DNA of 64,000 nt. Source: Candidatus Saccharimonadota bacterium. GTDB taxonomy: Bacteria > Patescibacteriota > Saccharimonadia > Saccharimonadales > Saccharimonadaceae. Within the stretch, counting starts at the first letter, position 1, and every line of letters begins with the position of its first letter. This document shows positions 1 through 64,000 of this stretch, in pieces. The stretch is taken from contig JAGAEN010000018.1 in the NCBI GenBank assembly GCA_017613135.1, positions 956 through 64,955 of the forward strand, given 5' to 3'. The translations under genes and the position numbers were made by a program. The notes beneath the pieces are model-generated. The model was not told the origin of the DNA, did no database searches, and saw only the letters and a list, made by a program, of their open reading frames with translations.

Positions 1-347
1 TGCTCCAAGAAACTGCCATTATGGAACACCCCGGTGATAGTTTTCTCCTCGTGGTTAATAATAGTCGGGACAAACATCTTGGCGGAGAAAAAGTCGGTGA
101 TAAAAAATCTATTATCACTACTGGCGCGGGCTTCGTAGATTTTGTTCCAGCAATCATAATCTGTTTCCTCGCAATAAAGGCTGATCTTCGCCATTTCGTT
201 TTCGATAACCGCAGTCATTTCTTTGGCAGAATACCAGGTGCGGCCATCTGAGGTTTTCATAATAGCCGAGGTCGGCTCGTGATTTACTAACGCAATTATA
301 GCGCCGATAATTAAAGTTGATAAAAATAGGTAGGTGAGTTTTTTCAT
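1..347 (-). CDS. Hypothetical signal-anchored protein, 3' end outside window
   Basis: ATG at 347 sits 4-9 nt after AAGGAG (rc of 351-356). The frame stays open to the window edge. N-terminus MKKLTYLFLSTLIIGAIIALV is hydrophobic. Not in the ORF track because no stop codon lies in the window. Confidence 0.55.
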   Translation of the reverse strand, partial: MKKLTYLFLSTLIIGAIIALVNHEPTSAIMKTSDGRTWYSAKEMTAVIENEMAKISLYCEETDYDCWNKIYEARASSDNRFFITDFFSAKMFVPTIINHEEKTITGVFHNGSFLE

Positions 348-447
348 ATACTCCTTTGTTAAATTTTGAAGGAGTATAGACACGAAATACTAGAATATAC
401 AACCCCCCACCAGTGGGCAGACTAGCATAAGTTTTATTAATAAAAAC

Positions 448-2919
448 TTATGCTTTGTCTTCGGATTCTTCTTCTGGCAAAACGATACCGATGGAAGCCA
501 CGCTATCGCCATCAGCAAGACGCATAATGCGGACGCCCTGGGTGGCACGACCGAGAGTTGGAATTTCCTTCATCGCTACACGGATAGCCTGACCCTTGGT
601 GGACATCATAATAACTTCTTTTGCAAGTGGGTCTAAGGTATGAACGGCTACGATAGGGCCGGTCTTTGCGGTCACGGCAGCAACTTTGATGCCAACACCA
701 CCACGCTTGTGTGGTGGGAAGTTGGAGACTAGAGTAGCTTTACCATAACCATTGGCAGAAACTGCAATGAGTTTCTGACCTGGGTCAGTAATCACATCCA
801 TACCGACGATTTCGTCTTTCGGACGGAGACGCATACCACGGACACCCATAGCGGAACGCCCCATAGCGCGAACTTCTTTTTCGTTAAATCTAGTGGCCTG
901 ACCAGCAGAGGTAGAAATTACAATGTCATTTTCGCCGGTGGTTTCTTTAACCCATTTTAGTTCATCACCTTGGTCAAGTTTAATAGCGATGAGGCCGTTA
1001 CTTCTGACATTATAAAAATCTTTGATGGCAGTTTTCTTGATGGTTCCCTTTTTGGTCGCCATAAAGAGATAGCCGTCTTCTTTGGCTTCGCCTTGCTTGA
1101 TGATGGCGGTGATTTTCTCTTCTGGGTGCATATTAAGCATATTGACCGCAGCGGTACCCTTAGCAGAGAGAGATGCTTGTGGCACTTCGTAGGCTTTCAT
1201 ACGGAAGAGGCGACCTTGGCTAGTAAAGAATAATAGATAGTCGTGCGAATTAGCGGTGAGAATCTGAGCAATTACGTCTTCTTCCTTGGTAGTCATGCCG
1301 CGTTTACCTTTGCCGCCACGATTTTGTTTTCTGAAATCAGCTTGCGGGACACGTTTCATATAATTCTCAGAGGTGAGCAAGATGACACTTTCTTCTTCAG
1401 GGATAAGTTCTTCTTCGGAAAACTTGCCAACTTCGTGGTTGATAATCTTGGAGCGGCGTGGATCGTCGTATTTTTCCTTGATGGCGATGAGCTCTTCTTT
1501 AACGACACGGAGAACTTCCTTTTCGTCCGCTAGAATAGCCTCTAATTTCTTAATTAGTTCATGGAGCTCTTTTAGTTCTTCTTCAATCTTGTCACGTTCG
1601 AGACCTTGGAGACGACGAAGTTGCATCTGAAGAATGGCGTTAGCCTGAATCTCGGATAGACCGAAGCGCTTCATGAGCTGCTGGTCGGCATCATCATAAG
1701 AGGCGCGAATAACTTTGATTACTTCATCGATATTATCAAGAGCGATTTTCAAGCCTTCCAAGATGTGGGCACGTTCTTTGGCTTTTCTTAAATCAAATTC
1801 TGTACGACGACGAATAACTTTTTGGCGGTGTTTGATAAACTCGGCTAAAATCTCTTTAAGACCGAGGATGCGTGGCTGAATGCCATCGACGAGCGCGAGC
1901 ATATTGTAATGGAATGAGGTCTGAAGAGGAGTAAGTTTATAAAGTTGATTTAAAATCTTCTTCGGGAAGGCGTCTTTTTTGAGTTCTACTACTACACGAA
2001 CCTTGCCGCGGGCGGATTCATCACGGGCATCGGCGATGTGGTCTAACTTTTTAGAAAGAACGAGGTCACGGACTTTCTCGATAAAATCTTCTTTGCTCAT
2101 GCCATAAGGGACTTCGGTAATAACGATGTTATAACGACCGTTTTTGCGCTCTTCGATATTGGCAACGGCACGAATAGTGACGGAACCTTTACCAGTGGCG
2201 TAGGCTTCTTTCATCGGGGCACCACCGTAAACTTCGGCGCCAGTCGGGAAATCGGGGCCTTTGACGTATTTCATTAAACCTTCGAGGCTAATTTCTGGAT
2301 TGTCAATCTGGGCAACAGTGGCATCAACTAACTCACCGAGATTATGTGGCGGAATATTGGTGGCCATACCAACAGCGATACCCATTTGACCATTTAGGAG
2401 AATATTCGGTACGGCAGACGGGAGAACGGATGGCTCTTTTTCGGTACCATCGAAATTATCTCTGAAGTCTACTGTTTCCTTCTCGATGTCAGCAAGGAGT
2501 TCGGCGCCAACTTTATCGAGGCGAGCTTCGGTATAACGAGAAGCGGCTGGCTCATCGCCATCCATAGAACCGAAGTTACCTTGGCCCTCAACTAGGGTGT
2601 ATCGCATTTTCCAAGGCTGAGCGAGATTGACCATCGCGTCGTAAATCGAAGAATCACCGTGTGGGTGATATTTACCCATTACTTCACCGACGATACGAGC
2701 GGATTTGACTGTGGCATGGGGAGCTTTCCAGCCGTTTTTGTTCATCGCATATAATATACGGCGGTTGACTGGCTTTAAGCCGTCGCGGACGTCTGGGAGA
2801 GCACGGTCGACAATGACGGACAAAGAGTATCGCAGGAAGTAGTCTTCCATGGTGTTTTCAACGGTGCGGAATTCGATACCGTTTTCAGTAGTGATTTCTG
2901 GTTTCTTATCATCTTCCAT
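448..2919 (-). CDS. gyrA: DNA gyrase subunit A
   Basis: 823 aa. Contains the GyrA signatures [14 protein letters not shown] and HPHGD, plus C-terminal beta-pinwheel repeats. GGAGG RBS upstream. Confidence 0.97.
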
Positions 2920-2928
2920 AATTCCTCC

Positions 2929-4908
2929 TTAAAAGTCCAAATCATCAAGATCGACGCTGCCAGCGCGAGCTTGGATAAAGTTTTTACGTAATTCGGCTTG
3001 GTCGCCCATCAATTTAGCGAAAATCGCATCGGCTTTCTCGGCGTCTTCGATGTTTACACGGATAAGAATGCGGTTTTCTGGGTTCATCGTGGTTTCCCAG
3101 AGTTGAGAAGCATCCATTTCACCAAGACCTTTGAAGCGCTGCTGAGCAGTGTAACCGGCTTGCTTGAAACGCTCGGAATCTTCGTCAATCTTAGTACCAG
3201 AGGCTTTCCGCTCTTCGATTTTCTTGGTGAGGGTTTCTTCGAGGGCTTGTTCGTCATAAATATAGTCAATCTTACGGCCATTCCCTGTACCTTTAATCAG
3301 GCCAAATAGCGGTGGCTTGGCGAGATAGACGTGGCCAGCTTTAATAATGTCTGGCATATAGCGGAAAAAGAAAGTCAGAAGCAGAGTGGAAATATGCGAG
3401 CCATCGACATCGGCATCGGTCATAAAGACGATTTTATGATATCTGAGACCCTCAATATTAAACTGATCGCCAATACCAACGCCTAGACCTTTAATCAGAG
3501 AAACTAGCTCAGCGTTGGCAAGCATTTTATCTAATCTGGCACGCTCGGTATTTAAAACTTTACCACGAAGCGGTAAGATGGCCTGAATACGAGAATCGCG
3601 GCCTTCCTTAGCAGAACCAGCAGCGGAGTTACCCTCCACGATGAAGAGTTCGCATTCTTCGGCATTTCTAGAAGAACAATCGGCGAGTTTTGATGGGAGA
3701 TTGAGACCTTCGAAGGCGCCCTTCCTGATGACATTATCACGGGCGGCGCGAGCGGCTTTTCTAGCGCGGGCCGCGAGCGTGGCTTTACCAACGATTTTTT
3801 TGGCGATGGCGGGGTTTTCTTCAAGATAGTAGCCGAAATATTCGGTCATTACTTTATCGACATAACCTCTGACTTCGGGGTTGCCAAGTTTGTTTTTGGT
3901 CTGGCCTTCAAATTGTGGGTCGGGGAGTTTTACAAGAATTACAGCAGTTAAACCTTCCTTAATATCATCGCCGGTAAGATTATCTTCTTTTTCTTTGAGT
4001 AGACCATTTTTCCTGGCGTAATCATTAATCGTACGATTAAGGCCAGTGCGGAAACCAACTACGTGCATACCGCCATCAGGAGTAAGGACATTATTGGCAA
4101 ATGGCTTCATAATTTCAGCAAAGGTATCGTTATACTGAAGGGCGATTTCTACACCGGTGTCACCAACTTGCTTTTCGACATAGAAGATATCATCTGATAA
4201 AACTTCCTTGCCATTGTTGAGGCGCTTAACATAGCTCTTGATGCCACCCTCAAAGTAGAACGATTCCCTGGCACCGGTGCGCTCATCATTTACAGTAATT
4301 AATATACCCTTGGTAAGATAGGCTTGATGGCGAGCATAACTTGAAACCCAATCGTAGTCAAAGGTGGTAGTTTCTTTGAAAATGGTAGGATCTGGATAGA
4401 AAGTAATAGAGGTACCGTGTTCTCTTGGAGAGCCTGAAGTGACTTTTAGCTCCATTGTAGGCTTACCAGTGTCAAATTCAATGTGGTGAGTCTTGCCGTC
4501 ACGATAAACTTCGGCAATCATCTTGCTAGAAAGTGCATTTACCACAGATGAACCGACGCCGTGAAGACCAGAAGAAACTTTATAGCCACCGTCGCCGAAT
4601 TTACCACCGGCGTGAAGGACGGTAAGTACCGTCTCGAGAGTGGATTTCTTAGTCTTGGGGTGAATGTCTACTGGGATACCACGACCATTGTCGTCGACCC
4701 GTACTCCACCATCATTTAATATAGTGATATCGATTTTGTTGGCATAGCCAGCAATCGCTTCATCAATAGAGTTATCGGCAATTTCTTTGATTAGGTGATG
4801 TAGCCCATCGTAACCGGTAGAACCGATATACATACCCGGCCTTAAACGCACTGGTTCAAGACCTTCAAGTACCCGAATCTCAGATGAATCATAGGCTTCT
4901 TTGGCCAT
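2929..4908 (-). CDS. gyrB: DNA gyrase subunit B
   Basis: 659 aa. GHKL ATPase motifs (LEGLEPVRLRPGMYIG, GLHHL), TOPRIM EGNSAG, and PLRGK. Confidence 0.97.
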   Translation of the reverse strand: MAKEAYDSSEIRVLEGLEPVRLRPGMYIGSTGYDGLHHLIKEIADNSIDEAIAGYANKIDITILNDGGVRVDDNGRGIPVDIHPKTKKSTLETVLTVLHAGGKFGDGGYKVSSGLHGVGSSVVNALSSKMIAEVYRDGKTHHIEFDTGKPTMELKVTSGSPREHGTSITFYPDPTIFKETTTFDYDWVSSYARHQAYLTKGILITVNDERTGARESFYFEGGIKSYVKRLNNGKEVLSDDIFYVEKQVGDTGVEIALQYNDTFAEIMKPFANNVLTPDGGMHVVGFRTGLNRTINDYARKNGLLKEKEDNLTGDDIKEGLTAVILVKLPDPQFEGQTKNKLGNPEVRGYVDKVMTEYFGYYLEENPAIAKKIVGKATLAARARKAARAARDNVIRKGAFEGLNLPSKLADCSSRNAEECELFIVEGNSAAGSAKEGRDSRIQAILPLRGKVLNTERARLDKMLANAELVSLIKGLGVGIGDQFNIEGLRYHKIVFMTDADVDGSHISTLLLTFFFRYMPDIIKAGHVYLAKPPLFGLIKGTGNGRKIDYIYDEQALEETLTKKIEERKASGTKIDEDSERFKQAGYTAQQRFKGLGEMDASQLWETTMNPENRILIRVNIEDAEKADAIFAKLMGDQAELRKNFIQARAGSVDLDDLDF

Positions 4909-4953
4909 TTTAGTACCTCTTCTTAAATATACCTATCTATTATACACCTGTAC

Positions 4954-7470
4954 TTACTTTTTTGCAAGCCAGTCATCGAGGAAGCCCTTTTCTTCTTCTT
5001 TTTTGGCTTCTTCTTCGGCCTTGGCGCGGTCGGCAGCACTCCAGCGGTCGTTGATTTCTTTTTCTACCTCAGCACGAGTTTTGGCAAACTTGGTAGCAGA
5101 ATAAAGTTTTAGAGTATTCATCAATTCGTCATTTGGCTCGCCCATTGGGGCAGGCAAATTCATTGTGAATGGATTAGATGGCATACCAAACATCATCACC
5201 TTGGCGATGGCAGCGTGGTTTGGTGTCTTGGTAAGGTCTTCGGCGGTGAAGGTAGGCGTGAAGGCTTTAACCATTAAATCAGCATCGGTGACACCAACAC
5301 GACCACAAATAATAGTGCCGACGTTGCCGAGAAGCGCTTCCCTGATTTTGTCAGTAAGCTGGGTCATAAACTGGTTCGCGACGATGAGATTTAAGCGATA
5401 TTTGCGAGCCTCTGAGAGAATCGACTCGAATGATTCAGTAGCGAAGTTCTGGAACTCATCCACGTAAAGACAAAAGTCTTGACGCTGGTCCTCTGGGATA
5501 TCTTGGCGGCTCATGGCGGCTTGCTGGAATTTCATTACAAAAATCATACCAAGAAGGTTGGCGTTAATGTCGCCGAGACGGCCTTTTGATAGATTCACCA
5601 AGAATATTTTCTTGTTGTCCATTATCTCGCGAATGTTAAAGCCGGATTTGACCTGACCCAAGGTGTTACGCATAATAGTATTAGAGAGGAATGGGCCCCA
5701 TTTAGAGGCAAACCAGGTAATAACTTCACCGGCATCGTTAGATTTTTGAGAGGCTGGGAACTCTTTGGTCCAATAATCATAAACGGCTTTGTCGGTGACG
5801 TATTTTAGTTTTGATTTGACGAACTCTGGGTCAGTGAAGCACTGTGGAATGTCAATAAAGGTGGCGCCGGCAGGGTCGGACATTAGAAGAAGTGCGGCAT
5901 TTCTAAACATATGCTGGCCACGGGGGCCAAAGAAACCTTGATTATTGGGGTCAAAGAGAGATTGTAGCATACTGATGCCCTCTTGGACGATGAAATCTTT
6001 TTGATCTTCGGAATTATATTCAAACATATTCATACCGACCGGATGCTCGATGTCGGCGGGGTCGAAATAGATGACGTCATCGATACGCTCTTCTGGAACA
6101 CGCTTTAACAAAGCCTCGACCGCATCGCCGTGAGGATCGATAAAGGCGAACCCACGACCATCACACATATCTTGGAAGGCAATGTTTTCAAGGAAGACAG
6201 ATTTACCCATACCGGTTTGACCTATCACGTACATATGGCGACGACGGTCGTCGTCATCAAGGTAGATAGCCTTTTTCTCACCCCTAAATTCATTAGTGCC
6301 GAGGAAAACACCTTCGGTGACAAGTCGGGCTGGACCATCGACTTGCTTGATTAATTGTCGCTCGACTTGGGAGTTTGGAATGGCATTTTGCTCTGGTAGA
6401 TGGAAAATTGAGGCTAATTCGACGCTATTTAGGATGTTCGAGCTAGTTTTTAAGGGGAAAAATCGGAAGGTGTAATCTACGGTGAGTTTTTTGGGGTCTT
6501 TAAAAGTATTAACCTTGAAACCATTATATTCTGGCGAGTTAAACTGAGAGAAGGCTGAGATAATACCGCCGACGATGGCTTCTGAGCGGGGCTTGGTATC
6601 GGAACTCGCAATGATTCTGATTAAAGTTTCAAAGCCTGGGTAGCGCATTTTGTTGGCAATAGCTTGGATTTCCTCTTGTTTGAGGTTAGAAATGACAGTA
6701 GTTTCTTCAGATTTTTCGTGTTCTTTGGGAACTTCCCAGGGAGCTCGCACCACATCCATTACCAATTCGCCAATCGTAGCACCGCCAGTTTTGACTTTTT
6801 TGCCTTTTTGGACGTTTTCGATGTACTGTTTGCCGGTCGAGAACCAATTTTTTTGTGCAGGGCGGAACAATATTTGTACGGTGGCACCTTCATTTTTACC
6901 CACACTAGATAACGCGTTTAGTATGGCCATTGAGGCATCGCGCTTAGTGTCTTCGTAAGTAGCAATCGGGAGATAGTATTCTTTGTTTAGAGTGAGTTCG
7001 GCGCCGGAGACATTATCGACTCTGCCATCAGGGGCGAAAATGTTTTCTTCTCTTTTTTCTTCTATTCTGGCAGTGGGGTAGGCGGACTGGATGGATTGCT
7101 TTACTATCTCTGTGAGAACGGCAGGAACGATAGCGTAATATCTGATGATACCGTCTTTTGCGATTATTTCAAAAGAGAAATGACGTTGGCCATAAAGTCT
7201 GGTTTTAAAACCTTTTGTAATAGTAGAAGCTAAGATTGAATACATCACTTGAGCTTTGGAGATGGCTTCATTGGCAATATCACGCTTATCGCGACCATTG
7301 TTCTCGATGTCGTCAGTGGTGGGCGGGAGATGGATAAGGAGTGGAACCATCTTGAGACCACGCTCGTATTTTTTGGCTTTTCTAAGTTTAGAAATTCTAG
7401 AAGCAAAAATAATGGATAGGAGAATGAGGACTGAGACTACCGCGATAATAGCGACCACCCAAGGTTCCAT
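4954..7470 (-). CDS. Membrane-anchored type IV coupling protein-like (VirD4/TraD/DUF87-type) P-loop ATPase
   Basis: N-terminal TM helix. Walker A is GQTGMGKS and Walker B-like is LYVDEFQNF. Architecture is typical of T4CP-like ATPases. Confidence 0.7.
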   Translation of the reverse strand: MEPWVVAIIAVVSVLILLSIIFASRISKLRKAKKYERGLKMVPLLIHLPPTTDDIENNGRDKRDIANEAISKAQVMYSILASTITKGFKTRLYGQRHFSFEIIAKDGIIRYYAIVPAVLTEIVKQSIQSAYPTARIEEKREENIFAPDGRVDNVSGAELTLNKEYYLPIATYEDTKRDASMAILNALSSVGKNEGATVQILFRPAQKNWFSTGKQYIENVQKGKKVKTGGATIGELVMDVVRAPWEVPKEHEKSEETTVISNLKQEEIQAIANKMRYPGFETLIRIIASSDTKPRSEAIVGGIISAFSQFNSPEYNGFKVNTFKDPKKLTVDYTFRFFPLKTSSNILNSVELASIFHLPEQNAIPNSQVERQLIKQVDGPARLVTEGVFLGTNEFRGEKKAIYLDDDDRRRHMYVIGQTGMGKSVFLENIAFQDMCDGRGFAFIDPHGDAVEALLKRVPEERIDDVIYFDPADIEHPVGMNMFEYNSEDQKDFIVQEGISMLQSLFDPNNQGFFGPRGQHMFRNAALLLMSDPAGATFIDIPQCFTDPEFVKSKLKYVTDKAVYDYWTKEFPASQKSNDAGEVITWFASKWGPFLSNTIMRNTLGQVKSGFNIREIMDNKKIFLVNLSKGRLGDINANLLGMIFVMKFQQAAMSRQDIPEDQRQDFCLYVDEFQNFATESFESILSEARKYRLNLIVANQFMTQLTDKIREALLGNVGTIICGRVGVTDADLMVKAFTPTFTAEDLTKTPNHAAIAKVMMFGMPSNPFTMNLPAPMGEPNDELMNTLKLYSATKFAKTRAEVEKEINDRWSAADRAKAEEEAKKEEEKGFLDDWLAKK

Positions 7471-7982
7471 TAGGCGACCTCTCTGTTATAAGAGTTCTTA
7501 AGATTAGCGCGAACCATACCAGGGTGTTCATCGTCACCTCTCACGGTAGCATAAAAATTAGCGGTGCTGCCGGTTTGGTTGAATTCGGAAATAACACTAC
7601 TAACTTCTGAAATAGCAGATTTATTGATGCGATCACCATCAGTACGAATAAGGCTAGCGTCATAAGAGATTTTTTCGATGATGTTTTCTGAAGCTGGTGA
7701 AGTAACCATATCTTGTGGGACCACAGATTCGATCATTTCTCCAAGCGGTTGGCTCTCGGCTCTAGATTCTGCAATATTTTCAGATGAAGAGATCGCTCTA
7801 TTGCCAATAGCACGAATGTTTTCGCTTGAGGCTTTGTCAACATTCCAAGGGGTTTGGTCGTTGGTAAGATCCAGATTATTCTCTTCCTCGTAAGTATTTT
7901 GATTAGCAGGAATATTCCCAACCCCGGGAGTAAAAAAGCTACTTGGTTCGTTTGCTAATTGACCTTTCTGACTATAATCCAT
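7470..7982 (-). CDS. Hypothetical acidic soluble protein, translationally coupled to the T4CP-like gene
   Basis: 170-aa ORF. Its stop overlaps the downstream ATG (TAATG). Carries a repeated SENI motif. No recognisable family. Confidence 0.45.
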   Translation of the reverse strand: MDYSQKGQLANEPSSFFTPGVGNIPANQNTYEEENNLDLTNDQTPWNVDKASSENIRAIGNRAISSSENIAESRAESQPLGEMIESVVPQDMVTSPASENIIEKISYDASLIRTDGDRINKSAISEVSSVISEFNQTGSTANFYATVRGDDEHPGMVRANLKNSYNREVA

Positions 7983-8000
7983 ATGCTTATTTTATCACAA

Positions 8001-8354
8001 TTAAATACGTTTTGCTACTAAAAATTCAGCTAAAAATAGAAAAGAGGCAATAAGGCCGATGGTCCAGATATTGACAACGCCAAATGACCTTGCCATTAGA
8101 AGCATAATTGGGCCAAAAGACATCACAGCAGCGTAAAGATAGTCTTTGTTTCTGAAGGTGGTTCTTTTAAGAGCAACTTTGTAGTAAGCCTGCATGATGG
8201 CGGAAATAATGCCAAAAATCGATATGTATAATGTTGTAAAAAATAATAAAACACCGAAGGGCCCAATTTCCGTCGGTGATGTGAGATTAAGCATAAGAAT
8301 TAAGGCTGCGAGTCCGATAATGCTTATGTAAGATATGATGCGATTCTTCTTCAT
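8001..8354 (-). CDS. Small multi-pass membrane protein
   Basis: Start moved to MKKNRIISY (ATG at 8354), 6 nt downstream of TGTTATAAT (8361-8369). Three to four hydrophobic helices. Confidence 0.55.
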   Translation of the reverse strand: MKKNRIISYISIIGLAALILMLNLTSPTEIGPFGVLLFFTTLYISIFGIISAIMQAYYKVALKRTTFRNKDYLYAAVMSFGPIMLLMARSFGVVNIWTIGLIASFLFLAEFLVAKRI

Positions 8355-8360
8355 ACCTTG

Positions 8361-8369
8361 ATTATAACA
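8361..8369 (-). promoter_or_regulatory. Extended -10 promoter TGTTATAAT, 6 nt from ATG (leaderless)
   Basis: The rc of 8361-8369 reads TGTTATAAT. Six nt (caaggt) follow, then ATG at 8354. Confidence 0.5.
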
Positions 8370-9070
8370 TAACTGGTTTAATCCCCCAAGTATTTTTGGA
8401 GGGAAGCGGGGGTTATCTGGCGCTATAATCACAACTATTGGCCACAACCTGGTCCGCTTTTCCCTTCTTTTGACCGCTTCACGCGAGGTGAAGCATTGAT
8501 CCTTGCTAGTTTTTTTCTTTCATTCTGGTTTATGCTATTTAGGAATGTACTAATGAAAGATTTACTAACGCGCTCTTAACGCTTTTCTAGCTTTCCTAAC
8601 GGAGTTAGTTTAGCTATTTTACTAGTTTTCACTAGCTTTGGCGGAGCTCTAGGTAATTCCTATTTGTAATTTATGGCTAGAAATTACCTTTTCGCCCGCC
8701 AAATTCTATGGTTTCTTTTGTTTTTTCATATTTTTAAGGTTTATTTTTAGTTTTTATTTTAGTCATCTCGACTGATTCCATATTAGCATAGACTTCTTAA
8801 AAATGCAAGAGGGTTGTTCAAATATTTTATTGTATTTTTTACAATGTGCTTCCCTGTTTCTCTCTGTTCTATTTTTTTGTTCGTTTTGTTGTGATTTTTA
8901 CAACGGTTGGCAGGGTTTTGTTGCCGTGGTCGACTATTTTGCTTCGCAAAAAGTCGTCCATAGTCAGGCGTTTTAAATAAAGGATGATAAAAACAGCAAT
9001 GCTGTTTTAGTTTAGGCTGGGCCTCTCCCAGAATAAATATATTTATTCTGGTCGAGCCTAGGCCTAAACT

Positions 9071-9098
9071 AAAAATAAGCCTAACGGCTTATTTTTTA
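9071..9098. terminator. Bidirectional rho-independent terminator just 3' of tmRNA
   Basis: Stem aataagcc, loop taac, stem ggcttatt, flanked by A-run and T-run. Confidence 0.6.
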
Positions 9099-9128
9099 TC
9101 ATCTTTTATTTCCCTAAATCTTCTTCAA

Positions 9129-9483
9129 TGGTGGAGCTGCCGGATACTGCCTCCGGGTCCGAGTCATCACGTGAGCATAATTCTACATACATAGTTTCCT
9201 GTTTTGGTTTTGGCGTGTGCTACTAGCTGCAAGAAACGAAACTGGTAACTGCCGTGGCTAAATTTTCGTGCCGCTTTTCGCCGCTAAAACGGCCTTAATC
9301 CCGTTGTATGATAATTCGTGCGCTACGGAATCTCACGCGTGAACCAGCCTAGAATAAATTAGGCATAGGCTGGCATGTACATGACATGCGCAGTTTTTGT
9401 GTTTTTAGCACTTATTAATACTTACGGTATTTAATCGGTATGCCTTATGCTTGTTAATGATCCGTCTAAGCTTTGTCAGCCCC
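9129..9483 (-). ncRNA. ssrA: tmRNA (SsrA)
   Basis: The minus strand starts GGGGCTGACAAAGC and ends GCAGCTCCACCA. The acceptor stem GGGGCTG/CAGCTCC has the G3:U70 alanine identity pair. Internal reading frame is GCT AAA AAC ACA AAA ACT GCG CAT GTC ATG TAC ATG CCA GCC TAT GCC TAA (9409 to 9359). TGATATAAT promoter at 9494-9502. Confidence 0.85.
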
Positions 9484-9493
9484 AACTTTCTTA

Positions 9494-9502
9494 ATTATAT
9501 CA
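9494..9502 (-). promoter_or_regulatory. Extended -10 promoter (TGATATAAT) for tmRNA
   Basis: The rc reads TGATATAAT, about 10 nt upstream of the mature tmRNA 5' end. Confidence 0.5.
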
Positions 9503-9801
9503 TATTTTTAACGAAAGAAGAAGACCGGTAACTGCGAGGAAAACCGGTCTTCAAGTAGAGTGTGGAGTTATTTTGGCTAAATTTTTGTTTTTACCTTCTG
9601 AATAATTTTTTTATTCAGAAGCTACCTCTATAATACCGCGAAAAAATGCTAATGTCAATAGATTTTTTGAACAATTTTTGTATTTTTTTGATGAGTTTTC
9701 CACAAGCAGGTTCTAACTATTTGTGGTTATATTCTTAGCACTAGCATCATGAAAGTGGGTGGGGGGTTGTAATACTTTTCTGACTATGCTATCGAAGCTT
9801 C

Positions 9802-11310
9802 ATGACAAGTAAAATTCATTCAGCAATTCCCTACGGCTTTTCTGGAAAGTTGGTAGAAGTCGAAGGGGACAAAAATCGTGGGCTACCAGCTTTCAATATT
9901 GTGGGGATGGCGAATAAAACTATCAACGAGGCTAAGGAGAGAGTGCGGAGTGCTATTGTGAATTCGGGATTTTCGTTCCCTGATAAAAAAGTGACAATAA
10001 ATCTAGCGCCGGCGGATCTTTTAAAAGACGGGTCGTATCTGGATCTACCGATTGCTTTGTCGGTATTAATGCTATCTGGGCAGTTAGTAAAGGCTGATGT
10101 GGAAGGCAAACTATTCGTAGGAGAACTCTCGCTTGATGGCGAACTTCGGCCGGTAAAAGGCATTATTAACATCGTAGAAACGGCGAGAGAGGCCGGGATA
10201 ACTGAAATCTATTTGCCAATCCAAAATTTGTCGCAGGCGGCACTGATTAGTGGTGTGAAGATTTATGGAGTAGATACGCTACTTAATCTGTTCCTGCAAC
10301 TTAAAAAGCAGGGCGAGATACTGCGCACGGAAAAGGACGTAAAGGCGCCCGAAAAGGCCATTTTAGGCCATTCTGACGCGATTTTGGACCACATTCGGGG
10401 GCAAGAAATCGCCAAGCGCGCGATGGAAATTGCAATTGCGGGGCACCATAATATCCTAATTTCGGGGCCACCAGGAGCTGGGAAGACGCTTCTGTCTAAG
10501 GCTGCGGCGAATCTACTCCCTGATTTGACGCCAAGTGAGATGGTGGAAATTACCAAATTATATTCAATTGCGGGGATGACTACCGGGGAGATTGTGACGA
10601 GTCGACCGTTTCGGTGTCCACATCATACGGCTTCGGCGACTTCTATCATCGGTGGTGTCAATGGGCCGGGCGAGATTTCTCTAGCGCATAAGGGGATTTT
10701 ATTTCTGGATGAACTGCCAGAGTTTCCCCGTTCGGTGCTAGAGGCCCTTAGACAGCCTTTAGAGGATAAAGAGGTGACGATTTCGCGCGCCAACCAAAGA
10801 ACTACCTATCCGGCAGATTTTATGCTGGTCGCGACGATGAATCCTTGCCCTTGTGGGTATCTGGGTGACCCCACTCATGAATGCAAGTGCACGGAAACGC
10901 AAATCCAAAACTATCATAAGAAACTATCAGGGCCACTGCTTGATCGGATTGATATGTATATCGAAGTAGAGAAAGTAAAAAATTCAGAATTAGGCGCCAA
11001 AATTACTGCCTCGGACCGTGAACATAATGTTGTAAAAAATACTATAACAGGGGCAATTTCGCGACAAATGGCCAGATTTGGGCGGGATGGATTTTATAAT
11101 AGTTCGCTTTCGAGTTTTCAGGTTTCGAGTATTTTAAAAATGGACGCGGAGGCGGAAAAGCTACTTTCTAGCGCTTCGGAAAAACTAAATCTTTCGGCCA
11201 GAGCGTATTTTAAGACCATTAAAGTCGCGCAGACAATTGCGGATCTTGATGGCTCTTGGCTTATTAAGCAAGAACATATTGCCGAGGCGTTAACTTATAG
11301 AAAAAGGTAA
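9802..11310 (+). CDS. comM: Mg-chelatase-like AAA+ protein ComM/YifB
   Basis: 502 aa. Lon-like N-domain, Walker A GPPGAGKT, FLDELPEF, and a C-terminal ChlI-like region. Confidence 0.85.
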   Translation: MTSKIHSAIPYGFSGKLVEVEGDKNRGLPAFNIVGMANKTINEAKERVRSAIVNSGFSFPDKKVTINLAPADLLKDGSYLDLPIALSVLMLSGQLVKADVEGKLFVGELSLDGELRPVKGIINIVETAREAGITEIYLPIQNLSQAALISGVKIYGVDTLLNLFLQLKKQGEILRTEKDVKAPEKAILGHSDAILDHIRGQEIAKRAMEIAIAGHHNILISGPPGAGKTLLSKAAANLLPDLTPSEMVEITKLYSIAGMTTGEIVTSRPFRCPHHTASATSIIGGVNGPGEISLAHKGILFLDELPEFPRSVLEALRQPLEDKEVTISRANQRTTYPADFMLVATMNPCPCGYLGDPTHECKCTETQIQNYHKKLSGPLLDRIDMYIEVEKVKNSELGAKITASDREHNVVKNTITGAISRQMARFGRDGFYNSSLSSFQVSSILKMDAEAEKLLSSASEKLNLSARAYFKTIKVAQTIADLDGSWLIKQEHIAEALTYRKR

Positions 11311-11377
11311 CGGACTAATTTGCAGGCGGTTCATTTTGCGCTATTGCTGTTGTTATATAAAATTAGCCCTTTATCTC

Positions 11378-11406
11378 TTGCATTATTTTAAACGATTTGA
11401 TATAAT
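11378..11406 (+). promoter_or_regulatory. Sigma70-type promoter for infC operon (TTGCAT-17-TATAAT)
   Basis: TTGCAT at 11378-11383, a 17-nt spacer, and TATAAT at 11401-11406. Confidence 0.5.
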
Positions 11407-11442
11407 AGTTATCAGGTTAATTCAAGAGAAGAAAGGACTACT

Positions 11443-11961
11443 ATAAAAAATTCATCACGCACCCGGCTTAACACAGAAATTCGTTATCCAGAGGTACGCG
11501 TAATAGGATCTAGTGGGGAGCAGCTGGGCATTATGTCCAGTCGTGATGCTCAACTTCTCGCGAGAGACCAAGGAGTGGATTTAGTGGAAATCGCCGCTAA
11601 CGCCAATCCGCCGGTCGTTAAAATCATTGACTGGGGTAAATTCCAGTATCAAAAGATGAAAGAAGAAGCCAAGAATCGGAAGAAAGCTCGTGAAAAGCAG
11701 TCCGAGCTAAAACAAATGAAGATTGGTCTCAAAATTTCAGATAACGACCTAAATATCAAAGTCCGCAAGATGCGTGAGTTCCTTGACGATGGTGACCGTG
11801 TGAAAATAATGATTGTTTTCAAGGGTCGCGAAATGGCGCACAAAGAGATTGGGACGGAATTAATGAATAAAGTTCTTGGCCTGATCGGTGACGACATTGT
11901 CGAAGAGGGCAAAATGCAATTTAACGGACGCAACCTATCAGTCGGAATACGGAAGAAGTAA
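11443..11961 (+). CDS. infC: Translation initiation factor IF-3, probable non-canonical ATA start
   Basis: The conserved N-terminus (EIRYPEVRVIGSSGEQLGI) lies upstream of the first ATG (11533), in frame. The frame opens after TGA at 11398-11400. ATA at 11443 is preceded by GAAAGGA. Confidence 0.8.
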   Translation: MKNSSRTRLNTEIRYPEVRVIGSSGEQLGIMSSRDAQLLARDQGVDLVEIAANANPPVVKIIDWGKFQYQKMKEEAKNRKKAREKQSELKQMKIGLKISDNDLNIKVRKMREFLDDGDRVKIMIVFKGREMAHKEIGTELMNKVLGLIGDDIVEEGKMQFNGRNLSVGIRKK

Positions 11962-12024
11962 TTTCCTACTTCCACGGTTCCCTGGTCGCACATTGTAATA
12001 ATAATTTTAACTAAAGGAAAACCT

Positions 12025-12219
12025 ATGCCAAAACTAAAGACGCATAAAGGTACCGCCAAGCGCATTAAAATTACCGGCTCTGGTAAAATTTCGCGTGAGC
12101 GTGCCTACGGGAATCACATTCTCGCTAAAAAAAGCAAAGCCAGAAAGCGCAATATGAAAACTGCTGCTTTCATCAGTGGCAAAATCAAGAAAAACGTTAA
12201 GACTGCATTAGGGGTTTAA
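12025..12219 (+). CDS. rpmI: 50S ribosomal protein L35
   Basis: [15 protein letters not shown] signature. Standard infC-rpmI-rplT order. Confidence 0.9.
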
Positions 12220-12221
12220 TC

Positions 12222-12569
12222 ATGAGAGTAAAACGTGGTGTGGCCGCAATGGCCAAGCATAAGAAAATTTTGAAAGCTGCGAAGGGGATGCAACATGCCC
12301 GCACGCGTAGTTTTCGTTTGGGTAAACAAGGTGTAATTAAGGCTTTGCGGTACAGTTACCGCGATCGTCGCAATCGCAAACGCGATCTTCGGGCCCTTTG
12401 GATTACCCGCATTAACAATGCTTCTCGTGAACTTGGTGTTTCTTACTCGCAACTGATTGCTGGGATGAAAGCCAAGAACATTACGCTCGATCGCAAAGTT
12501 TTAGCTGATCTTGCTGTAAACAACCCTGAAGCATTTAAAGCAATTGTAAATACGGTGAAGGAGAAATAA
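12222..12569 (+). CDS. rplT: 50S ribosomal protein L20
   Basis: MRVKRGV...[22 protein letters not shown] signature. Confidence 0.95.
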
Positions 12570-12570
12570 G

Positions 12571-12795
12571 ATGGCAATTTGTGAAGTTACCGGAAAAGGC
12601 AAAATGTATGGTCACAATGTGTCGTTTTCTCAACGCCATACACGCAAAGTATTCAAGCCAAATGTTTCAAAGAGAACTTTGATTATCGATGGTAAGAAGA
12701 TAAAATGCAATGTTTCGACCTCTGCGCTTCGAACTTTGAAGAAAAAAGGTTTGATTACTGCGCCGAAAGAAGCTGCAAAAAAGGCTGATAAATAG
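12571..12795 (+). CDS. rpmB: 50S ribosomal protein L28
   Basis: MAICEVTGKGKMYGHNVSFSQRHTRKVFKPN is an L28-like N-terminus. Confidence 0.85.
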   Translation: MAICEVTGKGKMYGHNVSFSQRHTRKVFKPNVSKRTLIIDGKKIKCNVSTSALRTLKKKGLITAPKEAAKKADK

Positions 12796-12817
12796 TAAAC
12801 TGTGCCTGAAACAAAAG

Positions 12818-12842
12818 TCCACCCTTCTCGGGTGGATTTTTG
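12818..12842 (+). terminator. Rho-independent terminator of the infC-rpmB operon
   Basis: tccaccc ttctc gggtgga followed by ttttt. Confidence 0.7.
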
Positions 12843-12844
12843 AT

Positions 12845-13170
12845 AATGAGCCATTTTTAAGCCGGGTTCTGTAACCCTGTGAAGGGTCGGCAATCATCTA
12901 TCTAGATACTATATTGCTATAGTATTCAAGCGGTGAGCGTGCGTCTTCGAGCAGAAGCTGATAGCACTCCTTGCAACAGGTAGGGTTTGCCGCCACCCCG
13001 TATCACTACGAGATGCTGTGGGCTCTTACCCCACTCTTTTCACCATCGCCCCGTGAAGGGCAGTATTGTTTCTGTGGTACTTTCCCTATCCTTACGGACG
13101 GTCGCCGTTAGCGACTACCTTGCTCTATGTTGCCCGGACTTTCCTCTTGGGTGTTTCCAAGCGATTGCCT
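12845..13170 (-). ncRNA. rnpB: RNase P RNA (bacterial type A), compact ~326 nt
   Basis: The minus strand contains GAGGAAAGTCCGGGC (P4 5' strand), GGGGTAAGAGCCCAC, TAGATAGATGATTGCC, and ACAGAACCCGGCTTA (P4 3' strand). P1 pairs GAGCCA with TGGCTC. TGATATAAT lies at 13176-13184, 7 nt upstream. Confidence 0.85.
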
Positions 13171-13175
13171 TGCTG

Positions 13176-13184
13176 GCTCTGTTG
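13176..13184 (-). promoter_or_regulatory. Extended -10 promoter (TGATATAAT) for rnpB
   Basis: The rc reads TGATATAAT. The predicted transcription start coincides with the start of P1. Confidence 0.55.
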
Positions 13185-13198
13185 TATTATATCATATT

Positions 13199-14107
13199 TT
13201 AGGCGCCAACGCGATCCTTGCCATTATGGCGAGGGGCGTTGAGCTCGATATATTCGATGATTTTCGAAGCAACGTCTTTGCCGGTAACTTTTTCGATGCC
13301 AAACCCTGGCGAAGCGTTGACTTCTAGCACCAGTGGGCCGCGAGCGGAACGCATTAAATCGACACCACAGATGTGAAGCCCCATCGCGCGAGCGGCTTTC
13401 AATGCCACTTTTTTCTCTTCGGCGGTAAGTTTAATCGGGGTTCCCTGGCCACCTTGATGGAGATTAGAGCGAAAATCGTCATCGAGAGAAGCTCGTTGCA
13501 TCGAGGCGACTACTTGGTTCCCGACCACAAAGGCACGGATGTCGGTGCCGGCAGACTCTTTAATAAACTCCTGGAGTAAAATATTGGTGCCATCTTCATT
13601 ATAGAGATAGAAGGCTTGGAGAGCGGATTTGGCGGCTTTTCTAGTGTCAGCCAAAATCACACCATTGCCGTGAGTGCCAGTAGCAAGTTTGATGATTACA
13701 GGAAGACCGATTTGCTCTAGCAAATCGTCTATATCGGAGGTATTGCGTGAGACGAGGGTTTTTGGCGTATCGATGTCATATTTAGCGAGAATCTGGGCGG
13801 CGCGCAGTTTATCGCGAGCACGCGTAATCGCCACTGATGGAGCAGCCGTCCAAACTCCTTGCATTTCAAATTGACGCACAACAGCGCAGCCATAACGAGT
13901 CATATTGTTAGAAATGCGAGGTAAAATCGCATCAAAACCTTCTAGTTTTTCTCCCCCATAATAAACATCAGGGTGCTTGTCATCAAGTGACAGATAGCAA
14001 TTTTTGTACTTAATCACGCGGACGTCGTGACCACGATTTTTTGCCTCTTCGACGAGACGCTTGGTGGAATAATTCCCTGGTCCATTAGATAAAATGGCTA
14101 ATTTCAT
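13199..14107 (-). CDS. rimK: RimK-family ATP-grasp alpha-L-glutamate ligase
   Basis: 302 aa. MKLAILS...RLVEEA N-terminus and ATP-grasp motifs (GTHGNGV, EVNASPG). Confidence 0.85.
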   Translation of the reverse strand: MKLAILSNGPGNYSTKRLVEEAKNRGHDVRVIKYKNCYLSLDDKHPDVYYGGEKLEGFDAILPRISNNMTRYGCAVVRQFEMQGVWTAAPSVAITRARDKLRAAQILAKYDIDTPKTLVSRNTSDIDDLLEQIGLPVIIKLATGTHGNGVILADTRKAAKSALQAFYLYNEDGTNILLQEFIKESAGTDIRAFVVGNQVVASMQRASLDDDFRSNLHQGGQGTPIKLTAEEKKVALKAARAMGLHICGVDLMRSARGPLVLEVNASPGFGIEKVTGKDVASKIIEYIELNAPRHNGKDRVGA

Positions 14108-14619
14108 ATTGCTCCTTTTTTAAAATACTTTTGATGAAACGCATAGGGGTCTTCTTGAAGCTCCTTATTTAAACGAATTGAATTTCTGTTGGATGAGTGC
14201 TCTACGCAAATCTTTGAAACATCAACTAAAAATCTATTTTCAAGGGTATGCCGGCCAATTAAAATCGGAAAATGGTTGCGCGAGCGATTGGCCAAAGTAA
14301 AGGTTGTCGTAAACGATTCGCCATTAATAGCAATTGGTATTTTGACGCGGTAACGAATTTGTGTGTCGCCGTGAGAGGAACGCACAACTTTGGCAAAATA
14401 GTCAGAAGTCCTAATCTTCTTACCGGTATAAAATGGGGATTTTTCGCCAAAAAGTGAAAAAGTTAGCGTGCCGTCCTTTTCCATATTAATATCAGAGGCC
14501 CAAATAGCCGAAGTGTCAGCCCCAGTATCAATCTTAGCAGGAATGCATTTTACATCAAAAATCTCGACGTAAGCGGTCGAGCCAATGATTTTTAATGGGG
14601 TTTTTGACATAGATGCCAT
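14104..14619 (-). CDS. Retropepsin-like aspartic protease (PF05618-type, RimB-like partner of RimK)
   Basis: IDTGADTSAIWA D-T-G motif and C-terminal ILIGRHTLENRFLVDVS. Overlaps rimK by 4 nt. Confidence 0.7.
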   Translation of the reverse strand: MASMSKTPLKIIGSTAYVEIFDVKCIPAKIDTGADTSAIWASDINMEKDGTLTFSLFGEKSPFYTGKKIRTSDYFAKVVRSSHGDTQIRYRVKIPIAINGESFTTTFTLANRSRNHFPILIGRHTLENRFLVDVSKICVEHSSNRNSIRLNKELQEDPYAFHQKYFKKGAI

Positions 14620-14652
14620 ATCTTTCTATTATATCACGGTTTATCTAAAATG

Positions 14653-15633
14653 TCAATGCTTCCTAAGGAGGTCGTCGATGGCGTGATTTGCCTCGGAATC
14701 GGCGATAAGGTTTTCAAAACGGGAGATGTGAGTGAAGGAAACACTGTCAAAATTGCTAAGTAGTTTTTGGATAGCATCATAAATGGTGATAATGTCGGGA
14801 TTTTTGATGGAAAAGATGCCATTTAATTGATTAACCACCATAAGACTATCAGAGAAGAAATGTACTGATTTAAGGCCAAGTTCGAGAGCGAGTTCGATGC
14901 CGTTTTTCATAGCATAATACTCGGCTACCCGAGAGGTGGCAAAGCCAATAAACTTGCCGCCCTGGCTGATAACCTTACCGTCCATATCGACCACGTAATA
15001 ACCAATACCAGAGGGGCCAGGATTACCACGCGAGGCGCCGTCAACGTAAATACTGACTGCGTTGGCTGTATCACGAGATGAAATACGGCTAGGCTCAATC
15101 TTGTTTTCGATAATTTCAAAGACTGAAAGGCTAGCTTCGTTCAAACGAACGCCAGCGGTGGTAAAATCTTTGACATATTTATACCCTGTATACCTGTCAC
15201 GCGGAGTTGGCTTAGTATTGCCAATGACTTCTATATCATAAACGATGTAAAGATTACTGAGACGGCTGGAGCCTTCAAGATTTAAAAATGTAATAACATC
15301 TCTTAGCTTGACTGAGCTGGCGCGGTAGCCGGTATATTCGGTAAGTGAGCGGGCCATCGCTTCTTCAGGCTGTTCACCAAATTTAATCTTGCCAGTGGGA
15401 AGTTCCCAAAAAACCGGGGCGTCGGAACGGCCTCGGTTGCGTTTCAAAATCAGCACCCCATCCTCATTCTTAATAATACCAACTACACGAATTCTTTGTT
15501 TCATAGCCCACTCGTTAGGTGCCCCGCCGGCCTGTTTTCCCCGTAATATATACAAGGTGGGTAAAATCTTATGCGATACATCCACGGATGTAAGCCACGA
15601 AATCCCTAAAACATGATTATTCAGGAAAATCAT
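14653..15633 (-). CDS. Nudix hydrolase - RNase H (type 1 / RVT_3-like) fusion protein
   Basis: The N-terminal half has a Nudix box-like GKIKFGEQPEEAMARSLTEYTG. The C-terminal half reads YVDGASRGNPGPSGIGYY...AEYYAM...FSDSLMVVNQL...ADSEAN, which is RNase H-like (DEDD). The real start may be M44 (15504). Confidence 0.7.
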   Translation of the reverse strand: MIFLNNHVLGISWLTSVDVSHKILPTLYILRGKQAGGAPNEWAMKQRIRVVGIIKNEDGVLILKRNRGRSDAPVFWELPTGKIKFGEQPEEAMARSLTEYTGYRASSVKLRDVITFLNLEGSSRLSNLYIVYDIEVIGNTKPTPRDRYTGYKYVKDFTTAGVRLNEASLSVFEIIENKIEPSRISSRDTANAVSIYVDGASRGNPGPSGIGYYVVDMDGKVISQGGKFIGFATSRVAEYYAMKNGIELALELGLKSVHFFSDSLMVVNQLNGIFSIKNPDIITIYDAIQKLLSNFDSVSFTHISRFENLIADSEANHAIDDLLRKH

Positions 15634-15716
15634 GCTGCCGGTGGGGCTATCTTTATTATATCATATTGGGGATGGATTTAAAATTCTATTTCTTTTCAGC
15701 GATGATATTTCGCCAA

Positions 15717-15792
15717 GATAAAAATTACAACATCAGTCATGTTTTCGCTCGCGAAGACAAGCTCTACTCGCGAAAACTGTGATATTGTAATT
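15717..15792 (-). terminator. Long imperfect hairpin plus T-run, likely terminator after the M50 protease operon
   Basis: Arms aattacaacatcag..gttttcgc and gcgaaaac..tgtgatattgtaatt. On the minus strand the hairpin is followed by tttttatctt. Confidence 0.45.
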
Positions 15793-15838
15793 CTTATATG
15801 GGCAATTTCATATGCTTCAAAGAAAAAAAATTTTAAAT

Positions 15839-16483
15839 CTAGGCACCGACGATGAAGTAGAATAGATGGAGTATACCGTCCATGCCGTTTATCATCAGGT
15901 TGGAGAAAACCTCGCCGAAGAGAAGGATGAGAATGTAGACTAAAATGACGCCGTAAACTTCCAGCGATTTTATAAAATTACGGACTAGGTCGGGAGAGAT
16001 GGCATAAAGGACACGGGAGCCGTCAAGGGGTGGGATAGGAATAAGATTGAATAACATAAAACCGAGATTAATAAAGAGTAGTTCGCTAAAAACAAAATCT
16101 AATAATTCCCCACCCCTGCCATAGAGAAAGCCAGCAAAATGACCGATGAGAAAGGCTAGGAATGCGATTAGAAAATTTGTCAAAGGACCGGCGATGGCGA
16201 CCAGCGCCATGCCCCACTCGCGACCTTTGAGATTGTGGTAATTGATGGGGACAGGTTTGGCGCCGCCGAAAACCGGGGCTTTTAAAATATACAAAATAAC
16301 TGGAATAAGAATCGACATATAGGGGTCGATGTGTTTAATGGGGTTAAAAGTCAGGCGGCCAGCGTCTTTTGCGGTATGATCGCCCAGCCAGTAAGCGACG
16401 ATGCCGTGGGCGAGTTCGTGCAAAATAACTGAAAAAACTACAATGAGAAGAACAATAATAATATATAATATATTGGCGTTCAT
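15839..16483 (-). CDS. Site-2 protease family (M50) membrane metalloprotease
   Basis: HELAHG zinc motif within multiple TM helices; LDG motif. Confidence 0.8.
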   Translation of the reverse strand: MNANILYIIIVLLIVVFSVILHELAHGIVAYWLGDHTAKDAGRLTFNPIKHIDPYMSILIPVILYILKAPVFGGAKPVPINYHNLKGREWGMALVAIAGPLTNFLIAFLAFLIGHFAGFLYGRGGELLDFVFSELLFINLGFMLFNLIPIPPLDGSRVLYAISPDLVRNFIKSLEVYGVILVYILILLFGEVFSNLMINGMDGILHLFYFIVGA

Positions 16484-16929
16484 CAGTTTAGAACCACCAC
16501 TTCTTTAGTGGTTGGGAGAGAGTCGAGAGATTTGACTTTGAGCTTTTTATCGCTGCGGGCAGAAAGTTTTAATTCGGAAACCATCGCGTCAACATTGCCC
16601 ATCGAGACGACTAATTTTGGCTCAATCTCGCGAATGGCGCGAATAGATGAAGTACAAAGGATGTCGGCTACAATATCATCAAGATTTTCTTCAATGTCGC
16701 CGAGGATGCCAATATGGATACCGCCGACTTCAACATCATAAATGGTCTTATTGCTGGTAGTCAAAATGCCGCGAATGGTGGCGTCGCCAATTTCAAATTC
16801 ACCGGGACCTTTTATTTTGCCTACCGCTAGATTGGCATCGATGGTCTCGTTTTTGATGTTAAACTTAACGGTGGTTTTTTTGGTAGTGAGGATAATCTCA
16901 TCTTGATTTTTGCTTTCAATCTCAAACAT
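16483..16929 (-). CDS. Hypothetical protein resembling the C-terminal half of an MBL-fold (UPF0173-like) hydrolase
   Basis: GPGEFEIGD...GIHIGILGD...EPKLVVSMG pattern. No HxHxDH motif. Confidence 0.4.
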   Translation of the reverse strand: MFEIESKNQDEIILTTKKTTVKFNIKNETIDANLAVGKIKGPGEFEIGDATIRGILTTSNKTIYDVEVGGIHIGILGDIEENLDDIVADILCTSSIRAIREIEPKLVVSMGNVDAMVSELKLSARSDKKLKVKSLDSLPTTKEVVVLN

Positions 16930-16937
16930 TTTTTCTC

Positions 16938-17546
16938 CTATCCTTTGATTAGTTTATCTGGATCAATGATTTCGGTGATTTCCATTTCGAAAATATCTTC
17001 CACGAAACGGTCCTTAACGCTTTTTCTATATGAAAAATCGTCGGCGGACATAATGACATAATTGATAGGTTTGCCCTGCTTTTTTTCGATGACTTCGGCC
17101 CAGCGAGTAAGTTTTTTAGTTTTGTCGTTTCCAATAATGAGGAGGTCAATGCCGTCTTGTCCTGGCAAACGATTAGTGACGATAAGACCCTTCAAATAGT
17201 TTTTGACTGGACGACAATAATCTTCCCACGTAGTTTCGCGCACATCTTTTTCGCGGGTTGTATCAATTTTTTTAGAAAATATTTCAGTAAGTGGTCTAGA
17301 ATATGGGTGCTTGTTATTGGCCGAGTAATAGACTTTGTTGTCGAAGGTTTCATTTTTAATGACGCCGATACTTTCGAGATTTAAAAGTTCGCGACGGACG
17401 GAGTTAATCTGTTCGTCAATGACCCTGGTCATCTCGCGGACATAAAAAGATTTCTCCGGGTTTTCAAAAAATAGTTTTAATAATTTGGCACGAGTTTTAG
17501 AACCAAATAATTTTTCAGTAGGTGTGTTATTTTCTTTGCTCATCCT
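16938..17546 (-). CDS. Winged-helix (ArsR-like) DNA-binding domain protein
   Basis: FGSKTRAKLLKLFFENPEKSFYVREMTRVIDEQINSVRRELLNLESIGVIK. Start trimmed to MSKENN. Confidence 0.5.
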   Translation of the reverse strand, partial: RMSKENNTPTEKLFGSKTRAKLLKLFFENPEKSFYVREMTRVIDEQINSVRRELLNLESIGVIKNETFDNKVYYSANNKHPYSRPLTEIFSKKIDTTREKDVRETTWEDYCRPVKNYLKGLIVTNRLPGQDGIDLLIIGNDKTKKLTRWAEVIEKKQGKPINYVIMSADDFSYRKSVKDRFVEDIFEMEITEIIDPDKLIKG

Positions 17547-17568
17547 ACATATTATTTTAGCACGATTT

Positions 17569-18426
17569 TTAAAAATCATTAAATTTATTTATCACAAATG
17601 GATAAACTTGGTCGAGCGGAAGCCAAATAATATTTTTGTTGCGTTTGAACCAAGTGAGTTGACGCTTGGCGAGATGGTAATCTTCATAGAAACACTTCTC
17701 TTTGGCTTCTTCTTCAGTAAATTCGCCCTCGAGATATTTCCAGGCGTATTCGTAAATATCGCTTTTCATCGCTTGGCTTCCCCAACCGTAGGTTTTTACG
17801 AGTTTTTGAGTTTCATCATATAAATCATCTGAGAACATTTGGTCGATGCGCTTCTTTAATCTTTGACGCAAGATATCGGTAGGCCAATCTATGCCGATTA
17901 ATAAAAAATCACCTTTTATCTCTGTACGGTCTGAACAAGTTTTTTGTTCAATATCGCCGATTTTATGACCGGTGGGGCCCTTAAAATGGTAATCATAAAT
18001 TAACGCATCGATGTAAAGACCGGTGCCACCAACGATGATGGGGACTTTGCCGCGAGATTTAATGTCTTTAATTTTCTCCTCGGCGTAGGATTTCCAGTCG
18101 GCGACAGTGAAACGCTCGCCGGGCTTTACTAGGTCTATGCCGTAATGCGGGATACCTTGCTGTTCTTTCTTCGTGGGTTTGGCCGTGCCGATATCCATGC
18201 CTTCATAAATAGCGCGGGAGTCGGCCGAAATAATCTCGCCGTCGATGGCTTTTGCTATTTTGATGGAAACACCAGTTTTACCAGAGCCTGTAGGTCCCAG
18301 TATAACGATGGTGCTTGAAAAAGTACCTTCTCGGAACGCTCCCTCGCTCCCGTCGTTACGGGGCTCGGTCGCTCCGTGTTTGGCCCGTCGCCAAACATGC
18401 TCCTCGAAGGTGTCTTTTTCAAGCAC
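17569..18426 (-). CDS. miaA: tRNA dimethylallyltransferase with a repeat-encoded N-terminal extension
   Basis: GPTGSGKTG P-loop, SADSRAIYEGMDIGTAKP, and QLTWF. The GTG start overlaps the thrS stop. No alternative start lies between the inserted element and the P-loop. Confidence 0.85.
   Translation of the reverse strand: MLEKDTFEEHVWRRAKHGATEPRNDGSEGAFREGTFSSTIVILGPTGSGKTGVSIKIAKAIDGEIISADSRAIYEGMDIGTAKPTKKEQQGIPHYGIDLVKPGERFTVADWKSYAEEKIKDIKSRGKVPIIVGGTGLYIDALIYDYHFKGPTGHKIGDIEQKTCSDRTEIKGDFLLIGIDWPTDILRQRLKKRIDQMFSDDLYDETQKLVKTYGWGSQAMKSDIYEYAWKYLEGEFTEEEAKEKCFYEDYHLAKRQLTWFKRNKNIIWLPLDQVYPFVINKFNDF
18313..18424 (-). repeat. GC-rich hairpin element (family 1) translated in frame at the miaA 5' end
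   Basis: The core ctcgctcccgtcgttacggggctc... is homologous to the ileS copies. It is flanked by the inverted repeat gcttgaaaaagtaccttc / gaaggtgtctttttcaagc. Confidence 0.7.
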
Positions 18427-20177
18427 TACAAGCCTCTTAGATAGTCGGCGAGGGCGGAGAGTTTGATTTTTTCTTCTTTATCGCGAAGACGGAGAGAGAC
18501 GATTCCCTCTTCGACATCTTTCGGGCCGACAATGATAAGAACTGGGATTTTGAGGTCGGTGGCGCGTTTGATTTTCTTGCCAAGAGAATCGGCTGAGTCA
18601 TCTACAGTGAAGCGGAGTTCGTTGTATTTAAGTGGTTTGTCGAGTACGATGCCGCTTAGAGTGTCAGTAATTTTTTTGACATAATCAGAAACTTTGTCAT
18701 TTACGGTGACGATGCGAACTTGCTCTGGGGCGCACCAGAATGGGAACCAACCACCAGTGTGCTCAATAAAGACCGAAAGGAAGCGCTCAATGGAGCCGAG
18801 CGTAGCGTGGTGAATCATCACAGGGCGTTCTTTTTCGCCTTTTTCGTTAGTGAATTCGAGACCAAAGCGTTCCGGTTGGACAAAATCTAACTGAATAGTG
18901 GCAAGTTGATGCTCGCGACCGATGGCGTCTTCGGCCATAAAATCAATCTTCGGACCATAGAAGGCGGCCTCGCCTTCTTGTTCAAAATAATCTAGGCCAT
19001 TGTCGATAGCGGCTTGTTTGATTTGTTTTTGGGCCATTCCCCAAAGCTTCTTATCGCCGAGATATTTGTCTTCATCGGAACGGTAAGAGAGACGAGCACG
19101 GAGCTTCTGCATACCCATGGTAGTGTAAAGCTCTTTAACGATAGCGACTAGTCGCTTAACCTCATCTTTGATTTGATCTTTGCGGCAGAAAACATGCGAA
19201 TCATCTTGAGTGAGTGAGCGAACGCGCGAAAGACCGCCGAGCTCGCCAGTTTTCTCGTCGCGATAATCGGTAGTGGCTTCCATATAACGCACTGGCATCT
19301 CTTTATAAGTACGTGGGCGAGAAGCAAAAATCTGCGCATGGTGTGGACAGTTCATTGGTTTCATTGCAAAATCTTCACCATTAACTTGAGAATGGACCAT
19401 AAAGAGTTCGTCGCCGAATTTGGCATAGTGACCGGAAGTCTTATAAAGGTCGGTCTTGGTAATATGTGGGGTCCAAACTTTCTTAAACCCTTCACGGCCA
19501 CGTAAACTAAGCGAATAATTTGCCATTAATTCGCGGAGTTCTGTACCACGAGGAGTAAAGAGTGGCAAACCAGCACCAACCAAATCAGAGAAGCAGAAAA
19601 GATCTAGTTCTCTACCGAGTTTACGATGGTCGCGAGCTTTGGCTTCTTCTTGACGCTTCAAATATTCGTCCAACTCTTCCTGTGTATCAAAGGCAACACC
19701 GTAGATGCGAGTAAGCATTTCTCTTTTTTCATCACCACGCCAATAGGCGCCGGCAACGCGGATGAGTTTAAAGGCACCAACCTCACCGGTGTTTTTAACG
19801 TGAGGGCCTTTACATAAATCAGTAAAGACATCACCTAAATCGTAAAATGAAATCTCGGCGCTCTCTGGTAAATCTTCAATTAACTCAACCTTGTATTTCT
19901 GGCTGTGGTCGCGAGCCCAGTTTAAAGCGTCCATTTTGGACACGACGCGCTTTTCCATTGGAAGCTTACGGGCGATAATACCACGCATTTTCTTCTCAAT
20001 TTTCGGCAAATCTGCATCAGAAATCTTGGCGTCGCCGAAGTCAATATCATAATAGAAGCCATTGTCAATAGCTGGGCCGATACCGAATGTGGCTGTAGGA
20101 TAAAGCTCCTGTACCGCAGCAGCGAGTACGTGACTTAAAGTGTGCCTCATTTTTTCGAGATTTTCCTCTTTTTTCAT
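18426..20177 (-). CDS. thrS: Threonyl-tRNA synthetase (no N-terminal TGS domain)
   Basis: 583 aa. Editing motifs HTLSHVLA and CKGPH, plus class II core motifs. Confidence 0.95.
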   Translation of the reverse strand: MKKEENLEKMRHTLSHVLAAAVQELYPTATFGIGPAIDNGFYYDIDFGDAKISDADLPKIEKKMRGIIARKLPMEKRVVSKMDALNWARDHSQKYKVELIEDLPESAEISFYDLGDVFTDLCKGPHVKNTGEVGAFKLIRVAGAYWRGDEKREMLTRIYGVAFDTQEELDEYLKRQEEAKARDHRKLGRELDLFCFSDLVGAGLPLFTPRGTELRELMANYSLSLRGREGFKKVWTPHITKTDLYKTSGHYAKFGDELFMVHSQVNGEDFAMKPMNCPHHAQIFASRPRTYKEMPVRYMEATTDYRDEKTGELGGLSRVRSLTQDDSHVFCRKDQIKDEVKRLVAIVKELYTTMGMQKLRARLSYRSDEDKYLGDKKLWGMAQKQIKQAAIDNGLDYFEQEGEAAFYGPKIDFMAEDAIGREHQLATIQLDFVQPERFGLEFTNEKGEKERPVMIHHATLGSIERFLSVFIEHTGGWFPFWCAPEQVRIVTVNDKVSDYVKKITDTLSGIVLDKPLKYNELRFTVDDSADSLGKKIKRATDLKIPVLIIVGPKDVEEGIVSLRLRDKEEKIKLSALADYLRGL

Positions 20178-20239
20178 CTTTATCCTTTCTTTATCGTACT
20201 ATTATACCACACTTGATTATTTTCGGCGGGTCCTGTCAT

Positions 20240-20355
20240 AAACCCAAAAAATTCGTTTCTCGACGCGCTCACGCCGGCCCGTCGTTACGGGCGGCGCTTC
20301 GCTCACTTCGCTCCCGTTGTCGCTCAAAGGTCTCGAAATAAATATTTTTGGGTTT
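20240..20355. repeat. GC-rich hairpin element (family 1), intergenic copy overlapping the stop of the AEC transporter gene
   Basis: The core gccggcccgtcgttacgggcggcgcttcgctcacttcgctcccgttgtcgc is flanked by aaacccaaaaa / tttttgggttt. Confidence 0.65.
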
Positions 20356-21280
20356 AAACCAGTAAAAGCAGCACCATTAAAGGTAGCGTTGCGACGGAGA
20401 AAATGGTCGAAATGGTGACGAGCTCGGAAGATTCGGCGGCGTTGCCACCGTATTTGACGGCAAAAAGTCCAAGCGAAGTAGCGGTAGGAAGAGCCTGGAT
20501 GAGAGTGCAGACCTCAATGACTTCGATTGGAAATTGGAGCAAAGTGAGAATGCCCCACGTGACGAGCGGACCAAGAGTGAGTTGGATAAGCGCCGTGAGC
20601 ATTAAACGCCATTTTTTGAATACATTTTTTAACTTAGCTTGTGACAACATAAAGCCAATGCAAATAATCGAGAGTGGAGTAGTGGCGCCGCCGATATAAC
20701 CTACTGCATCTGTTAAAAAGCTCGGCAGCTTAATGCCGATAAGAAATAAAATCATACCTAAAATCACGGCGATGATATTAGGATTAAAAATAATGTTTAG
20801 TAATAGTTTTATGGAAATTTTTTGTTCAAAGAGCCAAATGCCATAAGAAAATAGTGCGATATTAAACGCGATAATGAACCCACAGTAGGCCAAAATGCCG
20901 CTCGCACCAAAAGTATTAGCCACAATGGGATAGCCGAGAAAAGTGGCATTATTAAAAATCATTGCGAATTGGGCTTCATCAGACAATTCCTTTTTCATCC
21001 ATTTTTTATTAAAAATAAGTTTAGCGAGAATAATTAGCACAAACATAATGAGAGTGCCAGCAAGGAGGCCGGAGAAAAACAAATTGGCGGAGTCCTGATT
21101 ATACTCTGAGGGGAAAGCCATAAAAAGTGAGGCTGGCATAAAGACCGTGAGGAGAAGGTTGGTAATTTGTTTGTTGGTGTGTTCGCTGATGATTTTGAAT
21201 TTACCAAGCAAAAACCCGAGCGTCATAATTAGCGCGATGGATCCAAGGCGAGCATAAAAGACAGAAAGTTCTATCTGCAT
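20354..21280 (-). CDS. AEC (auxin efflux carrier) family permease
   Basis: 308 aa, about 10 TM helices, typical AEC layout. Confidence 0.7.
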   Translation of the reverse strand: MQIELSVFYARLGSIALIMTLGFLLGKFKIISEHTNKQITNLLLTVFMPASLFMAFPSEYNQDSANLFFSGLLAGTLIMFVLIILAKLIFNKKWMKKELSDEAQFAMIFNNATFLGYPIVANTFGASGILAYCGFIIAFNIALFSYGIWLFEQKISIKLLLNIIFNPNIIAVILGMILFLIGIKLPSFLTDAVGYIGGATTPLSIICIGFMLSQAKLKNVFKKWRLMLTALIQLTLGPLVTWGILTLLQFPIEVIEVCTLIQALPTATSLGLFAVKYGGNAAESSELVTISTIFSVATLPLMVLLLLV

Positions 21281-21303
21281 ATGCTTATTTTAGCATATTT
21301 TGG

Positions 21304-21948
21304 TTATTTTTGTTTTTTGAGAGCGCCGCGAATCTTTAAAGTGTGGCAGATGTCGCGGGCGGCTTCATCGAAATTGTTAATGATTTTAGTGTTATGACCA
21401 AAGATACGGCGGAGTTCATTTTCGAGATCGGCAAACTGCGTGCAGGTAAAAATCAATTGCTCTGGTTTATAGGGTAGGAGCGGTTTAAGGTCACGGCGAA
21501 TTTTGCCGTGGCCTAGTTCCCCGTCGTCAATTAGAATCGGCCAGTCATCGAGAACAAGGGTTCTAGCTTTGATTTGATGCGCGAAACGTTTGTATTTAAA
21601 AGTTCTCGCGACGGCTTTGGTAGTAAGAATGACGGTGCGATAACGGAAATTCGCTGGATGATTGAGTTTTAGACCGACGAAGCACTGGTTTTTGTATTTA
21701 CGCCGAAAATATTTGAGGCTGGTGACTGACAAGAGATAGTTTGCGAAAACTATCGCATCGGCCTTACCGATGTAAGGTTTTAGAGCCTCTTCTGCAAGAC
21801 GACGCGTCAATCTGGCGTTATGTTGCATTTTATCGGCATTTCGCCAATCGATCACCCTGACAATATCGACTAACGGTAATTCCTCTTCTAAGTAGTCGGC
21901 GAAAAGCTCGCCGCCATAACCACTGTCAAAAACCACAACTTTAAGCAT
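21304..21948 (-). CDS. Asp/Glu racemase-like protein (divergent)
   Basis: N-terminus VVVFDSGYGGELF resembles the MurI VFDSGVGG motif. The catalytic Cys motifs are not clearly conserved. Confidence 0.45.
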   Translation of the reverse strand: MLKVVVFDSGYGGELFADYLEEELPLVDIVRVIDWRNADKMQHNARLTRRLAEEALKPYIGKADAIVFANYLLSVTSLKYFRRKYKNQCFVGLKLNHPANFRYRTVILTTKAVARTFKYKRFAHQIKARTLVLDDWPILIDDGELGHGKIRRDLKPLLPYKPEQLIFTCTQFADLENELRRIFGHNTKIINNFDEAARDICHTLKIRGALKKQK

Positions 21949-22200
21949 AAAAATCCTTTCTTCCTCCACAGCCATGATTGTAGCACGAACCTTAGGGCGA
22001 TGAGTTGGTGATTTTTCGAGTTATGGGACAAATGTCCCGAAACTCAAAATTTCGTCAAAAATAACAGGGGTGAGAAAAATACTAAAAATGATACAAAAAT
22101 CCCACTTTCTAAAAAAGTGGGGAGAATCTAAGTTTGTTGGGGCTTAATTCGCCAGGTTTTAACAGACTATAAGAAAAAATGACGAGTAATTACTAGTAGA

Positions 22201-22209
22201 TGGTATAAT
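22201..22209 (+). promoter_or_regulatory. Extended -10 promoter TGGTATAAT
   Basis: TGGTATAAT lies 14 nt upstream of ATG 22224, with no SD sequence. Confidence 0.45.
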
Positions 22210-22223
22210 ATAATTATATACTT

Positions 22224-23183
22224 ATGGCAGAAACATTATCAAATATCGGTGAACAAGCATCTGGAACCCCAAAATTAACAAAATGGGACAAGTTGAAAGA
22301 TGTTCCTTTTAACGGTGAAAAACAATCTGAGAGCTTCGAAACTGAGCTGACTTCCCCTTCTGATGTTTTGAATGATACCCAAAAATTTGTAATCAAGAAT
22401 GGAAAAATATATTCAAGAGAAACTGGTCGAGAAGAATCTGATGAGGATACAGTCCTTAGAGTGAAAACATCAAGGTTTTTGTTCAACGAAGCTAAAAATC
22501 TCCGTGACGAACAAGCCCAAATGCTTGGCGATAGATTTGTTGACAAAGGGCCAGACTACTATGTAGACAAGATAATGGATAGGTACGGTTTTAAGAATGA
22601 GGACACCGAGTACGCCGAAGGAAAACTTCTGAAAAACCTAGTCAATAATGGCTCTTACCACCAATCAATAGGAGATGACAACCTAATTAATTCGAAATTC
22701 GATATGTTTATCGGTAATAAGGGAGACCTTGGTAGAGCACTCCTGGGGCGCAGACTCAAGCAACATGGCTTAAAGATGATTAATATGGATATAAATGTTG
22801 ATTCTTCTACCTTTAAAAAAGATGGGTATTCCACAGTAGACATAAAAGTTGATGCTGCTCCAATCACAAAAGCTGAAAGAGCATCCAGTAATCCAAATTC
22901 TTTTAGCCATCCAGCAGCAGAACAATTAAGCAAACTTGAGGCGGAACTAATTAAAGCACAGGAAGAGGGCGACGAAGAGACTGCAAGAGGCTATCGTGCT
23001 GCATTAAAAATGGTAGTCGAGAGGAATCGTCTCGAAGTATCCCCAAAAGACTGGGATAATATGAATGACGAACAAAAAGAGAGATTCTACAAGTTAAAAA
23101 TGAAAGAAGAAAAGATATTGGGAGATAAAGATGCTTTTAATTTTTGGAACGCTAATCTCCAACGACTGAAAAATAAATCTTAA
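22224..23183 (+). CDS. Hypothetical protein (orphan, opposite strand to neighbours)
   Basis: 319-aa ORF, hydrophilic, with a charged coiled-coil-like C-terminus. No family recognised. Confidence 0.5.
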   Translation: MAETLSNIGEQASGTPKLTKWDKLKDVPFNGEKQSESFETELTSPSDVLNDTQKFVIKNGKIYSRETGREESDEDTVLRVKTSRFLFNEAKNLRDEQAQMLGDRFVDKGPDYYVDKIMDRYGFKNEDTEYAEGKLLKNLVNNGSYHQSIGDDNLINSKFDMFIGNKGDLGRALLGRRLKQHGLKMINMDINVDSSTFKKDGYSTVDIKVDAAPITKAERASSNPNSFSHPAAEQLSKLEAELIKAQEEGDEETARGYRAALKMVVERNRLEVSPKDWDNMNDEQKERFYKLKMKEEKILGDKDAFNFWNANLQRLKNKS

Positions 23184-23334
23184 GGAATTTAACAGCCGAA
23201 ATTATAGAGGTAAAATACGATTTTTTGCGTGTTTTTGTCGTAAAAATGGCATAAAAATAGCCCTCTATTTTAGCAAGGGATTTAACAGACATTTACAGAT
23301 TGCGGAATAGATAAAAATAATATTATAAACCGTT

Positions 23335-23351
23335 TGGTGGGTGATGAGGGG
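23335..23351 (-). repeat. 17-nt exact duplicate of the tRNA-Val 3' end (att-like)
   Basis: tggtgggtgatgagggg occurs at 23335-23351 and at 23524-23540. Confidence 0.8.
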
Positions 23352-23523
23352 TTTTGTTTTCGCTAAGGCGAAAACAATTCGTGGGGCGTCGCCTCAAAAA
23401 ATCCCAAACAAGGTTTGGGATTTTTACTCGGCTCCTACCACGAGCGAACCCCTACGGGGTTCTCGCCCCTCTCAACGCTCGTCAGAGATTAAATAAAGAG
23501 CCCTTGGCTCTTTCTTTAATTTC

Positions 23524-23600
23524 TGGTGGGTGATGAGGGGCTCGAACCCCCGACCTTCTCGGTGTAAACGAGACGCTCTAGCCAACTGAGCTAATCACCC
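23524..23600 (-). tRNA. tRNA-Val (anticodon TAC), CCA encoded
   Basis: Manual cloverleaf: acceptor GGGTGAT/ATCACCC, anticodon loop TTTACAC, T-loop TTCGAGC. Confidence 0.9.
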
Positions 23601-23653
23601 GTAATTTCTATTATAGCATAAGACGGGATTTTTTGCTACTACTGTCTCGGCGT

Positions 23654-24217
23654 CTAGCTGGTCACTGGGCCGAGGCGAGTGATGGCGGTATTGGTAAGAT
23701 AAACTATTTTATCTGTAACGGTAGTGATTTCTTCTTTTCTAAAACCGTTTTTCTCCCATTGCCCAATTAGGGCAGAGATTTCTTTTAAATAAATTTCAAA
23801 CATCGCTTGGTTTTTAATCCGACCGGTGGCTAAGAGTTTAGATGATAAGCATAAAAGCATGGTTTCGGTAAAGTTGGGATTACCGTAATCCAATAAAAAC
23901 TGTACAATTTTTTGATGGACAGTTAAAAAAATTAAAGTATTTCGAAAAAGGTGCGGCAAGTGGGCATTTTTATTATTCAAGGTCTTTTTAATTAGACTTC
24001 TATATTTTCGTAAAATGTATTGTTCGTAACTTGGAATGATTTCGTGAATAGAATGATGGTGACGATAAAAAGTTGAATGCGAAATTCTAGCGGTCTTTAC
24101 AAGCCGACAGACACTTAAGTTCCCTTTTAGTAAGCAGAAGTTTACGATGATGATTTCTTCGGTTTTTCTAAACCTTTGGTTCTTTAGTTTTTGGTCTGTG
24201 ATTTTGCTACCCACCAC
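23654..24217 (-). CDS. TetR/AcrR-like transcriptional regulator
   Basis: HTH-like segment LVKTARISHSTFYRHH near the N-terminus. GTG start. Confidence 0.55.
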   Translation of the reverse strand: MVGSKITDQKLKNQRFRKTEEIIIVNFCLLKGNLSVCRLVKTARISHSTFYRHHHSIHEIIPSYEQYILRKYRSLIKKTLNNKNAHLPHLFRNTLIFLTVHQKIVQFLLDYGNPNFTETMLLCLSSKLLATGRIKNQAMFEIYLKEISALIGQWEKNGFRKEEITTVTDKIVYLTNTAITRLGPVTS

Positions 24218-24227
24218 GAAATTCTAA

Positions 24228-25853
24228 TTATTTTTTGATGATTTTTTTAGTAACGTCAAATTTCTCCATATAAAGCCCGAGCATTAGGCGAGTTTGGGCG
24301 TAAAAAGCGGCGAGCGATTGATAAATAATTGAGGTGACTGGCATTAAAATCCATTGTAAAAGCATTACGATGTTTTTAGTTTTATGATATTTGGCGGGGC
24401 GTTTCGGTAAAAGTTTAAAAGAGACCAACACCGAAACAATAAGACCAACCGAGGCAAAGGTTTCAACTATGCTGACAATGTTTGGAAGATTATAGGCGAC
24501 CATATTATGAGAAGAAACATTCATGATCATCGGCACCCAGCCGCCAAAAGCCACAATAGGAGCAAGAATAGCAAGCGTTATGTGACCATCGAGAAGGCGC
24601 CAGAATTTGGGAAAAAGTTGGAGGAACGGCATCGGGCGATTTTTCTTTTTAGTGAATAATCGCGTGCCGACATATGCCACATCGGAAGCGCCATAATACC
24701 AACGGCGGACTTGAATGAATTGGGCCTTAACGGTTTTTAGAAAAGTTTCGTCAATTACGGCGTCTTGGTAAATCGGAATGCGAATGGGCAAAACTGTATA
24801 ATCACCGCTGAAGAAAAACAAACTTCGCCAGTACTGATGGCCGTCTTCTACGATGGTGCGTTTACTCCAAAAATGCATCGCTTCGAGAGCCTGTAAAGGC
24901 TGGGAGTGGGAGGCGAAATTTCTAAGTACGTGTGGGCGCATAGTGGAAATCACGTTAAAGAAGGAGTTTGATACTGCAATTACCCTAGTAGGAGCAGGGG
25001 CGTCCCAGATATTATTGGTGAATAGCGAAACTGGCTGATAGCTTAAGCGCTGGCGATTGGGGTGAGTAATAAATTCATAGGCCACTGAATCAAGATATTT
25101 TTCGTGCATATGATTGTCGCTGTCAAGCGAAGTGACAATGATGTTTTCGACCGGGAGATGGTTCTTTTTAACATATTCCGCGACTTTTTCACCAGCATAA
25201 GTAAGATTGGGGCCTTTGCCAATGACTTCGCCAGGAAGATTATCAGGATGTTTGATGGCGAGAAAATCTTTGAAAGTCTTTTTGTATTTGTTTGTTAAGA
25301 TTTTTGCGGTAGTGGCCATCGCTTCCCCGCCCCGCTCTTCATAGGCGAGTGCTACGATGATGTGGCTATTTGGAAAAGTCGATTTTTTGATGGCTTCAAT
25401 AGATGGTTCCAAAACTTCTAACCCTTCATTGTAAGCGGTGACGATAACTACGTGGTAAACTTTAGAAGGTTTGGGATATTCAGTATCCATTGTGGCCATA
25501 AATTTAAGATTCTCAATATGTTCGTCAAAGTGATAACTCTTGTCGTGGCTATCTCTTAAGCGTTCATAGGCGGCGTGGGGGTTTTCTAAATCTTCAATGC
25601 GTTTTCGCCAATCAACGCGCTCGGCACGTTTAATTACTTCGTAACCTTGCACGGTACGATAAGCCACACCGATAGCTTTGACCAAGGTCGACGCAATGAT
25701 AATAAATAAATATATGGAACCAGCAACTGGATCAAGCCAGGATAAAATAAATAGTAGAATGATGGCGCCATAAGAAATGAGGCCGGGTAAGATTTCGAAA
25801 AAACGGTAGGCCTTGGTACGTTTGCCCTGAGGAATTTCTAAGTTGCGGCGCAT
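24228..25853 (-). CDS. Membrane-embedded processive family-2 glycosyltransferase (cellulose/chitin synthase-like)
   Basis: TAYNE, SLDSD, and QVRRW (Q-x-x-RW) motifs, with flanking TM helices. Confidence 0.7.
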   Translation of the reverse strand: MRRNLEIPQGKRTKAYRFFEILPGLISYGAIILLFILSWLDPVAGSIYLFIIIASTLVKAIGVAYRTVQGYEVIKRAERVDWRKRIEDLENPHAAYERLRDSHDKSYHFDEHIENLKFMATMDTEYPKPSKVYHVVIVTAYNEGLEVLEPSIEAIKKSTFPNSHIIVALAYEERGGEAMATTAKILTNKYKKTFKDFLAIKHPDNLPGEVIGKGPNLTYAGEKVAEYVKKNHLPVENIIVTSLDSDNHMHEKYLDSVAYEFITHPNRQRLSYQPVSLFTNNIWDAPAPTRVIAVSNSFFNVISTMRPHVLRNFASHSQPLQALEAMHFWSKRTIVEDGHQYWRSLFFFSGDYTVLPIRIPIYQDAVIDETFLKTVKAQFIQVRRWYYGASDVAYVGTRLFTKKKNRPMPFLQLFPKFWRLLDGHITLAILAPIVAFGGWVPMIMNVSSHNMVAYNLPNIVSIVETFASVGLIVSVLVSFKLLPKRPAKYHKTKNIVMLLQWILMPVTSIIYQSLAAFYAQTRLMLGLYMEKFDVTKKIIKK

Positions 25854-25856
25854 TTT

Positions 25857-26219
25857 TTAGGCTCCTTTGGTTAGCCTAAATAGAACAATAAAGGCTCCGA
25901 TAATAAGGGTGGCGGTCGTAATTAAGAAAAACTTGGTCATACCGGCGCCACGTTTTTCATAAATACGAAGCGCGATGAGAGTGTGAAAGAAACCAAAAAT
26001 AATTGCTAGAAGTGGGAAAACGAGCATATCGGCCCAGGAACCATTACGGTAACCGCCGATGTCGCCGTAGCCAATTTTAACTATAGCGCTATCAGGATTG
26101 AGTTTCAAAATACCAACTACTAGTAAAGCGATGGAGCCTAAAATATTGATTATAATCAAAACCAAGGTTAATCTTTCGTTCCGGTATATCTTTTTTAAAT
26201 CTTCTATAAAGTGTTTCAT
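25857..26219 (-). CDS. Small membrane protein
   Basis: 120 aa, three to four TM helices. Coupled to the upstream gene (TAAT ATG). Confidence 0.5.
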   Translation of the reverse strand: MKHFIEDLKKIYRNERLTLVLIIINILGSIALLVVGILKLNPDSAIVKIGYGDIGGYRNGSWADMLVFPLLAIIFGFFHTLIALRIYEKRGAGMTKFFLITTATLIIGAFIVLFRLTKGA

Positions 26220-26220
26220 A

Positions 26221-26811
26221 TTATTTGGTAAGTTTTTCTATAACCATATTAATGTGTTGAATGAACATCACGTCACCGATGATGCCAATAATACCAGTAG
26301 CAACCATTAACCCACCGATTAACGCTACTACGGCTCCGGTATTAAAGGTGACAAAGATGCCAAGTACTAGCATAACAAGTGCTAGAAGCAAAATATATTT
26401 CCAGGTCGAGATGCTGGCAGTGGCGAGTTTGGTAGCAGTATTAATGCGGACTAAGGATTCATAAATAATAATTACGCCAATAATAACGCGGAAAACGCCA
26501 GCGATGTCTTCGCCTATCACTAAGGCAGTAATACCGAGCAAAATTGAAACTACGCCGTAGAGAAGTCCGTTATCGAAAAAGTCGTTGCGACCACCAGACA
26601 TGAAATAAGTGATAATTTGAAAACCACCTTTTACAATAAAGAAAGCGCCGACGATGTAAGCTAGAACTTTTATCATCGTGTCTGGCCAAACAATAAATAG
26701 AATACCAAGCACCATCACGGCAAGTGATTCGATAATTGCCGACCAGGCTGATTTTTTAATATCGCCACCAATTTGCTCGACTGGACGTTTGATAATCTCC
26801 GCTTTTGTCAT
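26221..26811 (-). CDS. HdeD/DUF308-family membrane protein
   Basis: Repeated DUF308-like TM pairs. Start set at MTKAEII, preceded by AAGGAG and a TGTTATAAT promoter. Confidence 0.6.
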   Translation of the reverse strand: MTKAEIIKRPVEQIGGDIKKSAWSAIIESLAVMVLGILFIVWPDTMIKVLAYIVGAFFIVKGGFQIITYFMSGGRNDFFDNGLLYGVVSILLGITALVIGEDIAGVFRVIIGVIIIYESLVRINTATKLATASISTWKYILLLALVMLVLGIFVTFNTGAVVALIGGLMVATGIIGIIGDVMFIQHINMVIEKLTK

Positions 26812-26856
26812 TTTCACTCCTTTTTCTATAACCATTATAACATAATCGTAAAAAAA

Positions 26857-26932
26857 TGGAGCCGTTGGCAGGGATCGAACCTGTGACCTGCTCGTTACGA
26901 ATGAGCTGCTCTACCAACTGAGCTACAACGGC
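26857..26932 (-). tRNA. tRNA-Thr (anticodon CGT), CCA encoded
   Basis: Acceptor GCCGTTG/CAACGGC, anticodon loop TTCGTAA, T-loop TTCGATC. Two stem mismatches were noted. Confidence 0.8.
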
Positions 26933-26964
26933 ACTTTTATAATTATATCATATTTTAAGGAGAT

Positions 26965-28431
26965 TTATTTCTTTTTGATAGGCGGAATGGGTGGCTCTTT
27001 TTTGTCTGATTTTAGTTTCAGGGCACGAAGGAGTTTTTGACGGGCGTGGGGAGTAATGATGCGGTCGAGCCAAGAAGTCTTAGGAGTTTGGTTCTTAGAA
27101 GTCAGAATTTCGACAATGTCGCCTTGTTCTAATTTTTTATTGAGATTACTCATCTTGCCGTTGATTTTAACACCGACGACGTGGTCGCCGATTTCGGAAT
27201 GAAGACGATAGGCAAAATCTAATGGCATCGCACCAGCAGGGAGGTCGATGATGTCGCCTTTTGGAGTATAGACAAAAATCTTATCGGCAAAGAGATTGAG
27301 TTTGAGTTTTTTGAGATCGACTTTTTTGCCTTCACGAAGCCGCGCGGCGGTGGTTTGGAGTTCGGTGATCCAAAGTAGATTGGTCGGAAGATGTTCTATC
27401 TTCCCTTTTTTGTAATTTTCGGTGAGTTTCTGCTCGTTGTAATAGAAACTGGCGGCGAGACCACGCTCGGCGTATTCGTGCATTTCTTTAGTTCGAATTT
27501 GAAACTCAACTACGCGCGTGTCTTTGGTGATAACGGTAGTGTGGAGCGACTGATACCCGTTTTGTTTTGGCATAGCAATATAATCTTTGATGCGGCCACC
27601 CATAGGAGTGTAGAGCGAATGAATAACGCCAAGGGTAAGATAGCAGTCGGTGATGTCATCAACGATTACGCGGAGAGCAGTAAGGTCGTAAATCTCGCCC
27701 ATATTTTGATTGTGCTTGGCGAGTTTTTTGTGAAGTGAATAAACTGATTTGACGCGACCGGAAATAGTGAAATTGATTTTTTCTTTTTTAAGTGCGGCTG
27801 AGACTTCGTCTTCGATTTTTTGGAGAGATTTAGCGGCGGATTTATTATATTTCTCGATTAAGTTTTTGAGCTCTTCATAGCGGCGGGGGTCAACATATTT
27901 AAAAGCAAGGTCGGCCATCTCAACGCGGAGACGTCCCATATTGAGACGATCAGCAAGTGGCGCGAAAACTTCCAAGGATTCCTTAGCGATTTTTTTCTGC
28001 TTGTCGGGAGGGAGGGCGGAAAGAGTACGGAGATTGTGGAGACGGTCGGCGAGTTTGATAATGAGCACCCTAATGTCGCTACCGAGCGCAATCATAAGCC
28101 TCAGAAAATTATCTTTGGTTTCAGGGAGATAGGTATCGATGTCACGCATACCGTTACGAGCCGTGGAAAGTTTGGTTACGCCATCGACGAGAAAGGCTAC
28201 GGATTCGCCAAATTCTTTTTTGATGTCGTTTAGCGTTAGTGGGGTGTCCTCAACGGTATCGTGAAGGATGCCAGCAATAATGGTGTCTTCGTCCATGCCC
28301 CATTCTTCAAGAATTTTTTTGACAGCCAAAGGGTGCACAATGTAGGGCTCGCCGGTCTTTCGGAATTGGCCTTCGTGAGCTTTTTTAGCCACTTCAATCG
28401 CGTACTTAATCCGCTCGGAATCTTGCTTCAT
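26965..28431 (-). CDS. relA: Bifunctional (p)ppGpp synthetase/hydrolase, RelA/SpoT homolog, short form
   Basis: HD motif HDTVEDT, a RelA_SpoT synthetase region, and a TGS domain. No ACT domain. Confidence 0.9.
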   Translation of the reverse strand: MKQDSERIKYAIEVAKKAHEGQFRKTGEPYIVHPLAVKKILEEWGMDEDTIIAGILHDTVEDTPLTLNDIKKEFGESVAFLVDGVTKLSTARNGMRDIDTYLPETKDNFLRLMIALGSDIRVLIIKLADRLHNLRTLSALPPDKQKKIAKESLEVFAPLADRLNMGRLRVEMADLAFKYVDPRRYEELKNLIEKYNKSAAKSLQKIEDEVSAALKKEKINFTISGRVKSVYSLHKKLAKHNQNMGEIYDLTALRVIVDDITDCYLTLGVIHSLYTPMGGRIKDYIAMPKQNGYQSLHTTVITKDTRVVEFQIRTKEMHEYAERGLAASFYYNEQKLTENYKKGKIEHLPTNLLWITELQTTAARLREGKKVDLKKLKLNLFADKIFVYTPKGDIIDLPAGAMPLDFAYRLHSEIGDHVVGVKINGKMSNLNKKLEQGDIVEILTSKNQTPKTSWLDRIITPHARQKLLRALKLKSDKKEPPIPPIKKK

Positions 28432-28437
28432 ATAAAT

Positions 28438-28446
28438 ATTATAGCA
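28438..28446 (-). promoter_or_regulatory. TGCTATAAT, 6 nt from the relA ATG (leaderless)
   Basis: The rc reads TGCTATAAT atttat ATG. Confidence 0.5.
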
Positions 28447-28488
28447 CCCTAAAATTTACAAAAACTTTCTCGGGTTTGCTCAATGCTC

Positions 28489-29337
28489 TTAAATTATTAG
28501 TTTTTTAATTATAGCTTTCAGGTTGGCGTCGGTTTTACACTTGAAAGTGAGCGAATGGTTACGAATAACGACGGGGACGCCGAATTTTTTGGAAAGAGCG
28601 TCTTCGTCTTTGTGGGATTCGTGGCGCTTGATGAGGGCGGCGCTGGATTTTTTCTTGGTGTCTTGGAAGTAACGCTCAACTTTTCTGGCGGTCCAACCTT
28701 CTTTGATGATTTTGGGGAGGACTTTTTTGATAGTCGCCTCGTCGCGTGCCACGAGTGGGCGCATCACACCTTCTGTAAGTTTCTCCTTGACCATGATTTT
28801 CTTGACGTCATCGGGGAGATTCAAAAGGCGCATCGTGCCCTGGATGGAGGCTTCGCTTTTGCCGACTTTGGCAGAAATTTCCTCGATGGATAAATTAAAC
28901 TGGGTTTTTAATTTAGCATAGGCAGTGGCAAGCTCGATAGCATTTAAATCTTCACGCTGAGCGTTTTCGATGATGGAGAGTTCGAGGCGATTTTGAGAAT
29001 CGAGAGTACGGATGATGGCGGGGATTTTCTTAAGTCCAGCGAGTTTCGACGCGCGCCAACGACGTTCGCCGGCGACAATTTTGTATTTGCCGTCTTCCTT
29101 GGTGACAACAATAGGCTGTAAGACGCCGTGCTCTTTGATGGAAGTTGCGAGAGCCTCGATGGCTTCCTCATTAAATTCACGACGAGGTTGCTCATCGTCT
29201 GGGATAATATCTTCTAATTTTAATGATTTTAGTTCGCTGGAAACTTTGTCTTCCACGGCGGTTAAATCAAATTCTTCATCTACGAGGTCGGTAGGAATGA
29301 GTGACTCAAACCCGCGACCGAGACCTTTATTTGCCAT
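28489..29337 (-). CDS. parB: Chromosome partitioning protein ParB
   Basis: GLGRGFESLIP, LQPIVV, and AGERRWRA motifs. Confidence 0.9.
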   Translation of the reverse strand: MANKGLGRGFESLIPTDLVDEEFDLTAVEDKVSSELKSLKLEDIIPDDEQPRREFNEEAIEALATSIKEHGVLQPIVVTKEDGKYKIVAGERRWRASKLAGLKKIPAIIRTLDSQNRLELSIIENAQREDLNAIELATAYAKLKTQFNLSIEEISAKVGKSEASIQGTMRLLNLPDDVKKIMVKEKLTEGVMRPLVARDEATIKKVLPKIIKEGWTARKVERYFQDTKKKSSAALIKRHESHKDEDALSKKFGVPVVIRNHSLTFKCKTDANLKAIIKKLII

Positions 29338-30106
29338 TTATTCTTTCCTCCACTTCTTTAGTAAATTCTTTATAGGCTTTGGCGCCTTTGCTAAACTTAT
29401 CGTATGCTCCAACCGGCACGCCGTGAGAAGGGGCTTCGGCGAGACGGACGTTACGCGGAATAGTAGTCCTGAAGGTCAAATCTTTGAAGTATTTCTTGAT
29501 TTCGGCGAGAACCTGAGAAGAAAGGCTGGTGCGTTTGTCGTACATCGTGGCGACCACACCGAGAAGACGGAGCTTAGGGTTGGCTTGTTTCATTACGAGC
29601 TTCATAGATTCAAGAAGTTGCGCCACGCCTTCGAGAGCGTAAAACTCAGTCTGGACTGGTAAAAGTAAATAGTCTGAAGCAATCATACCGTTGACGGTAA
29701 GAAGTGATAGGCTAGGCGGTAAATCGATGACGATATAATCGTAGTTCTCTCTCACAGTATTAATAGCGTCGCGGAGGCGGACAAATTTTTTGTTCATATT
29801 AGTAATCTCGACTTCGGTGTTGGCGAGTTCTGGGGTGGTGGGGGCGAGGTCGTAGTTTTTGTACTTAGTATTTCTAATACAATCCGCCATATTGATAGTG
29901 CCAAGAATCACTTCGGTCATGGTGGGGCCGAGGTCTCCACTATTTTTATCGATACCGAGGCCAGAAGTGGCGTTACCTTGGGGGTCAAAATCAACGAGAA
30001 GAGTGCGTTTTTTATTCTTCGCAAGATAATAGCAAAGATTTACGGCGGTGGTGGTCTTCCCTACGCCGCCTTTTTGATTAGTTACACAAATTACCTTCGC
30101 ACTCAT
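29327..30106 (-). CDS. parA: Chromosome partitioning ATPase ParA/Soj
   Basis: Deviant Walker A NQKGGVGKTT. 259 aa. Confidence 0.92.
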   Translation of the reverse strand: MSAKVICVTNQKGGVGKTTTAVNLCYYLAKNKKRTLLVDFDPQGNATSGLGIDKNSGDLGPTMTEVILGTINMADCIRNTKYKNYDLAPTTPELANTEVEITNMNKKFVRLRDAINTVRENYDYIVIDLPPSLSLLTVNGMIASDYLLLPVQTEFYALEGVAQLLESMKLVMKQANPKLRLLGVVATMYDKRTSLSSQVLAEIKKYFKDLTFRTTIPRNVRLAEAPSHGVPVGAYDKFSKGAKAYKEFTKEVEERINGK

Positions 30107-30125
30107 AATGCTTATATTATATCAT

Positions 30126-30152
30126 AAAATAAGCCCCGTGGGGCTTATTTTT
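30126..30152 (-). terminator. Terminator after rplU
   Basis: aaataagcccc gt ggggcttattt, flanked by runs. Confidence 0.6.
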
Positions 30153-30459
30153 ATTTAATTGAAGTAATTTCAATCTCAGAGTATTTTTGGCGATGGCCGG
30201 TCTCTTTGTGAACACGCTTTTTGCTGTGGTAGCGGATGACGCGGATTTTGTCGCCTTTAACTTCTTCGGTTTTTACTTTGGCTGAAACTTTCACGCCTTT
30301 CACTGTAGGGGTGCCGACAGTAGTCTTGTCGCCATCGATTACGAGTAAAGCATCAGTTTCGAGCTCTTTGGTGCCTGCCGGGAGGAGGTCCACCCGTAGG
30401 GTCTCTTTTTCCACGACGAGATATTGCTTCCCGCCAACGAGGATAACTGCTTTCTTCAT
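30151..30459 (-). CDS. rplU: 50S ribosomal protein L21
   Basis: MKKAVILVGGKQYLV signature. Confidence 0.9.
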   Translation of the reverse strand: MKKAVILVGGKQYLVVEKETLRVDLLPAGTKELETDALLVIDGDKTTVGTPTVKGVKVSAKVKTEEVKGDKIRVIRYHSKKRVHKETGHRQKYSEIEITSIK

Positions 30460-30499
30460 ATTAATCCTTTAATTAGTTTGATATATTATATCACACTAT

Positions 30500-31831
30500 T
30501 TAAGATTTGGGAAGACTACCTTGGTCGCCGCCAGAAACTTTGTTTTCGACGGACTTTAAGGTCTTCCTGGTACGATAGTAATAGAAGCCACCACCACAAA
30601 TACCAAGAATTATAATGATAGCGAGTGTTATTTCGACGGGGCCGGTGGTGACGATTTCTTCAGGAGTTTCGGGCTCGGGTTCTGGTTCTGGCTCCGGTTC
30701 GGGCTCGGGTTCTGGTTCTGGCTCTGGTTCGGGCTCGGTGGTAGGATCGCATTTTACAGTGACACTAGCATTGTCTTCTCTTAATAAATTAGAATTAAAT
30801 TTGGCAGTAATGGTGTTTTTTAGGGTTTTATCACAGTAGCTCGTGTCAGTTGATACTTTAGATTGATAAACTATTTGGATAAGAGCACCAGCGGCAGCAT
30901 CGCCTGTATTGTAGCCACTTAAATCCAATATGTCATCTATAACTTTTCCATTGACGTTATTGACATCGAAAACTTTGGTGCTACCAGATTTAAGACTGAG
31001 CCCATTGTCGTGGGTATCTTTGAAAATAACATTGGTCAATTTAGTATTGCCAGTGTTATTAAACTTCACTTTATAGGTAACATAGTCGCCTGGTTTTACA
31101 GTCACATTTTTGGACCAATTCACGCCATCGGTCGAAACCATTTTTTCAAGTGAGGCATCGGTTTTTTCAGCAACGAGAGTGTAAGTAATATAACCAGAGT
31201 ATTCTGCACAGCCTGGAATAGTGCCGGCTAGTTTATTGTAGCCAATCGGCGTACCATCTTTGGTGAAGAGCGCGGACGGAAGAACAGAACCGTTAGCTTT
31301 ACCACCATTATGAATAATAGCGGTACCGGTTTTGTACCTTAACGTGACATTATTAGATTTGGTAGTAACATAGGCTTCATCCCACACGGTGCCAGTATTC
31401 ACGCTATCATCACTTGGTTTTACATAGCTCCAAGAAATGATACCAGAAACCATACCTCGCTCTCCCGCAGAGATGGTAGTCGGATAGGCCGATGAAAGCT
31501 TGGTGTTAGTAGCTATGCCATAGCCGGTAGCATTGGTGCTGGAAGAGGCGTCATTATGGTAATAAATATATACTTCATATTCCTTACCAGGGACTATCTC
31601 TATCTCATCTGTGTATGGAGCGGTGGAGTCGGCTTCGCCAATCCTGACGAAGTTGCGTTCGTCGCCTACTGCAGCATTATTAGTGATTGAGTTGAAGGTT
31701 GCATAAGTAGCGGGTGATTCATTGGTATAGGTTGGGCGTTCGGGACCCCAAGCTGAAGTTGAGCTGACTATGCAACATGTCGAGAGAACCGTCAGCATTG
31801 CTACTATTGTTTTTGTAAGAATCTTTTTCAT
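30500..31831 (-). CDS. Secreted, C-terminally anchored surface protein with DUF11-like repeat domain and (PE)n linker
   Basis: Signal peptide MKKILTKTIVAMLTVLSTCC after AAAGGAAG. GDYVTYKVKFNNTGNTKLTNV is DUF11-like. A PEPEPE linker precedes a TM helix. Confidence 0.65.
   Translation of the reverse strand: MKKILTKTIVAMLTVLSTCCIVSSTSAWGPERPTYTNESPATYATFNSITNNAAVGDERNFVRIGEADSTAPYTDEIEIVPGKEYEVYIYYHNDASSSTNATGYGIATNTKLSSAYPTTISAGERGMVSGIISWSYVKPSDDSVNTGTVWDEAYVTTKSNNVTLRYKTGTAIIHNGGKANGSVLPSALFTKDGTPIGYNKLAGTIPGCAEYSGYITYTLVAEKTDASLEKMVSTDGVNWSKNVTVKPGDYVTYKVKFNNTGNTKLTNVIFKDTHDNGLSLKSGSTKVFDVNNVNGKVIDDILDLSGYNTGDAAAGALIQIVYQSKVSTDTSYCDKTLKNTITAKFNSNLLREDNASVTVKCDPTTEPEPEPEPEPEPEPEPEPEPEPETPEEIVTTGPVEITLAIIIILGICGGGFYYYRTRKTLKSVENKVSGGDQGSLPKS
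30671..30738 (-). repeat. Tandem 30-nt (6-nt sub-period) repeat encoding (EP)n
   Basis: gggctcgggttctggttctggctc[c/t]ggttc, about 2.3 copies. Confidence 0.8.
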
Positions 31832-31847
31832 CTTGCTTCCTTTCATT

Positions 31848-33563
31848 TTAATAATCCATCCCCGCTCTTTCACTGGCTGAAGCGCCGGCGTTTCCAGCAG
31901 ATTCTGCGGCGTTAGCGGCAGCTTCTTCATCGGCTCTTCTTTGTGCCTCTTGTCTGGCGGCTTCTTCAGCTTGACGCTGACGTTCAGCTTCCTCGGCGGC
32001 AGCTTGTTCTCTAGCAGCCTGTTCGGCGGCTTGACGAGCGGCCTCCTCGGCTTTACGTTGGCGTTCAGCTTCCTCGGCGGCAGCTTTTTCTTCAGCTTCT
32101 TTTCTAGCAGCTTCCTCGGCAGCGCGACGAGCTTCTGCTTCCGCAGCAGCTTGGCGCTCGGCTTCTTCTTGCTCTCTTCTTATCCTTTCGGCTTCTTGTC
32201 TTCTAGCTTCATCTTCTTGTCTTTGTCGCTCCATATCATCGAAATTGGCTTGGTCTTCTTCTTGTTTTGTCGGCGGAGTTACGCTTTCGTCAAGCCCAGT
32301 CGGATTAACGCGTGGTCCGGCGTGCTCAGTTTCCTGACTTGGATCTTTGGTAGCTAGTGGAGTTGGGGTTGGAGTTGGGGTTTCTGGGGTTGGAGTTGGG
32401 GTTTCTGGGGTTGGAGTTGGGGTTTCTGGGGTTGGAGTTGGGGTTTCTGGGGTTGGAGTTTTTTTGCCGCGACGCAAAACTTCTAAACCTCCGATATGGC
32501 CATTTACCTCACCCTTCTCATTAGCAGAAGTGCGACGAATATTAACTAGCATCGAGCCAGTTTCCATACCATCTTTGTCTACCCAGTAAAATTCGACGAC
32601 CTCAACACCTGGGCCAATTCCTCTGTCAACGAGTTGCATATTTTCGTGTACTACTGCCCCATTTTTGTCTTTGAGTAACATGCCGTAGTGATGATAATCA
32701 TACTTGGTAATTGTGGTACGGGTGAGGGCCTCATCTAATGCATGCATTGCCTGAGCTTTAACTTCTTCATATTCATCAGGGCTGAGAGCTTCTAATTTTT
32801 TCTCGATGGCACGAGGCTTTAGTCCATAAAAACCTTCTGGGCATAAGTCTTTCGGAAACTCAGCCATATAATCGGCGAGGCTTTCTACTTGATTATCAGC
32901 AGTGTATTTGAGCATTTCTACTTCATCGTGGTCGCATACTTCGCTGACTTCTTTGGCATCACCATAATCATAGTCATGGTCCTTGTTCTTAGACAACCAG
33001 AGCCCTGGCTTATCATAGCCATCTTTGATGCCTTTCTCTGTTTCGGCAGTTTCTGTAATAGACGGGCGCTCTTCTTGGCCCACTTGTCCGATTCTATTAT
33101 TGAACCCGTCGGTGGCAATGCCAACTCCAATTAGCCCAGCTAGCGCAATAGTTGTTACTCCTATTATGACGCTGCGGAAAGATGAATTGTTTTTGGCTTT
33201 TTTCTTGACGTATTCAATTTTTGCCCTACGTGGAGCTTCTGGAGAATTGTTTTCATCGACGTTTTCGTCGACGTCTTCTTCGACGTCTTCCGATTCGTCA
33301 GTTTGTGGCGATTCTTCTAGCTTTGAATTCGGATTATTGTATTTATTTTCTTCGCTTTGTATGGCGGAAAGTCTTCGAAGAATTGCTATTTCCTCTTCGA
33401 TTTTGGCTCTTTTGGCCAACAGTAATTCTCTCTCTTTCATGAGAGCATCTCTTTTTGCAACGTCAAGAGTCATGCTTCCACGCTCTTTTGATATGTCACG
33501 CGATAACTCTTTGTTAGAATCCAACTCTACTTGATTGACAAATTCTGGGTTAGGCATTTTCAC
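31848..33563 (-). CDS. Membrane-anchored protein with TPTPETP repeats and long Ala/Glu/Arg/Gln-rich (TolA-like) C-terminus
   Basis: 571 aa. N-terminal coiled coil, TM helix IIGVTTIALAGLIGVGIA, a central globular region, and low-complexity tails. Confidence 0.6.
   Translation of the reverse strand: MKMPNPEFVNQVELDSNKELSRDISKERGSMTLDVAKRDALMKERELLLAKRAKIEEEIAILRRLSAIQSEENKYNNPNSKLEESPQTDESEDVEEDVDENVDENNSPEAPRRAKIEYVKKKAKNNSSFRSVIIGVTTIALAGLIGVGIATDGFNNRIGQVGQEERPSITETAETEKGIKDGYDKPGLWLSKNKDHDYDYGDAKEVSEVCDHDEVEMLKYTADNQVESLADYMAEFPKDLCPEGFYGLKPRAIEKKLEALSPDEYEEVKAQAMHALDEALTRTTITKYDYHHYGMLLKDKNGAVVHENMQLVDRGIGPGVEVVEFYWVDKDGMETGSMLVNIRRTSANEKGEVNGHIGGLEVLRRGKKTPTPETPTPTPETPTPTPETPTPTPETPTPTPTPLATKDPSQETEHAGPRVNPTGLDESVTPPTKQEEDQANFDDMERQRQEDEARRQEAERIRREQEEAERQAAAEAEARRAAEEAARKEAEEKAAAEEAERQRKAEEAARQAAEQAAREQAAAEEAERQRQAEEAARQEAQRRADEEAAANAAESAGNAGASASERAGMDY
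32359..32460 (-). repeat. Tandem 21-nt repeat (about 4.8 copies) encoding TPETPTP
   Basis: ggagttggggtttctggggtt repeated head to tail. Confidence 0.85.
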
Positions 33564-33876
33564 CTCCTAAGAATTCTTGGCTAAATTTTGTCATGGTATC
33601 CGTAATGATTTGTTCTAGATTAACGTCGGCATTTTTAAAAAATATTTGAAAGGCCGTGGGATCATTTTCTTCTCGATCAAACATAGCGCTGATCTCATCT
33701 AGCTGGTCGTCGTCGAGACTACTAAAAATAGCTTCACTAACTTGATTATCTAGTTTTTTGATGTTTTCTTCGCGAAGCTCTTTCAGGGAGTCCGGGAATT
33801 GATTGACATATTTTTGGGCAATAAGCTGGTCGATAAATTTACCAAGAGTTTCACGCCCGATGAGATAATTTTCCAT
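33550..33876 (-). CDS. Hypothetical small acidic protein, first gene of the surface-protein operon
   Basis: 108-aa ORF that overlaps the downstream gene by 14 nt. Confidence 0.45.
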   Translation of the reverse strand: MENYLIGRETLGKFIDQLIAQKYVNQFPDSLKELREENIKKLDNQVSEAIFSSLDDDQLDEISAMFDREENDPTAFQIFFKNADVNLEQIITDTMTKFSQEFLGGENA

Positions 33877-33970
33877 AAAATTAATTTTGTGTTATTTTAT
33901 TGACCTTTCTGGTTTTAGTTTAGCATAAGCTTCTAAATTGGTCAAATGTTTTTTTAGTTTTTTGCAAAGT

Positions 33971-33997
33971 AAAAACCGAACATTTTGTTCGGTTTTT
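33971..33997. terminator. Bidirectional rho-independent terminator
   Basis: aaaaaccgaac atttt gttcggttttt. Confidence 0.65.
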
Positions 33998-34056
33998 ACT
34001 TATGGTTGTCTTTTTAGTCTGTTGTTGACGTTTTTATGGCTAGTTTTGGTTTTGGT

Positions 34057-34155
34057 TTACATGGAGTTAATAATAATAACTGCGACTTCGTAAACTAATT
34101 GTAGATTATTTACATTGGCAATCCTCCAAGTTAAATTTGATATTTTATCTTTCAA
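34057..34155 (-). CDS. Possible 32-aa small ORF (TTG start)
   Basis: GAAAGGAG lies 8 nt upstream of TTG. Peptide is MKDKISNLTWRIANVNNLQLVYEVAVIIINSM. Speculative. Confidence 0.2.
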   Translation of the reverse strand: MKDKISNLTWRIANVNNLQLVYEVAVIIINSM

Positions 34156-34199
34156 GGTACGAACTCCTTTCTGGTCTTATAATCTCGATTTATTTGAGA

Positions 34200-34352
34200 T
34201 TATAAGTTGCCGAAGAGAGCGATTTTACCGATTTTGATGTTGCGGCTTTTGATTTTCTCTATCGCCTCTTTACTAACTTCTGTTGGCGGGACATAGTCAG
34301 CTTCTTTGTCGTAGTATTCTAATTTTGGTATTTGGTAGGTGTTTGTCGCCAT
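34200..34352 (-). CDS. Small 50-aa protein
   Basis: ATG 34352 is preceded by AAGGAA. It has its own promoter, TTGACA (34460-34465) -17- TGCTATACT (34437-34445). Confidence 0.4.
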   Translation of the reverse strand: MATNTYQIPKLEYYDKEADYVPPTEVSKEAIEKIKSRNIKIGKIALFGNL

Positions 34353-34557
34353 ATTGTTTCCTTTTTTGTTTTTGTTAATTTTTGTTTTTATTTTGTTATT
34401 TGTTAGAATGTTTGTTTTATTTTCTAACTTAATTTCAGTATAGCACACTTGGGCGATTTTGTCAATACTTTTTATGCTAAATTTTGGCATTTTGTCAAAT
34501 TAACAGAGGAAAAAAATAAGAGTTTTTCAATGATAAAACCCGCTAAGGCAAATAGTT

Positions 34558-37500
34558 TTATATTTTCTCTAGTGAAATGGTGATGTTAGTACCGGAGACT
34601 TTGGCGATTTCGTCGTGGGCGTAGTTCATGTCTTTTTCGAAGGAGTCGGCGAGGACTTCAGATTTGATGAGCTCTTCAAAGCCTTCTGGCAAGTCAATAG
34701 AGAGCGAGAGCTTGATGCGGTCGTCCATACTTAGTTTGGCGTTTTTACGAGCGGATTGGATGGCGCGGATGAGATCGCGGGCGTAGCCTTCCCTTTTCAG
34801 TTCTTCGGTAAGGGTTTTGTCGAGAATAAAGGTGTCGCCTCGTTCAACTTTTTTGACGTTTACTTCGTCGGCAATGATTTGCTCGTAGAATGGGTCGAGT
34901 TTATCGCCAGTGTAGGTGAGCTTTGAAAGAGGTTGGCGGACTTTGATTTGCTCTTCAGTGTCAGACTTCTGCATTCTAAGGGCTAGAGCATCCGTGATGA
35001 TTTGGCGGGTGCGAGACATATTATCTAGCACTTTTTCATCGATTGGGCCAGCCTCAGGCCAGGTTGTAAGATGAATGGACTCGTTTTTGCCAGTCATTTT
35101 CTGATACAATTCTTCGGAAAGGAAGGGGGTAAAGGGAGCAAGGAGTTTCGCAGTATATATTAATACATGGTATAGTGTAGCAAAGGCGCTGGTTTTGTCC
35201 TTTTGGTCGTCGGTTTTAGAGAAACGACGGCGAGAGCGGCGGACGAACCAGTTGGAGAGATCATCAACAAATGGTAAGACGGGTTCGAGAACGGCGGGAA
35301 GGTTATAGGCGTTCATGTTCTCGGTGATAGCGTTTCTTAACTCGCAGGCACGGGAGATGATCCAGACATCCAATGGATTTGGAAGAATGTTTTTTCGGGA
35401 CGCTTCGTCGCGCCCGTCGTCACGGGGCTCCTCGCTTCGTGTGCTCCCGTCGTCGCACATGCCCCTAAAAAACACTTCTTCCAAATCCTTAGAATCGATG
35501 CCTTCAATCTCAGCATAGGTGGTGAAGAAGTCGTAGACGTTCCAGAGCATGGCGAGTTTACGGTTGACATCGGAAACGTCCTTATCCAGGAGAGCGAAAT
35601 CTTCGCCAGAGAGGACGGGACTGGAAAGCAGCAAGAAACGAAGGGCGTCGGCGGAGTACTGGTCCATCAAGATATTCGGGTCGGTATAATTGCCGAGAGA
35701 TTTGCTCATTTTGCGACCATCGTTCCCTGCTAGGGTACCGGTGGTAATGACGTTCTTGTAGGCATTTTTGTGGCCGTTTTTGGCTTTTTCGCCAAAGGCG
35801 CCGTTTTCAGCAAGAGCGGTATTTACAGCGTGGACATAGTAGAACCAAGCGCGGACCTGGCCGACGTATTCTACGATGAAATCAGCGGGATAATTACGCT
35901 CAAACTTCTCTTTGTTTTCGAATGGGTAGTGTAACTGAGCGAACGGCATAGAGCCGGATTCAAACCAGCAGTCGAGGACCTTTTCAATACGGGTGAAATG
36001 CTCACCGTCGATATCAAAGGTAATGGCATCGACCCATGGGCGGTGGTAGTCTTCAAGTTTTTGACCGGAAAGTTCATAAAGTTCTTCGTAGGAACCGATG
36101 ACCTTGATACTACCTTTGTCGCCCTTCCAGACTGGCATAGCGGTGGCCCAGAAACGGTCGCGGGAAAGGTTCCAGTCAGGGGCCTGTTCAATGTTTTTGG
36201 CGAAACGGCCGTGTTTTAAGTATTCTGGGAACCAGTTGATGTTTTCGTTTTCGGCTAGCATCAGAGGTTTTTGGCTCTCGATATCGAAGAACCAAGATGG
36301 GAAAGCGCGATACATAATGCGCTCTTTAGAGCGGGGGTTAAATGGGTATTCGTGCTGAATATAATCTATTTTATAGATAATTCCCTTTTCTTCGAGGCAT
36401 TTGGCGATGAATTTGTTGGCGGCCCAAATCTGAATACCGTGTTCGTCGGTGTCGCGGACGCCAAGGGCGTGGAGTTTGTCGGCGTATTCAGGCAAATAGT
36501 AGCCGTTTTCGTCGAGGGTGTCGACAAAAGCAATTTCGCCTTCGTGTTGTTTGAATAATTCATAGTCATCTTCGCCATAGGCAGGTGCAATATGGACGAT
36601 GCCGGTGCCTTCTTCGTCACCGACGAAGTCGGCGGTGAAAACTTGGCAGACAGTGCCATCTAGGGATTCGTATTTTAGGCCGGCGAGATCGGAGCCTTCG
36701 AAAGAGCGCTCCGGCTTCATATCGTTGAACAATTTTTTTGCAAGTTTTTCAGCAACAATTAATTTTTCGCCATCCACGTCATAGACGCCGTAGTGTAAAT
36801 CTTTGCTCACGGCGAGAGCACGGTTCGCCATTAAGGTCCAGGGCGTAGTGGTCCAGGCTAGGAATGCAAATTCAGAAATAGGTCTTTTTCGGGACGCTTC
36901 GTCGCGCCCGTCGTTACGGGGCTCCTTGCTTCGTGTGCTCCCGTCGTCGCACATGCCCCTCAAAAGACTTTTTTCTGAATTTGCTACCAATTTGAATTTT
37001 ACGTAGGCGCTGGGGTCGGTGACGGTCTGGTAGGCGTCATTGTCCATGGTGACTTCGGCTTTTGATACTGGGGTAGCGAATTTGGTATCATACATTAAGA
37101 CCTTGCGGCCTTCGTAAATTTTGCCAGCTTCATAGAGTTTCTTGAAGGCCCACCAGACAGATTCCATAAAATCTTTGTTCATGGTGCGGTAGCAGTTATC
37201 AAAATCCACCCAACGGCCGATGCGGTCGATGGTGGAGTGCCAGGTTTCGGAATTCGCGACCATAGATTCGCGAGCCTTGATGATATAGTCCTCGAGCGAC
37301 CATTTGGTGCCGATGTCGCGACGATCGGTGATGCCGAGCTGCTTTTCGACAAAATTCTCGGCGGGAAGACCGTGGCAATCCCACCCCCAACGTCTCTCGA
37401 CGCGGTAGCCGTTCATGGTATAGTAACGCGGAACAGCATCTTTGACGATACTAGAAAGCAGAGTGCCGTGGTGGGGCATACCAGTAATAAACGGAGGACC

Positions 37501-37635
37501 GTCATAAAAAACATAGGACTTATCAATCGGGCGATTTTCGACCGATTGTTCAAAAGTTTTGTTCTTTTTCCACCACTCAACGAGGGCTTTTTCATATTCA
37601 ATGGCTTTACGGCGATTGCCGGCCTGATATTTCAT
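34558..37635 (-). CDS. ileS: Isoleucyl-tRNA synthetase (type 2) carrying two in-frame repeat insertions
   Basis: HHGT (HIGH-like), WTTTPWTL, and KMSKS motifs. 1025 aa. Confidence 0.95.
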   Translation of the reverse strand: MKYQAGNRRKAIEYEKALVEWWKKNKTFEQSVENRPIDKSYVFYDGPPFITGMPHHGTLLSSIVKDAVPRYYTMNGYRVERRWGWDCHGLPAENFVEKQLGITDRRDIGTKWSLEDYIIKARESMVANSETWHSTIDRIGRWVDFDNCYRTMNKDFMESVWWAFKKLYEAGKIYEGRKVLMYDTKFATPVSKAEVTMDNDAYQTVTDPSAYVKFKLVANSEKSLLRGMCDDGSTRSKEPRNDGRDEASRKRPISEFAFLAWTTTPWTLMANRALAVSKDLHYGVYDVDGEKLIVAEKLAKKLFNDMKPERSFEGSDLAGLKYESLDGTVCQVFTADFVGDEEGTGIVHIAPAYGEDDYELFKQHEGEIAFVDTLDENGYYLPEYADKLHALGVRDTDEHGIQIWAANKFIAKCLEEKGIIYKIDYIQHEYPFNPRSKERIMYRAFPSWFFDIESQKPLMLAENENINWFPEYLKHGRFAKNIEQAPDWNLSRDRFWATAMPVWKGDKGSIKVIGSYEELYELSGQKLEDYHRPWVDAITFDIDGEHFTRIEKVLDCWFESGSMPFAQLHYPFENKEKFERNYPADFIVEYVGQVRAWFYYVHAVNTALAENGAFGEKAKNGHKNAYKNVITTGTLAGNDGRKMSKSLGNYTDPNILMDQYSADALRFLLLSSPVLSGEDFALLDKDVSDVNRKLAMLWNVYDFFTTYAEIEGIDSKDLEEVFFRGMCDDGSTRSEEPRDDGRDEASRKNILPNPLDVWIISRACELRNAITENMNAYNLPAVLEPVLPFVDDLSNWFVRRSRRRFSKTDDQKDKTSAFATLYHVLIYTAKLLAPFTPFLSEELYQKMTGKNESIHLTTWPEAGPIDEKVLDNMSRTRQIITDALALRMQKSDTEEQIKVRQPLSKLTYTGDKLDPFYEQIIADEVNVKKVERGDTFILDKTLTEELKREGYARDLIRAIQSARKNAKLSMDDRIKLSLSIDLPEGFEELIKSEVLADSFEKDMNYAHDEIAKVSGTNITISLEKI
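35381..35482 (-). repeat. GC-rich hairpin element (family 1), in-frame copy A in ileS
   Basis: The 76-nt core at 35391-35466 differs at 2 positions from copy B. Flanking inverted repeat is ggaagaatgtttttt / aaaaaacacttcttcc. Encodes RGMCDDGSTRSEEPRDDGRDEASRK. Confidence 0.8.
36873..36977 (-). repeat. GC-rich hairpin element (family 1), in-frame copy B in ileS
   Basis: Core at 36885-36960. Flanking inverted repeat is cagaaataggtcttttt / aaaagacttttttctg. Encodes RGMCDDGSTRSKEPRNDGRDEASRK. Confidence 0.8.
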
Positions 37636-37733
37636 TTAATCTCCCTTTCTTCCGCTGGCTTGTAGAAAAATCTACATAAACGCCTTGTATTATATATAAT
37701 ATCATAAATAGAAGGAAAAGGCGAGAGATGTGG

Positions 37734-39731
37734 TTACTGCGCTATACAGCGGACGCTAAACCCGAGGTTCTTAGTGAAGCTGTTAGTACCTGGGCTGACG
37801 CTGCTACTGTCCAAGTTCAGAGTGTAAGCGTAGAGGTTGCTGTTCACCGAGCTAGACCAGTAGTAGCCGCGTGAGCCGCGATTGTAGGCGGACGAGCCAT
37901 TGAAGTAGCCGGAATAGACAACGTTAGTAGGATAAGCTCTTAATACTTTGGAAGCGGTAGCTCCTAAGTCTACGTTGTCTACGATACCTTGGTAATATCC
38001 ATAGCCATTAGTGTTGTTTGTATTTGGTTCTGTGCCACCCATAAGGGTCTTAGTAAGTACGTAGAAGTCACCTGTGGTATTAACAGTAGTTTGGCCACCT
38101 ATTGGTAAACGCCAGCCAGTAGGACAAATGGAAGTGGTGGTGACGGAAGTGTTATTTTGGCCATAATATGCAGTGTCAGCAATAGCAGCTGGCCAGGTAT
38201 AGTAGTTGCCATAGCCGTACCATCTAACGTGATTATTATTTGCGTTGTAGCTGTCTGTGAGAGTGGTAGTGTTATCTGAGTTAGTAGCATTAGTAGCCAT
38301 ATTGGTATTGTTTTTGTTGTATCTTGGCATACGGTAGCCTGGGTAGTAGTTACTATTACTATTTATATTGATAGTACCGTTACTGCCATCAATACTATAA
38401 AGGGAGTTGGCAGTAGTATTGCTAGTGAAGTTCGCATCTTCTGAATTAGCTAAGCCGATGAATTTGCCGAGATTACCTTGGGTGGCATTAGTGGCATCAC
38501 CATAGCCTTGGGCTTTAGCAATGTTTTCTGCTCCTACGGAGTTTTCTGAGTTTAGTCTTAAGTTTTCTGTCATCCAGCATTTACCATCAGCTAGTCTAGC
38601 TACTGTATAGACATTACCATCACGAGTATCAGTAAGGGCAGTCATAGAAGCGAGAGTGGCTCTAGTACCATCACTTGGAGCGGTGGTGAGCGAAGAACAG
38701 CCAGTCCAACCTTGGTTATTGGTACCTTGGAGATTACCAGTAGATGCTACCCAGACTGGGTAAAGAATCATACCCTTTGTAGCAAGAGTAGTAGAAGGTA
38801 CTGTGAGAGTTTCATTTGGACCGTAGATAGTACTGGCATTTGTAGCAGTGAAATCTGTACTCCAACCCGCGAAGCCATATCCTTCACGCTTGTAGTTTGG
38901 TGCGATAAGGTTAATGGTGGTGGCGGAAGTGCCTACACTAATCTTTCCAGCAGTAGGTGAAGAAGAAATAGAGCCGAGTGAAGACATGGAACCTTCTATG
39001 TCTGATGCGTTAGGTGCATAACAGACATAGCCAGCTGGACAATCCGAAGCTTTAAGTGGAGTAACTGGTTTACCAGCAGTAGATGGGTGAACTAGAGTGT
39101 ATTTAACTTGTCCAATGTATGTTCCAGCCGGTTGAGTCTGTGATATGTAAGCTCTATAGGTAGTAGTAAGGTTAGAACCAGAAGCACCAGAACCTATATC
39201 AGTAGAAGATGGGAAGTAGGCTACTTTGGTGTATTCATTTGGAACTTCTGTATATCCTGAGAAATCTGGATCACCTGTTTGTTTATTGGTATCGTCAGTA
39301 GAGCCAGCAATGATAGGAAGATAAGTAGAGCCAGTATTAGCTAGTTTCATAGCCCAGGATGATGTACCAGTAGTTATAGTGGTTGAAGTAATAATATCGT
39401 GAGTGGAACCAAGAGTTGTACTAGTTAGTTTATTATTACCATATTCATCATTAGTATATCCAATAGCATATAGTGCATAGCCAGTATTATCATTACATGT
39501 TACTTTGATATTAGTAGTACCTATTTCATTTTCTGTACTACCATTCTGAATAGTCTTATTATGTGAAGTCATACCAGAAGAAGATAGTGAACAGGATACT
39601 GGAACATCAATAGAAATGACATCAACAAAGCCATCGTCTGCTAATACGGAAGGGAGAGTGAGCAAGGCAGTAGAGAGTGTAGTGATAGTAATAAGACTAC
39701 CTGCGATTACTTTATTGCGTTCTATGCGCAT
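37734..39731 (-). CDS. Secreted surface protein: shared N-terminal module + Listeria-Bacteroides-type repeat + C-terminal Fibrobacter succinogenes major paralogous (FISUMP) domain
   Basis: Signal peptide present. GYGFAGWS...LYPVWV repeat. DTRDGNVYTVARLADGKCWMTENLRL, CPTGWRLP, YYWSSS, and FSVRCI. Confidence 0.75.
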   Translation of the reverse strand: MRIERNKVIAGSLITITTLSTALLTLPSVLADDGFVDVISIDVPVSCSLSSSGMTSHNKTIQNGSTENEIGTTNIKVTCNDNTGYALYAIGYTNDEYGNNKLTSTTLGSTHDIITSTTITTGTSSWAMKLANTGSTYLPIIAGSTDDTNKQTGDPDFSGYTEVPNEYTKVAYFPSSTDIGSGASGSNLTTTYRAYISQTQPAGTYIGQVKYTLVHPSTAGKPVTPLKASDCPAGYVCYAPNASDIEGSMSSLGSISSSPTAGKISVGTSATTINLIAPNYKREGYGFAGWSTDFTATNASTIYGPNETLTVPSTTLATKGMILYPVWVASTGNLQGTNNQGWTGCSSLTTAPSDGTRATLASMTALTDTRDGNVYTVARLADGKCWMTENLRLNSENSVGAENIAKAQGYGDATNATQGNLGKFIGLANSEDANFTSNTTANSLYSIDGSNGTININSNSNYYPGYRMPRYNKNNTNMATNATNSDNTTTLTDSYNANNNHVRWYGYGNYYTWPAAIADTAYYGQNNTSVTTTSICPTGWRLPIGGQTTVNTTGDFYVLTKTLMGGTEPNTNNTNGYGYYQGIVDNVDLGATASKVLRAYPTNVVYSGYFNGSSAYNRGSRGYYWSSSVNSNLYAYTLNLDSSSVSPGTNSFTKNLGFSVRCIAQ
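39084..39662 (-). repeat. About 580-bp module ~90% identical to 48176-48754 (N-terminal domain of two paralogs)
   Basis: Hand alignment of a 60-nt sample gave 55/60 identical. The proteins are collinear from LTLP to LVHP. Confidence 0.8.
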
Positions 39732-39814
39732 GTTGTTTCTTCCTTATATCATTATATGTTATGACTTTGTTACTGTTTATATTATAGCATGAGCGAGATG
39801 GAATGTGAAGACAG

Positions 39815-40498
39815 TTATTTGCCGTGAACATCAATTTGGTTGTATGGGAATAGTATTTTGTGTGTTGCAAAAGTATCAGCTATCACGCCAAGACAATCAC
39901 GGCGAACTTGGAGCTGATTCATCGGGTCGCAAGTGATTTGGAGTTGGTAATTGAGTGAGGAATTTGTGATGTTAGAGGTTCCTTGATTTAGAACGGAAGT
40001 AACATTGGGCAAGGCTTGAATAGATTTTACAATTTCTTGCATAATATCATTAGCGGCGGTAGGTTTGATGCGGAGTGGAAATGGCACCGGTAAATAAATA
40101 TAGCCAGTAGATACTTCGACCTTGTCGATATTGCGATTAGCAATGGAGACGATATTCATGGTATTAATATCTTGGATCTTGGTGGTGCGAAGATTAATAG
40201 AAAGCACCTGCCCAAAATTATCATCATATTTGATTACGTCGCCGATATCGTAGTAATTATCAGCGACGATTTCAAGACCGCGGAAGATATCTTTCATGGC
40301 ATCTTGGAGCGCAAAACCGACGATGATAGACGCAATACCGACGCCCGCGAGCATCGAGCTGACATTAATACCAAGAAGCTGTAACACTATTAGGATTATA
40401 ATGATGACAATGAATGCACCGATGATGCTTTTTAGCATCCGAAGGTAAGTTCTTCGTTTCTTATTGGAAAAATTTTTGAAAGATTTCTTGATGCCCAT
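39815..40498 (-). CDS. Small-conductance mechanosensitive channel (MscS family)
   Basis: TM helices followed by the GDVIKYDDNFGQVLSINLRTTKIQD beta-domain. Confidence 0.75.
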   Translation of the reverse strand: MGIKKSFKNFSNKKRRTYLRMLKSIIGAFIVIIIILIVLQLLGINVSSMLAGVGIASIIVGFALQDAMKDIFRGLEIVADNYYDIGDVIKYDDNFGQVLSINLRTTKIQDINTMNIVSIANRNIDKVEVSTGYIYLPVPFPLRIKPTAANDIMQEIVKSIQALPNVTSVLNQGTSNITNSSLNYQLQITCDPMNQLQVRRDCLGVIADTFATHKILFPYNQIDVHGK

Positions 40499-40504
40499 GC
40501 TTAA

Positions 40505-40513
40505 ATTATATCA
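40505..40513 (-). promoter_or_regulatory. TGATATAAT, 6 nt from ATG 40498 (leaderless)
   Basis: The rc reads TGATATAAT ttaagc ATG. Confidence 0.5.
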
Positions 40514-40760
40514 CATAATATAAGACTTCATTAATAAGCGGTAAATTACGGCCACGCCACATATTGCGGACTTCGCCAGTGTTGCCGAGAGCAATAATTG
40601 TGGGGTATTCTACTATATCGTAGGCTTCACAAAAGCCGGTGTTTTTATCAGGGTTCATGGTTTCGATTTCGTAGCCGGTCTGACGACGAAAATTTTCGAG
40701 CCATTCCTCGACGTTTCTGGTGTAATCTTCCTTATCTTTATAGATACAAATGACTCTCAT
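40506..40760 (-). CDS. NrdH/glutaredoxin-like thioredoxin-fold protein lacking the CxxC motif
   Basis: Aligns to NrdH: MRVICIYKDKEDYT versus MRITIYTRNDCVQC, EYPTIIALG versus QLPVVIAG, and WRG..LINEVL. Overlaps nrdR by 4 nt. Confidence 0.55.
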   Translation of the reverse strand: MRVICIYKDKEDYTRNVEEWLENFRRQTGYEIETMNPDKNTGFCEAYDIVEYPTIIALGNTGEVRNMWRGRNLPLINEVLYYVI

Positions 40761-41206
40761 TTTTTCCCTTTTTGTTCTTTGAGAATGTTTTCGAAATCTT
40801 CCAAAGTTTTAAATTCACGAAAAACGGAGGCGAAGCGGACGTAGGCGACTTCGTTGACTTCGGCAAGAACATCGAGAACGGCTTCGCCGATTTGTTTGGA
40901 ACTAACTTGGTCGGTATTGTAAGAATAAAGTATGTCGGTGGCACGAGTGACAACATCTTCGATTTCGAGCTCGGAATTGAAGAATTTGCCAACACTACGC
41001 TTGACGGCGAGGAGTAATTTATCGCGATCGTAGATTTCTTTGTTGCCACTACGCTTTAAGACGGTAAGTGGCGGAAGCTCAATTCTTTCGTAGGTGGTAA
41101 AGCGGTGGCCGTCGGAAGATTCGCGACGACGACGAATCATAGTGCCGTCGAGGGTTTCCCTACTTTCTAGCACTTTGCTGTCGCCGATGCGGAATCTATA
41201 TTCCAT
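40757..41206 (-). CDS. nrdR: NrdR-family regulator with all four Zn-ribbon cysteines replaced
   Basis: IRRRRESSDGHRFTTYE and an ATP-cone ending VAYVRFASVFREF. Positions equivalent to CxxC...CxxC are Y, R, E/S, and D/G. Confidence 0.8.
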   Translation of the reverse strand: MEYRFRIGDSKVLESRETLDGTMIRRRRESSDGHRFTTYERIELPPLTVLKRSGNKEIYDRDKLLLAVKRSVGKFFNSELEIEDVVTRATDILYSYNTDQVSSKQIGEAVLDVLAEVNEVAYVRFASVFREFKTLEDFENILKEQKGKK

Positions 41207-41214
41207 GCCGCTCC

Positions 41215-42381
41215 TTAATTTTTCTTTCTTTTACCTCTTAATCTTTCACGTAGTGAAGGTGGTACATCCATTTCGTCGTCATCGGATGGGGTCGGCTCTG
41301 GCTCAGGCTCGTTTTTGATGGAGTCCCACATATTCGATTTATTATCAGAAGCGAAATCCTTAGCTTCAGCAGTAGGTTTCTCGTCTTTGGAGAAAGTGGA
41401 AGTGGATTCTTCGGCAGCTGGCTCATTGTTGTAATAATCAGAATCAAAGCCGGTAGCAACCACGGTAACGATGATTTCGTCTTGTAATTCTGGGCGGATG
41501 GAAGCGCCAAAGATAATATTGGCATCCGGAGATACGGCGCCAGTGATGACTTCGGCGGCTTCTTGAACTTCGCTCATCGACATATCGTAGCCACCAGCCA
41601 CGCTAAAGAGTACACCGCGAGCACCTTCAATCTTCACTTCGATGAGTGGTGATTCGACAGCTTGCTGAGCAGCAATCACGGCACGATTTTCACCAGAAGC
41701 ACGACCGATACCCATAAGAGCAGAGCCGGCGTTTTTCATAATGGCTTTGACATCGGCAAAGTCGAGATTAATCAGTGAGTGCTCAGTAATGAGCTCGGAA
41801 ATACCCTGGACGCCTTGGCGCAAAACATCATCGGCAATTTTGAAAGTCTCAAGAAGTGGGGTGCGGGGATCGATAGTCTGAAGTAAACGATCGTTCGGAA
41901 TAGTGATAAGTGCGTCGACTTGACGGGCGAGCTTATCAATCGCAAGATCGGCATTGGCACGACGGCGAGCACCCTCAAATGTAAATGGCTTAGTCGCGAC
42001 ACCAACGGTCAAGATATCTTTCTTGCGGGCTTCTTCGGCAACGATCGGACCAGCACCGGAACCGGTACCACCACCGGCACCGAGAGTAATAAATACCATA
42101 TCAGCGCCATCGAGTGCTTTGTCAATGGCTTCCCTGCCTTCTTCGGCGGCTTCGCGACCTTTTTCTGGGTCACCACCGGCACCAAGGCCTTTTCCAATAT
42201 GAACTTTGACATCGGCTGAAGAATGATGGAGTGCTTGGGCATCGGTATTGATGGCAACAAATTCCACACCGGTGAGTCCGACTTCTTTCATTCTTTCGAC
42301 GGCGGAACCTCCGGCACCGCCCACGCCCACAACTTTAATGCTTGCTTTGCTTTCCACCTCTGTAGGTTTAACTTCTGGCAT
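41215..42381 (-). CDS. ftsZ: Cell division protein FtsZ
   Basis: GGGTGSG tubulin signature and NTDAQAL. Confidence 0.97.
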   Translation of the reverse strand: MPEVKPTEVESKASIKVVGVGGAGGSAVERMKEVGLTGVEFVAINTDAQALHHSSADVKVHIGKGLGAGGDPEKGREAAEEGREAIDKALDGADMVFITLGAGGGTGSGAGPIVAEEARKKDILTVGVATKPFTFEGARRRANADLAIDKLARQVDALITIPNDRLLQTIDPRTPLLETFKIADDVLRQGVQGISELITEHSLINLDFADVKAIMKNAGSALMGIGRASGENRAVIAAQQAVESPLIEVKIEGARGVLFSVAGGYDMSMSEVQEAAEVITGAVSPDANIIFGASIRPELQDEIIVTVVATGFDSDYYNNEPAAEESTSTFSKDEKPTAEAKDFASDNKSNMWDSIKNEPEPEPTPSDDDEMDVPPSLRERLRGKRKKN

Positions 42382-42442
42382 AATAATTCCTCGCTTTATA
42401 TATTATTAGTATACTCCTAATATATTAGAAAATCAAGAGAAA

Positions 42443-44176
42443 TTATTTACTTGGATGATAAACTGTGCCAGCAAACCAGATTTCGCCAGTAGATTTGTCG
42501 CGAATGATGAAGAAGAACGGTTTATTGAAGGTGATGTCGATTTTTTCAACGGGAACTTCCCACTCATAGTCAAAACTAAACGCAGCGCCAAGACCTCCGG
42601 AAACTACTGTAGCGGCTGCGGCCTTAATACCATCATTTGAAAAATCGATATTTGCTTTGTGGAGCGCGTCTTGAATGTATGAATGAGCAATAGTCGTTAA
42701 TCTGGATAAATCGGCAATTTCTGGGTCAAACACGTCGGTAACGCCTAGATTCATAAGATCTTCCTTTAATTTGAGGTTGTAGTCGAAATTAAAGAATGGA
42801 ATATAGCCTTCGATTTGCGTAATAACGCCATCTTTATAATTGTCTACGACGGAAGCGTCTTTGATGCCATTGATGAGGCTAGAGAGATTTTCAACCGTCA
42901 TAGCATTTACATAAGTGTTTAGGTTTTCGTTTTTTGGCATAATGCCTACATATTGCAAGGTGGAATCATCGTATGTTTTCAAGTCTTTAGCGAAAACTTT
43001 TTCGTCATCGTTATCAGAAAAATAGAAATCTGTAGAGATATGAGTCTTGCCATAATTGCTACTAAGCTCCTCCATATACTCATCGATGTCGAAATCATCA
43101 TCTTCTCCATTTTTATTTTTCCATTCTTCATAAGCAGCTAGGACAGTAGAGCGAATTTGTTCCTCCCCAAGTTCTTCAATGATATTGTAGCGGTTGACAC
43201 TGGCACCAATTTCGGCAGCTTCGACTTCTTCATCTTCAAAATTCATTTTGTCAAATTGCTCGCCAACATAATTAATCCAATGGGAGTATTTTTCGTGGGC
43301 AAACCTTGCCCAGTAAAATATACAAGAGACTTTTGTGGTAGCACTTGTACACTGTAGTTGATTATTCCAATCCATATCGATAGCAAGAGCATTAATCAGC
43401 ATAAAGTCCGTATCTTCTCGCAAAACATCATCGCTTAGCATATTCTTAATAATATTCATCGTCTTATCGGCAATCCATTGGTTAATTGGAGCAACACTGG
43501 TAAAAGCATCGTAAACGACACTGGCGTTGTATTTTTGTTGGAGCGTAGTCGTATAGGAGGATAATATTTCATCTTTGACTCTTTCACGAATAAACATGGC
43601 ATTGGCAAAAGAACGATTGGTATTATTGGTGTAAGCTTTAGGGGTGTAATTGCCAATCAAATTAGTGATTTGGGTTTTTGACTTGCCATCGGCGGCATCA
43701 GACAACATTGCAAGAGCGTATTTAATGGAAATTGGACTATAGACAATGTTGTCTGCTTTATCTTGTAGACGTAGGAACGTCAAATCAAAATCGCTCATTG
43801 CGCTGAGGTCGTAGTTTTGATTTTGATTTGAACTATTATCATCGTCAGAAGGTTGGCCACCTTGGTTGAATGGGAAAAATTTGGCAAAAGCAAAACCGCC
43901 AGCAACGACCAAAGCGATAAGAATAACGATGGCAGAAATAATTAGTGGCTTGCTGTTTTTGGGCTTAGGTGGCTCGGGAACTGAGTCAGGAGTGGAAGTA
44001 GGTTCGGTAGATGGAGCTGGTGTTGGAGTGATAGTTGGTTCGGGTATAGGGGTAGGTTCTGGGACTGGGGTTGGCTCTGGAGTTGGGGTTGGCTCTGGAG
44101 TTGGGGTTGGCTCTGGAGTTGGGGCGAGGGCAGGCTCCGTATTTGGGTTAATATTATTATTTAAGGATGGATCCAT
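42443..44176 (-). CDS. Membrane-anchored serpin (serine protease inhibitor family)
   Basis: N-terminal (TPEP)n region and a TM helix. The serpin core begins NIVYSPISIKYALAMLSDAADGKSKTQI and ends FNKPFFFIIRDKSTGEIWFAGTVYHP. Confidence 0.75.
   Translation of the reverse strand: MDPSLNNNINPNTEPALAPTPEPTPTPEPTPTPEPTPVPEPTPIPEPTITPTPAPSTEPTSTPDSVPEPPKPKNSKPLIISAIVILIALVVAGGFAFAKFFPFNQGGQPSDDDNSSNQNQNYDLSAMSDFDLTFLRLQDKADNIVYSPISIKYALAMLSDAADGKSKTQITNLIGNYTPKAYTNNTNRSFANAMFIRERVKDEILSSYTTTLQQKYNASVVYDAFTSVAPINQWIADKTMNIIKNMLSDDVLREDTDFMLINALAIDMDWNNQLQCTSATTKVSCIFYWARFAHEKYSHWINYVGEQFDKMNFEDEEVEAAEIGASVNRYNIIEELGEEQIRSTVLAAYEEWKNKNGEDDDFDIDEYMEELSSNYGKTHISTDFYFSDNDDEKVFAKDLKTYDDSTLQYVGIMPKNENLNTYVNAMTVENLSSLINGIKDASVVDNYKDGVITQIEGYIPFFNFDYNLKLKEDLMNLGVTDVFDPEIADLSRLTTIAHSYIQDALHKANIDFSNDGIKAAAATVVSGGLGAAFSFDYEWEVPVEKIDITFNKPFFFIIRDKSTGEIWFAGTVYHPSK
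44067..44124 (-). repeat. Tandem 18-nt repeat encoding PTPEPT units
   Basis: ggggttggctctggagtt, about 3.2 copies. Confidence 0.8.
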
Positions 44177-44193
44177 TTTTACTCCTTTTTAGA

Positions 44194-45432
44194 TTAAAAT
44201 TTTGAGAGAATTCTTTTTATAATGTTCGGCTTGTGCGCGGAGGATTTCGCGGATTTTTTGGATTTCTTGCCTTGGGATGGGAGACGGTCGAGATTTTCGG
44301 CGGCAATTTTGGCTAGGCCAATGGCTACGGCGTATTCTGGTTTTGAAATCGGCTCAGCGACGCCGGCTAGGTCCTTTGGAACACCAATTTTGACGGAAGC
44401 TTCTAGGACTTCTTTAGCATATAATTCAATATCGCGCATTTTGGCGCCACCACCAGTGAGAATTATTCCCTCTGGAAGACGTTGGTCGTAGCGAGCGGAT
44501 TTTAGTTTTTTGCGAATTTCGGTGAAGATTTCGCTAAGGCGAGCTTTTACCACTTCTTCGACTTCTTTGCGTTCAAAGGCGCGCTCCATTTTCCCTTCTT
44601 TGCCGATACGAATAACTGGATTCTTGTCGGAATCGAAATTGCCGGTTACAAAACGAGTTTTGATTTCTTCGGCCATATCTGGATCGATGGCAAGGACGAT
44701 AGCAAGGTCGTTGGTAATGTTATTGGAGCCGGCTGGCACCACACCAACGTATTGCAAATCACCTTCTTCATAAACTGCTACTGAAGTAGTAGCGGCACCC
44801 ATATCGACAACGGCAACGCCATTTTCTTTTTGGCGCTCGGTTAGGACGGCCTTTGCGGCAGCGACGGCACTCGGGACTAAACGGTCGGCATTAACGTCGG
44901 CAGATAGGGTAGCTTTTTTTAGGTTCTCACAATTCGGAGTGAGAGCAGAAATCACATTGGCGCGCATTTCCAATCTGGCGCCGGACATGCCAAGTGGATC
45001 TTTGATGCCGGCTTGGCCATCAAGAGCATATTCAAGAGGGATAACGTCTAGAACATCGCGGTTGGCCGGAATACGACCAGTGACGGCGACATCTTCAACA
45101 CGGTCCAAATCAGTCTCGTTAATCTCGTGCTCGACGGTACCGACGGCAATCATACCTTCGGTGTGAGTGGAGAGTATTTGTGAGCCGTTAACAGAAACAA
45201 AGGCGGAGCGCACTTCGTAGCCTGCCATTCGCTCGGCTTCGGCAAGCATCCGATCGATAGATTCGGCGGGGCCGGTGAGATTAGCCGGAATGCCTTTTCG
45301 CATACCAGCGGTTTTTCCTTCATTATATCCCACTACCGCTAAGCGACCATCTTTATCAACTGTAGCAATAATGGCGCGGACGTTTTCGGTGCCCACGTCA
45401 AGACCGGTTACAAAACGTTTATCGTTATCCAT
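44194..45432 (-). CDS. ftsA: Cell division protein FtsA
   Basis: Actin-fold motifs GLDVGTE and ILTGGGA. Start placed at MDNDKRF (ATG 45432). Confidence 0.9.
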   Translation of the reverse strand: MDNDKRFVTGLDVGTENVRAIIATVDKDGRLAVVGYNEGKTAGMRKGIPANLTGPAESIDRMLAEAERMAGYEVRSAFVSVNGSQILSTHTEGMIAVGTVEHEINETDLDRVEDVAVTGRIPANRDVLDVIPLEYALDGQAGIKDPLGMSGARLEMRANVISALTPNCENLKKATLSADVNADRLVPSAVAAAKAVLTERQKENGVAVVDMGAATTSVAVYEEGDLQYVGVVPAGSNNITNDLAIVLAIDPDMAEEIKTRFVTGNFDSDKNPVIRIGKEGKMERAFERKEVEEVVKARLSEIFTEIRKKLKSARYDQRLPEGIILTGGGAKMRDIELYAKEVLEASVKIGVPKDLAGVAEPISKPEYAVAIGLAKIAAENLDRLPSQGKKSKKSAKSSAHKPNIIKRILSKF

Positions 45433-45438
45433 AAGCTT

Positions 45439-45447
45439 ATTATAGCA
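45439..45447 (-). promoter_or_regulatory. TGCTATAAT, 6 nt from the ftsA ATG (leaderless)
   Basis: The rc reads TGCTATAAT aagctt ATG. It lies immediately after the map stop codon. Confidence 0.5.
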
Positions 45448-45450
45448 CAA

Positions 45451-46227
45451 TTAGTCTGGCAAGGTCAAAACTTCGTAACCATCTTTAGTGACGAGAATGG
45501 TGTGCTCGCAGTGGCAACCGATGCTGCCGTCGTTCATTTTGACGGTCCAGTTGTCGTCGCCTTCAATATGGTTGGCTGGTTTGCCGAGGCAAGACATCGG
45601 CTCGATACAAATAGTATCGCCCTCGACGAGTTTGTAACCGTGGCCTTTTTTGCCATAATTTGGAACTTCGGGAGCAGAGTGCATTTCTTTGTCGATGCCG
45701 TGGCCGACGTAGTTTTCAATGACGCCGAGATGGCCTTTTCTTAAAACTTGCTCAACGGCGTGGCCGATGGTGCCGATGGCGACACCGGGTGCTACTTGTT
45801 CGATTCCCTCCCACATTGAGGACTCGGTAACGCTAATCATTTTTTTCACGGCTGGCGAACCTTCGCCACCAACTAGCATAGTAAAAGCGGAATCAGTGAA
45901 ATAGCCTTTGTAATAAATATCGAGGTCAAAACTGACCTTATCGCCCTTTTCTAGTGGCTCGTCTTTGGGGGCACCGTGAACAAGCTCATCGTTTATTGAG
46001 ATACAGATGGCACCGGGAAATTCTTCATCAAGCATATCATAGGCGACTTTGGCACCGCGCTTTTCAATTTCCTTTCGGACCCAAGCGTCGATTTCTTTGC
46101 CGGTCATACCGGGTTTAACATAGTCTTTAAGATCTTTTAAGAGATTGCCAAGAATTTTGCCGCCTTCACGCATCGCAGTAATTTTTTCCTGCAACTTAGC
46201 AGGTGTGCTATTTTCAATATTAATCAT
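45451..46227 (-). CDS. map: Methionine aminopeptidase type I
   Basis: Metal ligand context FDLD, GHG, EPM, and CHCEHT. Confidence 0.93.
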   Translation of the reverse strand: MINIENSTPAKLQEKITAMREGGKILGNLLKDLKDYVKPGMTGKEIDAWVRKEIEKRGAKVAYDMLDEEFPGAICISINDELVHGAPKDEPLEKGDKVSFDLDIYYKGYFTDSAFTMLVGGEGSPAVKKMISVTESSMWEGIEQVAPGVAIGTIGHAVEQVLRKGHLGVIENYVGHGIDKEMHSAPEVPNYGKKGHGYKLVEGDTICIEPMSCLGKPANHIEGDDNWTVKMNDGSIGCHCEHTILVTKDGYEVLTLPD

Positions 46228-46821
46228 TTATTCTCCGTAACTTTTTTCGATTTCTTCGCCATTGACGTCATCGTTTTGTTCGGTGGCATCGGGGTTTAAT
46301 TCTTTAACTACATCCACTAATCGGTCGGTAACTTCGCCAATTGGGCCGACGCCATCAACGCGCTTAATCGGGATGTTTTTGGCTTCTAACAGAGGTAAAA
46401 TTGAACAAATATTTTGTTCAAAGATTTCGAAGCGGCGGTCGATGCTCTCTTTTTCTTTGTCGTCGTCGCGACCGCGGAGCGAAAGGCGCTCGTATAACTC
46501 TTCTTTAGGGACTTCTAAAATAATGGCGCCGTCAATTTTGTCGGACATATGGTCAACTAGCCATTTAGCCTGGTATTCCGTGCGTGGATAGCCGTCTAAA
46601 ATTACATCAAACCCTTCGGCCTCGGACTTTTCGATTTGTTTTGTCATTAAGCGGATGACATCTTCGTCTGGGATGAGATTGCCATTGTTGATAACATCGG
46701 CGTATTCGTCGGTATCGCGAATGACCTGGCCGACTGACAAAGCACGCCAGCCAAAAATCTCGGACAAGGCCTTGCCCTGAGTGCCTTTACCTGAACCTGC
46801 TAAACCAAATAAAATAATCAT
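46228..46821 (-). CDS. adk: Adenylate kinase (short LID, no zinc)
   Basis: GLAGSGKGTQ P-loop and DGYPRT. Confidence 0.9.
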   Translation of the reverse strand: MIILFGLAGSGKGTQGKALSEIFGWRALSVGQVIRDTDEYADVINNGNLIPDEDVIRLMTKQIEKSEAEGFDVILDGYPRTEYQAKWLVDHMSDKIDGAIILEVPKEELYERLSLRGRDDDKEKESIDRRFEIFEQNICSILPLLEAKNIPIKRVDGVGPIGEVTDRLVDVVKELNPDATEQNDDVNGEEIEKSYGE

Positions 46822-46896
46822 AATTCTCCTTTAGGGTTATTATACCATAGATATTTATAATCTAATTTTCTTCGCCTTCACTTCGCGCCAGGAACA

Positions 46897-46922
46897 AAAA
46901 TCTCCCCGTGAGGGGAGATTTT
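46897..46922. terminator. Terminator after rpsU
   Basis: aaaatctcccc gtga ggggagatttt. Confidence 0.65.
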
Positions 46923-46923
46923 G

Positions 46924-47142
46924 TTATTTCAAGCCAAGCTTGATGCGTTCGGTCTTCTCGGCCTTGCGGGCTTCGCGAATGATGGCTTTAAGACGGCGCT
47001 CGCGCTTTGACATAGGTTTAGAAAAACGCATTTGCGACTTCTTAAGTGGCATCATACCGCTCTGAAGAACTTTGCGGTTGAAGCGACGAATGATGTTCTC
47101 GTTGGCTTCTCCCTGATCTTTTCTAGTAACTTTAATAGCCAT
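46924..47142 (-). CDS. rpsU: 30S ribosomal protein S21
   Basis: 72 aa and basic. The IRRFNRKV...KPMSKRERR pattern matches S21. Confidence 0.8.
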   Translation of the reverse strand: MAIKVTRKDQGEANENIIRRFNRKVLQSGMMPLKKSQMRFSKPMSKRERRLKAIIREARKAEKTERIKLGLK

Positions 47143-47185
47143 ATTGCCTTAAAGTATATCACAAAGTGTAAAAATATACAAGGGT

Positions 47186-48844
47186 CTAACTACCTACGAC
47201 GCAGCGGACTGAACGACCGTCGTAGCGATTGCTGTGATTTGTAGGGCTAACGTTATCAACGTTGATATTTAAGCTCATTATATTTTCTGCGTCATACCAC
47301 GTAGATGACCAGGTGTAACCATAATAACCTTGATCGTAAGCCTTACCGGAATAGAAGAAACCGGACAGTGGTGTTGAAAGTGCAGTCTGGAAAGCTGCGG
47401 TTTGATTTGAGCTACTACTATATTGTGAGTATAGGTTGGTATATTCACCTTCGTCTCCACCGGTAGGCAATCTCCAACTAGCAGGACAGATATCCTCCGT
47501 AGCATCTCTTAGTGTGCTGGTATCTGGGTCGGAAGATGGACTGCCGGTATTGTCTGCGTTGTCGCCATAACAATATGAACCTGCAGATGCGGCACAATAA
47601 TTATAGTAGACTCCTATTTGGCCTTGAACTATGCTCGTTCTTCCATTGATAATTTCGGGCGTTATATCGTTATAAGCCCAAGGCGAACCAGCTACCCCAC
47701 CGTTAACGCAATATGAATTATAACAGCTACCACTAGTTGAGCTATCTACAGCAATCATTGGGGAACTGTAAGAGCCTCCATTATTGTCGGTCCATTCTTT
47801 AATGACCACCGAAGTCGAATAGTTGCCGGACGGATCCAATGCCACATTGCGCGATCTTACACCTTTTAGATATTCCAAGGTTGTATCCGAGGCATTGGTG
47901 TTGCCTTTAAGGGTATCGATATCAACATTGGTAATATCTAGGGCTAAGTTGTCTAGCATCCAGCATTTTCCATCGGCAAGTTTGGAAACTCTATATGTTT
48001 TACCGTCACGGGCATCGACTAGGGTAGCTTTGGAATCATCACCTTCTAGATTGACCATACTACAAATATTTGAAGACATATCCTGCATTTTGTAATAATT
48101 GCCCATTTTTTGCTTACCGGATTTTCTGAGTGCTGATTCTATATTGACTGGCGCAACCGGAGCTTCAGTGTTGTTTGGATGAACTAGTATATACTTAACT
48201 TGTCCCACATAAGTTCCAGCAGGTTGAGTCTGTGAGATATAGGCTCTATAGGTAGTAGTGAGGTTAGAACCAGAAGCACCTGAACCTATGTCAGTAGAAG
48301 CGAGTGCGTAGGCAACCTTGGTATATTCATCTGGTACTGCGGTATATCCTGAAAAATCTGGGTCACCTGTTTGTTTGTTAGTATCGTCAGTAGAGCCGGC
48401 AATAATAGGAAGATAAGTAGAGCCAGCTTTAGTGAGTTTCATCGCCCAGGAAGATGTACCAGAAGTGACAGTAGAAGAAGTAATAATATCGTGAGTAGAA
48501 CCAAGTGTTGCATTAGTTAGCTTATTATTGCCATATTCATCATTAGTATAACCAATAGCATATAGAGCATAGCCAGTGTTATCATTGCATGTAACTTTAA
48601 TTGTAGTACTTCCAATATCTTCTGTAGTGACACCATTTTGAATTGACGCAACGTGTGAGCTCATACCTGAAGTGGCAATTGAGCAGGATACCGGCACAGT
48701 AACCGTGACGACGTCTACAAAGTTATCGTCCGCTAAGGCTGTGGGAAGAGTAAGCGCCATAACAGATACTATTATAAACATAATTAGCCAATTGGTGATT
48801 TTTTTGTTTTGCATTTTTGTGTATATCCTTTTAGACATTACCAT
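47186..48844 (-). CDS. Secreted surface protein paralog: shared N-terminal module + FISUMP C-terminal domain
   Basis: DARDGKTYRVSKLADGKCWMLDNLAL, CPASWRLP, YTWSST, and RSVRCV. The N-terminal 190 aa are about 85% identical to the 37734-39731 product. Confidence 0.75.
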   Translation of the reverse strand: MVMSKRIYTKMQNKKITNWLIMFIIVSVMALTLPTALADDNFVDVVTVTVPVSCSIATSGMSSHVASIQNGVTTEDIGSTTIKVTCNDNTGYALYAIGYTNDEYGNNKLTNATLGSTHDIITSSTVTSGTSSWAMKLTKAGSTYLPIIAGSTDDTNKQTGDPDFSGYTAVPDEYTKVAYALASTDIGSGASGSNLTTTYRAYISQTQPAGTYVGQVKYILVHPNNTEAPVAPVNIESALRKSGKQKMGNYYKMQDMSSNICSMVNLEGDDSKATLVDARDGKTYRVSKLADGKCWMLDNLALDITNVDIDTLKGNTNASDTTLEYLKGVRSRNVALDPSGNYSTSVVIKEWTDNNGGSYSSPMIAVDSSTSGSCYNSYCVNGGVAGSPWAYNDITPEIINGRTSIVQGQIGVYYNYCAASAGSYCYGDNADNTGSPSSDPDTSTLRDATEDICPASWRLPTGGDEGEYTNLYSQYSSSSNQTAAFQTALSTPLSGFFYSGKAYDQGYYGYTWSSTWYDAENIMSLNINVDNVSPTNHSNRYDGRSVRCVVGS

Positions 48845-48914
48845 TATACCACACTTTTTAAAAAATCAAGCCCTAAATAAAAATTAGTCCCTTAGGGACT
48901 TATTTTTATTATAA

Positions 48915-48991
48915 TGGCGGACACGACGAGACTCGAACTCGCGACCTCCGCCGTGACAGGGCGGCGCTCTAACCAACTGAGCTACGTGTCC
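48915..48991 (-). tRNA. tRNA-Asp (anticodon GTC), CCA encoded
   Basis: Acceptor GGACACG/CGTGTCC, anticodon loop CTGTCAC, T-loop TTCGAGT. Terminator hairpin at about 48881-48910. Confidence 0.9.
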
Positions 48992-49036
48992 ACTTGGTGT
49001 TCATTATAGCGCATCTAGTGAATAAAATCAAGAGAT

Positions 49037-50743
49037 TTAGACGCCTGGGATTTGAAATGAACCAGGGCTCACGGCTTGTGGCTGATAAATCTGATCTTGC
49101 ATAGCTGGCTGAGGACCGAGCGAAGTTGGCTCTAAGGAATTAGGATCAATAGGTGGGGCTGGCGGTGGAGGCAAAATATCTCCCCCGGCTGGTGGCATAT
49201 AATTAATCTCTGGCACGCCGTTAATTTCTGGTGTGGTGGCAACTTCAGGAGCAGAATTCAAAGCTGGGTTGTTGAAGGCTGGCTCTGGTTCTTTGGATGG
49301 GCTAGCAATCGTGCCGATAGGAGAATCTTCCCCGTCGACTTCGGCGAGAGCATCTTCTAGCATTTGACTATATTTATTGGTTTCTTCTTCGGTAGGCTCC
49401 GAGGAAATATCAGGGGTTGGTTCAGGAGTTGTAACTGGTTCAGATTCCACCGTAGGGGGAGTTTCTTTTTCGATAGCAGATTTGATTTCTGCTGTCGCGG
49501 AGGCAAGATTGTCGTCGGCCTTTTTATCGTCTATTTCATCTTCGATACGAACTGGACCATTATTCTTTTCTGGTGTGACTTCGGCACCAGCAGTAGCAAG
49601 ATCGGCTTCGGCGGCCTTCAAATCAGCTAGCAAGGTAGATTCTTTTTCATTCACCGAGGCGTCGACTTCCTTAGTTTCATCGACATCTTTTTCGTTGCCA
49701 TGCTGAATATCTAATTTAGTAGAATCACCATCTGTTTTCTCGTTGGTCTCAGAATCAAAGGTGAAAAATTCGTTTTCGGTATCAGGGGTGATGTTTTTGG
49801 CAATGAGTTGTTGATTGGCGCCAAAGTCCATTAGACGAGCAGCAAATTCCATGGTCTTTGAAGTGGTGCCGGCGCTAGCAAAACGATTGGTTGCAGCGAC
49901 GATGCCCGTAAGGAAGGCGGTAGCTTCTTCTTTTTCGGGTTTTTCTGAATTCATACCGAGAATGAGTTCGACAATCATTTCGGAAACGGAGCTAGCAGTC
50001 TTATCGCTCCACTCTATTTCACCTAATTTTCCAGGATTGCCAGTAGTAATGTTAATTACTACAGCATCATGCATAATGCGACCGTGCTCGCGGAGCGCAT
50101 CGTCAAGATCAATGCCATTTGCAACATCAAGTGCAAGGACAAGGTCAACGTTGTAATCACCGTAGGAGAACTCTAAATCATCGCTGGTAATTTTTGAGCG
50201 ATACGGAGTAATAAAAATCTTGACGTATTCGCCGTCGAGCTTATAGCGTAAGTGGTCGGCTTTTTCCTTATTCAGAGCAATTACAAAGTCTTGTAAAATA
50301 TCGGCGGTTTTTTCAAAAGTATCTTCTGGTTTCAAAAATTTGAGAGCATTCGGAGTGGCTCCAGAATAAATGGCAGTGACACGCTTGCCTAAACGATCTA
50401 AATAAAGGGCTAGCCCAATAGCGGCAGCCATTTCGTCTACAGATGGATCGGAGGAGAGTGCCACTAAGATATTGTGGGCAGCGGCAATTTTGCCAGCTAC
50501 ATCGGAAATGATGGCGGAATTGTCTGTGTTGTTTATTGGAACATTTGTATTAGCAAAATCTGGAGCTAAGGAACCAGCTGGGTCCGCAGTGGCTGTAGGA
50601 ACAGTAGGGGTGGGGGCAGGTTCTGGCGTAGGTTGGACAACAACATCCGAAGGAGCAGTGACAGAAAAATTTTCTTGCTCGGTTACTGGAGCAACTGGAT
50701 CAATAATTGGTGTTGGGTTTGTGTTATCTTGTTGGTCAGGCAT
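49037..50743 (-). CDS. DHH-fold-like protein with degenerate catalytic motifs and long Pro/Thr/Glu-rich flanks
   Basis: ILVALSSDPSVDEMAAAIGLALYLDRLGK resembles NrnA motif I with H/D lost. The DHH position reads INIT. Confidence 0.45.
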   Translation of the reverse strand: MPDQQDNTNPTPIIDPVAPVTEQENFSVTAPSDVVVQPTPEPAPTPTVPTATADPAGSLAPDFANTNVPINNTDNSAIISDVAGKIAAAHNILVALSSDPSVDEMAAAIGLALYLDRLGKRVTAIYSGATPNALKFLKPEDTFEKTADILQDFVIALNKEKADHLRYKLDGEYVKIFITPYRSKITSDDLEFSYGDYNVDLVLALDVANGIDLDDALREHGRIMHDAVVINITTGNPGKLGEIEWSDKTASSVSEMIVELILGMNSEKPEKEEATAFLTGIVAATNRFASAGTTSKTMEFAARLMDFGANQQLIAKNITPDTENEFFTFDSETNEKTDGDSTKLDIQHGNEKDVDETKEVDASVNEKESTLLADLKAAEADLATAGAEVTPEKNNGPVRIEDEIDDKKADDNLASATAEIKSAIEKETPPTVESEPVTTPEPTPDISSEPTEEETNKYSQMLEDALAEVDGEDSPIGTIASPSKEPEPAFNNPALNSAPEVATTPEINGVPEINYMPPAGGDILPPPPAPPIDPNSLEPTSLGPQPAMQDQIYQPQAVSPGSFQIPGV

Positions 50744-50876
50744 TTTTACCTTTCTAATATTAGATTAACATAAGCTTCTAAAAATAGCAAGGATTATTTT
50801 TGCGGGGTCTTTACTTTTTAGGGAAAAAGAGTTATAATGTTTAAAACTAATTAATTTTTAACTATATAGGAAAAAA

Positions 50877-51140
50877 ATGCCGATTATTAAATCTGCCAAG
50901 AAGGCTGCTCGTCAAGCGGAAAAGCGCACAGAGCACAATGTAGAAATCAAAAAAGATATTAAGGCCGCAGTGAAGGCTTTTAAAACCAAGCCAAATGCAA
51001 AGAATTTGGCCAAGGCACAGTCTGAGTATGACAAAGCGGTAAAGAAAGATTTGTTAAAGAAAAACACCGCTGCACGTCGCAAGGCTGAGCTTCACGCCTT
51101 TGCTAAGAAGTCTGGTGTTAAATTAACTAAATCTAAATAG
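50877..51140 (+). CDS. rpsT: 30S ribosomal protein S20
   Basis: MPIIKSAKKAARQAEKR signature. Confidence 0.9.
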   Translation: MPIIKSAKKAARQAEKRTEHNVEIKKDIKAAVKAFKTKPNAKNLAKAQSEYDKAVKKDLLKKNTAARRKAELHAFAKKSGVKLTKSK

Positions 51141-51738
51141 TTGACAACCCAAGCAAAAACGACTCCACAAGTAACCAGGGGTCGATTTTTGTGGATTTCA
51201 TGGCAAGGTCGAGTTTGGAGAGGGATTTTAGAATAATTTTTTCTTTGGTTCCCTGGTTGGAGGCATAATCTTTGAGTGCTTGAGAAATAAGAAGGCCGGT
51301 AAATTTGATTGGGTCTTCGTTCGGTTTAATAATCTCTAACATTTTGATGGCGCGGGGACCGTCGGTCTTGGCGGTGCGGTAGATGCCAAAAACCAGTTTG
51401 AGATTGGGATCTTCGGGGGATTTGAATTCTTTAATCGTAATTTTGTCTTTAATATCTTTATAAACGGTACTTCGTTTGTCTAATTTGGTTTCAAATAGAA
51501 TAATGTCGTGGGAAGTGTTAAGATATTTGGGGAGTTCAGCGTAGATAGTTTTGTTTGCAGTAAAGTCACGAATAAGAATATGGCGTTTGTCGGTAAAGAG
51601 CGAGGCGCCGAGAAAAATGCTAGGAAGGTCTGAAAGATTTAAGTCTGGGCCGTCCAAAACTTCGTAATTATCACCTAGTATTCGTTTAATTTCCTCTTGG
51701 GCTTTCACGCGATTGTCACCGGTAAAAATTTGAATCAT
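51133..51738 (-). CDS. holA: DNA polymerase III delta subunit-like (short)
   Basis: HolA-like N-terminal domain pattern (FTGDN...LFTDKRHILIRDF). Only 201 aa. Confidence 0.5.
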   Translation of the reverse strand: MIQIFTGDNRVKAQEEIKRILGDNYEVLDGPDLNLSDLPSIFLGASLFTDKRHILIRDFTANKTIYAELPKYLNTSHDIILFETKLDKRSTVYKDIKDKITIKEFKSPEDPNLKLVFGIYRTAKTDGPRAIKMLEIIKPNEDPIKFTGLLISQALKDYASNQGTKEKIILKSLSKLDLAMKSTKIDPWLLVESFLLGLSTI

Positions 51739-52583
51739 TCTTGGCTCCTTTTTTGGCAGTGTGGGCAGAGATGAGTGCCACGACCGGCGACTTTGATTTT
51801 AATAAGTTTAGTGCCACAATGCGGGCAAGGTTGGCCTTCTCTTCTAAAAACGTTGGCAAATAATTCTAAATAGTCGCCGGTCGTGCCGTCGGCCTTGACG
51901 TAGGTCGCCATAGTGGAGCCGCCAGAAGCGATGGATTTTTCCATTACGTCTTTTGCATTTTTAATGATGAGTGCGGCTTCATTTCTAGTGATAGTACCAC
52001 ATTTTCGCTCGGGATGAATGTGACTCAAGAAAAGTGCTTCATCGGCATAAATATTACCGAGACCACAAATGATGGTCTGGTCTAAAATGGTCGGCTTGAT
52101 GCAGGAATTTTTATGGTGCTGTAATTTTTCATATAGTTCATCTACTGTAATGGTCCAAGGCTCGGGGGCGAGTTTTTTAATAAAGGCGTCGCTCTCCACT
52201 TCTTTTGTGGGAAGAGCCTTGATAAAGCCAAATTTGCGCTGGTCATTAAAATAAAGGGTGCCGTCGTCAAATTCTAGTATAACTCTGGTCTGTTTGTTGG
52301 GGAGTTTGGCAGTAAAATTGTCGCTCGGGTGGCCGGCGGCATAACGCTCCTTGCCGTCATAGATCAGCTGGCCAGTCATGCGAAGGTGAATCATTAAGGA
52401 ATTATGGTTATCTAGGTCAATTATTAAGGCTTTGCCGAAGCGGCGAATATCTTTCACTGTGCCAGTAACTGGCGCACCAATAAAAGATTTGTCACACAAA
52501 ATCGTGGTCTTTACCAATTTCTTTTTTACAATAAATTGGCTAAGACCACGTCTGATTGTTTCTACCTCTGGTAACTCTGGCAT
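51735..52583 (-). CDS. mutM: Formamidopyrimidine-DNA glycosylase
   Basis: MPELPEVE N-terminus and a C-terminal zinc finger CPHCGTKL...CPHCQ. Confidence 0.92.
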   Translation of the reverse strand: MPELPEVETIRRGLSQFIVKKKLVKTTILCDKSFIGAPVTGTVKDIRRFGKALIIDLDNHNSLMIHLRMTGQLIYDGKERYAAGHPSDNFTAKLPNKQTRVILEFDDGTLYFNDQRKFGFIKALPTKEVESDAFIKKLAPEPWTITVDELYEKLQHHKNSCIKPTILDQTIICGLGNIYADEALFLSHIHPERKCGTITRNEAALIIKNAKDVMEKSIASGGSTMATYVKADGTTGDYLELFANVFRREGQPCPHCGTKLIKIKVAGRGTHLCPHCQKRSQE

Positions 52584-52600
52584 ACGCCTATTATATCATA

Positions 52601-53038
52601 TCAGTGGGCGTAGGCGACGTTTTGCTCCATGGCCTGAGTTTCGAGGGCGGCCAAACGGGCAGCGTCGTCGATAGCGGAATTCACAGAGTGCTTGACGCGA
52701 GCCTTTTCCTCGGCTTTTTTGGCGTCGTTCCAGCGGTCCAAAGTGCCAACTAAGTAGCCAGTGATGCGGCGGAGGCGCTCAAATTTGCCTTCGTCAAAAT
52801 ACTCAGCATATTGATCAAAATATTCTTTGGCAGCTTTCTCGCCTTTTTTCTCGGCAATGAGCTTCATGCCTACTTCAACAAGGCAAGAAACGTGCATTGT
52901 TTCGTATTGTTCGAAATCTTCGAGAGCTTTTTCGGCTTCTTTTTCGGAAATCTTGGCATACTGATTTAAGGATTTCACGAAGCGCTTGATATCGAAGGTC
53001 TCGGCGTCATTCGGATTTTTGTAAATAATTTTCTTCAT
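52601..53038 (-). CDS. Stand-alone protein with NrdD-type glycyl-radical C-terminal motif
   Basis: RRITGYLVGTLDRWNDAKKAEEKARVKH closely matches my recollection of the E. coli NrdD C-terminus, RRVCGYLGSPDARPFNAGKQEEVKRRVKH. Only about 145 aa, with no catalytic barrel. Start set at MKKIIYK. Confidence 0.5.
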   Translation of the reverse strand: MKKIIYKNPNDAETFDIKRFVKSLNQYAKISEKEAEKALEDFEQYETMHVSCLVEVGMKLIAEKKGEKAAKEYFDQYAEYFDEGKFERLRRITGYLVGTLDRWNDAKKAEEKARVKHSVNSAIDDAARLAALETQAMEQNVAYAH

Positions 53039-53167
53039 GGTTTTCTTTCTGTCCCATCTTGGACTTATGTTTTTAAGCATTACCTGAAATGTATTATAGA
53101 CGCTAGATGTAGTGGTGTCAAGTAGTTTTTTGACACTATATGTGGAAAAGTCGACGATTTTTCGAAT

Positions 53168-55630
53168 TTACAACTCGCCCCAATTTTTGCCAATGGTGAC
53201 TTCAACGGCGAGTTTGATTTGAAGCTCGGGAGCGACAGATTCCATTTTTTGTTTTAGAATTTCGGCGACTTTATCGGCAAGGTTTTCGTCACATTCGGCG
53301 ATAAGCGAATCATGAATTTGCATAACTAATTCGGCGCCTTCTGGCAGAGCCTGATCGACTTGAATCATGGCACGCTTCATGAGGTCGGCTTCAGTGCCCT
53401 GGATTGGCATATTCATCGCAGCACGCTCGGCGGCTTGGCGAATTACAAAATTGGACGATTTGACATCGGGTGTAGGACGGCGACGACCGTAATAGGTTTC
53501 AACATAACCTTCTTCCCTGGCCTGCCGCAAAATTTGGTCCAACTTTTCTTTGATGGGAGCGCGAAGTTTGAAATAATTGTCGATAAATTGCTTGGCCTCC
53601 GCTATTGGCATATCGGCGGCTTCGGATAAACCTTTGACGCTCATACCGTATAAAATCCCAAAATTGACGACTTTAGCGGCGCGACGCTGGTCCTTTGTCA
53701 CCTCATCAAATGGGACATGGAAGGCCTCGGAAGCCGTCTTGGTGTGAATATCAATGTCGTGATTGAAATCGTCGATGAGATTTTGATCGCCACTTAAAAT
53801 GGCGGCGAGGCGAAGCTCAAACTGCGAATAATCAGCAGAGACGAGAACTTTGTGCTCGGGCGCGATAAAGCCGGTACGGATGCGTTTGCCGGCGTCAGTG
53901 CGGACAGGAATATTTTGGAGATTGGGGTCTTTGGAACTTAGGCGGCCGGTAGCGGTAACATTTTGCGTGAAAGTGGTGTGAATGCGACTGTTCGAATCGG
54001 CGAGATCTGGTATAGGAATAATATAAGTGGAAAGAAGCTTGGCGGCTTCGCGATATTCGATAATTTTAGCAATAATTGGGTGAAGATTTTTTAGTTTATC
54101 TAGTTCTTTGGCGCCGGTGGAATAGCCGCGGGAAGTTTTTTTGATGCCTTTAGTGGGAAGTCTTAAATCGACAAAGAGAATCTCGGAAAGTTGAATGGGT
54201 GAATTTAGGTTGAATTCTTTGCCGGCAAGTTTATAAACTTCTTGTTCAAGACGGCGGACTTCGGCGGTAAATTCTTTTTGTAAGTTTTTGAAATAATCTC
54301 GGTCGATTAGCATGCCCTTTTCTTCCATTTTGTAGAGAATGGGGATGAGGGGTAAATCGTAGTCTATATATATATTATATAGTCTTGGGTAATTTTTAAA
54401 TTCGGCTAGTTGTTTTTGGTATTCTTCTTCGGGGACGACGAGTTGCGGGACATCTCTTGCCAGAGGGTCTAATAAAAAGGCGGCTTGAGACAAATCCCAA
54501 AACTTCTTTTTGCCCGTCAAAATACTTTCGGCAACTCTCTTATTATTGTGCATCAAATCTTTAATATTCCAATCAATGAGAAGTGCATCTCTGGGCGGGT
54601 CCTGCCGGACCTTCTCCTCCCCCACTTCGCTTACGTTCAGCGGGGGGCCCCCTCCAGGTCCGTCACCCGCCCGTGTAACATGCGCGTCGAGAACATTTTT
54701 GCCCTTTCCAGAGCCGTCACCCGCCCGTGTAGCCCTGGGCTGCCGCGCTCCGTAGTTCCTCGAAAACTCCATTCCGTCATCTATCTTTCTGATAAGAGAG
54801 TTGAACTGGAGTTTTTTGAGGCCGGAGATGATTTTTTCTTTGTCAAATGAAAAGTCGAGGAGGGCGGAGAGATTAAGGGGAGCGTCGAACATAATCTTAG
54901 CTAATTTTTTCGAGAGGTAGGCAGAATCTTTGCCGGCTTCAAGCTTGGTTTTAGTGGAACCACTAATGTTATCTATATTATTATATATATTATCTAGGGT
55001 GCCATAGTCGTTCAAAAGTTTTACGGCGGTCTTTTCACCGATGCCGGGGACACCGGGGATGTTATCAGAAGAGTCGCCTTTTAAAGCTTTTAAATCAAGA
55101 AATTGAGATTTTTTGATACCGTATTTTGCTTCGAGCTCGGGGACGTTGATTTTTTCGATATTGGAAAAGCCTTTCAAAATGCGCCACATATGGGTATTGT
55201 CGTCTACGATTTGAAGCATATCGAGATCGGAAGAGATGATAAAAGTCTCGTAATCGCCGGCCTCGTCGGCTTCACGGCTCAAAGTGCCGATAATGTCATC
55301 GGCTTCGTAATTGTCTAACTCAACAAAATCCCAGCCGAGGTCGTGAATTAGCTCTTTTAGTAGCGGAATTTGGGTGTAGAAGTCTTCGCCCGGCTTTACG
55401 CGACCGGCTTTGTACTCTGGATAGAGAGCACGACGCTTGGAGACGGAAGTCTTGGAGTCCCAGGCTACTACGACTTTGGTGGGGTTTAGCTTTTTTACAA
55501 TCTCCATTGCAATGGCGGCAAAACCATACACTCCGCCAGTAGGTGTACCATCGGGAAGTGACAGGGCGCCCATAGCATAATAGCCCCGATAGAAGACTGA
55601 TTTGCCGTCGATAATTACTAGGCGCTTCAT
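53168..55630 (-). CDS. polA: DNA polymerase I with GC-rich in-frame insertion in the inter-domain linker
   Basis: 5' nuclease domain, plus Pol A motifs DYSQFELR and QIHDS. Start at MKRLVIIDG (ATG 55630), 1 nt after the upstream stop. Confidence 0.93.
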   Translation of the reverse strand: MKRLVIIDGKSVFYRGYYAMGALSLPDGTPTGGVYGFAAIAMEIVKKLNPTKVVVAWDSKTSVSKRRALYPEYKAGRVKPGEDFYTQIPLLKELIHDLGWDFVELDNYEADDIIGTLSREADEAGDYETFIISSDLDMLQIVDDNTHMWRILKGFSNIEKINVPELEAKYGIKKSQFLDLKALKGDSSDNIPGVPGIGEKTAVKLLNDYGTLDNIYNNIDNISGSTKTKLEAGKDSAYLSKKLAKIMFDAPLNLSALLDFSFDKEKIISGLKKLQFNSLIRKIDDGMEFSRNYGARQPRATRAGDGSGKGKNVLDAHVTRAGDGPGGGPPLNVSEVGEEKVRQDPPRDALLIDWNIKDLMHNNKRVAESILTGKKKFWDLSQAAFLLDPLARDVPQLVVPEEEYQKQLAEFKNYPRLYNIYIDYDLPLIPILYKMEEKGMLIDRDYFKNLQKEFTAEVRRLEQEVYKLAGKEFNLNSPIQLSEILFVDLRLPTKGIKKTSRGYSTGAKELDKLKNLHPIIAKIIEYREAAKLLSTYIIPIPDLADSNSRIHTTFTQNVTATGRLSSKDPNLQNIPVRTDAGKRIRTGFIAPEHKVLVSADYSQFELRLAAILSGDQNLIDDFNHDIDIHTKTASEAFHVPFDEVTKDQRRAAKVVNFGILYGMSVKGLSEAADMPIAEAKQFIDNYFKLRAPIKEKLDQILRQAREEGYVETYYGRRRPTPDVKSSNFVIRQAAERAAMNMPIQGTEADLMKRAMIQVDQALPEGAELVMQIHDSLIAECDENLADKVAEILKQKMESVAPELQIKLAVEVTIGKNWGEL
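54590..54770 (-). repeat. GC-rich in-frame insert in polA with internal 18-nt direct repeat
   Basis: ccgtcacccgcccgtgta occurs at 54660-54677 and 54714-54731. Palindromes ggtcctgccggacc and ggggggccccc are present. Encodes ...ATRAGDGSGKG...VTRAGDGPGGGPP... Confidence 0.55.
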
Positions 55631-55631
55631 A

Positions 55632-56069
55632 TTAGAATCCGATGTACTCGCGCCCAATTTTGCGCGAAATTAAACTTTTAATCGTGGCGAGAATCTTGGG
55701 TTTCTCACGACAGGCGCCGAGTTCGCAAAGCTCAATAGTATCGTCGTCATACCGAAGCCCGGTAGTGTTGACATTGTCGTAAATCATCACGGCACGATTA
55801 ACGGTGTTTTTATCAGTGCTCTCGTCTTCGACAACGATTTTGTCATCATAAACATAATATCTAGTCCTAACATTGCTACCTTCGATATAATTATCGGTGA
55901 CAGAAAAACGGTAACCTTCAGGAACGGCGGCGGAAACTTCGCCATTTAAGGTGCTAATAAAGGTATATATTAATATACTAATACAGAGAGCACCTAGACC
56001 CCACAGAGTGTAGCGCATCCAATTGCCCTTTTTGTAAGCTACATTGGAAAGATTAGCAATGTCCGTCAA
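55632..56069 (-). CDS. Hypothetical N-terminally anchored protein
   Basis: 145 aa with one TM helix (LWGLGALCISILIYTFI). Confidence 0.45.
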   Translation of the reverse strand: MTDIANLSNVAYKKGNWMRYTLWGLGALCISILIYTFISTLNGEVSAAVPEGYRFSVTDNYIEGSNVRTRYYVYDDKIVVEDESTDKNTVNRAVMIYDNVNTTGLRYDDDTIELCELGACREKPKILATIKSLISRKIGREYIGF

Positions 56070-56626
56070 AACTCAATCTCCTTTAAAATTTCGTCGAGGC
56101 GTTTCTCGCTGTCGGCGATAGTGCCATTATTTAGAACATAATAATCAGCGGCGGCAATAGGGCCACCTTTTTCGAGATTTTCGATTTCGCTGCGGTCACG
56201 TTCGCGCACCTCGGCCCCATTAAAAGCGCGAATTGGACGCTTGGCGACTCTGCCATAACGAATTTCCTTGTCGGTGACTATGGCAACAAAGGTGAGATTT
56301 TTGGGAAATTCGTGTTTTAAAATCTTGTACTCAGTCCAGGAATAGACGCCGTCTAGGACAATGCGCTTCTGGCCGGCTGAAATTAAATCTTTGGTCTCGG
56401 CGATGACTTGGCGGACAACCCAGTCCTTGCCTTCTTTTTCGCGAATCATCTCGCGAAAAATCTTTTCGTTTTCTGCGGTGATTTCGATACCACGTTTTTC
56501 CATTTCTTTTAAAATCATACCGCCGAAATAGACTCTCGGATAACCTTTGCTAGTGAGGTAATCTACCGCGACGGATTTGCCGCTGCCGCTCATCCCGACG
56601 ATGGCTAAAATTTTCACATTGTCCAT
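56066..56626 (-). CDS. P-loop nucleotide kinase (CoaE/UPF0200-like)
   Basis: GMSGSGKS Walker A near the N-terminus. 186 aa. TGCTATAAT (56634-56642) lies 7 nt from the ATG. Confidence 0.55.
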   Translation of the reverse strand: MDNVKILAIVGMSGSGKSVAVDYLTSKGYPRVYFGGMILKEMEKRGIEITAENEKIFREMIREKEGKDWVVRQVIAETKDLISAGQKRIVLDGVYSWTEYKILKHEFPKNLTFVAIVTDKEIRYGRVAKRPIRAFNGAEVRERDRSEIENLEKGGPIAAADYYVLNNGTIADSEKRLDEILKEIEF

Positions 56627-56644
56627 AAAAATTATTATAGCATA

Positions 56645-57451
56645 TTAGTCTAAGACGGAAGTGAGATACTTGATTTTGGCGTCGCGGCGGGCGTCATCGT
56701 CGTTTTTGGGTAGACTATCGCGCGAAGAGTAGTCGGCGAAAATTTGAAGTGAATTCTTGATTGGGCCATCATAGATAGGTGGCTTATCGTAAACACTCCA
56801 GAGAATGATGCGGGTGTCGGGAGAATTGGTGACGTAGTATTCGAGGGCCTTGGAAGTGGCGCGGATAAATTCAAGTTCTGTTTCCCTGCTATGGCGCCAG
56901 GCACGGCCGGAGAGATATTTTTCGGTGACGGTAGGCGAGATAGCAATCATTAAAATAAAAAACTTGTAATTTTCAGTTTTTAACATTTTGAGAAGAATGG
57001 CTTCCATCTCGGGGTCGAGCAGGGTCACATCGAGAATAATATCGTAGCCACCTTTAATGAGTTCTGAAAGAGTGAGAAAAAGCATAATGGTAGAGAATTC
57101 GTCGGTGAGTTTACGGACGTTTTCGTCGCCGTAATATTCTTTGATTTCCTGGTAATGGGGGTGATATTCAACGAAGCGACGGGCGGCCATTAGGATAGGT
57201 GAGTAATTATGCTTCTCACAATATGCTTCGACGGCGGGGAGAATTTGGGTGGTCTTGCCGGAGCCGGAAAGGCCGGCAATACGAATAAGATGATGATTTT
57301 TAGTGGCGGCGAGAGTGAAATCTTCTAGGGCCTTATTTAAAATAGCGGGGTATTCGGCGAGACCGACTTGCCACTCAGGCTTCACCGTGGAAGGCCAGTG
57401 CGACTTCATATATTTAATGATTTGTTCTAATTCTCGATGACTTTCAGGCAT
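56645..57451 (-). CDS. P-loop kinase, zeta-toxin/AAA_33-like
   Basis: IRIAGLSGSGKTT Walker A about 55 aa from the N-terminus, with a zeta-toxin-like layout. Assignment is tentative. Confidence 0.45.
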   Translation of the reverse strand: MPESHRELEQIIKYMKSHWPSTVKPEWQVGLAEYPAILNKALEDFTLAATKNHHLIRIAGLSGSGKTTQILPAVEAYCEKHNYSPILMAARRFVEYHPHYQEIKEYYGDENVRKLTDEFSTIMLFLTLSELIKGGYDIILDVTLLDPEMEAILLKMLKTENYKFFILMIAISPTVTEKYLSGRAWRHSRETELEFIRATSKALEYYVTNSPDTRIILWSVYDKPPIYDGPIKNSLQIFADYSSRDSLPKNDDDARRDAKIKYLTSVLD

Positions 57452-58353
57452 ACATCTCCTTTTTTAATTTCAATTTTTTTGACGTTTTTAAAGGTTTCGC
57501 TTTCGCCTTCGGCTTGGAGGGTGATGGTGGAAGGTTCCGTGAACTCTAGAGTGTCGCCAGTAGTAGGTGAACCCGGAATGCGAGAAAGAATGCTTTTTGA
57601 CATAAGTTTAAAAAGACGGAAAAAGTTGGTCAGGCGATCAGTCTCGCTACGGAAAAACTTGGGGTCGTGGTAGTCATCTCTTCCCTTCATCACACGGGCC
57701 ATTGAGCGACCATTGACAGCGGCATAGTCAGAAGTTTTCTTATGCTGGCGGATGCCGTTCAGGCTGAACTCGGGCAAAATACATTCACGGCGATGTTTAA
57801 AATACCATTTCATAAGTTCGGTATAAGAACTGATTTTGCGGCCGAAACTCTTTTTTAATTTCTTTCGCATCTTGGGGCTATTATAAATATCGACGGCTTT
57901 TGCGGTCATTCCGATGGTCACGTAGCAGGTGGCGTAGCGCCAATGCTTGCCATTTATAATAATACTTAATGGATATAAACTATTAATTTGTTTATTATCA
58001 ATAATATCTTCTAGTTGTTTGGTCCGAAGGGTGCGAGCAAGGTCGTTGAAGTTGCCGTAGGGGAGGGCGGCGAGAAAGGCGGATTTTTGGGATTCGATAA
58101 TCGCGTTTGAGGCGATAATGCCGGTGGCATCGCCGCCAGCGGAGAGGATGAGGTCGTCGTCCTTTATAATTTTGGCAAGTTTATTAATGTTGTCGTTTAG
58201 ATTGGTGGGGGCGACTTCGTATTTGCCAATCATATAGCCCTTTAATTCTCTTGTGCGTGAAAGTACGTCACGTTTAACCTCGGCGTAACGAGAAGAGCGA
58301 GGGTTGTAAACGATAATTAGACGATTCATTTTGAATAGCCTGGTAATAGCCAA
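57427..58353 (-). CDS. Diacylglycerol/lipid kinase catalytic-domain protein (DAGK_cat, YegS-like)
   Basis: IIVYNPRS...; the GGDAT motif corresponds to GGDGT. Confidence 0.6.
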   Translation of the reverse strand: MAITRLFKMNRLIIVYNPRSSRYAEVKRDVLSRTRELKGYMIGKYEVAPTNLNDNINKLAKIIKDDDLILSAGGDATGIIASNAIIESQKSAFLAALPYGNFNDLARTLRTKQLEDIIDNKQINSLYPLSIIINGKHWRYATCYVTIGMTAKAVDIYNSPKMRKKLKKSFGRKISSYTELMKWYFKHRRECILPEFSLNGIRQHKKTSDYAAVNGRSMARVMKGRDDYHDPKFFRSETDRLTNFFRLFKLMSKSILSRIPGSPTTGDTLEFTEPSTITLQAEGESETFKNVKKIEIKKGDVCLKVIEN

Positions 58354-58703
58354 GTAAGGAGTGCGGCAATTAAGGCATAGGCTGCTAGACCGATGATAAT
58401 TTCAAAAATGCGACGCTTGGACTTTTTGACTTGATCTTCGTTGTCGCCGGCAGTAAGATACTGCACGCCGGAAATCACAATACCGATAGTAGCAAGAATA
58501 CCAATGCCGGCGGTCATAATGGGGATGACTGTGTCTTTTAGAATACTGGTGATGGAAGAACCTTTACCGTCATCACAAGAACAGCCGTTCTCTCCGAGAA
58601 TGGAAGTTGGCACACAACCTTTTGGACAATCAGCAAAAACTGGTGCGGATAACAACATGCCGCAAGTAAAGATTGCGAGAATGCTGAATAAAAATCTTTT
58701 CAT
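58326..58703 (-). CDS. Type IV secretion pilin-like (TrbC/VirB2-type) small membrane protein
   Basis: Signal peptide, a Cys-rich segment, then two TM helices flanking YLTAGDNEDQVKKSKRRI. Confidence 0.5.
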   Translation of the reverse strand: MKRFLFSILAIFTCGMLLSAPVFADCPKGCVPTSILGENGCSCDDGKGSSITSILKDTVIPIMTAGIGILATIGIVISGVQYLTAGDNEDQVKKSKRRIFEIIIGLAAYALIAALLTWLLPGYSK

Positions 58704-58710
58704 ATTACTC

Positions 58711-59685
58711 CTACTTTAAATATTCGTGTAGTTTTTTGGTATCTTTGTTCTTGCGAAGTTTCGAAAGTGCTTTGGCCTCAATCTGGCGGATGCGCTCACG
58801 GGTGACATCAAATTCGTTGCCGACTTCTTCAAGGGTATGCGGGCGGCCACCTCCAATACCAAAGCGGAGGCGAATAATCTTCTGTTCGCGATCGGTAAGG
58901 GTGGCGATGATTTCGGATAATTGCTCTTTTAAGATTTGATTGGCGGCGGAGTCTTCGGGACTATCGCGCTCCTCGTCTTCGACAAAATCACCAAGTACGG
59001 AATCCTCGTCGTCGCCTTCGCGACCGATGGAAGCGTCAAGCGAGGCGATGTCTTGTTTAATCCGCATCACGTAATCAATCTTTTCTGGCTCCATGCCAAG
59101 TTCTTCGGCGATTTCTTCGTTAGTAGGTTCACGATTCAATTCGGAAGTAAGCTTGCGGGTAGTGCGGAGTACTTTATTAATGGTTTCGACCATGTGTACT
59201 GGAATACGAATAGTGCGGGCTTGGTCGGCGATAGCACGAGTAATGGCCTGACGCACCCACCAAGTTGCGTAGGTCGAGAATTTGAAACCTTTGTCTGGGT
59301 CGAATTTCTCTACTGCACGAAGTAGTCCGGTATTCCCTTCTTGAATTAAATCAAGAAAATCTAAACCACGACCACCGTAACGCTTGGCGATGGACACCAC
59401 AAGACGCATGTTGCTTTCAACCATTTTGTCCTTGGCTTTTTTGTCACCCTTCACGATACGAGCAGCAAGATCAGCTTCTTCTTCGGGAGTGAGGAGAGGA
59501 ATTTTGCCAATTTCACGAAGATACAGTCTCACGGAGTCGTCAGCAAAGGCGTCAACATTATCGGCCGTAATAGCAAGCTCTTCGTCGCTAAACTCTTCTT
59601 CGTTTTCTAATTCGTCACGCTCTGGCTCATCAAAATCAAAAGCCAAATCTTTCGCGTTCAAAATATTATCTTTATTTGAATCCAT
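58711..59685 (-). CDS. rpoD: RNA polymerase sigma factor RpoD (compact)
   Basis: Regions 1.2 through 4, including [33 protein letters not shown], and related motifs. Confidence 0.93.
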
Positions 59686-59700
59686 TATTAGTAATTATAA

Positions 59701-61341
59701 TCATTTTTGAGATTTTTGCAAGGCGTTAATCTCACGAATAAGGTCATCGTACTTAGCGTCGTCCTCGTTTAGGGTGGCGAGTTTTTCGGTCAGTTCGGCG
59801 ATTTTTTGTTTGTTTAATTCTTTCTCGTAGCGCTTTAACAGCTCGGCGGCTTCTTTTTCGTAGTTTGGAGATTTGATGCCTTCGTGGTCGTTATTAAAAA
59901 CTAGTTCTAGCTCGTCAATTCTGACTTCGTCTTCGGGAACTTCTAAGGGTATGTCGGTCTTTGTTATGCCGCCAAAAAGCTTGAGGGCAAGGAGGCTGTT
60001 TTCAAGTTTCTTGATGTGTTCTGGGACAACGGTGGTTTGAGGTTTTTTGAGATAGCGGTGGGAGGCGGCCTGTTCTAGTTTTTGATTCAGGCGGTCGCCT
60101 TTTTCGCGGAGGATTTTAACTTCCACGCCGAGCCTTGAGGCGACTTTTTCTTCGTAGGTGGCGCGTTCGACTTCGTCTTTCACATAGGATAGGAGTTTTA
60201 AAGCGATATCGGAATATTTTTTCTTGTCGGGAGCGGAGCGGAGATTTAAGTTTTCCTCGTATTTATTTAGGAGCCAGTCGACGGCGGGGACGCGCTCTTC
60301 TACGGCTTGCTGCCAGAGAGCAGGATCTTTTTGAATGAGTTCGTCAGGGTCTTTGGCGCCGTGGTAATTTGAAATCACAGTGAGCTCGATGCCGAGGTCG
60401 CCGGCGAGCATAATGGCGCGTTCGGTGGCTTTGATGCCGGCAGCGTCACCGTCGTAAGCGAGGCGAATGTCGGAAGTGAGTTTAGAAAGCGTTTTTAGAT
60501 GCTGCTCGGTCATTGCGGTGCCAGAAGTCGCGACAGCTTCTTTCACACCAGCCTGATGGGAAGAAATTACGTCCATATTGCCTTCGACAATTACCACAAA
60601 GCCACTGCGGCGAATGGCTTCTTTGGCGTTATAAAGTCCAAAAATAAAGCGAGATTTATTAAAGAGTAAAGTCTCTGGTGTGTTTAAATATTTCGGCTCG
60701 GATTTATCAAGCACGCGGGCGGTGAAACCGATAATGCTACCGCCGGTGTCGATAAAGGGGACCATCATACGATTTTTGAAAAGGTCGGATTTGTATTGAT
60801 TTAAGAGCCCGGCATCGTCTAATTCCCTTTCGGTGAAGCCGCGTTTTTCGAGAGCGGTGCGGAGAGCTTTTCCTGAAGCGGGTGAGTACCCGATTTGAAA
60901 TTCCGAGATGGTGCCACGATTCATATGGCGCTTATAAAAGACATAGTCACGCGCGGGCTCGCTTCTCACTAGACAGGCTTGGTAGTATTTAGTGGCGAGT
61001 CCTAAGGCCTCTTTCAAACGGAGCTTTTTCTTGGTGATGTTAGGATTACCGCCACGATATTTCGAGAGGTCGACACCGGCCTTTTCGGCGAGTTTTTCGA
61101 GAGCTTCTTTGAAACTTAGACCTTCGACCTCCATCACGAAGGTAAAAATATCGCCACCCTTGTTGGCAGAAAAATCGTGCCAGATGCCTTTTTCGGGCGA
61201 GACCATAAAGGAAGGGGTCTTATCGACACCCCATGGCGAGTGACCTTTTAAGTTTCGGCCGGCCCGCTTTAACTCCACATATTGCCCGACTACATCCTCC
61301 ACCGCGAGACGAGATTTGATTTCTTCTTTCGCGTCGTTCAT
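59701..61341 (-). CDS. dnaG: DNA primase
   Basis: TOPRIM segment VVIVEGNMDV. The N-terminal zinc-binding region is divergent. Confidence 0.9.
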   Translation of the reverse strand: MNDAKEEIKSRLAVEDVVGQYVELKRAGRNLKGHSPWGVDKTPSFMVSPEKGIWHDFSANKGGDIFTFVMEVEGLSFKEALEKLAEKAGVDLSKYRGGNPNITKKKLRLKEALGLATKYYQACLVRSEPARDYVFYKRHMNRGTISEFQIGYSPASGKALRTALEKRGFTERELDDAGLLNQYKSDLFKNRMMVPFIDTGGSIIGFTARVLDKSEPKYLNTPETLLFNKSRFIFGLYNAKEAIRRSGFVVIVEGNMDVISSHQAGVKEAVATSGTAMTEQHLKTLSKLTSDIRLAYDGDAAGIKATERAIMLAGDLGIELTVISNYHGAKDPDELIQKDPALWQQAVEERVPAVDWLLNKYEENLNLRSAPDKKKYSDIALKLLSYVKDEVERATYEEKVASRLGVEVKILREKGDRLNQKLEQAASHRYLKKPQTTVVPEHIKKLENSLLALKLFGGITKTDIPLEVPEDEVRIDELELVFNNDHEGIKSPNYEKEAAELLKRYEKELNKQKIAELTEKLATLNEDDAKYDDLIREINALQKSQK

Positions 61342-61342
61342 A

Positions 61343-61358
61343 TGCTATAATTATAGCA
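61343..61358. promoter_or_regulatory. Perfect 16-nt palindrome TGCTATAATTATAGCA = two overlapping divergent extended -10 promoters
   Basis: On the plus strand it reads TGCTATAAT-N6-ATG (61358). On the minus strand it reads TGCTATAAT-N8-ATG (dnaG, 61341). Confidence 0.5.
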
Positions 61359-61972
61359 TGGATGAGAAACAATATCTGAATCAGATTTCTTCGACGGTAA
61401 GACCAACGAAGAAGTCAAAAAAAACTTGGATGTCCTCGCCATTTTTCAAAGTTGGTGTGATTGGGGTGGTGGGATTTATCTTAATAGTAATTATAGGTTC
61501 ATTACTGGGAGGTGGTAAGGGTAATTTCAAATCTCAACTTGCCGCTCTGCAGTTGCACCTAGATAACACTTCTAGTCTAATTTCAACTTTTCAAAAAAGT
61601 GTGAAATCGTCGGATTTGCGTTCAACTAGTGCGTCGCTTTATTCAGTACTAACGAATACCAGTCGTGATGTAGCAAGTTATTTGAGTTCAAAGTATAAAT
61701 TTAAGGTGAGCTCGGCAGAGCAAAACGTGAAGAACCAGGCGAAATTGGCACGTGATGGGTTGGAAGCAGAACTGATGAATGCAAAAATAAATGGTCTTTT
61801 GGATCGTGTCTTTGCGATGAAAATGAAGTATGAGGTATCGACATTTATGGCGGAGGAAACGGAGATTTATAATGCAAGTGGGGATGAGAGTTTGCGGGGG
61901 GCAATGAATTCGTCATACAATAGCCTTAAAACTTTGTATGAAAAATTAGATAGTTTTTCGGAAACTAAATAA
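61358..61972 (+). CDS. Hypothetical single-pass membrane protein
   Basis: Start at [11 protein letters not shown] helix [19 protein letters not shown]. Confidence 0.5.
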
Positions 61973-61986
61973 AAGAAAGGATAGTT

Positions 61987-62415
61987 ATGGCAGAAGCCAA
62001 AAAAGAGGTGGAAAAAAGCAAAAGTGAAAAGGCCAAAGAGGCGCTAGCGAAAACCCGCGAGAAAAGTAGCGGGTTTCGCAAAGAGTTTATCGAATTTATT
62101 AACCGCGGTTCGGTGGTAGACCTTGCAGTAGGCGTGGCGGTAGGCGGAGCGTTTACGGCGATTGTTAATTCCCTGGTTAATGACATCATTATGCCGATTG
62201 TGGGGTTAATTGCGGGAGGTGTGGATTTTACCAATCTCGCGATTCGGATTCCGAATTTCTTTGGCACGGGCGACGAAGCGGTGATTGCTTACGGGAATTT
62301 CTTACAAAATGTACTGCAATTTCTCATCATCGCGTGGGTGATTTTCCTAATTATTAAAGGGATGAACCGCTTGAACCGCCGACGCGATGCGAAGAAGACG
62401 GAAAAGGCGCTGTAG
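61987..62415 (+). CDS. mscL: Large-conductance mechanosensitive channel
   Basis: [40 protein letters not shown] signature. Confidence 0.9.
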
Positions 62416-62502
62416 AAGGTTTTGGGTAGGGGTCGGAGGCTCGGGGGAGGAAGAGAAAGAGTCAGAAAAACCGGACTCTTACCCGCTCCACTGGAAAAAC
62501 GG

Positions 62503-64000
62503 CTAAACTCCAGCTACACACCGGATGCTACAACCGTAGTACTTATTGGCGAAGTTGTAGGTACCAGGGTAGACGTTGTAACTGTCAAGGAACAGCCAAT
62601 ATGCGTGGTGCATATAGCTCGTTGACGACCAGTACTGCCCTCGGTTCCCACGACTGCTCGCGGACGAGCTACCCCAGTTGCCCGAGTAAACGAAGTTGTT
62701 CGGGAAGACACGCCAACGCTGGGAAGCAATAGAAGTGTCTTGAGGTTGGCCATTGCCGTGGCTACCGTCTGGACTAGTTAGTTTAGTATCTAGGTAAGAG
62801 AATCCCCCGCTGGTACCACCGATATTGGTACCAGAGGTGCCGGTATTGCCGTACGGTAGATGCCAGCCAGTAGGACAAAGGTCACCAGTGACAGTGACAT
62901 TATCGGGTGATTCGCTATAAGTGCCATTACCAGCAGTAGCAGAGTACCAGTTGTAGTAGTTGCCGTAACTATAAACTGGATAGTAGTTAAGATCAGTGTG
63001 AGATGGTGAAGTCTGGGTGGTGGCGGTAGTGACGATATCAGTAGCAGATGGGCTATAATTATTAGTATAGCCAGTGGTTGAGGTATTTGTGATATGGAGT
63101 TTGTTCCAGGTGTTTAACATAGATTGGTCTACGCAATTTGCATTATTATATTCAGTGCACCACCCAGTGAAACTAGCGTAGGTATTACCGGTAGTCTTAT
63201 TAGGTAGAGATGGTGATAAGTGATTGGCGGTAGTAGCAGTGATAGATATTGAAGAATCCTGATACCAAGTTTGTTTCAAGGCTACATTACCGTTATCTAC
63301 TAATGGGTTGTTGGTATTAGATGTGGTGAGGGTAGCACCGTCATCTAGCCGTAAGTTTTCACCCATCCACCAGTTGCCATCGGCAAGTTTAGCCACCATA
63401 TAGACATCGTTATCACGGCTATCCCTTAAGGCTATCACGCTACCATTTGGCATATTGCTATAGGTTGCACTGGTGGGGTTAAAGGTTTGCATCGTGATGC
63501 CGGTTTCTGGTGCGACCCAGACGGCATAAAGGGTAACATTCTTATTACTATCAGCATAAGTGGAGAAGGTACTGTCTGGGTTAAAGGCTTCGTTTGGGCC
63601 GTAGATTTTGAGAGTACCGGCAGATACGGCAGAGTTGATGTCTGAAGCGGAAGTGGTGTTCACCTGAGTGAGACTCCAACCAGCAAAGCCGTAGCCTGCT
63701 TTACTATAATTACTAGCGAAAAGGTCTAGCCAGTCGCCTACGGCGACGTTAGTATGCTTAACGTTTGTCATCACGCCGTCTGTGGCACTGCTATCTGCAC
63801 CATTACCATTATAGATGAGTGAATAAACTGGGACCCATTGAGCATAGAGAGTAATACCATCGCCAAGAATAGAACCACTAGGAACGGTGTAAATAGATTC
63901 TACTGGGTAATCTACACCATCACCAGTAGCGGTGGTGTTCCAGGACTTAATCTTGTAGCCGGTCTGGGTGAATCTGCTGTAGGCTGCGAGGGTGCCGGTC
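62503..64000 (-). CDS. Surface protein paralog with Listeria-Bacteroides repeats + FISUMP domain; 5' end beyond window
   Basis: The frame stays open upstream of the listed GTG (63774) to the window edge. GYGFAGWS...LYAVWV, DSRDNDVYMVAKLADGNWWMGENLRL, CPTGWHLP, YWSSTS, and CSIRCV. Confidence 0.7.
   Translation of the reverse strand, partial: TGTLAAYSRFTQTGYKIKSWNTTATGDGVDYPVESIYTVPSGSILGDGITLYAQWVPVYSLIYNGNGADSSATDGVMTNVKHTNVAVGDWLDLFASNYSKAGYGFAGWSLTQVNTTSASDINSAVSAGTLKIYGPNEAFNPDSTFSTYADSNKNVTLYAVWVAPETGITMQTFNPTSATYSNMPNGSVIALRDSRDNDVYMVAKLADGNWWMGENLRLDDGATLTTSNTNNPLVDNGNVALKQTWYQDSSISITATTANHLSPSLPNKTTGNTYASFTGWCTEYNNANCVDQSMLNTWNKLHITNTSTTGYTNNYSPSATDIVTTATTQTSPSHTDLNYYPVYSYGNYYNWYSATAGNGTYSESPDNVTVTGDLCPTGWHLPYGNTGTSGTNIGGTSGGFSYLDTKLTSPDGSHGNGQPQDTSIASQRWRVFPNNFVYSGNWGSSSASSRGNRGQYWSSTSYMHHAYWLFLDSYNVYPGTYNFANKYYGCSIRCVAGV

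Follow-up and report, generated by a model that had tools for sequence, protein, structure and literature searches.

A family of palindromic repeats embedded in frame in Saccharibacteria genes, with a copy at the start of miaA

Short palindromic elements with a conserved GC-rich core are embedded, with the reading frame kept, in numerous protein-coding genes of Saccharibacteria and form a large, apparently previously undescribed family; no account of such elements in Saccharibacteria or in the CPR was found in the literature searched. One of the copies occupies the very beginning of miaA in the 64-kb window (the entire stretch of DNA analyzed here). The explanation that best fits the evidence, with a probability of roughly 0.75, is that the family consists of repeats similar to the Rickettsia palindromic elements (RPE) that are read through by the host genes, and that the miaA copy replaced the start region of this gene, which is now translated from a GTG codon inside the element. 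The 37-residue N-terminal tail of MiaA is almost certainly translated from the element and is likely to be floppy, judging from the comparison of orthologues and the predicted structure.

The miaA element and its copies in the window

The miaA element spans positions 18311–18426 on the minus strand (as do all other features given below, unless stated otherwise). It is 116 nt long and makes up codons 1–38 of the 285-codon miaA ORF (17569–18426), the product of which (285 aa, of which 37 form the extension encoded by the element) matches the Pfam family IPPT with E = 2.5e-52. The element consists of a 21-nt 5' arm, GTGCTTGAAAAAGACACCTTC (18406–18426), a GC-rich core of 75 nt (18331–18405), and a 20-nt 3' arm, GAAGGTACTTTTTCAAGCAC (18311–18330), which pairs with the 5' arm, encodes EGTFSS and leads directly into TIVILGPTGSGKT. 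The arms form 19 bp with one bulge, and the core folds into a three-way junction that comprises an inner stem behind a GA/GA internal loop, a variable hairpin 1 and an invariant hairpin 2, CCCGUAACGACGGG. The minimum free energy of the whole element is −65.4 kcal/mol, compared with −32.5 ± 3.7 kcal/mol for shuffled sequences (z = −9.0; none of the 200 shuffles was as good). The peptide stretches encoded by the element include LEKDTFEEHVWR and HGATEPR.

The GTG start codon of miaA (18424–18426) is part of the 5' arm and overlaps by one base the TAG stop codon (18426–18428) of thrS (18426–20177; Pfam domains assigned from orthologues), whereas a Shine-Dalgarno-like AAGAGG (18433–18438) is located 6 nt upstream of the GTG, within the 3' end of thrS. 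The first-pass annotation had described a 19-nt inverted repeat flanking the element, and both of its strings are found as quoted, at positions 18313–18330 and 18406–18424 of the plus strand. It had also placed one arm next to a GTG overlapping the thrS stop codon; the overlap is there, but the pairing reaches 2 bp beyond the quoted repeat (GTGC/GCAC), so that the start codon is itself part of the stem and does not merely adjoin it.

The shared core, CCCGTCGTTACGGGGCTC, occurs four times in the window with at most three mismatches, compared with 0.00 occurrences expected. A covariance model of the family gives the four copies scores of 92–105 bits (E = 1e-28 to 1e-32), the highest being that of the miaA element (105 bits, E = 2e-32), and the next best match in the window scores 14 bits. 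These matches and the shared core bear out the earlier proposal that the miaA element is a diverged copy of a family also present in ileS. Two copies are embedded in frame in ileS, one (copy C, 35375–35488; 92.5 bits) within the stretch …LEEVFFRGMCDDGSTRSEEPRDDGRDEASRKNILPN… and the other (copy D, 36866–36984; 93.3 bits) just ahead of the WTTTPW motif of the editing domain; alignments show that these inserts are flanked by conserved IleRS sequence. The fourth copy (20239–20356; 94.9 bits) is intergenic, lies upstream of thrS, begins at the point where the preceding membrane-protein gene has its stop codon and contains a TGA in the EPRNDG frame. Thus, all three genic copies of the window reside in ileS and miaA, and the remaining one flanks thrS. 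The peptide frame that the copies had been said to share is indeed used in the same orientation by three of them, but only two of these have the motif EPRNDG itself, the third having EPRDDG. Four other inverted repeats of the window (3119–3230, 51779–51885, 55678–55801 and 57471–57628) were inspected and found to lie outside this family, and the hairpin present at the thrS-miaA junction of the closest relative (L001) is of a different type that has no copy in the window.

The family in Saccharibacteria and its host genes

To survey the family, one genome from each species was scanned with an exact pattern, which returned 118 stretches; about 95 of these are full elements in Saccharibacteria/Nanosyncoccus genomes, and the remainder are chance matches in high-GC genomes. 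A separate scan of viral contigs gave no occurrence of the core pattern. At the Rfam gathering thresholds, RNase P, tmRNA and tRNAs were the only matches in the window, with none on the elements, and the permissive mode yielded just noise on the elements (E > 0.7). A profile of the element-encoded peptide retrieved only 14 tiny ORFs from a set of 5.8 billion proteins, and among 1.84 billion representatives there were 19 matches, mostly fragments along with two spurious ORFs that span a CRISPR array; the latter search is unfit as a census because the representatives of protein clusters often lack the insert.

The elements are 105–140 nt long, with a median stem of 22 bp, and all follow the same design, in which a conserved GC-rich core of ~75 nt is enclosed between two complementary, A/T-rich, site-specific arms of ~20 nt each. 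They are small (<300 bp), multi-copy and devoid of transposase coding capacity. Hairpin 2 shows no variation among 98 copies, and hairpin 1 and the stems covary: pairing is retained in 90.7% of the cells, compared with 69.7% in shuffles (none of the 500 reached the observed value), and the covariation score is 0.534, compared with 0.11–0.13 in slid controls. The arms pair within each copy and show only a weak consensus between copies, confined to the inner ~15 nt (..GAAAA..TTTC); in copies with 97–100% identical cores, the arms are just 55–77% identical. At a given site, the arms are homologous across species while the cores differ. Given this pattern and the weak arm consensus, degenerate arms that belong to the element, combined with gene conversion of the cores, are the simpler explanation, and the notion that the arms are an inverted duplication of the target was set aside; it had been suggested by a single resemblance, that between GATTCAG, from the outer part of the 5' arm of the insert at ileS site D, and GATTCTG in the insert-free L082. 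In a check for target-site duplications, which may have decayed given the age of the copies and the uncertainty of their ends, the lengths of the direct repeats beside the stems equaled those in the shuffled-pair null.

Inside genes, the behavior of the family is highly regular. Of the approximately 100 Saccharibacteria copies, 83 are located inside long ORFs, and the host frame is kept on both sides in all 83. Relative to the host gene, 55 of these are in the sense and 28 in the antisense orientation, with 35 read in frame s2, 20 in frame s0 and 8, 12 and 8 in the three antisense frames; frame s1, which carries a built-in stop (CCG-TAA or CCG-TGA), is never used. The frame in which one and the same core subfamily is read differs between L028 and L036, which implies that the element-encoded peptide is a passenger. 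All this suggests that the elements are transcribed and translated along with the host genes, adding some 35–45 residues at what appear to be tolerant surface positions, and that they are probably selfish, i.e. non-adaptive, DNA.

A purely selfish model does not predict the skew of the host genes: aminoacyl-tRNA synthetases and tRNA-modifying enzymes account for 51 of the 78 host ORFs and for 13 of the ~27 host gene families, counts that ignore shared ancestry and the tolerance of large multidomain enzymes. This skew would be accommodated if the element were a retained functional nucleic-acid module in the genes of tRNA-handling and other nucleic-acid enzymes and not only selfish DNA, which we consider unlikely. 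The invariance of hairpin 2 in the 98 copies, the placement of the window copies in ileS, in miaA and next to thrS, the compensatory changes that keep the pairing over species-level divergence and the presence of a hairpin insert of some kind at the thrS-miaA junction in about two thirds of the relatives are compatible with such a function. However, the elements occur in both orientations in their host genes, so that the loop sequences in the mRNA differ, many orthologues fare well in the absence of the element, and the element is deletable. Furthermore, the G.U pairs of the arms are not biased to the mRNA strand (62 versus 61 in the sense hosts, and opposite to the expected trend in the antisense hosts), which leaves RNA-specific selection on the arms unsupported, and gene conversion from arm to arm of a palindrome could maintain the pairing without selection. 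The roles proposed for such a module include a site for a common protein, for RNase III or for a helicase that would co-regulate the genes, or a thrS-miaA coupling device; this possibility overlaps with the preferred explanation in that the element is still translated through.

It is doubtful, too, that a conserved structured module is kept preferentially in tRNA-handling genes as a shared post-transcriptional control point. The tRNA-handling hosts named in this context are IleRS, ValRS, LeuRS, ArgRS, MiaA, MnmA, TsaD, TsaE/B, QueA, Dus, TrmD, TruB and Fmt. The control point would be a common protein-binding, RNase or tRNA-responsive site, and the output of MiaA would depend strictly on the translation of ThrRS. 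In that case, the conserved-core/variable-arm design, in which cores move between fixed arms, would be the product of a mechanism of mobility or conversion unlike classical transposition.

The start of MiaA and its probable relation to thrS translation

Under the preferred explanation, the insert would have taken the place of the original start region of miaA. Initiation would occur at the GTG in the 5' arm, which overlaps the thrS stop codon (UAGUG), with the AAGAGG Shine-Dalgarno sequence 6 nt upstream, and translation through arm, core and arm would produce a disordered 37-residue extension ahead of the first strand and the P-loop of MiaA. The ribosome that finishes thrS would melt the arm and free the GTG, making translational coupling obligatory.

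From the element to the P-loop, the reading frame consists of the codons AGC ACC ATC GTT ATA CTG GGA CCT. As the first-pass annotation had pointed out, there is no ATG, GTG or TTG among these; nor is there any within the element apart from the GTG at its end. The 120 closest MiaA clusters were compared. About 37 of these lack an insert, are short and begin with MQTIIILGPTGSGKT, so that equally long N-termini in relatives without the repeat, which had been named beforehand as the observation that would speak against translation through the element, are not what is seen. About 80 carry an insert at the site of the miaA element, 26 of them the same insert and ~55 other hairpin inserts, and in none of the ~80 is a native ATG found behind the insert. 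In L048, L055, L105 and L003, a Shine-Dalgarno sequence (AGAGG, AGGGG or AGGAA) is conserved and is followed, 6–8 nt downstream, by a GTG that overlaps the thrS stop codon or directly adjoins it, and this layout is also present with other insert classes at the thrS-miaA junction. Two deletion derivatives were identified at this site, L003, which has lost 87 nt of the same insert as here, and L125, which has lost 93 nt, both multiples of three. L003 and L125, together with L109, had been considered as empty sites and were rejected as deletion scars rather than virgin sites; a pair of filled and virgin sites was not found in closely related strains. In the AlphaFold model, residues 1–37 of MiaA have a pLDDT of ~43, compared with 85–95 for the remainder, and the MiaA fold is intact. 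The earlier view that MiaA is translated through the element thus gains support from the frame keeping in the family, the N-termini of the relatives, the start signals and the in-frame deletions.

The protein record of the genome itself (P0005, 246 aa) begins with MVILGPTG, which corresponds to a start at ATC, codon 40. If this record were correct, the element would be an untranslated intercistronic hairpin, the frame upstream would be incidental, and MiaA would start behind the element, at this ATC or at ATA or CTG. The length of P0005 agrees with that of the insert-free orthologues (247 aa), and AUC is less tightly paired than GUG (unpaired probability of 0.19–0.29), but the ATC has no Shine-Dalgarno sequence, the nearest GAAGG being more than 15 nt away and inside the stem. 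Such a hairpin, moreover, would not be expected to leave the frame open from the upstream start across very different inserts, as is the case in the ~80 insert-bearing clusters, to be shortened by multiples of three in both miaA-site deletions, or to be accompanied by a conserved Shine-Dalgarno sequence and overlapping GTG. Finally, there is no question that other copies of the family lie within ORFs, ileS among them, that leave no possibility of a restart. An untranslated hairpin is therefore improbable, and the annotated start of MiaA at codon 40 is probably wrong.

Removal of the element before the protein is made, by intron-like excision at the base of the stem or by a translational bypass (hop), could join the two junctions brought together by the long terminal stem and, if exact, would give a native-looking N-terminus, M + TIVILGPTGSGKT, but is extremely improbable given that frame keeping in 83 of 83 genic copies and avoidance of the stop-bearing frame would be irrelevant were the element removed, that indels within the inserts as well as deletions of inserts are multiples of three, that no ribozyme or intron family of Rfam is matched, and that group I and group II introns are far larger than the element.

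The stability of the hairpin at the start codon bears on how the preferred translation from the GTG would proceed. The calculated probability that the GUG is unpaired in the free mRNA is at most 0.02, i.e. the codon is ~98% paired, from which it follows that the synthesis of MiaA is probably tied to the translation of thrS. The structure loses about 20 kcal/mol, by computation, when the region under the terminating ribosome is held open, and the junction has the layout of a coupled pair, with the UAGUG overlap and the AAGAGG Shine-Dalgarno sequence inside thrS. Because a 19-bp stem holds the GTG, the ribosome that terminates on thrS is most likely required for initiation, and an effect of the hairpin on thrS-miaA translational coupling, as suggested earlier, is plausible. 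A structure of −65 kcal/mol over the start could also make the miaA GTG an inefficient initiation site.

Implications and comparison with known systems

Selfish DNA within protein-coding genes is known mainly from Rickettsia, and its occurrence on a large scale in the unrelated, ultra-small, host-dependent Saccharibacteria (CPR) would extend this phenomenon. There are also practical consequences: at least one annotation pipeline cut MiaA back to the non-canonical ATC start, skipping the element, and comparable inserts will throw off the calling of start codons, the alignment of protein families and the delimitation of domains in many genomes of the CPR. For aminoacyl-tRNA synthetases and tRNA-modifying enzymes, the family amounts to dozens of natural experiments showing which surface positions tolerate 35–45 extra residues. 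The reversed conservation, with cores kept and swapped and arms specific to the site, points to a mode of spread unlike classical cut-and-paste, and the skew to tRNA-handling genes, together with the miaA start locked in a hairpin, suggests testable hypotheses on regulation in little-known organisms.

Coupling through overlapping stop and start codons with a sequestered start is known from UGAUG/UAGUG junctions in bacterial operons and from the RNA phage MS2. The thrS-miaA junction resembles these in the one-base UAGUG overlap, the Shine-Dalgarno sequence in the upstream gene and the base-paired start codon, and differs in that the start is sequestered by a mobile-type repeat, which would itself be translated; coupling here is a prediction.

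Bacterial MITEs, such as Correia/NEMIS, ERIC, RUP, the Coxiella QMITE and the cyanobacterial Nezha, resemble the present family in their small size, non-autonomous nature, multiple copies and inverted terminal arms, and can likewise form RNA hairpins and give rise to in-frame fusions. In classical MITEs, however, the terminal inverted repeats are conserved and target-site duplications are present, whereas in the Saccharibacteria family the arms are the least conserved part and target-site duplications are no more common than in the null. The REP/BIME sequences, which are associated with RAYT transposases, share with this family the GC-rich hairpins and the numerous copies, but REPs are 20–40 bp long and extragenic by definition, unlike elements of 105–140 nt of which 83% are intragenic. 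The invariant hairpin, CCCGTAACGACGGG, includes the tetranucleotide CGTC on the opposite strand, which recalls the CGTC-tagged REPs as described in the accessible part of PMC3733652.

As far as the accessible parts of the respective accounts go, hairpin-forming inverted repeats within coding sequences are translated in the mitochondrial genes of Nematomorpha (PMC6649704), and the GC clusters of yeast mitochondria are GC-rich palindromes in an AT-rich background (PMC4478555). The likeness to the Saccharibacteria family lies in the hairpin-forming inverted repeats that are embedded in, and translated with, protein genes; the difference is that these palindromes are organellar and, in what those accounts describe, are without a common conserved core of its kind.

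The RPE (Ogata et al. 2000) are ~100–150 bp long and occur in frame in housekeeping ORFs as well as in intergenic regions, with roughly half of them intragenic according to the accessible part of PMC10969869, compared with ~83% in the Saccharibacteria family. Within what that source covers, both are short palindromic repeats of reduced genomes that are found in frame in unrelated housekeeping ORFs and also between genes, in both the added peptide is compatible with the fold and function of the protein, and neither encodes a transposase. The Saccharibacteria family differs from RPE in belonging to another phylum (Saccharibacteria/Patescibacteria and not Rickettsiales), in the use of five of the six frames and both orientations, and in having a conserved GC-rich core, exchanged between sites, with arms that vary from site to site, a comparison made with the description of RPE. 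By analogy, the RPE appear to be the closest known kind of element.

The repeat at the thrS-miaA junction

Both thrS (18426-20177) and miaA (17569-18426) lie on the minus strand, and a single base is common to the thrS stop codon TAG (18428-18426) and the miaA GTG (18426-18424), as the first-pass annotation had claimed; AAGAGG (18438-18433, minus) precedes the GTG by 6 nt. On the same strand, the element consists of a 21-nt first arm that begins at the GTG (GTGCTTGAAAAAGACACCTTC, 18426-18406), a GC-rich 75-nt core (18405-18331) and a 20-nt second arm (GAAGGTACTTTTTCAAGCAC, 18330-18311), directly 3' of which ACC ATC GTT ATA CTG GGA CCT ACA GGC TCT GGT AAA ACT encodes TIVILGPTGSGKT. Both inverted-repeat strings originally quoted are present where they had been placed, but the arm does not merely abut the GTG: the pairing is two base pairs longer than quoted, so that the start codon lies within the stem. 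There is indeed no in-frame ATG, GTG or TTG inside the element or between the element and the P-loop.

The sense-strand RNA of the element has a folding energy of -65.4 kcal/mol, compared with -32.5 +/- 3.7 kcal/mol in shuffles (z = -9.0), and adopts a Y shape with a 19-bp outer stem, a GA/GA internal loop, a 5-bp inner stem and two hairpins, the second longer than the first and ending in CCCGUAACGACGGG. Folding of a longer stretch allows the Shine-Dalgarno region AGAGGCTTGTAG (18433-18444) to pair with CTACAGGCTCT (18278-18288) of the P-loop coding sequence, which would lengthen the stem past the element.

The core motif occurs four times in the window (0.00 expected), always in the same orientation: at miaA, between genes upstream of thrS (20239-20356), and twice in ileS, at about 35375-35488 (copy C) and 36866-36984 (copy D), 1494 nt apart. 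All four copies form the Y-shaped fold (-45 to -65 kcal/mol, z = -5 to -9), and a covariance model of the family, trained on 98 members, assigns them 92-105 bits and everything else in the window at most 14 bits. The common motif, fold and scores bear out the proposed kinship of the miaA and ileS elements; no Rfam family matches the element.

The window also contains other repeats. An intergenic, AT-rich nested palindrome of 137 nt (8975-9111), adjoining the tmRNA gene (9129-9483), has 19-nt outer arms that are 95% complementary, a 35-nt inner palindrome at 9005-9074 and a folding energy of -66.6 kcal/mol; it was rejected as a family member. A 300-nt direct repeat (39084-39383 and 48176-48475, 85% identical) and an 83-nt three-copy family (38559, 47945 and 63352) lie in and near large ORFs, such as that of 665 aa at 37734-39731, and resemble paralogous genes for surface proteins. 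At 30668-30739, 32343-32468 and 44034-44123 there are short tandem repeats (12-21 nt, GGGGTTGGAGTT-type).

Conserved cores, divergent arms and open frames

MiaA homologues place the window in Candidatus Saccharibacteria. When one genome per species was scanned for the exact pattern, at least 118 stretches were detected; among the 118 matches listed, at least ~95 represent complete elements from Saccharibacteria/Nanosyncoccus genomes, and the others were rejected as chance hits to a conserved gene found in high-GC bacteria. The core-pattern scan of viral contigs returned zero family members. Two protein records, P0136 and P0141, come from spurious ORFs that run through a CRISPR array of high GC content. 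Its repeat translates to ASTEPRHDGRGC; when this peptide is back-translated, agreement with the hairpin 2 region of the element could reach about 20 of 24 nt, a resemblance that is probably due to chance among GC-rich hairpins.

Every copy among the matches listed has a conserved core between two complementary arms (median arm length 22 bp). In the 98-sequence alignment, 90.7% of cells are paired, against 69.7% in shuffles (0 of 500 as high), the covariation score is 0.534, against 0.11-0.13 with slid partners, and each of the 13 base pairs in the outer and inner stems has double changes. Between non-orthologous copies, conservation is confined to the cores: in the arms, the inner ~15 nt show only a weak consensus (…GAAAA…TTTC beside the GA loop), and the outer 6-10 nt are unrelated, yet still paired. 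The two ileS copies of the window have cores that are 97% identical and arms that are 59-64% identical; compared with the orthologous site in the relative L085, the arms of copy C are 68-73% identical and the cores only 75%. In another relative, L102, three copies share 100% identical 73-nt cores between arms of 55-77% identity. The ileS and L102 sequence patterns indicate core-only gene conversion or replacement. Depending on the species, homologous arms at one site can enclose different core subtypes, frames or orientations, as at ileS site D (L079 versus L085) and in ArgRS (L007 versus L039). On the simplest reading, these would be old insertions, the arms of which diverge but stay complementary, perhaps via compensatory change or arm-to-arm conversion, while the cores would be homogenised or exchanged via gene conversion and at times inverted by arm-arm recombination. 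The G.U pairs of the arms are not biased towards the mRNA strand, and no target-site duplication is detectable beside the element stems.

Among the matches listed, 83 of the ~100 copies lie within long ORFs, with the frame open on both sides. In the same set, the sense frames s2 (…EPRNDG…) and s0 (…PVTTG…) are used by 35 and 20 copies, respectively, and all three antisense frames are in use (8, 12 and 8 copies), whereas s1, which reads CCG-TAA or CCG-TGA, is used by none. Copies outside long ORFs are located at gene boundaries, often beginning at a stop codon, and among the matches listed none of these boundary copies obviously splits a gene; in the intergenic copy of the window, the EPRNDG frame is interrupted by a TGA. 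One core subfamily is read in two frames (e.g. L028 versus L036), and therefore it is the DNA that is conserved, the peptide being a passenger. The ileS inserts are flanked by blocks of conserved IleRS sequence and are missing in some species (site D in L082, site C in L023 and L079). Frame compatibility this strict is expected if the element is translated, but would not be expected if it were excised from the RNA or bypassed by the ribosome.

The 78 distinct host ORFs among the matches listed, in which orthologous insertions are counted repeatedly, are dominated by tRNA-handling enzymes (51 ORFs, 65%; 13 of ~27 gene families): IleRS/ValRS (16), ArgRS and MnmA (6 each), MiaA (5), LeuRS, TsaD and QueA (4 each), Dus (2), and TsaE/B, TrmD, TruB and Fmt (1 each). 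The other hosts, mostly replication or repair enzymes and GTPases, include P-type ATPase (7), RecX (6), TatD (3), LigA, UvrB, PriA, PolA, DnaX, Obg, Der, LepA, a FemX-like protein and an aminotransferase; none of the 78 is a ribosomal-protein, RNA-polymerase or central-metabolism gene. By a rough estimate, made without calculation, gene length would lead one to expect a tRNA-handling share below 10%. Tolerance of large modular enzymes may contribute to this skew, which is unexplained and is not taken as evidence of function.

The N-terminus of MiaA

Translation of miaA through the element, as first proposed, would have been refuted by equally long N-termini in repeat-free relatives; among the 120 nearest MiaA clusters (aligned regions 71-100% identical), those that lack an insert instead have short N-termini. 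About 37 of the 120 start with M(Q/K)T(I/L)IILGPTGSGKT or have no more than 11 residues ahead of the P-loop glycine, 26 have the same insert as the window (MLEKxxFEEH…ATEPRNDG…AFRExxFSS), and about 55 have different extensions of 14-57 residues at the same spot. In the DNA of five of these other classes, each extension proved to be a hairpin that follows directly on a start codon overlapping or adjoining the thrS stop. Four of the hairpins (L126, L127, L128 and L129, that of L127 being shorter) are members of the same superfamily that differ in arms, frame or core subtype; the fifth (L001) is an unrelated 72-nt hairpin. The Thr of the native MQT is kept behind every insert and the native ATG behind none; in the virgin arrangement (L005), the miaA ATG lies within the final thrS codons. 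Deletion derivatives are in frame, both in L003, where 87 nt are missing and the outer arms remain (MPGKDTFSSTIVILG), and in L125, in which the 5' arm and 13 nt of core are left and 93 nt are gone; further indels within the insert (protein records P0016 and P0114) are whole codons.

Two further alleles are of note. In the closest relatives, L001/L002, the region 2975-3144, orthologous to window 18311-18440, contains the unrelated 72-nt hairpin (-62.5 kcal/mol, z = -7.8) and a 24-nt spacer; the thrS end differs, the remaining MiaA protein is identical to that of the window and the DNA read on both flanks matches. The swapped cassette extends from the last ~5 thrS codons to miaA codon T39. In L124 (P0008), a 1.3-kb metagenome contig, miaA is identical to that of the window from about codon 70 on, and the first ~60 codons are foreign, without the insert and without thrS upstream; the contig represents a recombinant allele or else a chimera created in assembly.

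The MiaA record of the window, P0005 (17569-18309; 246 aa), begins with MVILGPTG and is thus annotated from the ATC codon 40, past the element. No Shine-Dalgarno-like signal comparable to those ahead of the GTG precedes this ATC; AGAGG, AGGGG or AGGAA is found 6-8 nt upstream of a GTG overlapping or abutting the thrS stop in the insert-bearing L048, L055 and L105 and in the scar allele L003. Together, family frame compatibility, orthologue N-termini and conserved start signals support, at the sequence level, a MiaA that would carry a repeat-encoded N-terminus, with its start codon locked in the repeat stem and overlapping the thrS stop.

The suggestion that the hairpin affects translational coupling agrees with the fold in a 201-nt context, where the GUG is unpaired with a probability of 0.02 or less. 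When the region under a ribosome terminating at the UAG is held open, the outer stem is lost, at a cost of about 20 kcal/mol, and we infer from this modelling that MiaA initiation would depend on the ribosome that finishes ThrRS. AlphaFold2, given a 45-sequence alignment, models the MiaA fold with pLDDT of 85-95 and residues 1-37 with about 43, the first strand starting at residue 39; the prediction for the 37-residue extension is a disordered appendage on the margin of the P-loop domain, compatible with function.

Relation to known repeat families

The literature searched contains no account of such elements in Saccharibacteria or CPR, and the wider phenomenon, of which the miaA case is a clear example, appears undescribed so far. 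Assignment to REPs was rejected because the elements are too long and are intragenic. The family differs from classical MITEs as well: conservation is lowest in its terminal arms, and no target duplication is detectable. Its behaviour matches that of the Rickettsia palindromic elements, ~150-bp palindromic repeats, many of which lie in frame in unrelated ORFs and are predicted to be compatible with protein structure (PMC10969869); the Saccharibacteria family nevertheless stands outside that group, in another phylum, the likeness being one of behaviour.

Follow-up and report, generated by a model that had tools for sequence, protein, structure and literature searches.

The closest described systems are the Rickettsia palindromic elements (RPEs; Ogata et al. 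2000), which, in the account given in PMC10969869, are palindromic repeats of 100–150 bp that occur in many copies and lie in frame in unrelated housekeeping genes of a reduced-genome, host-dependent bacterium, where they are apparently translated and sit in fold-compatible loops; no transposase is known according to the same account. Roughly half of the RPEs lie within ORFs (PMC10969869), and they have been described as losing repeat identity with time (PMC6649704). The preliminary description of the present locus, the ileS gene in a window of 64,000 nucleotides (the whole stretch of DNA that was analysed), had drawn a parallel with RPEs. This parallel holds for behaviour, as a dispersed palindromic repeat of ~115 bp is found in frame in at least 19 unrelated housekeeping gene families, essential genes included, and is probably translated, as judged from its reading frames. 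It required refinement in other respects: the Saccharibacteria elements conserve a GC-rich three-way-junction core and not their termini, their arms of ~21 bp vary and are partly element-borne, their orthologous copies diverge less than the host gene does, and 93% of the copies (among the matches listed) lie in ORFs compared with roughly half of the RPEs. Given the host phylum, and as no similarity to RPE sequences is recognised, we regard them as probable analogues, not members, of the RPE families.

MITEs derive from a parent IS, from which they inherit the conserved terminal inverted repeats and the target-site duplications that define them, and they are mainly intergenic. The elements described here resemble classical MITEs as small, non-autonomous, hairpin-forming repeats, but their termini are the least conserved part: terminal inverted repeats common to all copies were not found, the outer arms differ despite identical cores, and arms of 14–22 bp are common only to subgroups of copies. 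REP/REPIN–RAYT and IS200/IS605-derived elements are extragenic, carry conserved hairpins at or near their ends, co-occur with a Y1/HUH transposase and lack a long outer stem of variable sequence. What they share with the present family is that the likely active form is a hairpin folded on a specific strand, and the two-hairpin core with its ACGAAGCG-like repeats recalls the left- and right-end hairpins of these elements; however, 93% of the copies among the matches listed are intragenic, and a long variable stem encloses the hairpins. Classical bacterial MITEs include Correia/CREE, ERIC, Nezha and the Coxiella QMITE, and some are occasionally intragenic and give in-frame fusions (PMC10969869, PMC5896051). 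Inverted repeats within protein-coding genes are also known from Nematomorpha mitochondria, where both arms of long palindromes encode protein, arm identity is apparently actively maintained, and template-switch conversion and a parasitic character have been proposed (PMC6649704). Those palindromes have no conserved mobile core and do not form a dispersed family, whereas the Saccharibacteria core is present in at least ~100 copies, distributed over many genes and genomes.

Two near-identical hairpins in ileS

The gene and its two elements lie in the window as follows.
34558..37635, minus strand: ileS, ORF for isoleucyl-tRNA synthetase (IleRS, 1025 aa), host gene of copies A and B
35375..35488, minus strand: copy A, complete hairpin with its core at ~35391-35468, in frame in ileS
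36866..36984, minus strand: copy B, complete hairpin with its core at ~36885-36962, in frame in ileS

The closest homologues of ileS are Saccharibacteria IleRS with the Pfam domains tRNA-synt_1, Anticodon_1 and DUF5915, and the ileS product is alignable to the solved IleRS structures 8wnd and 1ile. As the preliminary description had claimed, the gene carries two near-identical hairpins with cores richer in GC than their context. The cores of copies A and B differ at two positions over 76 nt (81 nt at 96.3% identity by blastn), their flanks show no similarity, and a 32-nt core word occurs exactly twice, with none expected from 100 shuffles. Core GC content is 67% (A) and 64% (B), compared with 49% for ileS and 38–49% across the window. 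The core profile was matched by nhmmer at 35394-35468 in copy A (E = 8e-13) and at 36888-36962 in copy B (E = 3e-12). Copies A and B each form a single long hairpin, with folding energies of −57.8 kcal/mol (z = −8.4) and −56.2 kcal/mol (z = −7.9) respectively, and none of 200 shuffles gave an equally good fold in either case. The arms are, in mRNA sense, GGATTTGGAAGAAGTGTTTTTT and AAAAAACATTCTTCCAAATCC for copy A, and GCAAATTCAGAAAAAAGTCTTTT and AAAAGACCTATTTCTGAATTTGC for copy B. They had been described as differing between the copies while remaining complementary within each, which is correct, and as 15–17 nt long, which is too short: 25 and 23 arm positions could be aligned in the two ileS copies.

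The same early account of the coding potential and location of the two segments was borne out by the ileS ORF and by the structural alignment. Both copies have the same reading frame, which gives RGMCDDGSTRS(E/K)EPR(D/N)DGRDEASRK, and the host frame is unbroken on both sides of the element. When aligned with solved IleRS structures, both segments fall in gaps, the inserts being absent from those structures, in agreement with loop-like positions. Copy B follows the strand that ends in ..YVKFKL and precedes ..LAWTTTPWTL by three residues, at the entry of the editing domain; copy A lies just ahead of the ..PLDxWI.. helix of the anticodon-binding domain (immediately upstream of ..NPLDVWII in the present protein). 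The solved-structure alignment was used for placing the inserts because the AlphaFold2 model of IleRS was too poor overall (mean pLDDT 60.7); in that model both inserts are of low confidence and predicted to be largely unstructured.

A family of elements in gut and rumen Saccharibacteria

The preliminary description had counted two copies, which is correct for ileS, and had called for a search for more; the window holds four, with 0.02 expected for a 14-nt motif. The two additional copies are diverged.
18311..18426, minus strand: copy C, subtype GGAGC/GTTCC, a blastn-short match with the CCCGTCGTTACGGG motif
20239..20356, minus strand: copy D, subtype GAC/GTC, between the gene of a 308-aa membrane protein and thrS

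Copy C was the top nhmmer match in the window (18329-18404, E = 7e-16) and folds with −65.4 kcal/mol (z = −10). Copy D (nhmmer match 20258-20329, E = 4e-11; −50 kcal/mol, z = −5.7) is the only copy in the window outside a long open frame, and its 5' arm overlaps the stop codon of the membrane-protein gene.

A genome scan with a 26-nt exact core pattern in hairpin 2, which biases the sample towards conserved cores, returned at least 118 stretches, ~95 of them from Saccharibacteria or Nanosyncoccus and all of one architecture; ~100 or more further copies are spread across dozens of Saccharibacteria/Nanosyncoccus genomes, and the family is one of gut and rumen Saccharibacteria. The analysis of these genomes covered 8-kb stretches around the matches. 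Among the matches listed, hairpin lengths are 105–122 nt, and 97 of the 104 copies (93%) are located within long ORFs of housekeeping genes, some in sense and some in antisense orientation. Besides IleRS, no fewer than 19 further gene families host copies, and some copies are intergenic. Hosts recognised by Pfam scan include ArgRS, LeuRS, ValRS, LigA, Obg, MnmA, PriA, LepA and PolA, as well as FemAB, TatD, TruB, QueA, a GatA-like amidase, DnaX, TsaD, Der and a P-type ATPase. The core search gave no matches in viral contigs. No Rfam 15 covariance model covered the elements at gathering score anywhere in the window, and a permissive Rfam scan of copy A returned only chance-level snoRNA matches (E = 0.7 and 8.9). 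The family is apparently undescribed, as had been suspected for CPR genomes: a literature search for palindromic, MITE or in-frame elements of Saccharibacteria or CPR found none.

We propose, with a probability of about 0.7, that copies A and B are non-autonomous palindromic insertion elements of ~105–122 bp belonging to gut and rumen Saccharibacteria, selfish and RPE-like. The whole hairpin would be inserted into many housekeeping genes and would survive only where the reading frame is kept and where a mostly hydrophilic peptide of ~28–37 residues, translated with its host, sits in a tolerant loop. The family would then be a second, independent RPE-type case, with selfish palindromes inside essential proteins of another reduced-genome, host-dependent lineage. 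Since two independent lineages are involved, a general link between a reduced, host-dependent lifestyle and tolerance of coding-region parasites is suggested.

Structure and conservation of the core

The GC-rich core of ~76 nt folds as a three-way junction on one particular strand, and consists of a closing stem, a hairpin 1 with a variable stem and a GACGACGGG-type loop, and a hairpin 2 with an invariant CCCGTRACGACGGG, each hairpin being followed by a direct ACGAAGCG-like repeat. It is bracketed by a non-Watson–Crick YGAG...CGAR tetranucleotide pair and surrounded by a long AT-rich stem of ~21 bp. Folding and covariation had been suggested as a check on the hairpins, and both arms and core covary. 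In an alignment not adjusted to the structure, 82% of the cells were paired, compared with 64% in shuffles and 35–48% in slid controls; the covariation score was 0.48 compared with 0.18, and none of 500 shuffles scored as high. Compensating changes gave at least 12 different stems of hairpin 1. Among the matches listed, core stability favours the same strand in 103 of 104 copies, an asymmetry to which conserved G.U and tandem G.A pairs give rise, and the wobble mismatches of the arms are biased towards the stable strand by 46:24 (16:5 in antisense copies). Orthologous copies are 93% identical in the core and 85% in the arms, compared with 77% in flanking coding DNA, and the core DNA is conserved irrespective of reading frame. 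A purely decaying parasite would not show such conservation and strand asymmetry. Because the copies outdo their host genes in conservation and keep their strand bias, constraint or active maintenance is suggested.

Taken together, a core held constant while the arms vary, the preference for one strand and a conservation beyond the background point to a new mechanism of maintenance or mobilisation. As a tentative extension, possible though less expected than the selfish-element reading as such, the core may be the recognition module of a new one-strand hairpin element, acting as ssDNA or as its own RNA, that is actively maintained by core conversion, arm-to-arm template switching and flank capture, and that colonises surface loops of essential CPR-clade proteins; it may need an unrecognised trans-acting enzyme or be a co-opted cis element of housekeeping mRNAs.

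We consider it unlikely that the core is no parasite at all but a functional strand-specific structured RNA or ssDNA module that selection retains locus by locus, such as a common cis-regulatory or protein-binding element by which the expression of translation and replication genes is coordinated. The excess identity of orthologous cores over flanking coding DNA, the strong covariation and the pairs that stabilise one strand would all suit such a module, as would the predominantly sense orientation of the closing-stem subtypes rich in G.U (32:8 and 7:0 among the matches listed) and the enrichment of hosts for aminoacyl-tRNA synthetases, tRNA-modification and replication proteins. However, ~30% of the coding copies are antisense with the asymmetry unchanged, so the favoured strand is often not the mRNA, and the failure of the wobble-mismatch bias to flip in these copies also weakens mRNA structure as the sole constraint. 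Furthermore, copies are present, absent or replaced in different close relatives and even in different strains of one species, the loss of 72 nt is tolerated, differing subtypes and frames occupy one loop, and no Rfam family was matched.

Variation and turnover at the IleRS loops

IleRS orthologues, the conspecific strain included, show presence, absence, partial deletion and replacement at both loops, and several core subtypes, frames and orientations occur at the same loops. Extra segments of at least 22 residues (inserts of any kind) are present at the two loops in 43 and 76 of 121 within-clade sequences, and the shortest and longest IleRS have 959 and 1226 aa. One of the 80 IleRS loci from metagenomes (52–81% identity; none from a same-species relative) matched the core profile. 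Together with the gaps in the solved structures, these counts mark the segments as lineage-specific insertions, as foreseen in the preliminary description.

Copy A is 100% identical, arms included, in the conspecific strain L201, and in P0004 and P0005 it persists as a deletion remnant from which 72 nt between GAAGAAG and GACGAAG have been lost. Orthologous copies of B with related, covarying arms are present in L016, L064 and L074. At site B the conspecific strain carries a different palindrome of 170 nt in place of copy B, between flanks that are 100% and 99.5% identical, and the identical alternative allele was found in a lineage only 86.7% identical elsewhere, showing allele transfer. Related strains may exchange filled, empty and alternative alleles by homologous recombination via the conserved host gene, and copies may be lost by microhomology-mediated deletion. 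Among the genomes listed, the hairpin-1 stem TGTGC/GCACA of copies A and B was found elsewhere only in the conspecific strain; because this stem is private although the arms of copy B are orthologous to those of other species' copies, core conversion is indicated, and gene conversion would homogenise the cores between copies within one genome. The two arms of a copy probably co-evolve, most likely through hairpin-templated (template-switch) correction, which would also push the stem a few bp into the flanks. At the junctions inspected, the flanks lengthen the inverted repeat by 3–10 bp; no direct target duplication was seen there, nor was a truly fresh insertion with its empty site among them. 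We infer mobility from the way the copies are distributed, since neither a transposase nor a target-site duplication nor a fresh insertion came to light.

It is also doubtful that only the core of ~80 nt (YGAG...CGAR) is mobile, with arms that arise at insertion as fold-back copies of the flanking target (X-core-X') by a microhomology return to the template. The three copies of L082 have 100% identical cores and unrelated arms, the net gain at site A is only ~28 residues compared with a hairpin of 114 nt, and the outermost 3–10 bp of the arms are site-specific yet complementary; this outer part may take in conserved codons of the native gene, such as GCAAGA in the GHYAR motif of MnmA, and independent subtypes at IleRS site A have the common outer arms GATTTGG/CCAAA. 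However, gene conversion accounts equally well for the identical cores, and arms of 14–22 bp with the same bulges recur in unrelated genes, which indicates that the arms travel with the element; one set of imperfect 22-bp arms recurs in four unrelated hosts (ATPase, Obg, MnmA and FemAB). Moreover, P0019 and P0044 form a filled/empty pair of 94% identity in which the loop of the empty site is unlike either arm. A pure arms-from-target model, initially favoured on the comparison of site B with P0006, was weakened by the shared arms and the empty allele of P0044. P0006 was in turn rejected as an empty site A, its DNA resembling the decayed right half of an element.

The many natural filled, empty and remnant alleles make the mechanism of maintenance or mobilisation testable. 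In practical terms, close relatives among the Saccharibacteria have proteins whose lengths differ by tens to hundreds of residues, and alignments, phylogenies, orthology calls and structure prediction suffer from the inserts, which also serve as strain-level markers and as direct evidence of allelic recombination.

Reading frames and translation

The 97 coding copies among the matches listed use sense frame 1 in 41 cases, sense frame 0 in 26 and antisense frames in 30; sense frame 2 is never used. The element is stop-free in five of its six frames, which encode peptides unrelated to one another, and sense frame 2 contains TAA/TGA. Its use by 0 of the 67 sense copies among the matches listed has a chance probability of ~(2/3)^67. 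In addition, the 94 host frames that were extracted run on without a break at either side of the element. Because the stop-containing frame is never used, the element appears, as far as frame statistics can tell, to be translated and not spliced or bypassed.

These data leave a very low probability that the elements are removed from expression without adding residues, by mini-intron splicing or by byp-like translational bypass. Compact, very stable GC-rich hairpins within coding regions would fit removal, and bypassed palindromic elements are known from Magnusiomyces (the GC-rich byp elements of yeast mitochondria, in the account of PMC6649704). Bypass, however, goes with an interrupted frame and a ribosome skip, whereas here the frame stays open through all 97 coding copies among the matches listed and is unbroken around the elements in ileS and in the extracted host frames; nor was any ribozyme or intron family matched. 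On these frame statistics we rejected both an intron and translational bypass.

An ordinary intragenic duplication in ileS, or an IleRS-specific peptide module selected at the protein level, as two near-identical same-frame copies in one gene might suggest, has practically no probability, because copies exist elsewhere in the window and in other genomes, including at least 19 other gene families and intergenic DNA, identical DNA is read in five frames as unrelated peptides, the flanks of A and B are dissimilar, and the inserts are absent from solved IleRS and from all but one of the metagenomic loci.

Copy C shares the frame of the ileS copies (..ATEPRNDGSEGAFRE..). Its start coincides with the GTG that opens the miaA reading frame, immediately following the stop codon of thrS, and it reads as an N-terminal extension of MiaA. 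L084 resembles copy C in both arms and flanks, and in L037 and L043 the arms and the downstream sequence are closely similar to those of copy C, with open frames that traverse the element.

In-frame palindromic elements in ileS and in the rest of the window

Two near-identical GC-rich hairpins were found in frame in ileS, as claimed in the preliminary description, and two diverged copies of the same element lie elsewhere in the window:

34558..37635, minus strand, ileS, 1025-aa ORF
35375..35488, minus strand, copy A, in ileS (site A)
36866..36984, minus strand, copy B, in ileS (site B)
18311..18426, minus strand, copy C, immediately behind the thrS stop; its start is the opening GTG of the miaA frame, and its reading frame is the one used in ileS
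20239..20356, minus strand, copy D, between a membrane-protein gene and thrS, its 5' arm overlapping the stop codon of the membrane-protein gene

The cores of A and B had 2 mismatches over 76 nt and unrelated sequence beyond the core, and blastn aligned 81 nt of the two segments at 96.3% identity. A 32-nt core word occurred exactly twice in the window compared with none in 100 shuffles. The GC content was 67% and 64% for the two cores, 49% for ileS and 38-49% for the window. Each copy folded into one long hairpin in the mRNA sense (-57.8 kcal/mol, z = -8.4 for A; -56.2 kcal/mol, z = -7.9 for B), the complementary strand being weaker by 4-8 kcal/mol, and both share one reading frame, RGMCDDGSTRS(E/K)EPR(D/N)DGRDEASRK. 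The AT-rich arms were indeed unlike between the copies and complementary within each, but span 25 (A) and 23 (B) aligned positions rather than the 15-17 nt proposed. Similarly, the count of two copies held for ileS but not for the window, where a core profile matched A, B, C and D and nothing else; a low-stringency search gave partial matches at 18331-18366 and 20277-20323, and the 14-nt mini-hairpin CCCGTCGTYACGGG, expected 0.02 times, occurred four times, always on the plus strand.

Alignment and folding of the four regions revealed one common architecture: an outermost long variable stem; a conserved YGAG...CGAR tetranucleotide pair, for which no Watson-Crick pairing is possible and which forms tandem G.A; a closing stem; hairpin 1, with a variable stem compensating between copies (UGUGC/GCACA in A and B, UGUUUGGC/GCCAAACA in C); and hairpin 2, carrying an invariant motif. 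No Rfam family matched the element. Since the GTG of the miaA frame is the first base triplet of the copy C 5' arm, MiaA appears to owe its start and 38 additional N-terminal residues to the element. At 18424-18428 the thrS stop overlaps this GTG (TAGTG).

A clade-wide family in Saccharibacteria

An exact scan with CCCGTRACGACGGGNNNGNNNNAGCG, using one genome per species, matched at least 118 stretches. Approximately 95 of the 118 matches listed were from Candidatus Saccharibacteria/Nanosyncoccus (sampled from animal gastrointestinal tracts and elsewhere), the remainder being high-GC chance matches in Streptomyces and similar genomes. The same architecture was present in every Saccharibacteria instance among the matches listed, with three main core subtypes and, in hairpin 1, at least 12 different compensating stems among the copies listed. 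In an alignment built without fitting to any structure, a three-way-junction model paired 82% of cells, compared with 64% for column shuffles and 35-48% for slid controls; its covariation score was 0.48 versus 0.18, a value reached by none of 500 shuffles. An independent RNAalifold analysis showed compensatory changes in 18 of 25 pairs. The search for further copies that was suggested earlier was positive. The viral contigs scanned gave no match to the core, and nothing on such elements in Saccharibacteria or CPR was found in the searchable literature. Taken together, these elements form a palindromic family that lies in frame in essential genes across the Saccharibacteria clade; both the observation and the interpretation of the preliminary description are borne out, and the finding is larger than stated there.

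Host genes and reading frames

Long open frames contained 97 of the 104 copies listed; the other seven lay outside them. The elements are not depleted from coding DNA, ORFs of at least 180 aa covering at least 79% of the window. The coding copies comprised 41 in sense frame 1, 26 in sense frame 0 and 30 in antisense (all three frames). The sense frame that reads CCCG-TAA/TGA-CG was used by none of the 67 sense copies, where one-third would be expected if stops were irrelevant. This suggests that the elements are translated through by the ribosome, and it argues strongly against splicing and translational bypass.

A Pfam scan identified 30 host proteins, all housekeeping enzymes, among them the synthetases ArgRS, LeuRS and ValRS, and LigA, Obg, MnmA, PriA, LepA, DNA polymerase I, FemAB, TatD, TruB, QueA, an amidase (GatA-like), DnaX, TsaD, Der and a P-type ATPase. 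IleRS is a host in addition to these. The same element DNA is read in five frames with unrelated peptides; conservation is therefore at the nucleic-acid rather than the protein level, and a conserved protein module is ruled out.

Conservation and strand asymmetry

Identity between orthologous sites was 93% for the core, 85% for the arms and 77% for the flanking coding DNA, and the copies show signs of more than passive decay. The core fold was stabler on one strand in 103 of the 104 copies listed (mean -33.5 versus -27.2 kcal/mol), with conserved G.U pairs and tandem G.A on that strand. Wobble mismatches in the arms favoured the stabler strand by 46:24, although these counts are small and the copies are not fully independent. 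When split by orientation to the host gene, the ratio was 28:16 for sense and 16:5 for antisense copies. Because the bias was not flipped in antisense copies, the favoured single strand is a property of the element and not of the host mRNA, and a regulatory role in mRNA fits less well than a ssDNA form or an RNA of the element's own. Sense:antisense ratios differed by subtype, 32:8 and 7:0 for those with G.U-rich closing stems versus 19:20 for the Watson-Crick subtype, which may reflect which frames give tolerable peptides.

In the window, the stable strand of all four copies is the minus (coding) strand. Over 1-64000 this strand holds 38 of the 42 ORFs of at least 180 aa, and the plus strand has a positive GC skew throughout and a mostly negative AT skew; the coding strand is thus C- and A-rich.

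IleRS loops and strain-level turnover

Both IleRS inserts corresponded to alignment gaps against solved IleRS structures, with ~28-30 extra residues before the PLDxW helix at site A and 36 residues versus 2 in the solved enzyme at site B, and the core was present in just one of 80 metagenomic IleRS loci (52-81% identity), confirming that the insertions are lineage-specific. The gaps also agree with the suggested loop positions; an AlphaFold2 model (mean pLDDT 60.7, poor overall), in which residues 227-253 and 723-750 were of low confidence and largely unstructured, says little more. Among IleRS orthologues, nine taken from the genome scan and 120 taken from the protein database, every state occurred at these two loops in the clade: empty loops, other core subtypes, frames or orientations, and other palindromes. 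At least 22 extra residues were found at site B in 43 and at site A in 76 of 121 sequences, and IleRS length ranged from 959 to 1226 aa.

Strain-level turnover of the element could be documented. Five database IleRS genes (P0001-P0005) are conspecific with the window (98-99% core-column identity), the first 600 nt of P0001 being 100% and the last 600 nt 99.5% identical. At site A, P0001-P0003 carry copy A with identical sequence, arms included, and P0004 and P0005 have 72 nt deleted between the microhomologies GAAGAAG and GACGAAG, leaving ..DLEE|ASRKNILPNPLD... At site B, all five have copy B replaced, with sharp boundaries, by a different 170-nt near-perfect palindrome (~-97 kcal/mol). Exactly the same site-B allele was present in P0070, which is 86.7% identical elsewhere, showing that loop alleles move from one lineage to another by homologous recombination via the conserved host gene. 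P0006 has neither core (92.7% identity over shared alignment columns); its site-A DNA, TTCCAAAAACAACCTCTCCCAAATCC, resembles the right half of the element (TCCCGAAAAAACATTCTTCCAAATCC) in a decayed state and is thus a remnant, which rules it out as an empty site.

The 170-nt palindrome belongs to a second, unrelated family: in the conspecific strain L201 it occupies 10643-10834 (window ~36866-36984) in frame, encoding ..SKHCAGSDSHFDNGHGREADTEISGRVRLTRCENDDREPSTLRNGASKS.., with related peptides at site A in P0026 and P0031 and a partial DNA match in the genome stretch L057; the window has no copy of this family. The genome stretch L018 (3040-6474) and P0026, P0052, P0056 and P0067 contain a further diverged subfamily of the copy A-D element, in which hairpin 2 is CCCCTGTGGCGACAGGGG and the peptide ..TTPVATGV..; L018 IleRS has another in-frame repeat, present twice, TGD(M/A)PG(G/R)VPAEHPKGGAAGGKG(T/A)AGPV. 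In the IleRS homologue P0007 (1280 aa), an element peptide read in an antisense frame (..SRPSLRGS..) comes before another copy of the ..LLAWTTTPWTLP.. region, either an element-mediated internal duplication or an assembly chimera.

What moves

The comparisons point to arms that move together with the core. Copies in unrelated genes have arms of 14-22 bp in common, bulges included, the pair GCGAGGAATACCCTCGTTCGAG/CGAGAACGACGGGTATTCTCGC occurring in ATPase, Obg, MnmA and FemAB and a second type in TruB, IleRS, QueA and ValRS, and in a filled/empty pair of IleRS genes (P0019/P0044, 94% identical) the empty loop resembles neither arm. Both results argue against a minority alternative, in which mobility is confined to the core and fold-back copying of the target generates the arms. 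That alternative would account for the identical or near-identical cores with unrelated arms (A and B; three copies in the genome stretch L082), for outermost 3-10 bp that are site-specific yet complementary and can include native conserved codons (e.g. GCAAGA of the MnmA GHYAR motif), and for a net gain of only ~28 residues at site A for a 114-nt hairpin.

On the simplest account, whole hairpins would be inserted, gene conversion in ragged tracts would later make the cores of different copies alike, and hairpin-templated template switching, a known mutational process, would let the two arms of a copy co-evolve and extend gradually into the flanks. Copy B speaks for both core conversion and co-evolving arms. 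Its arms are orthologous to, and covary with, those of L016, L064 (where a G.T intermediate occurs) and L074 (GCAAATTCAG/CTGAATTTGC, GCGGATTCAG/CTGAATCCGC and TAGATTCAG/CTGAATCTA), yet its core has the hairpin-1 variant of copy A. Template switching has also been invoked for coding palindromes of Nematomorpha mitochondria (PMC6649704).

Relation to known elements

Rickettsia palindromic elements (RPEs) are short palindromic repeats that lie in the reading frame of many housekeeping genes and seem to be translated (PMC10969869). The parallel drawn earlier stands for behaviour, which the present element shares; given its host and sequence it is best regarded as an analogue of the RPE families, which were compared here by description, and not as one of them. 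It also differs in having a conserved core and variable arms, in being 93% coding among the copies listed whereas RPEs are roughly half so, and in that its copies seem not to be losing identity. Classical MITEs have conserved termini, which the element lacks; the inspected junctions showed no direct duplication of the target. Nor does it follow the extragenic location and subterminal hairpins of REP/RAYT and IS200/IS605-derived elements. The interest of the element lies in the reason for its unusually high conservation and in the mechanism by which it would transpose.

Other features of the window

An intergenic nested hairpin at 15675-15839 has 26-nt AT-rich arms (85% complementary) around 113 nt that include an inner palindrome, TTTTCGCGAG...CGCGAGCGAAAAC; it had no Rfam match at the gathering score and may represent either a small RNA or a further repeat element. 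Two nested palindromes at 8975-9111, one with overlapping arms of 37 nt and one with arms of 19 nt (95%), directly follow the tmRNA gene (9129-9483, minus strand) on its downstream side and are probably an unusually elaborate terminator region. Finally, a 571-aa ORF at 31848-33563 (minus strand) contains an (ETPTPTP)n run and ends in a long low-complexity tract rich in E, A, R and Q; its product looks like a repeat protein that is secreted or on the surface.
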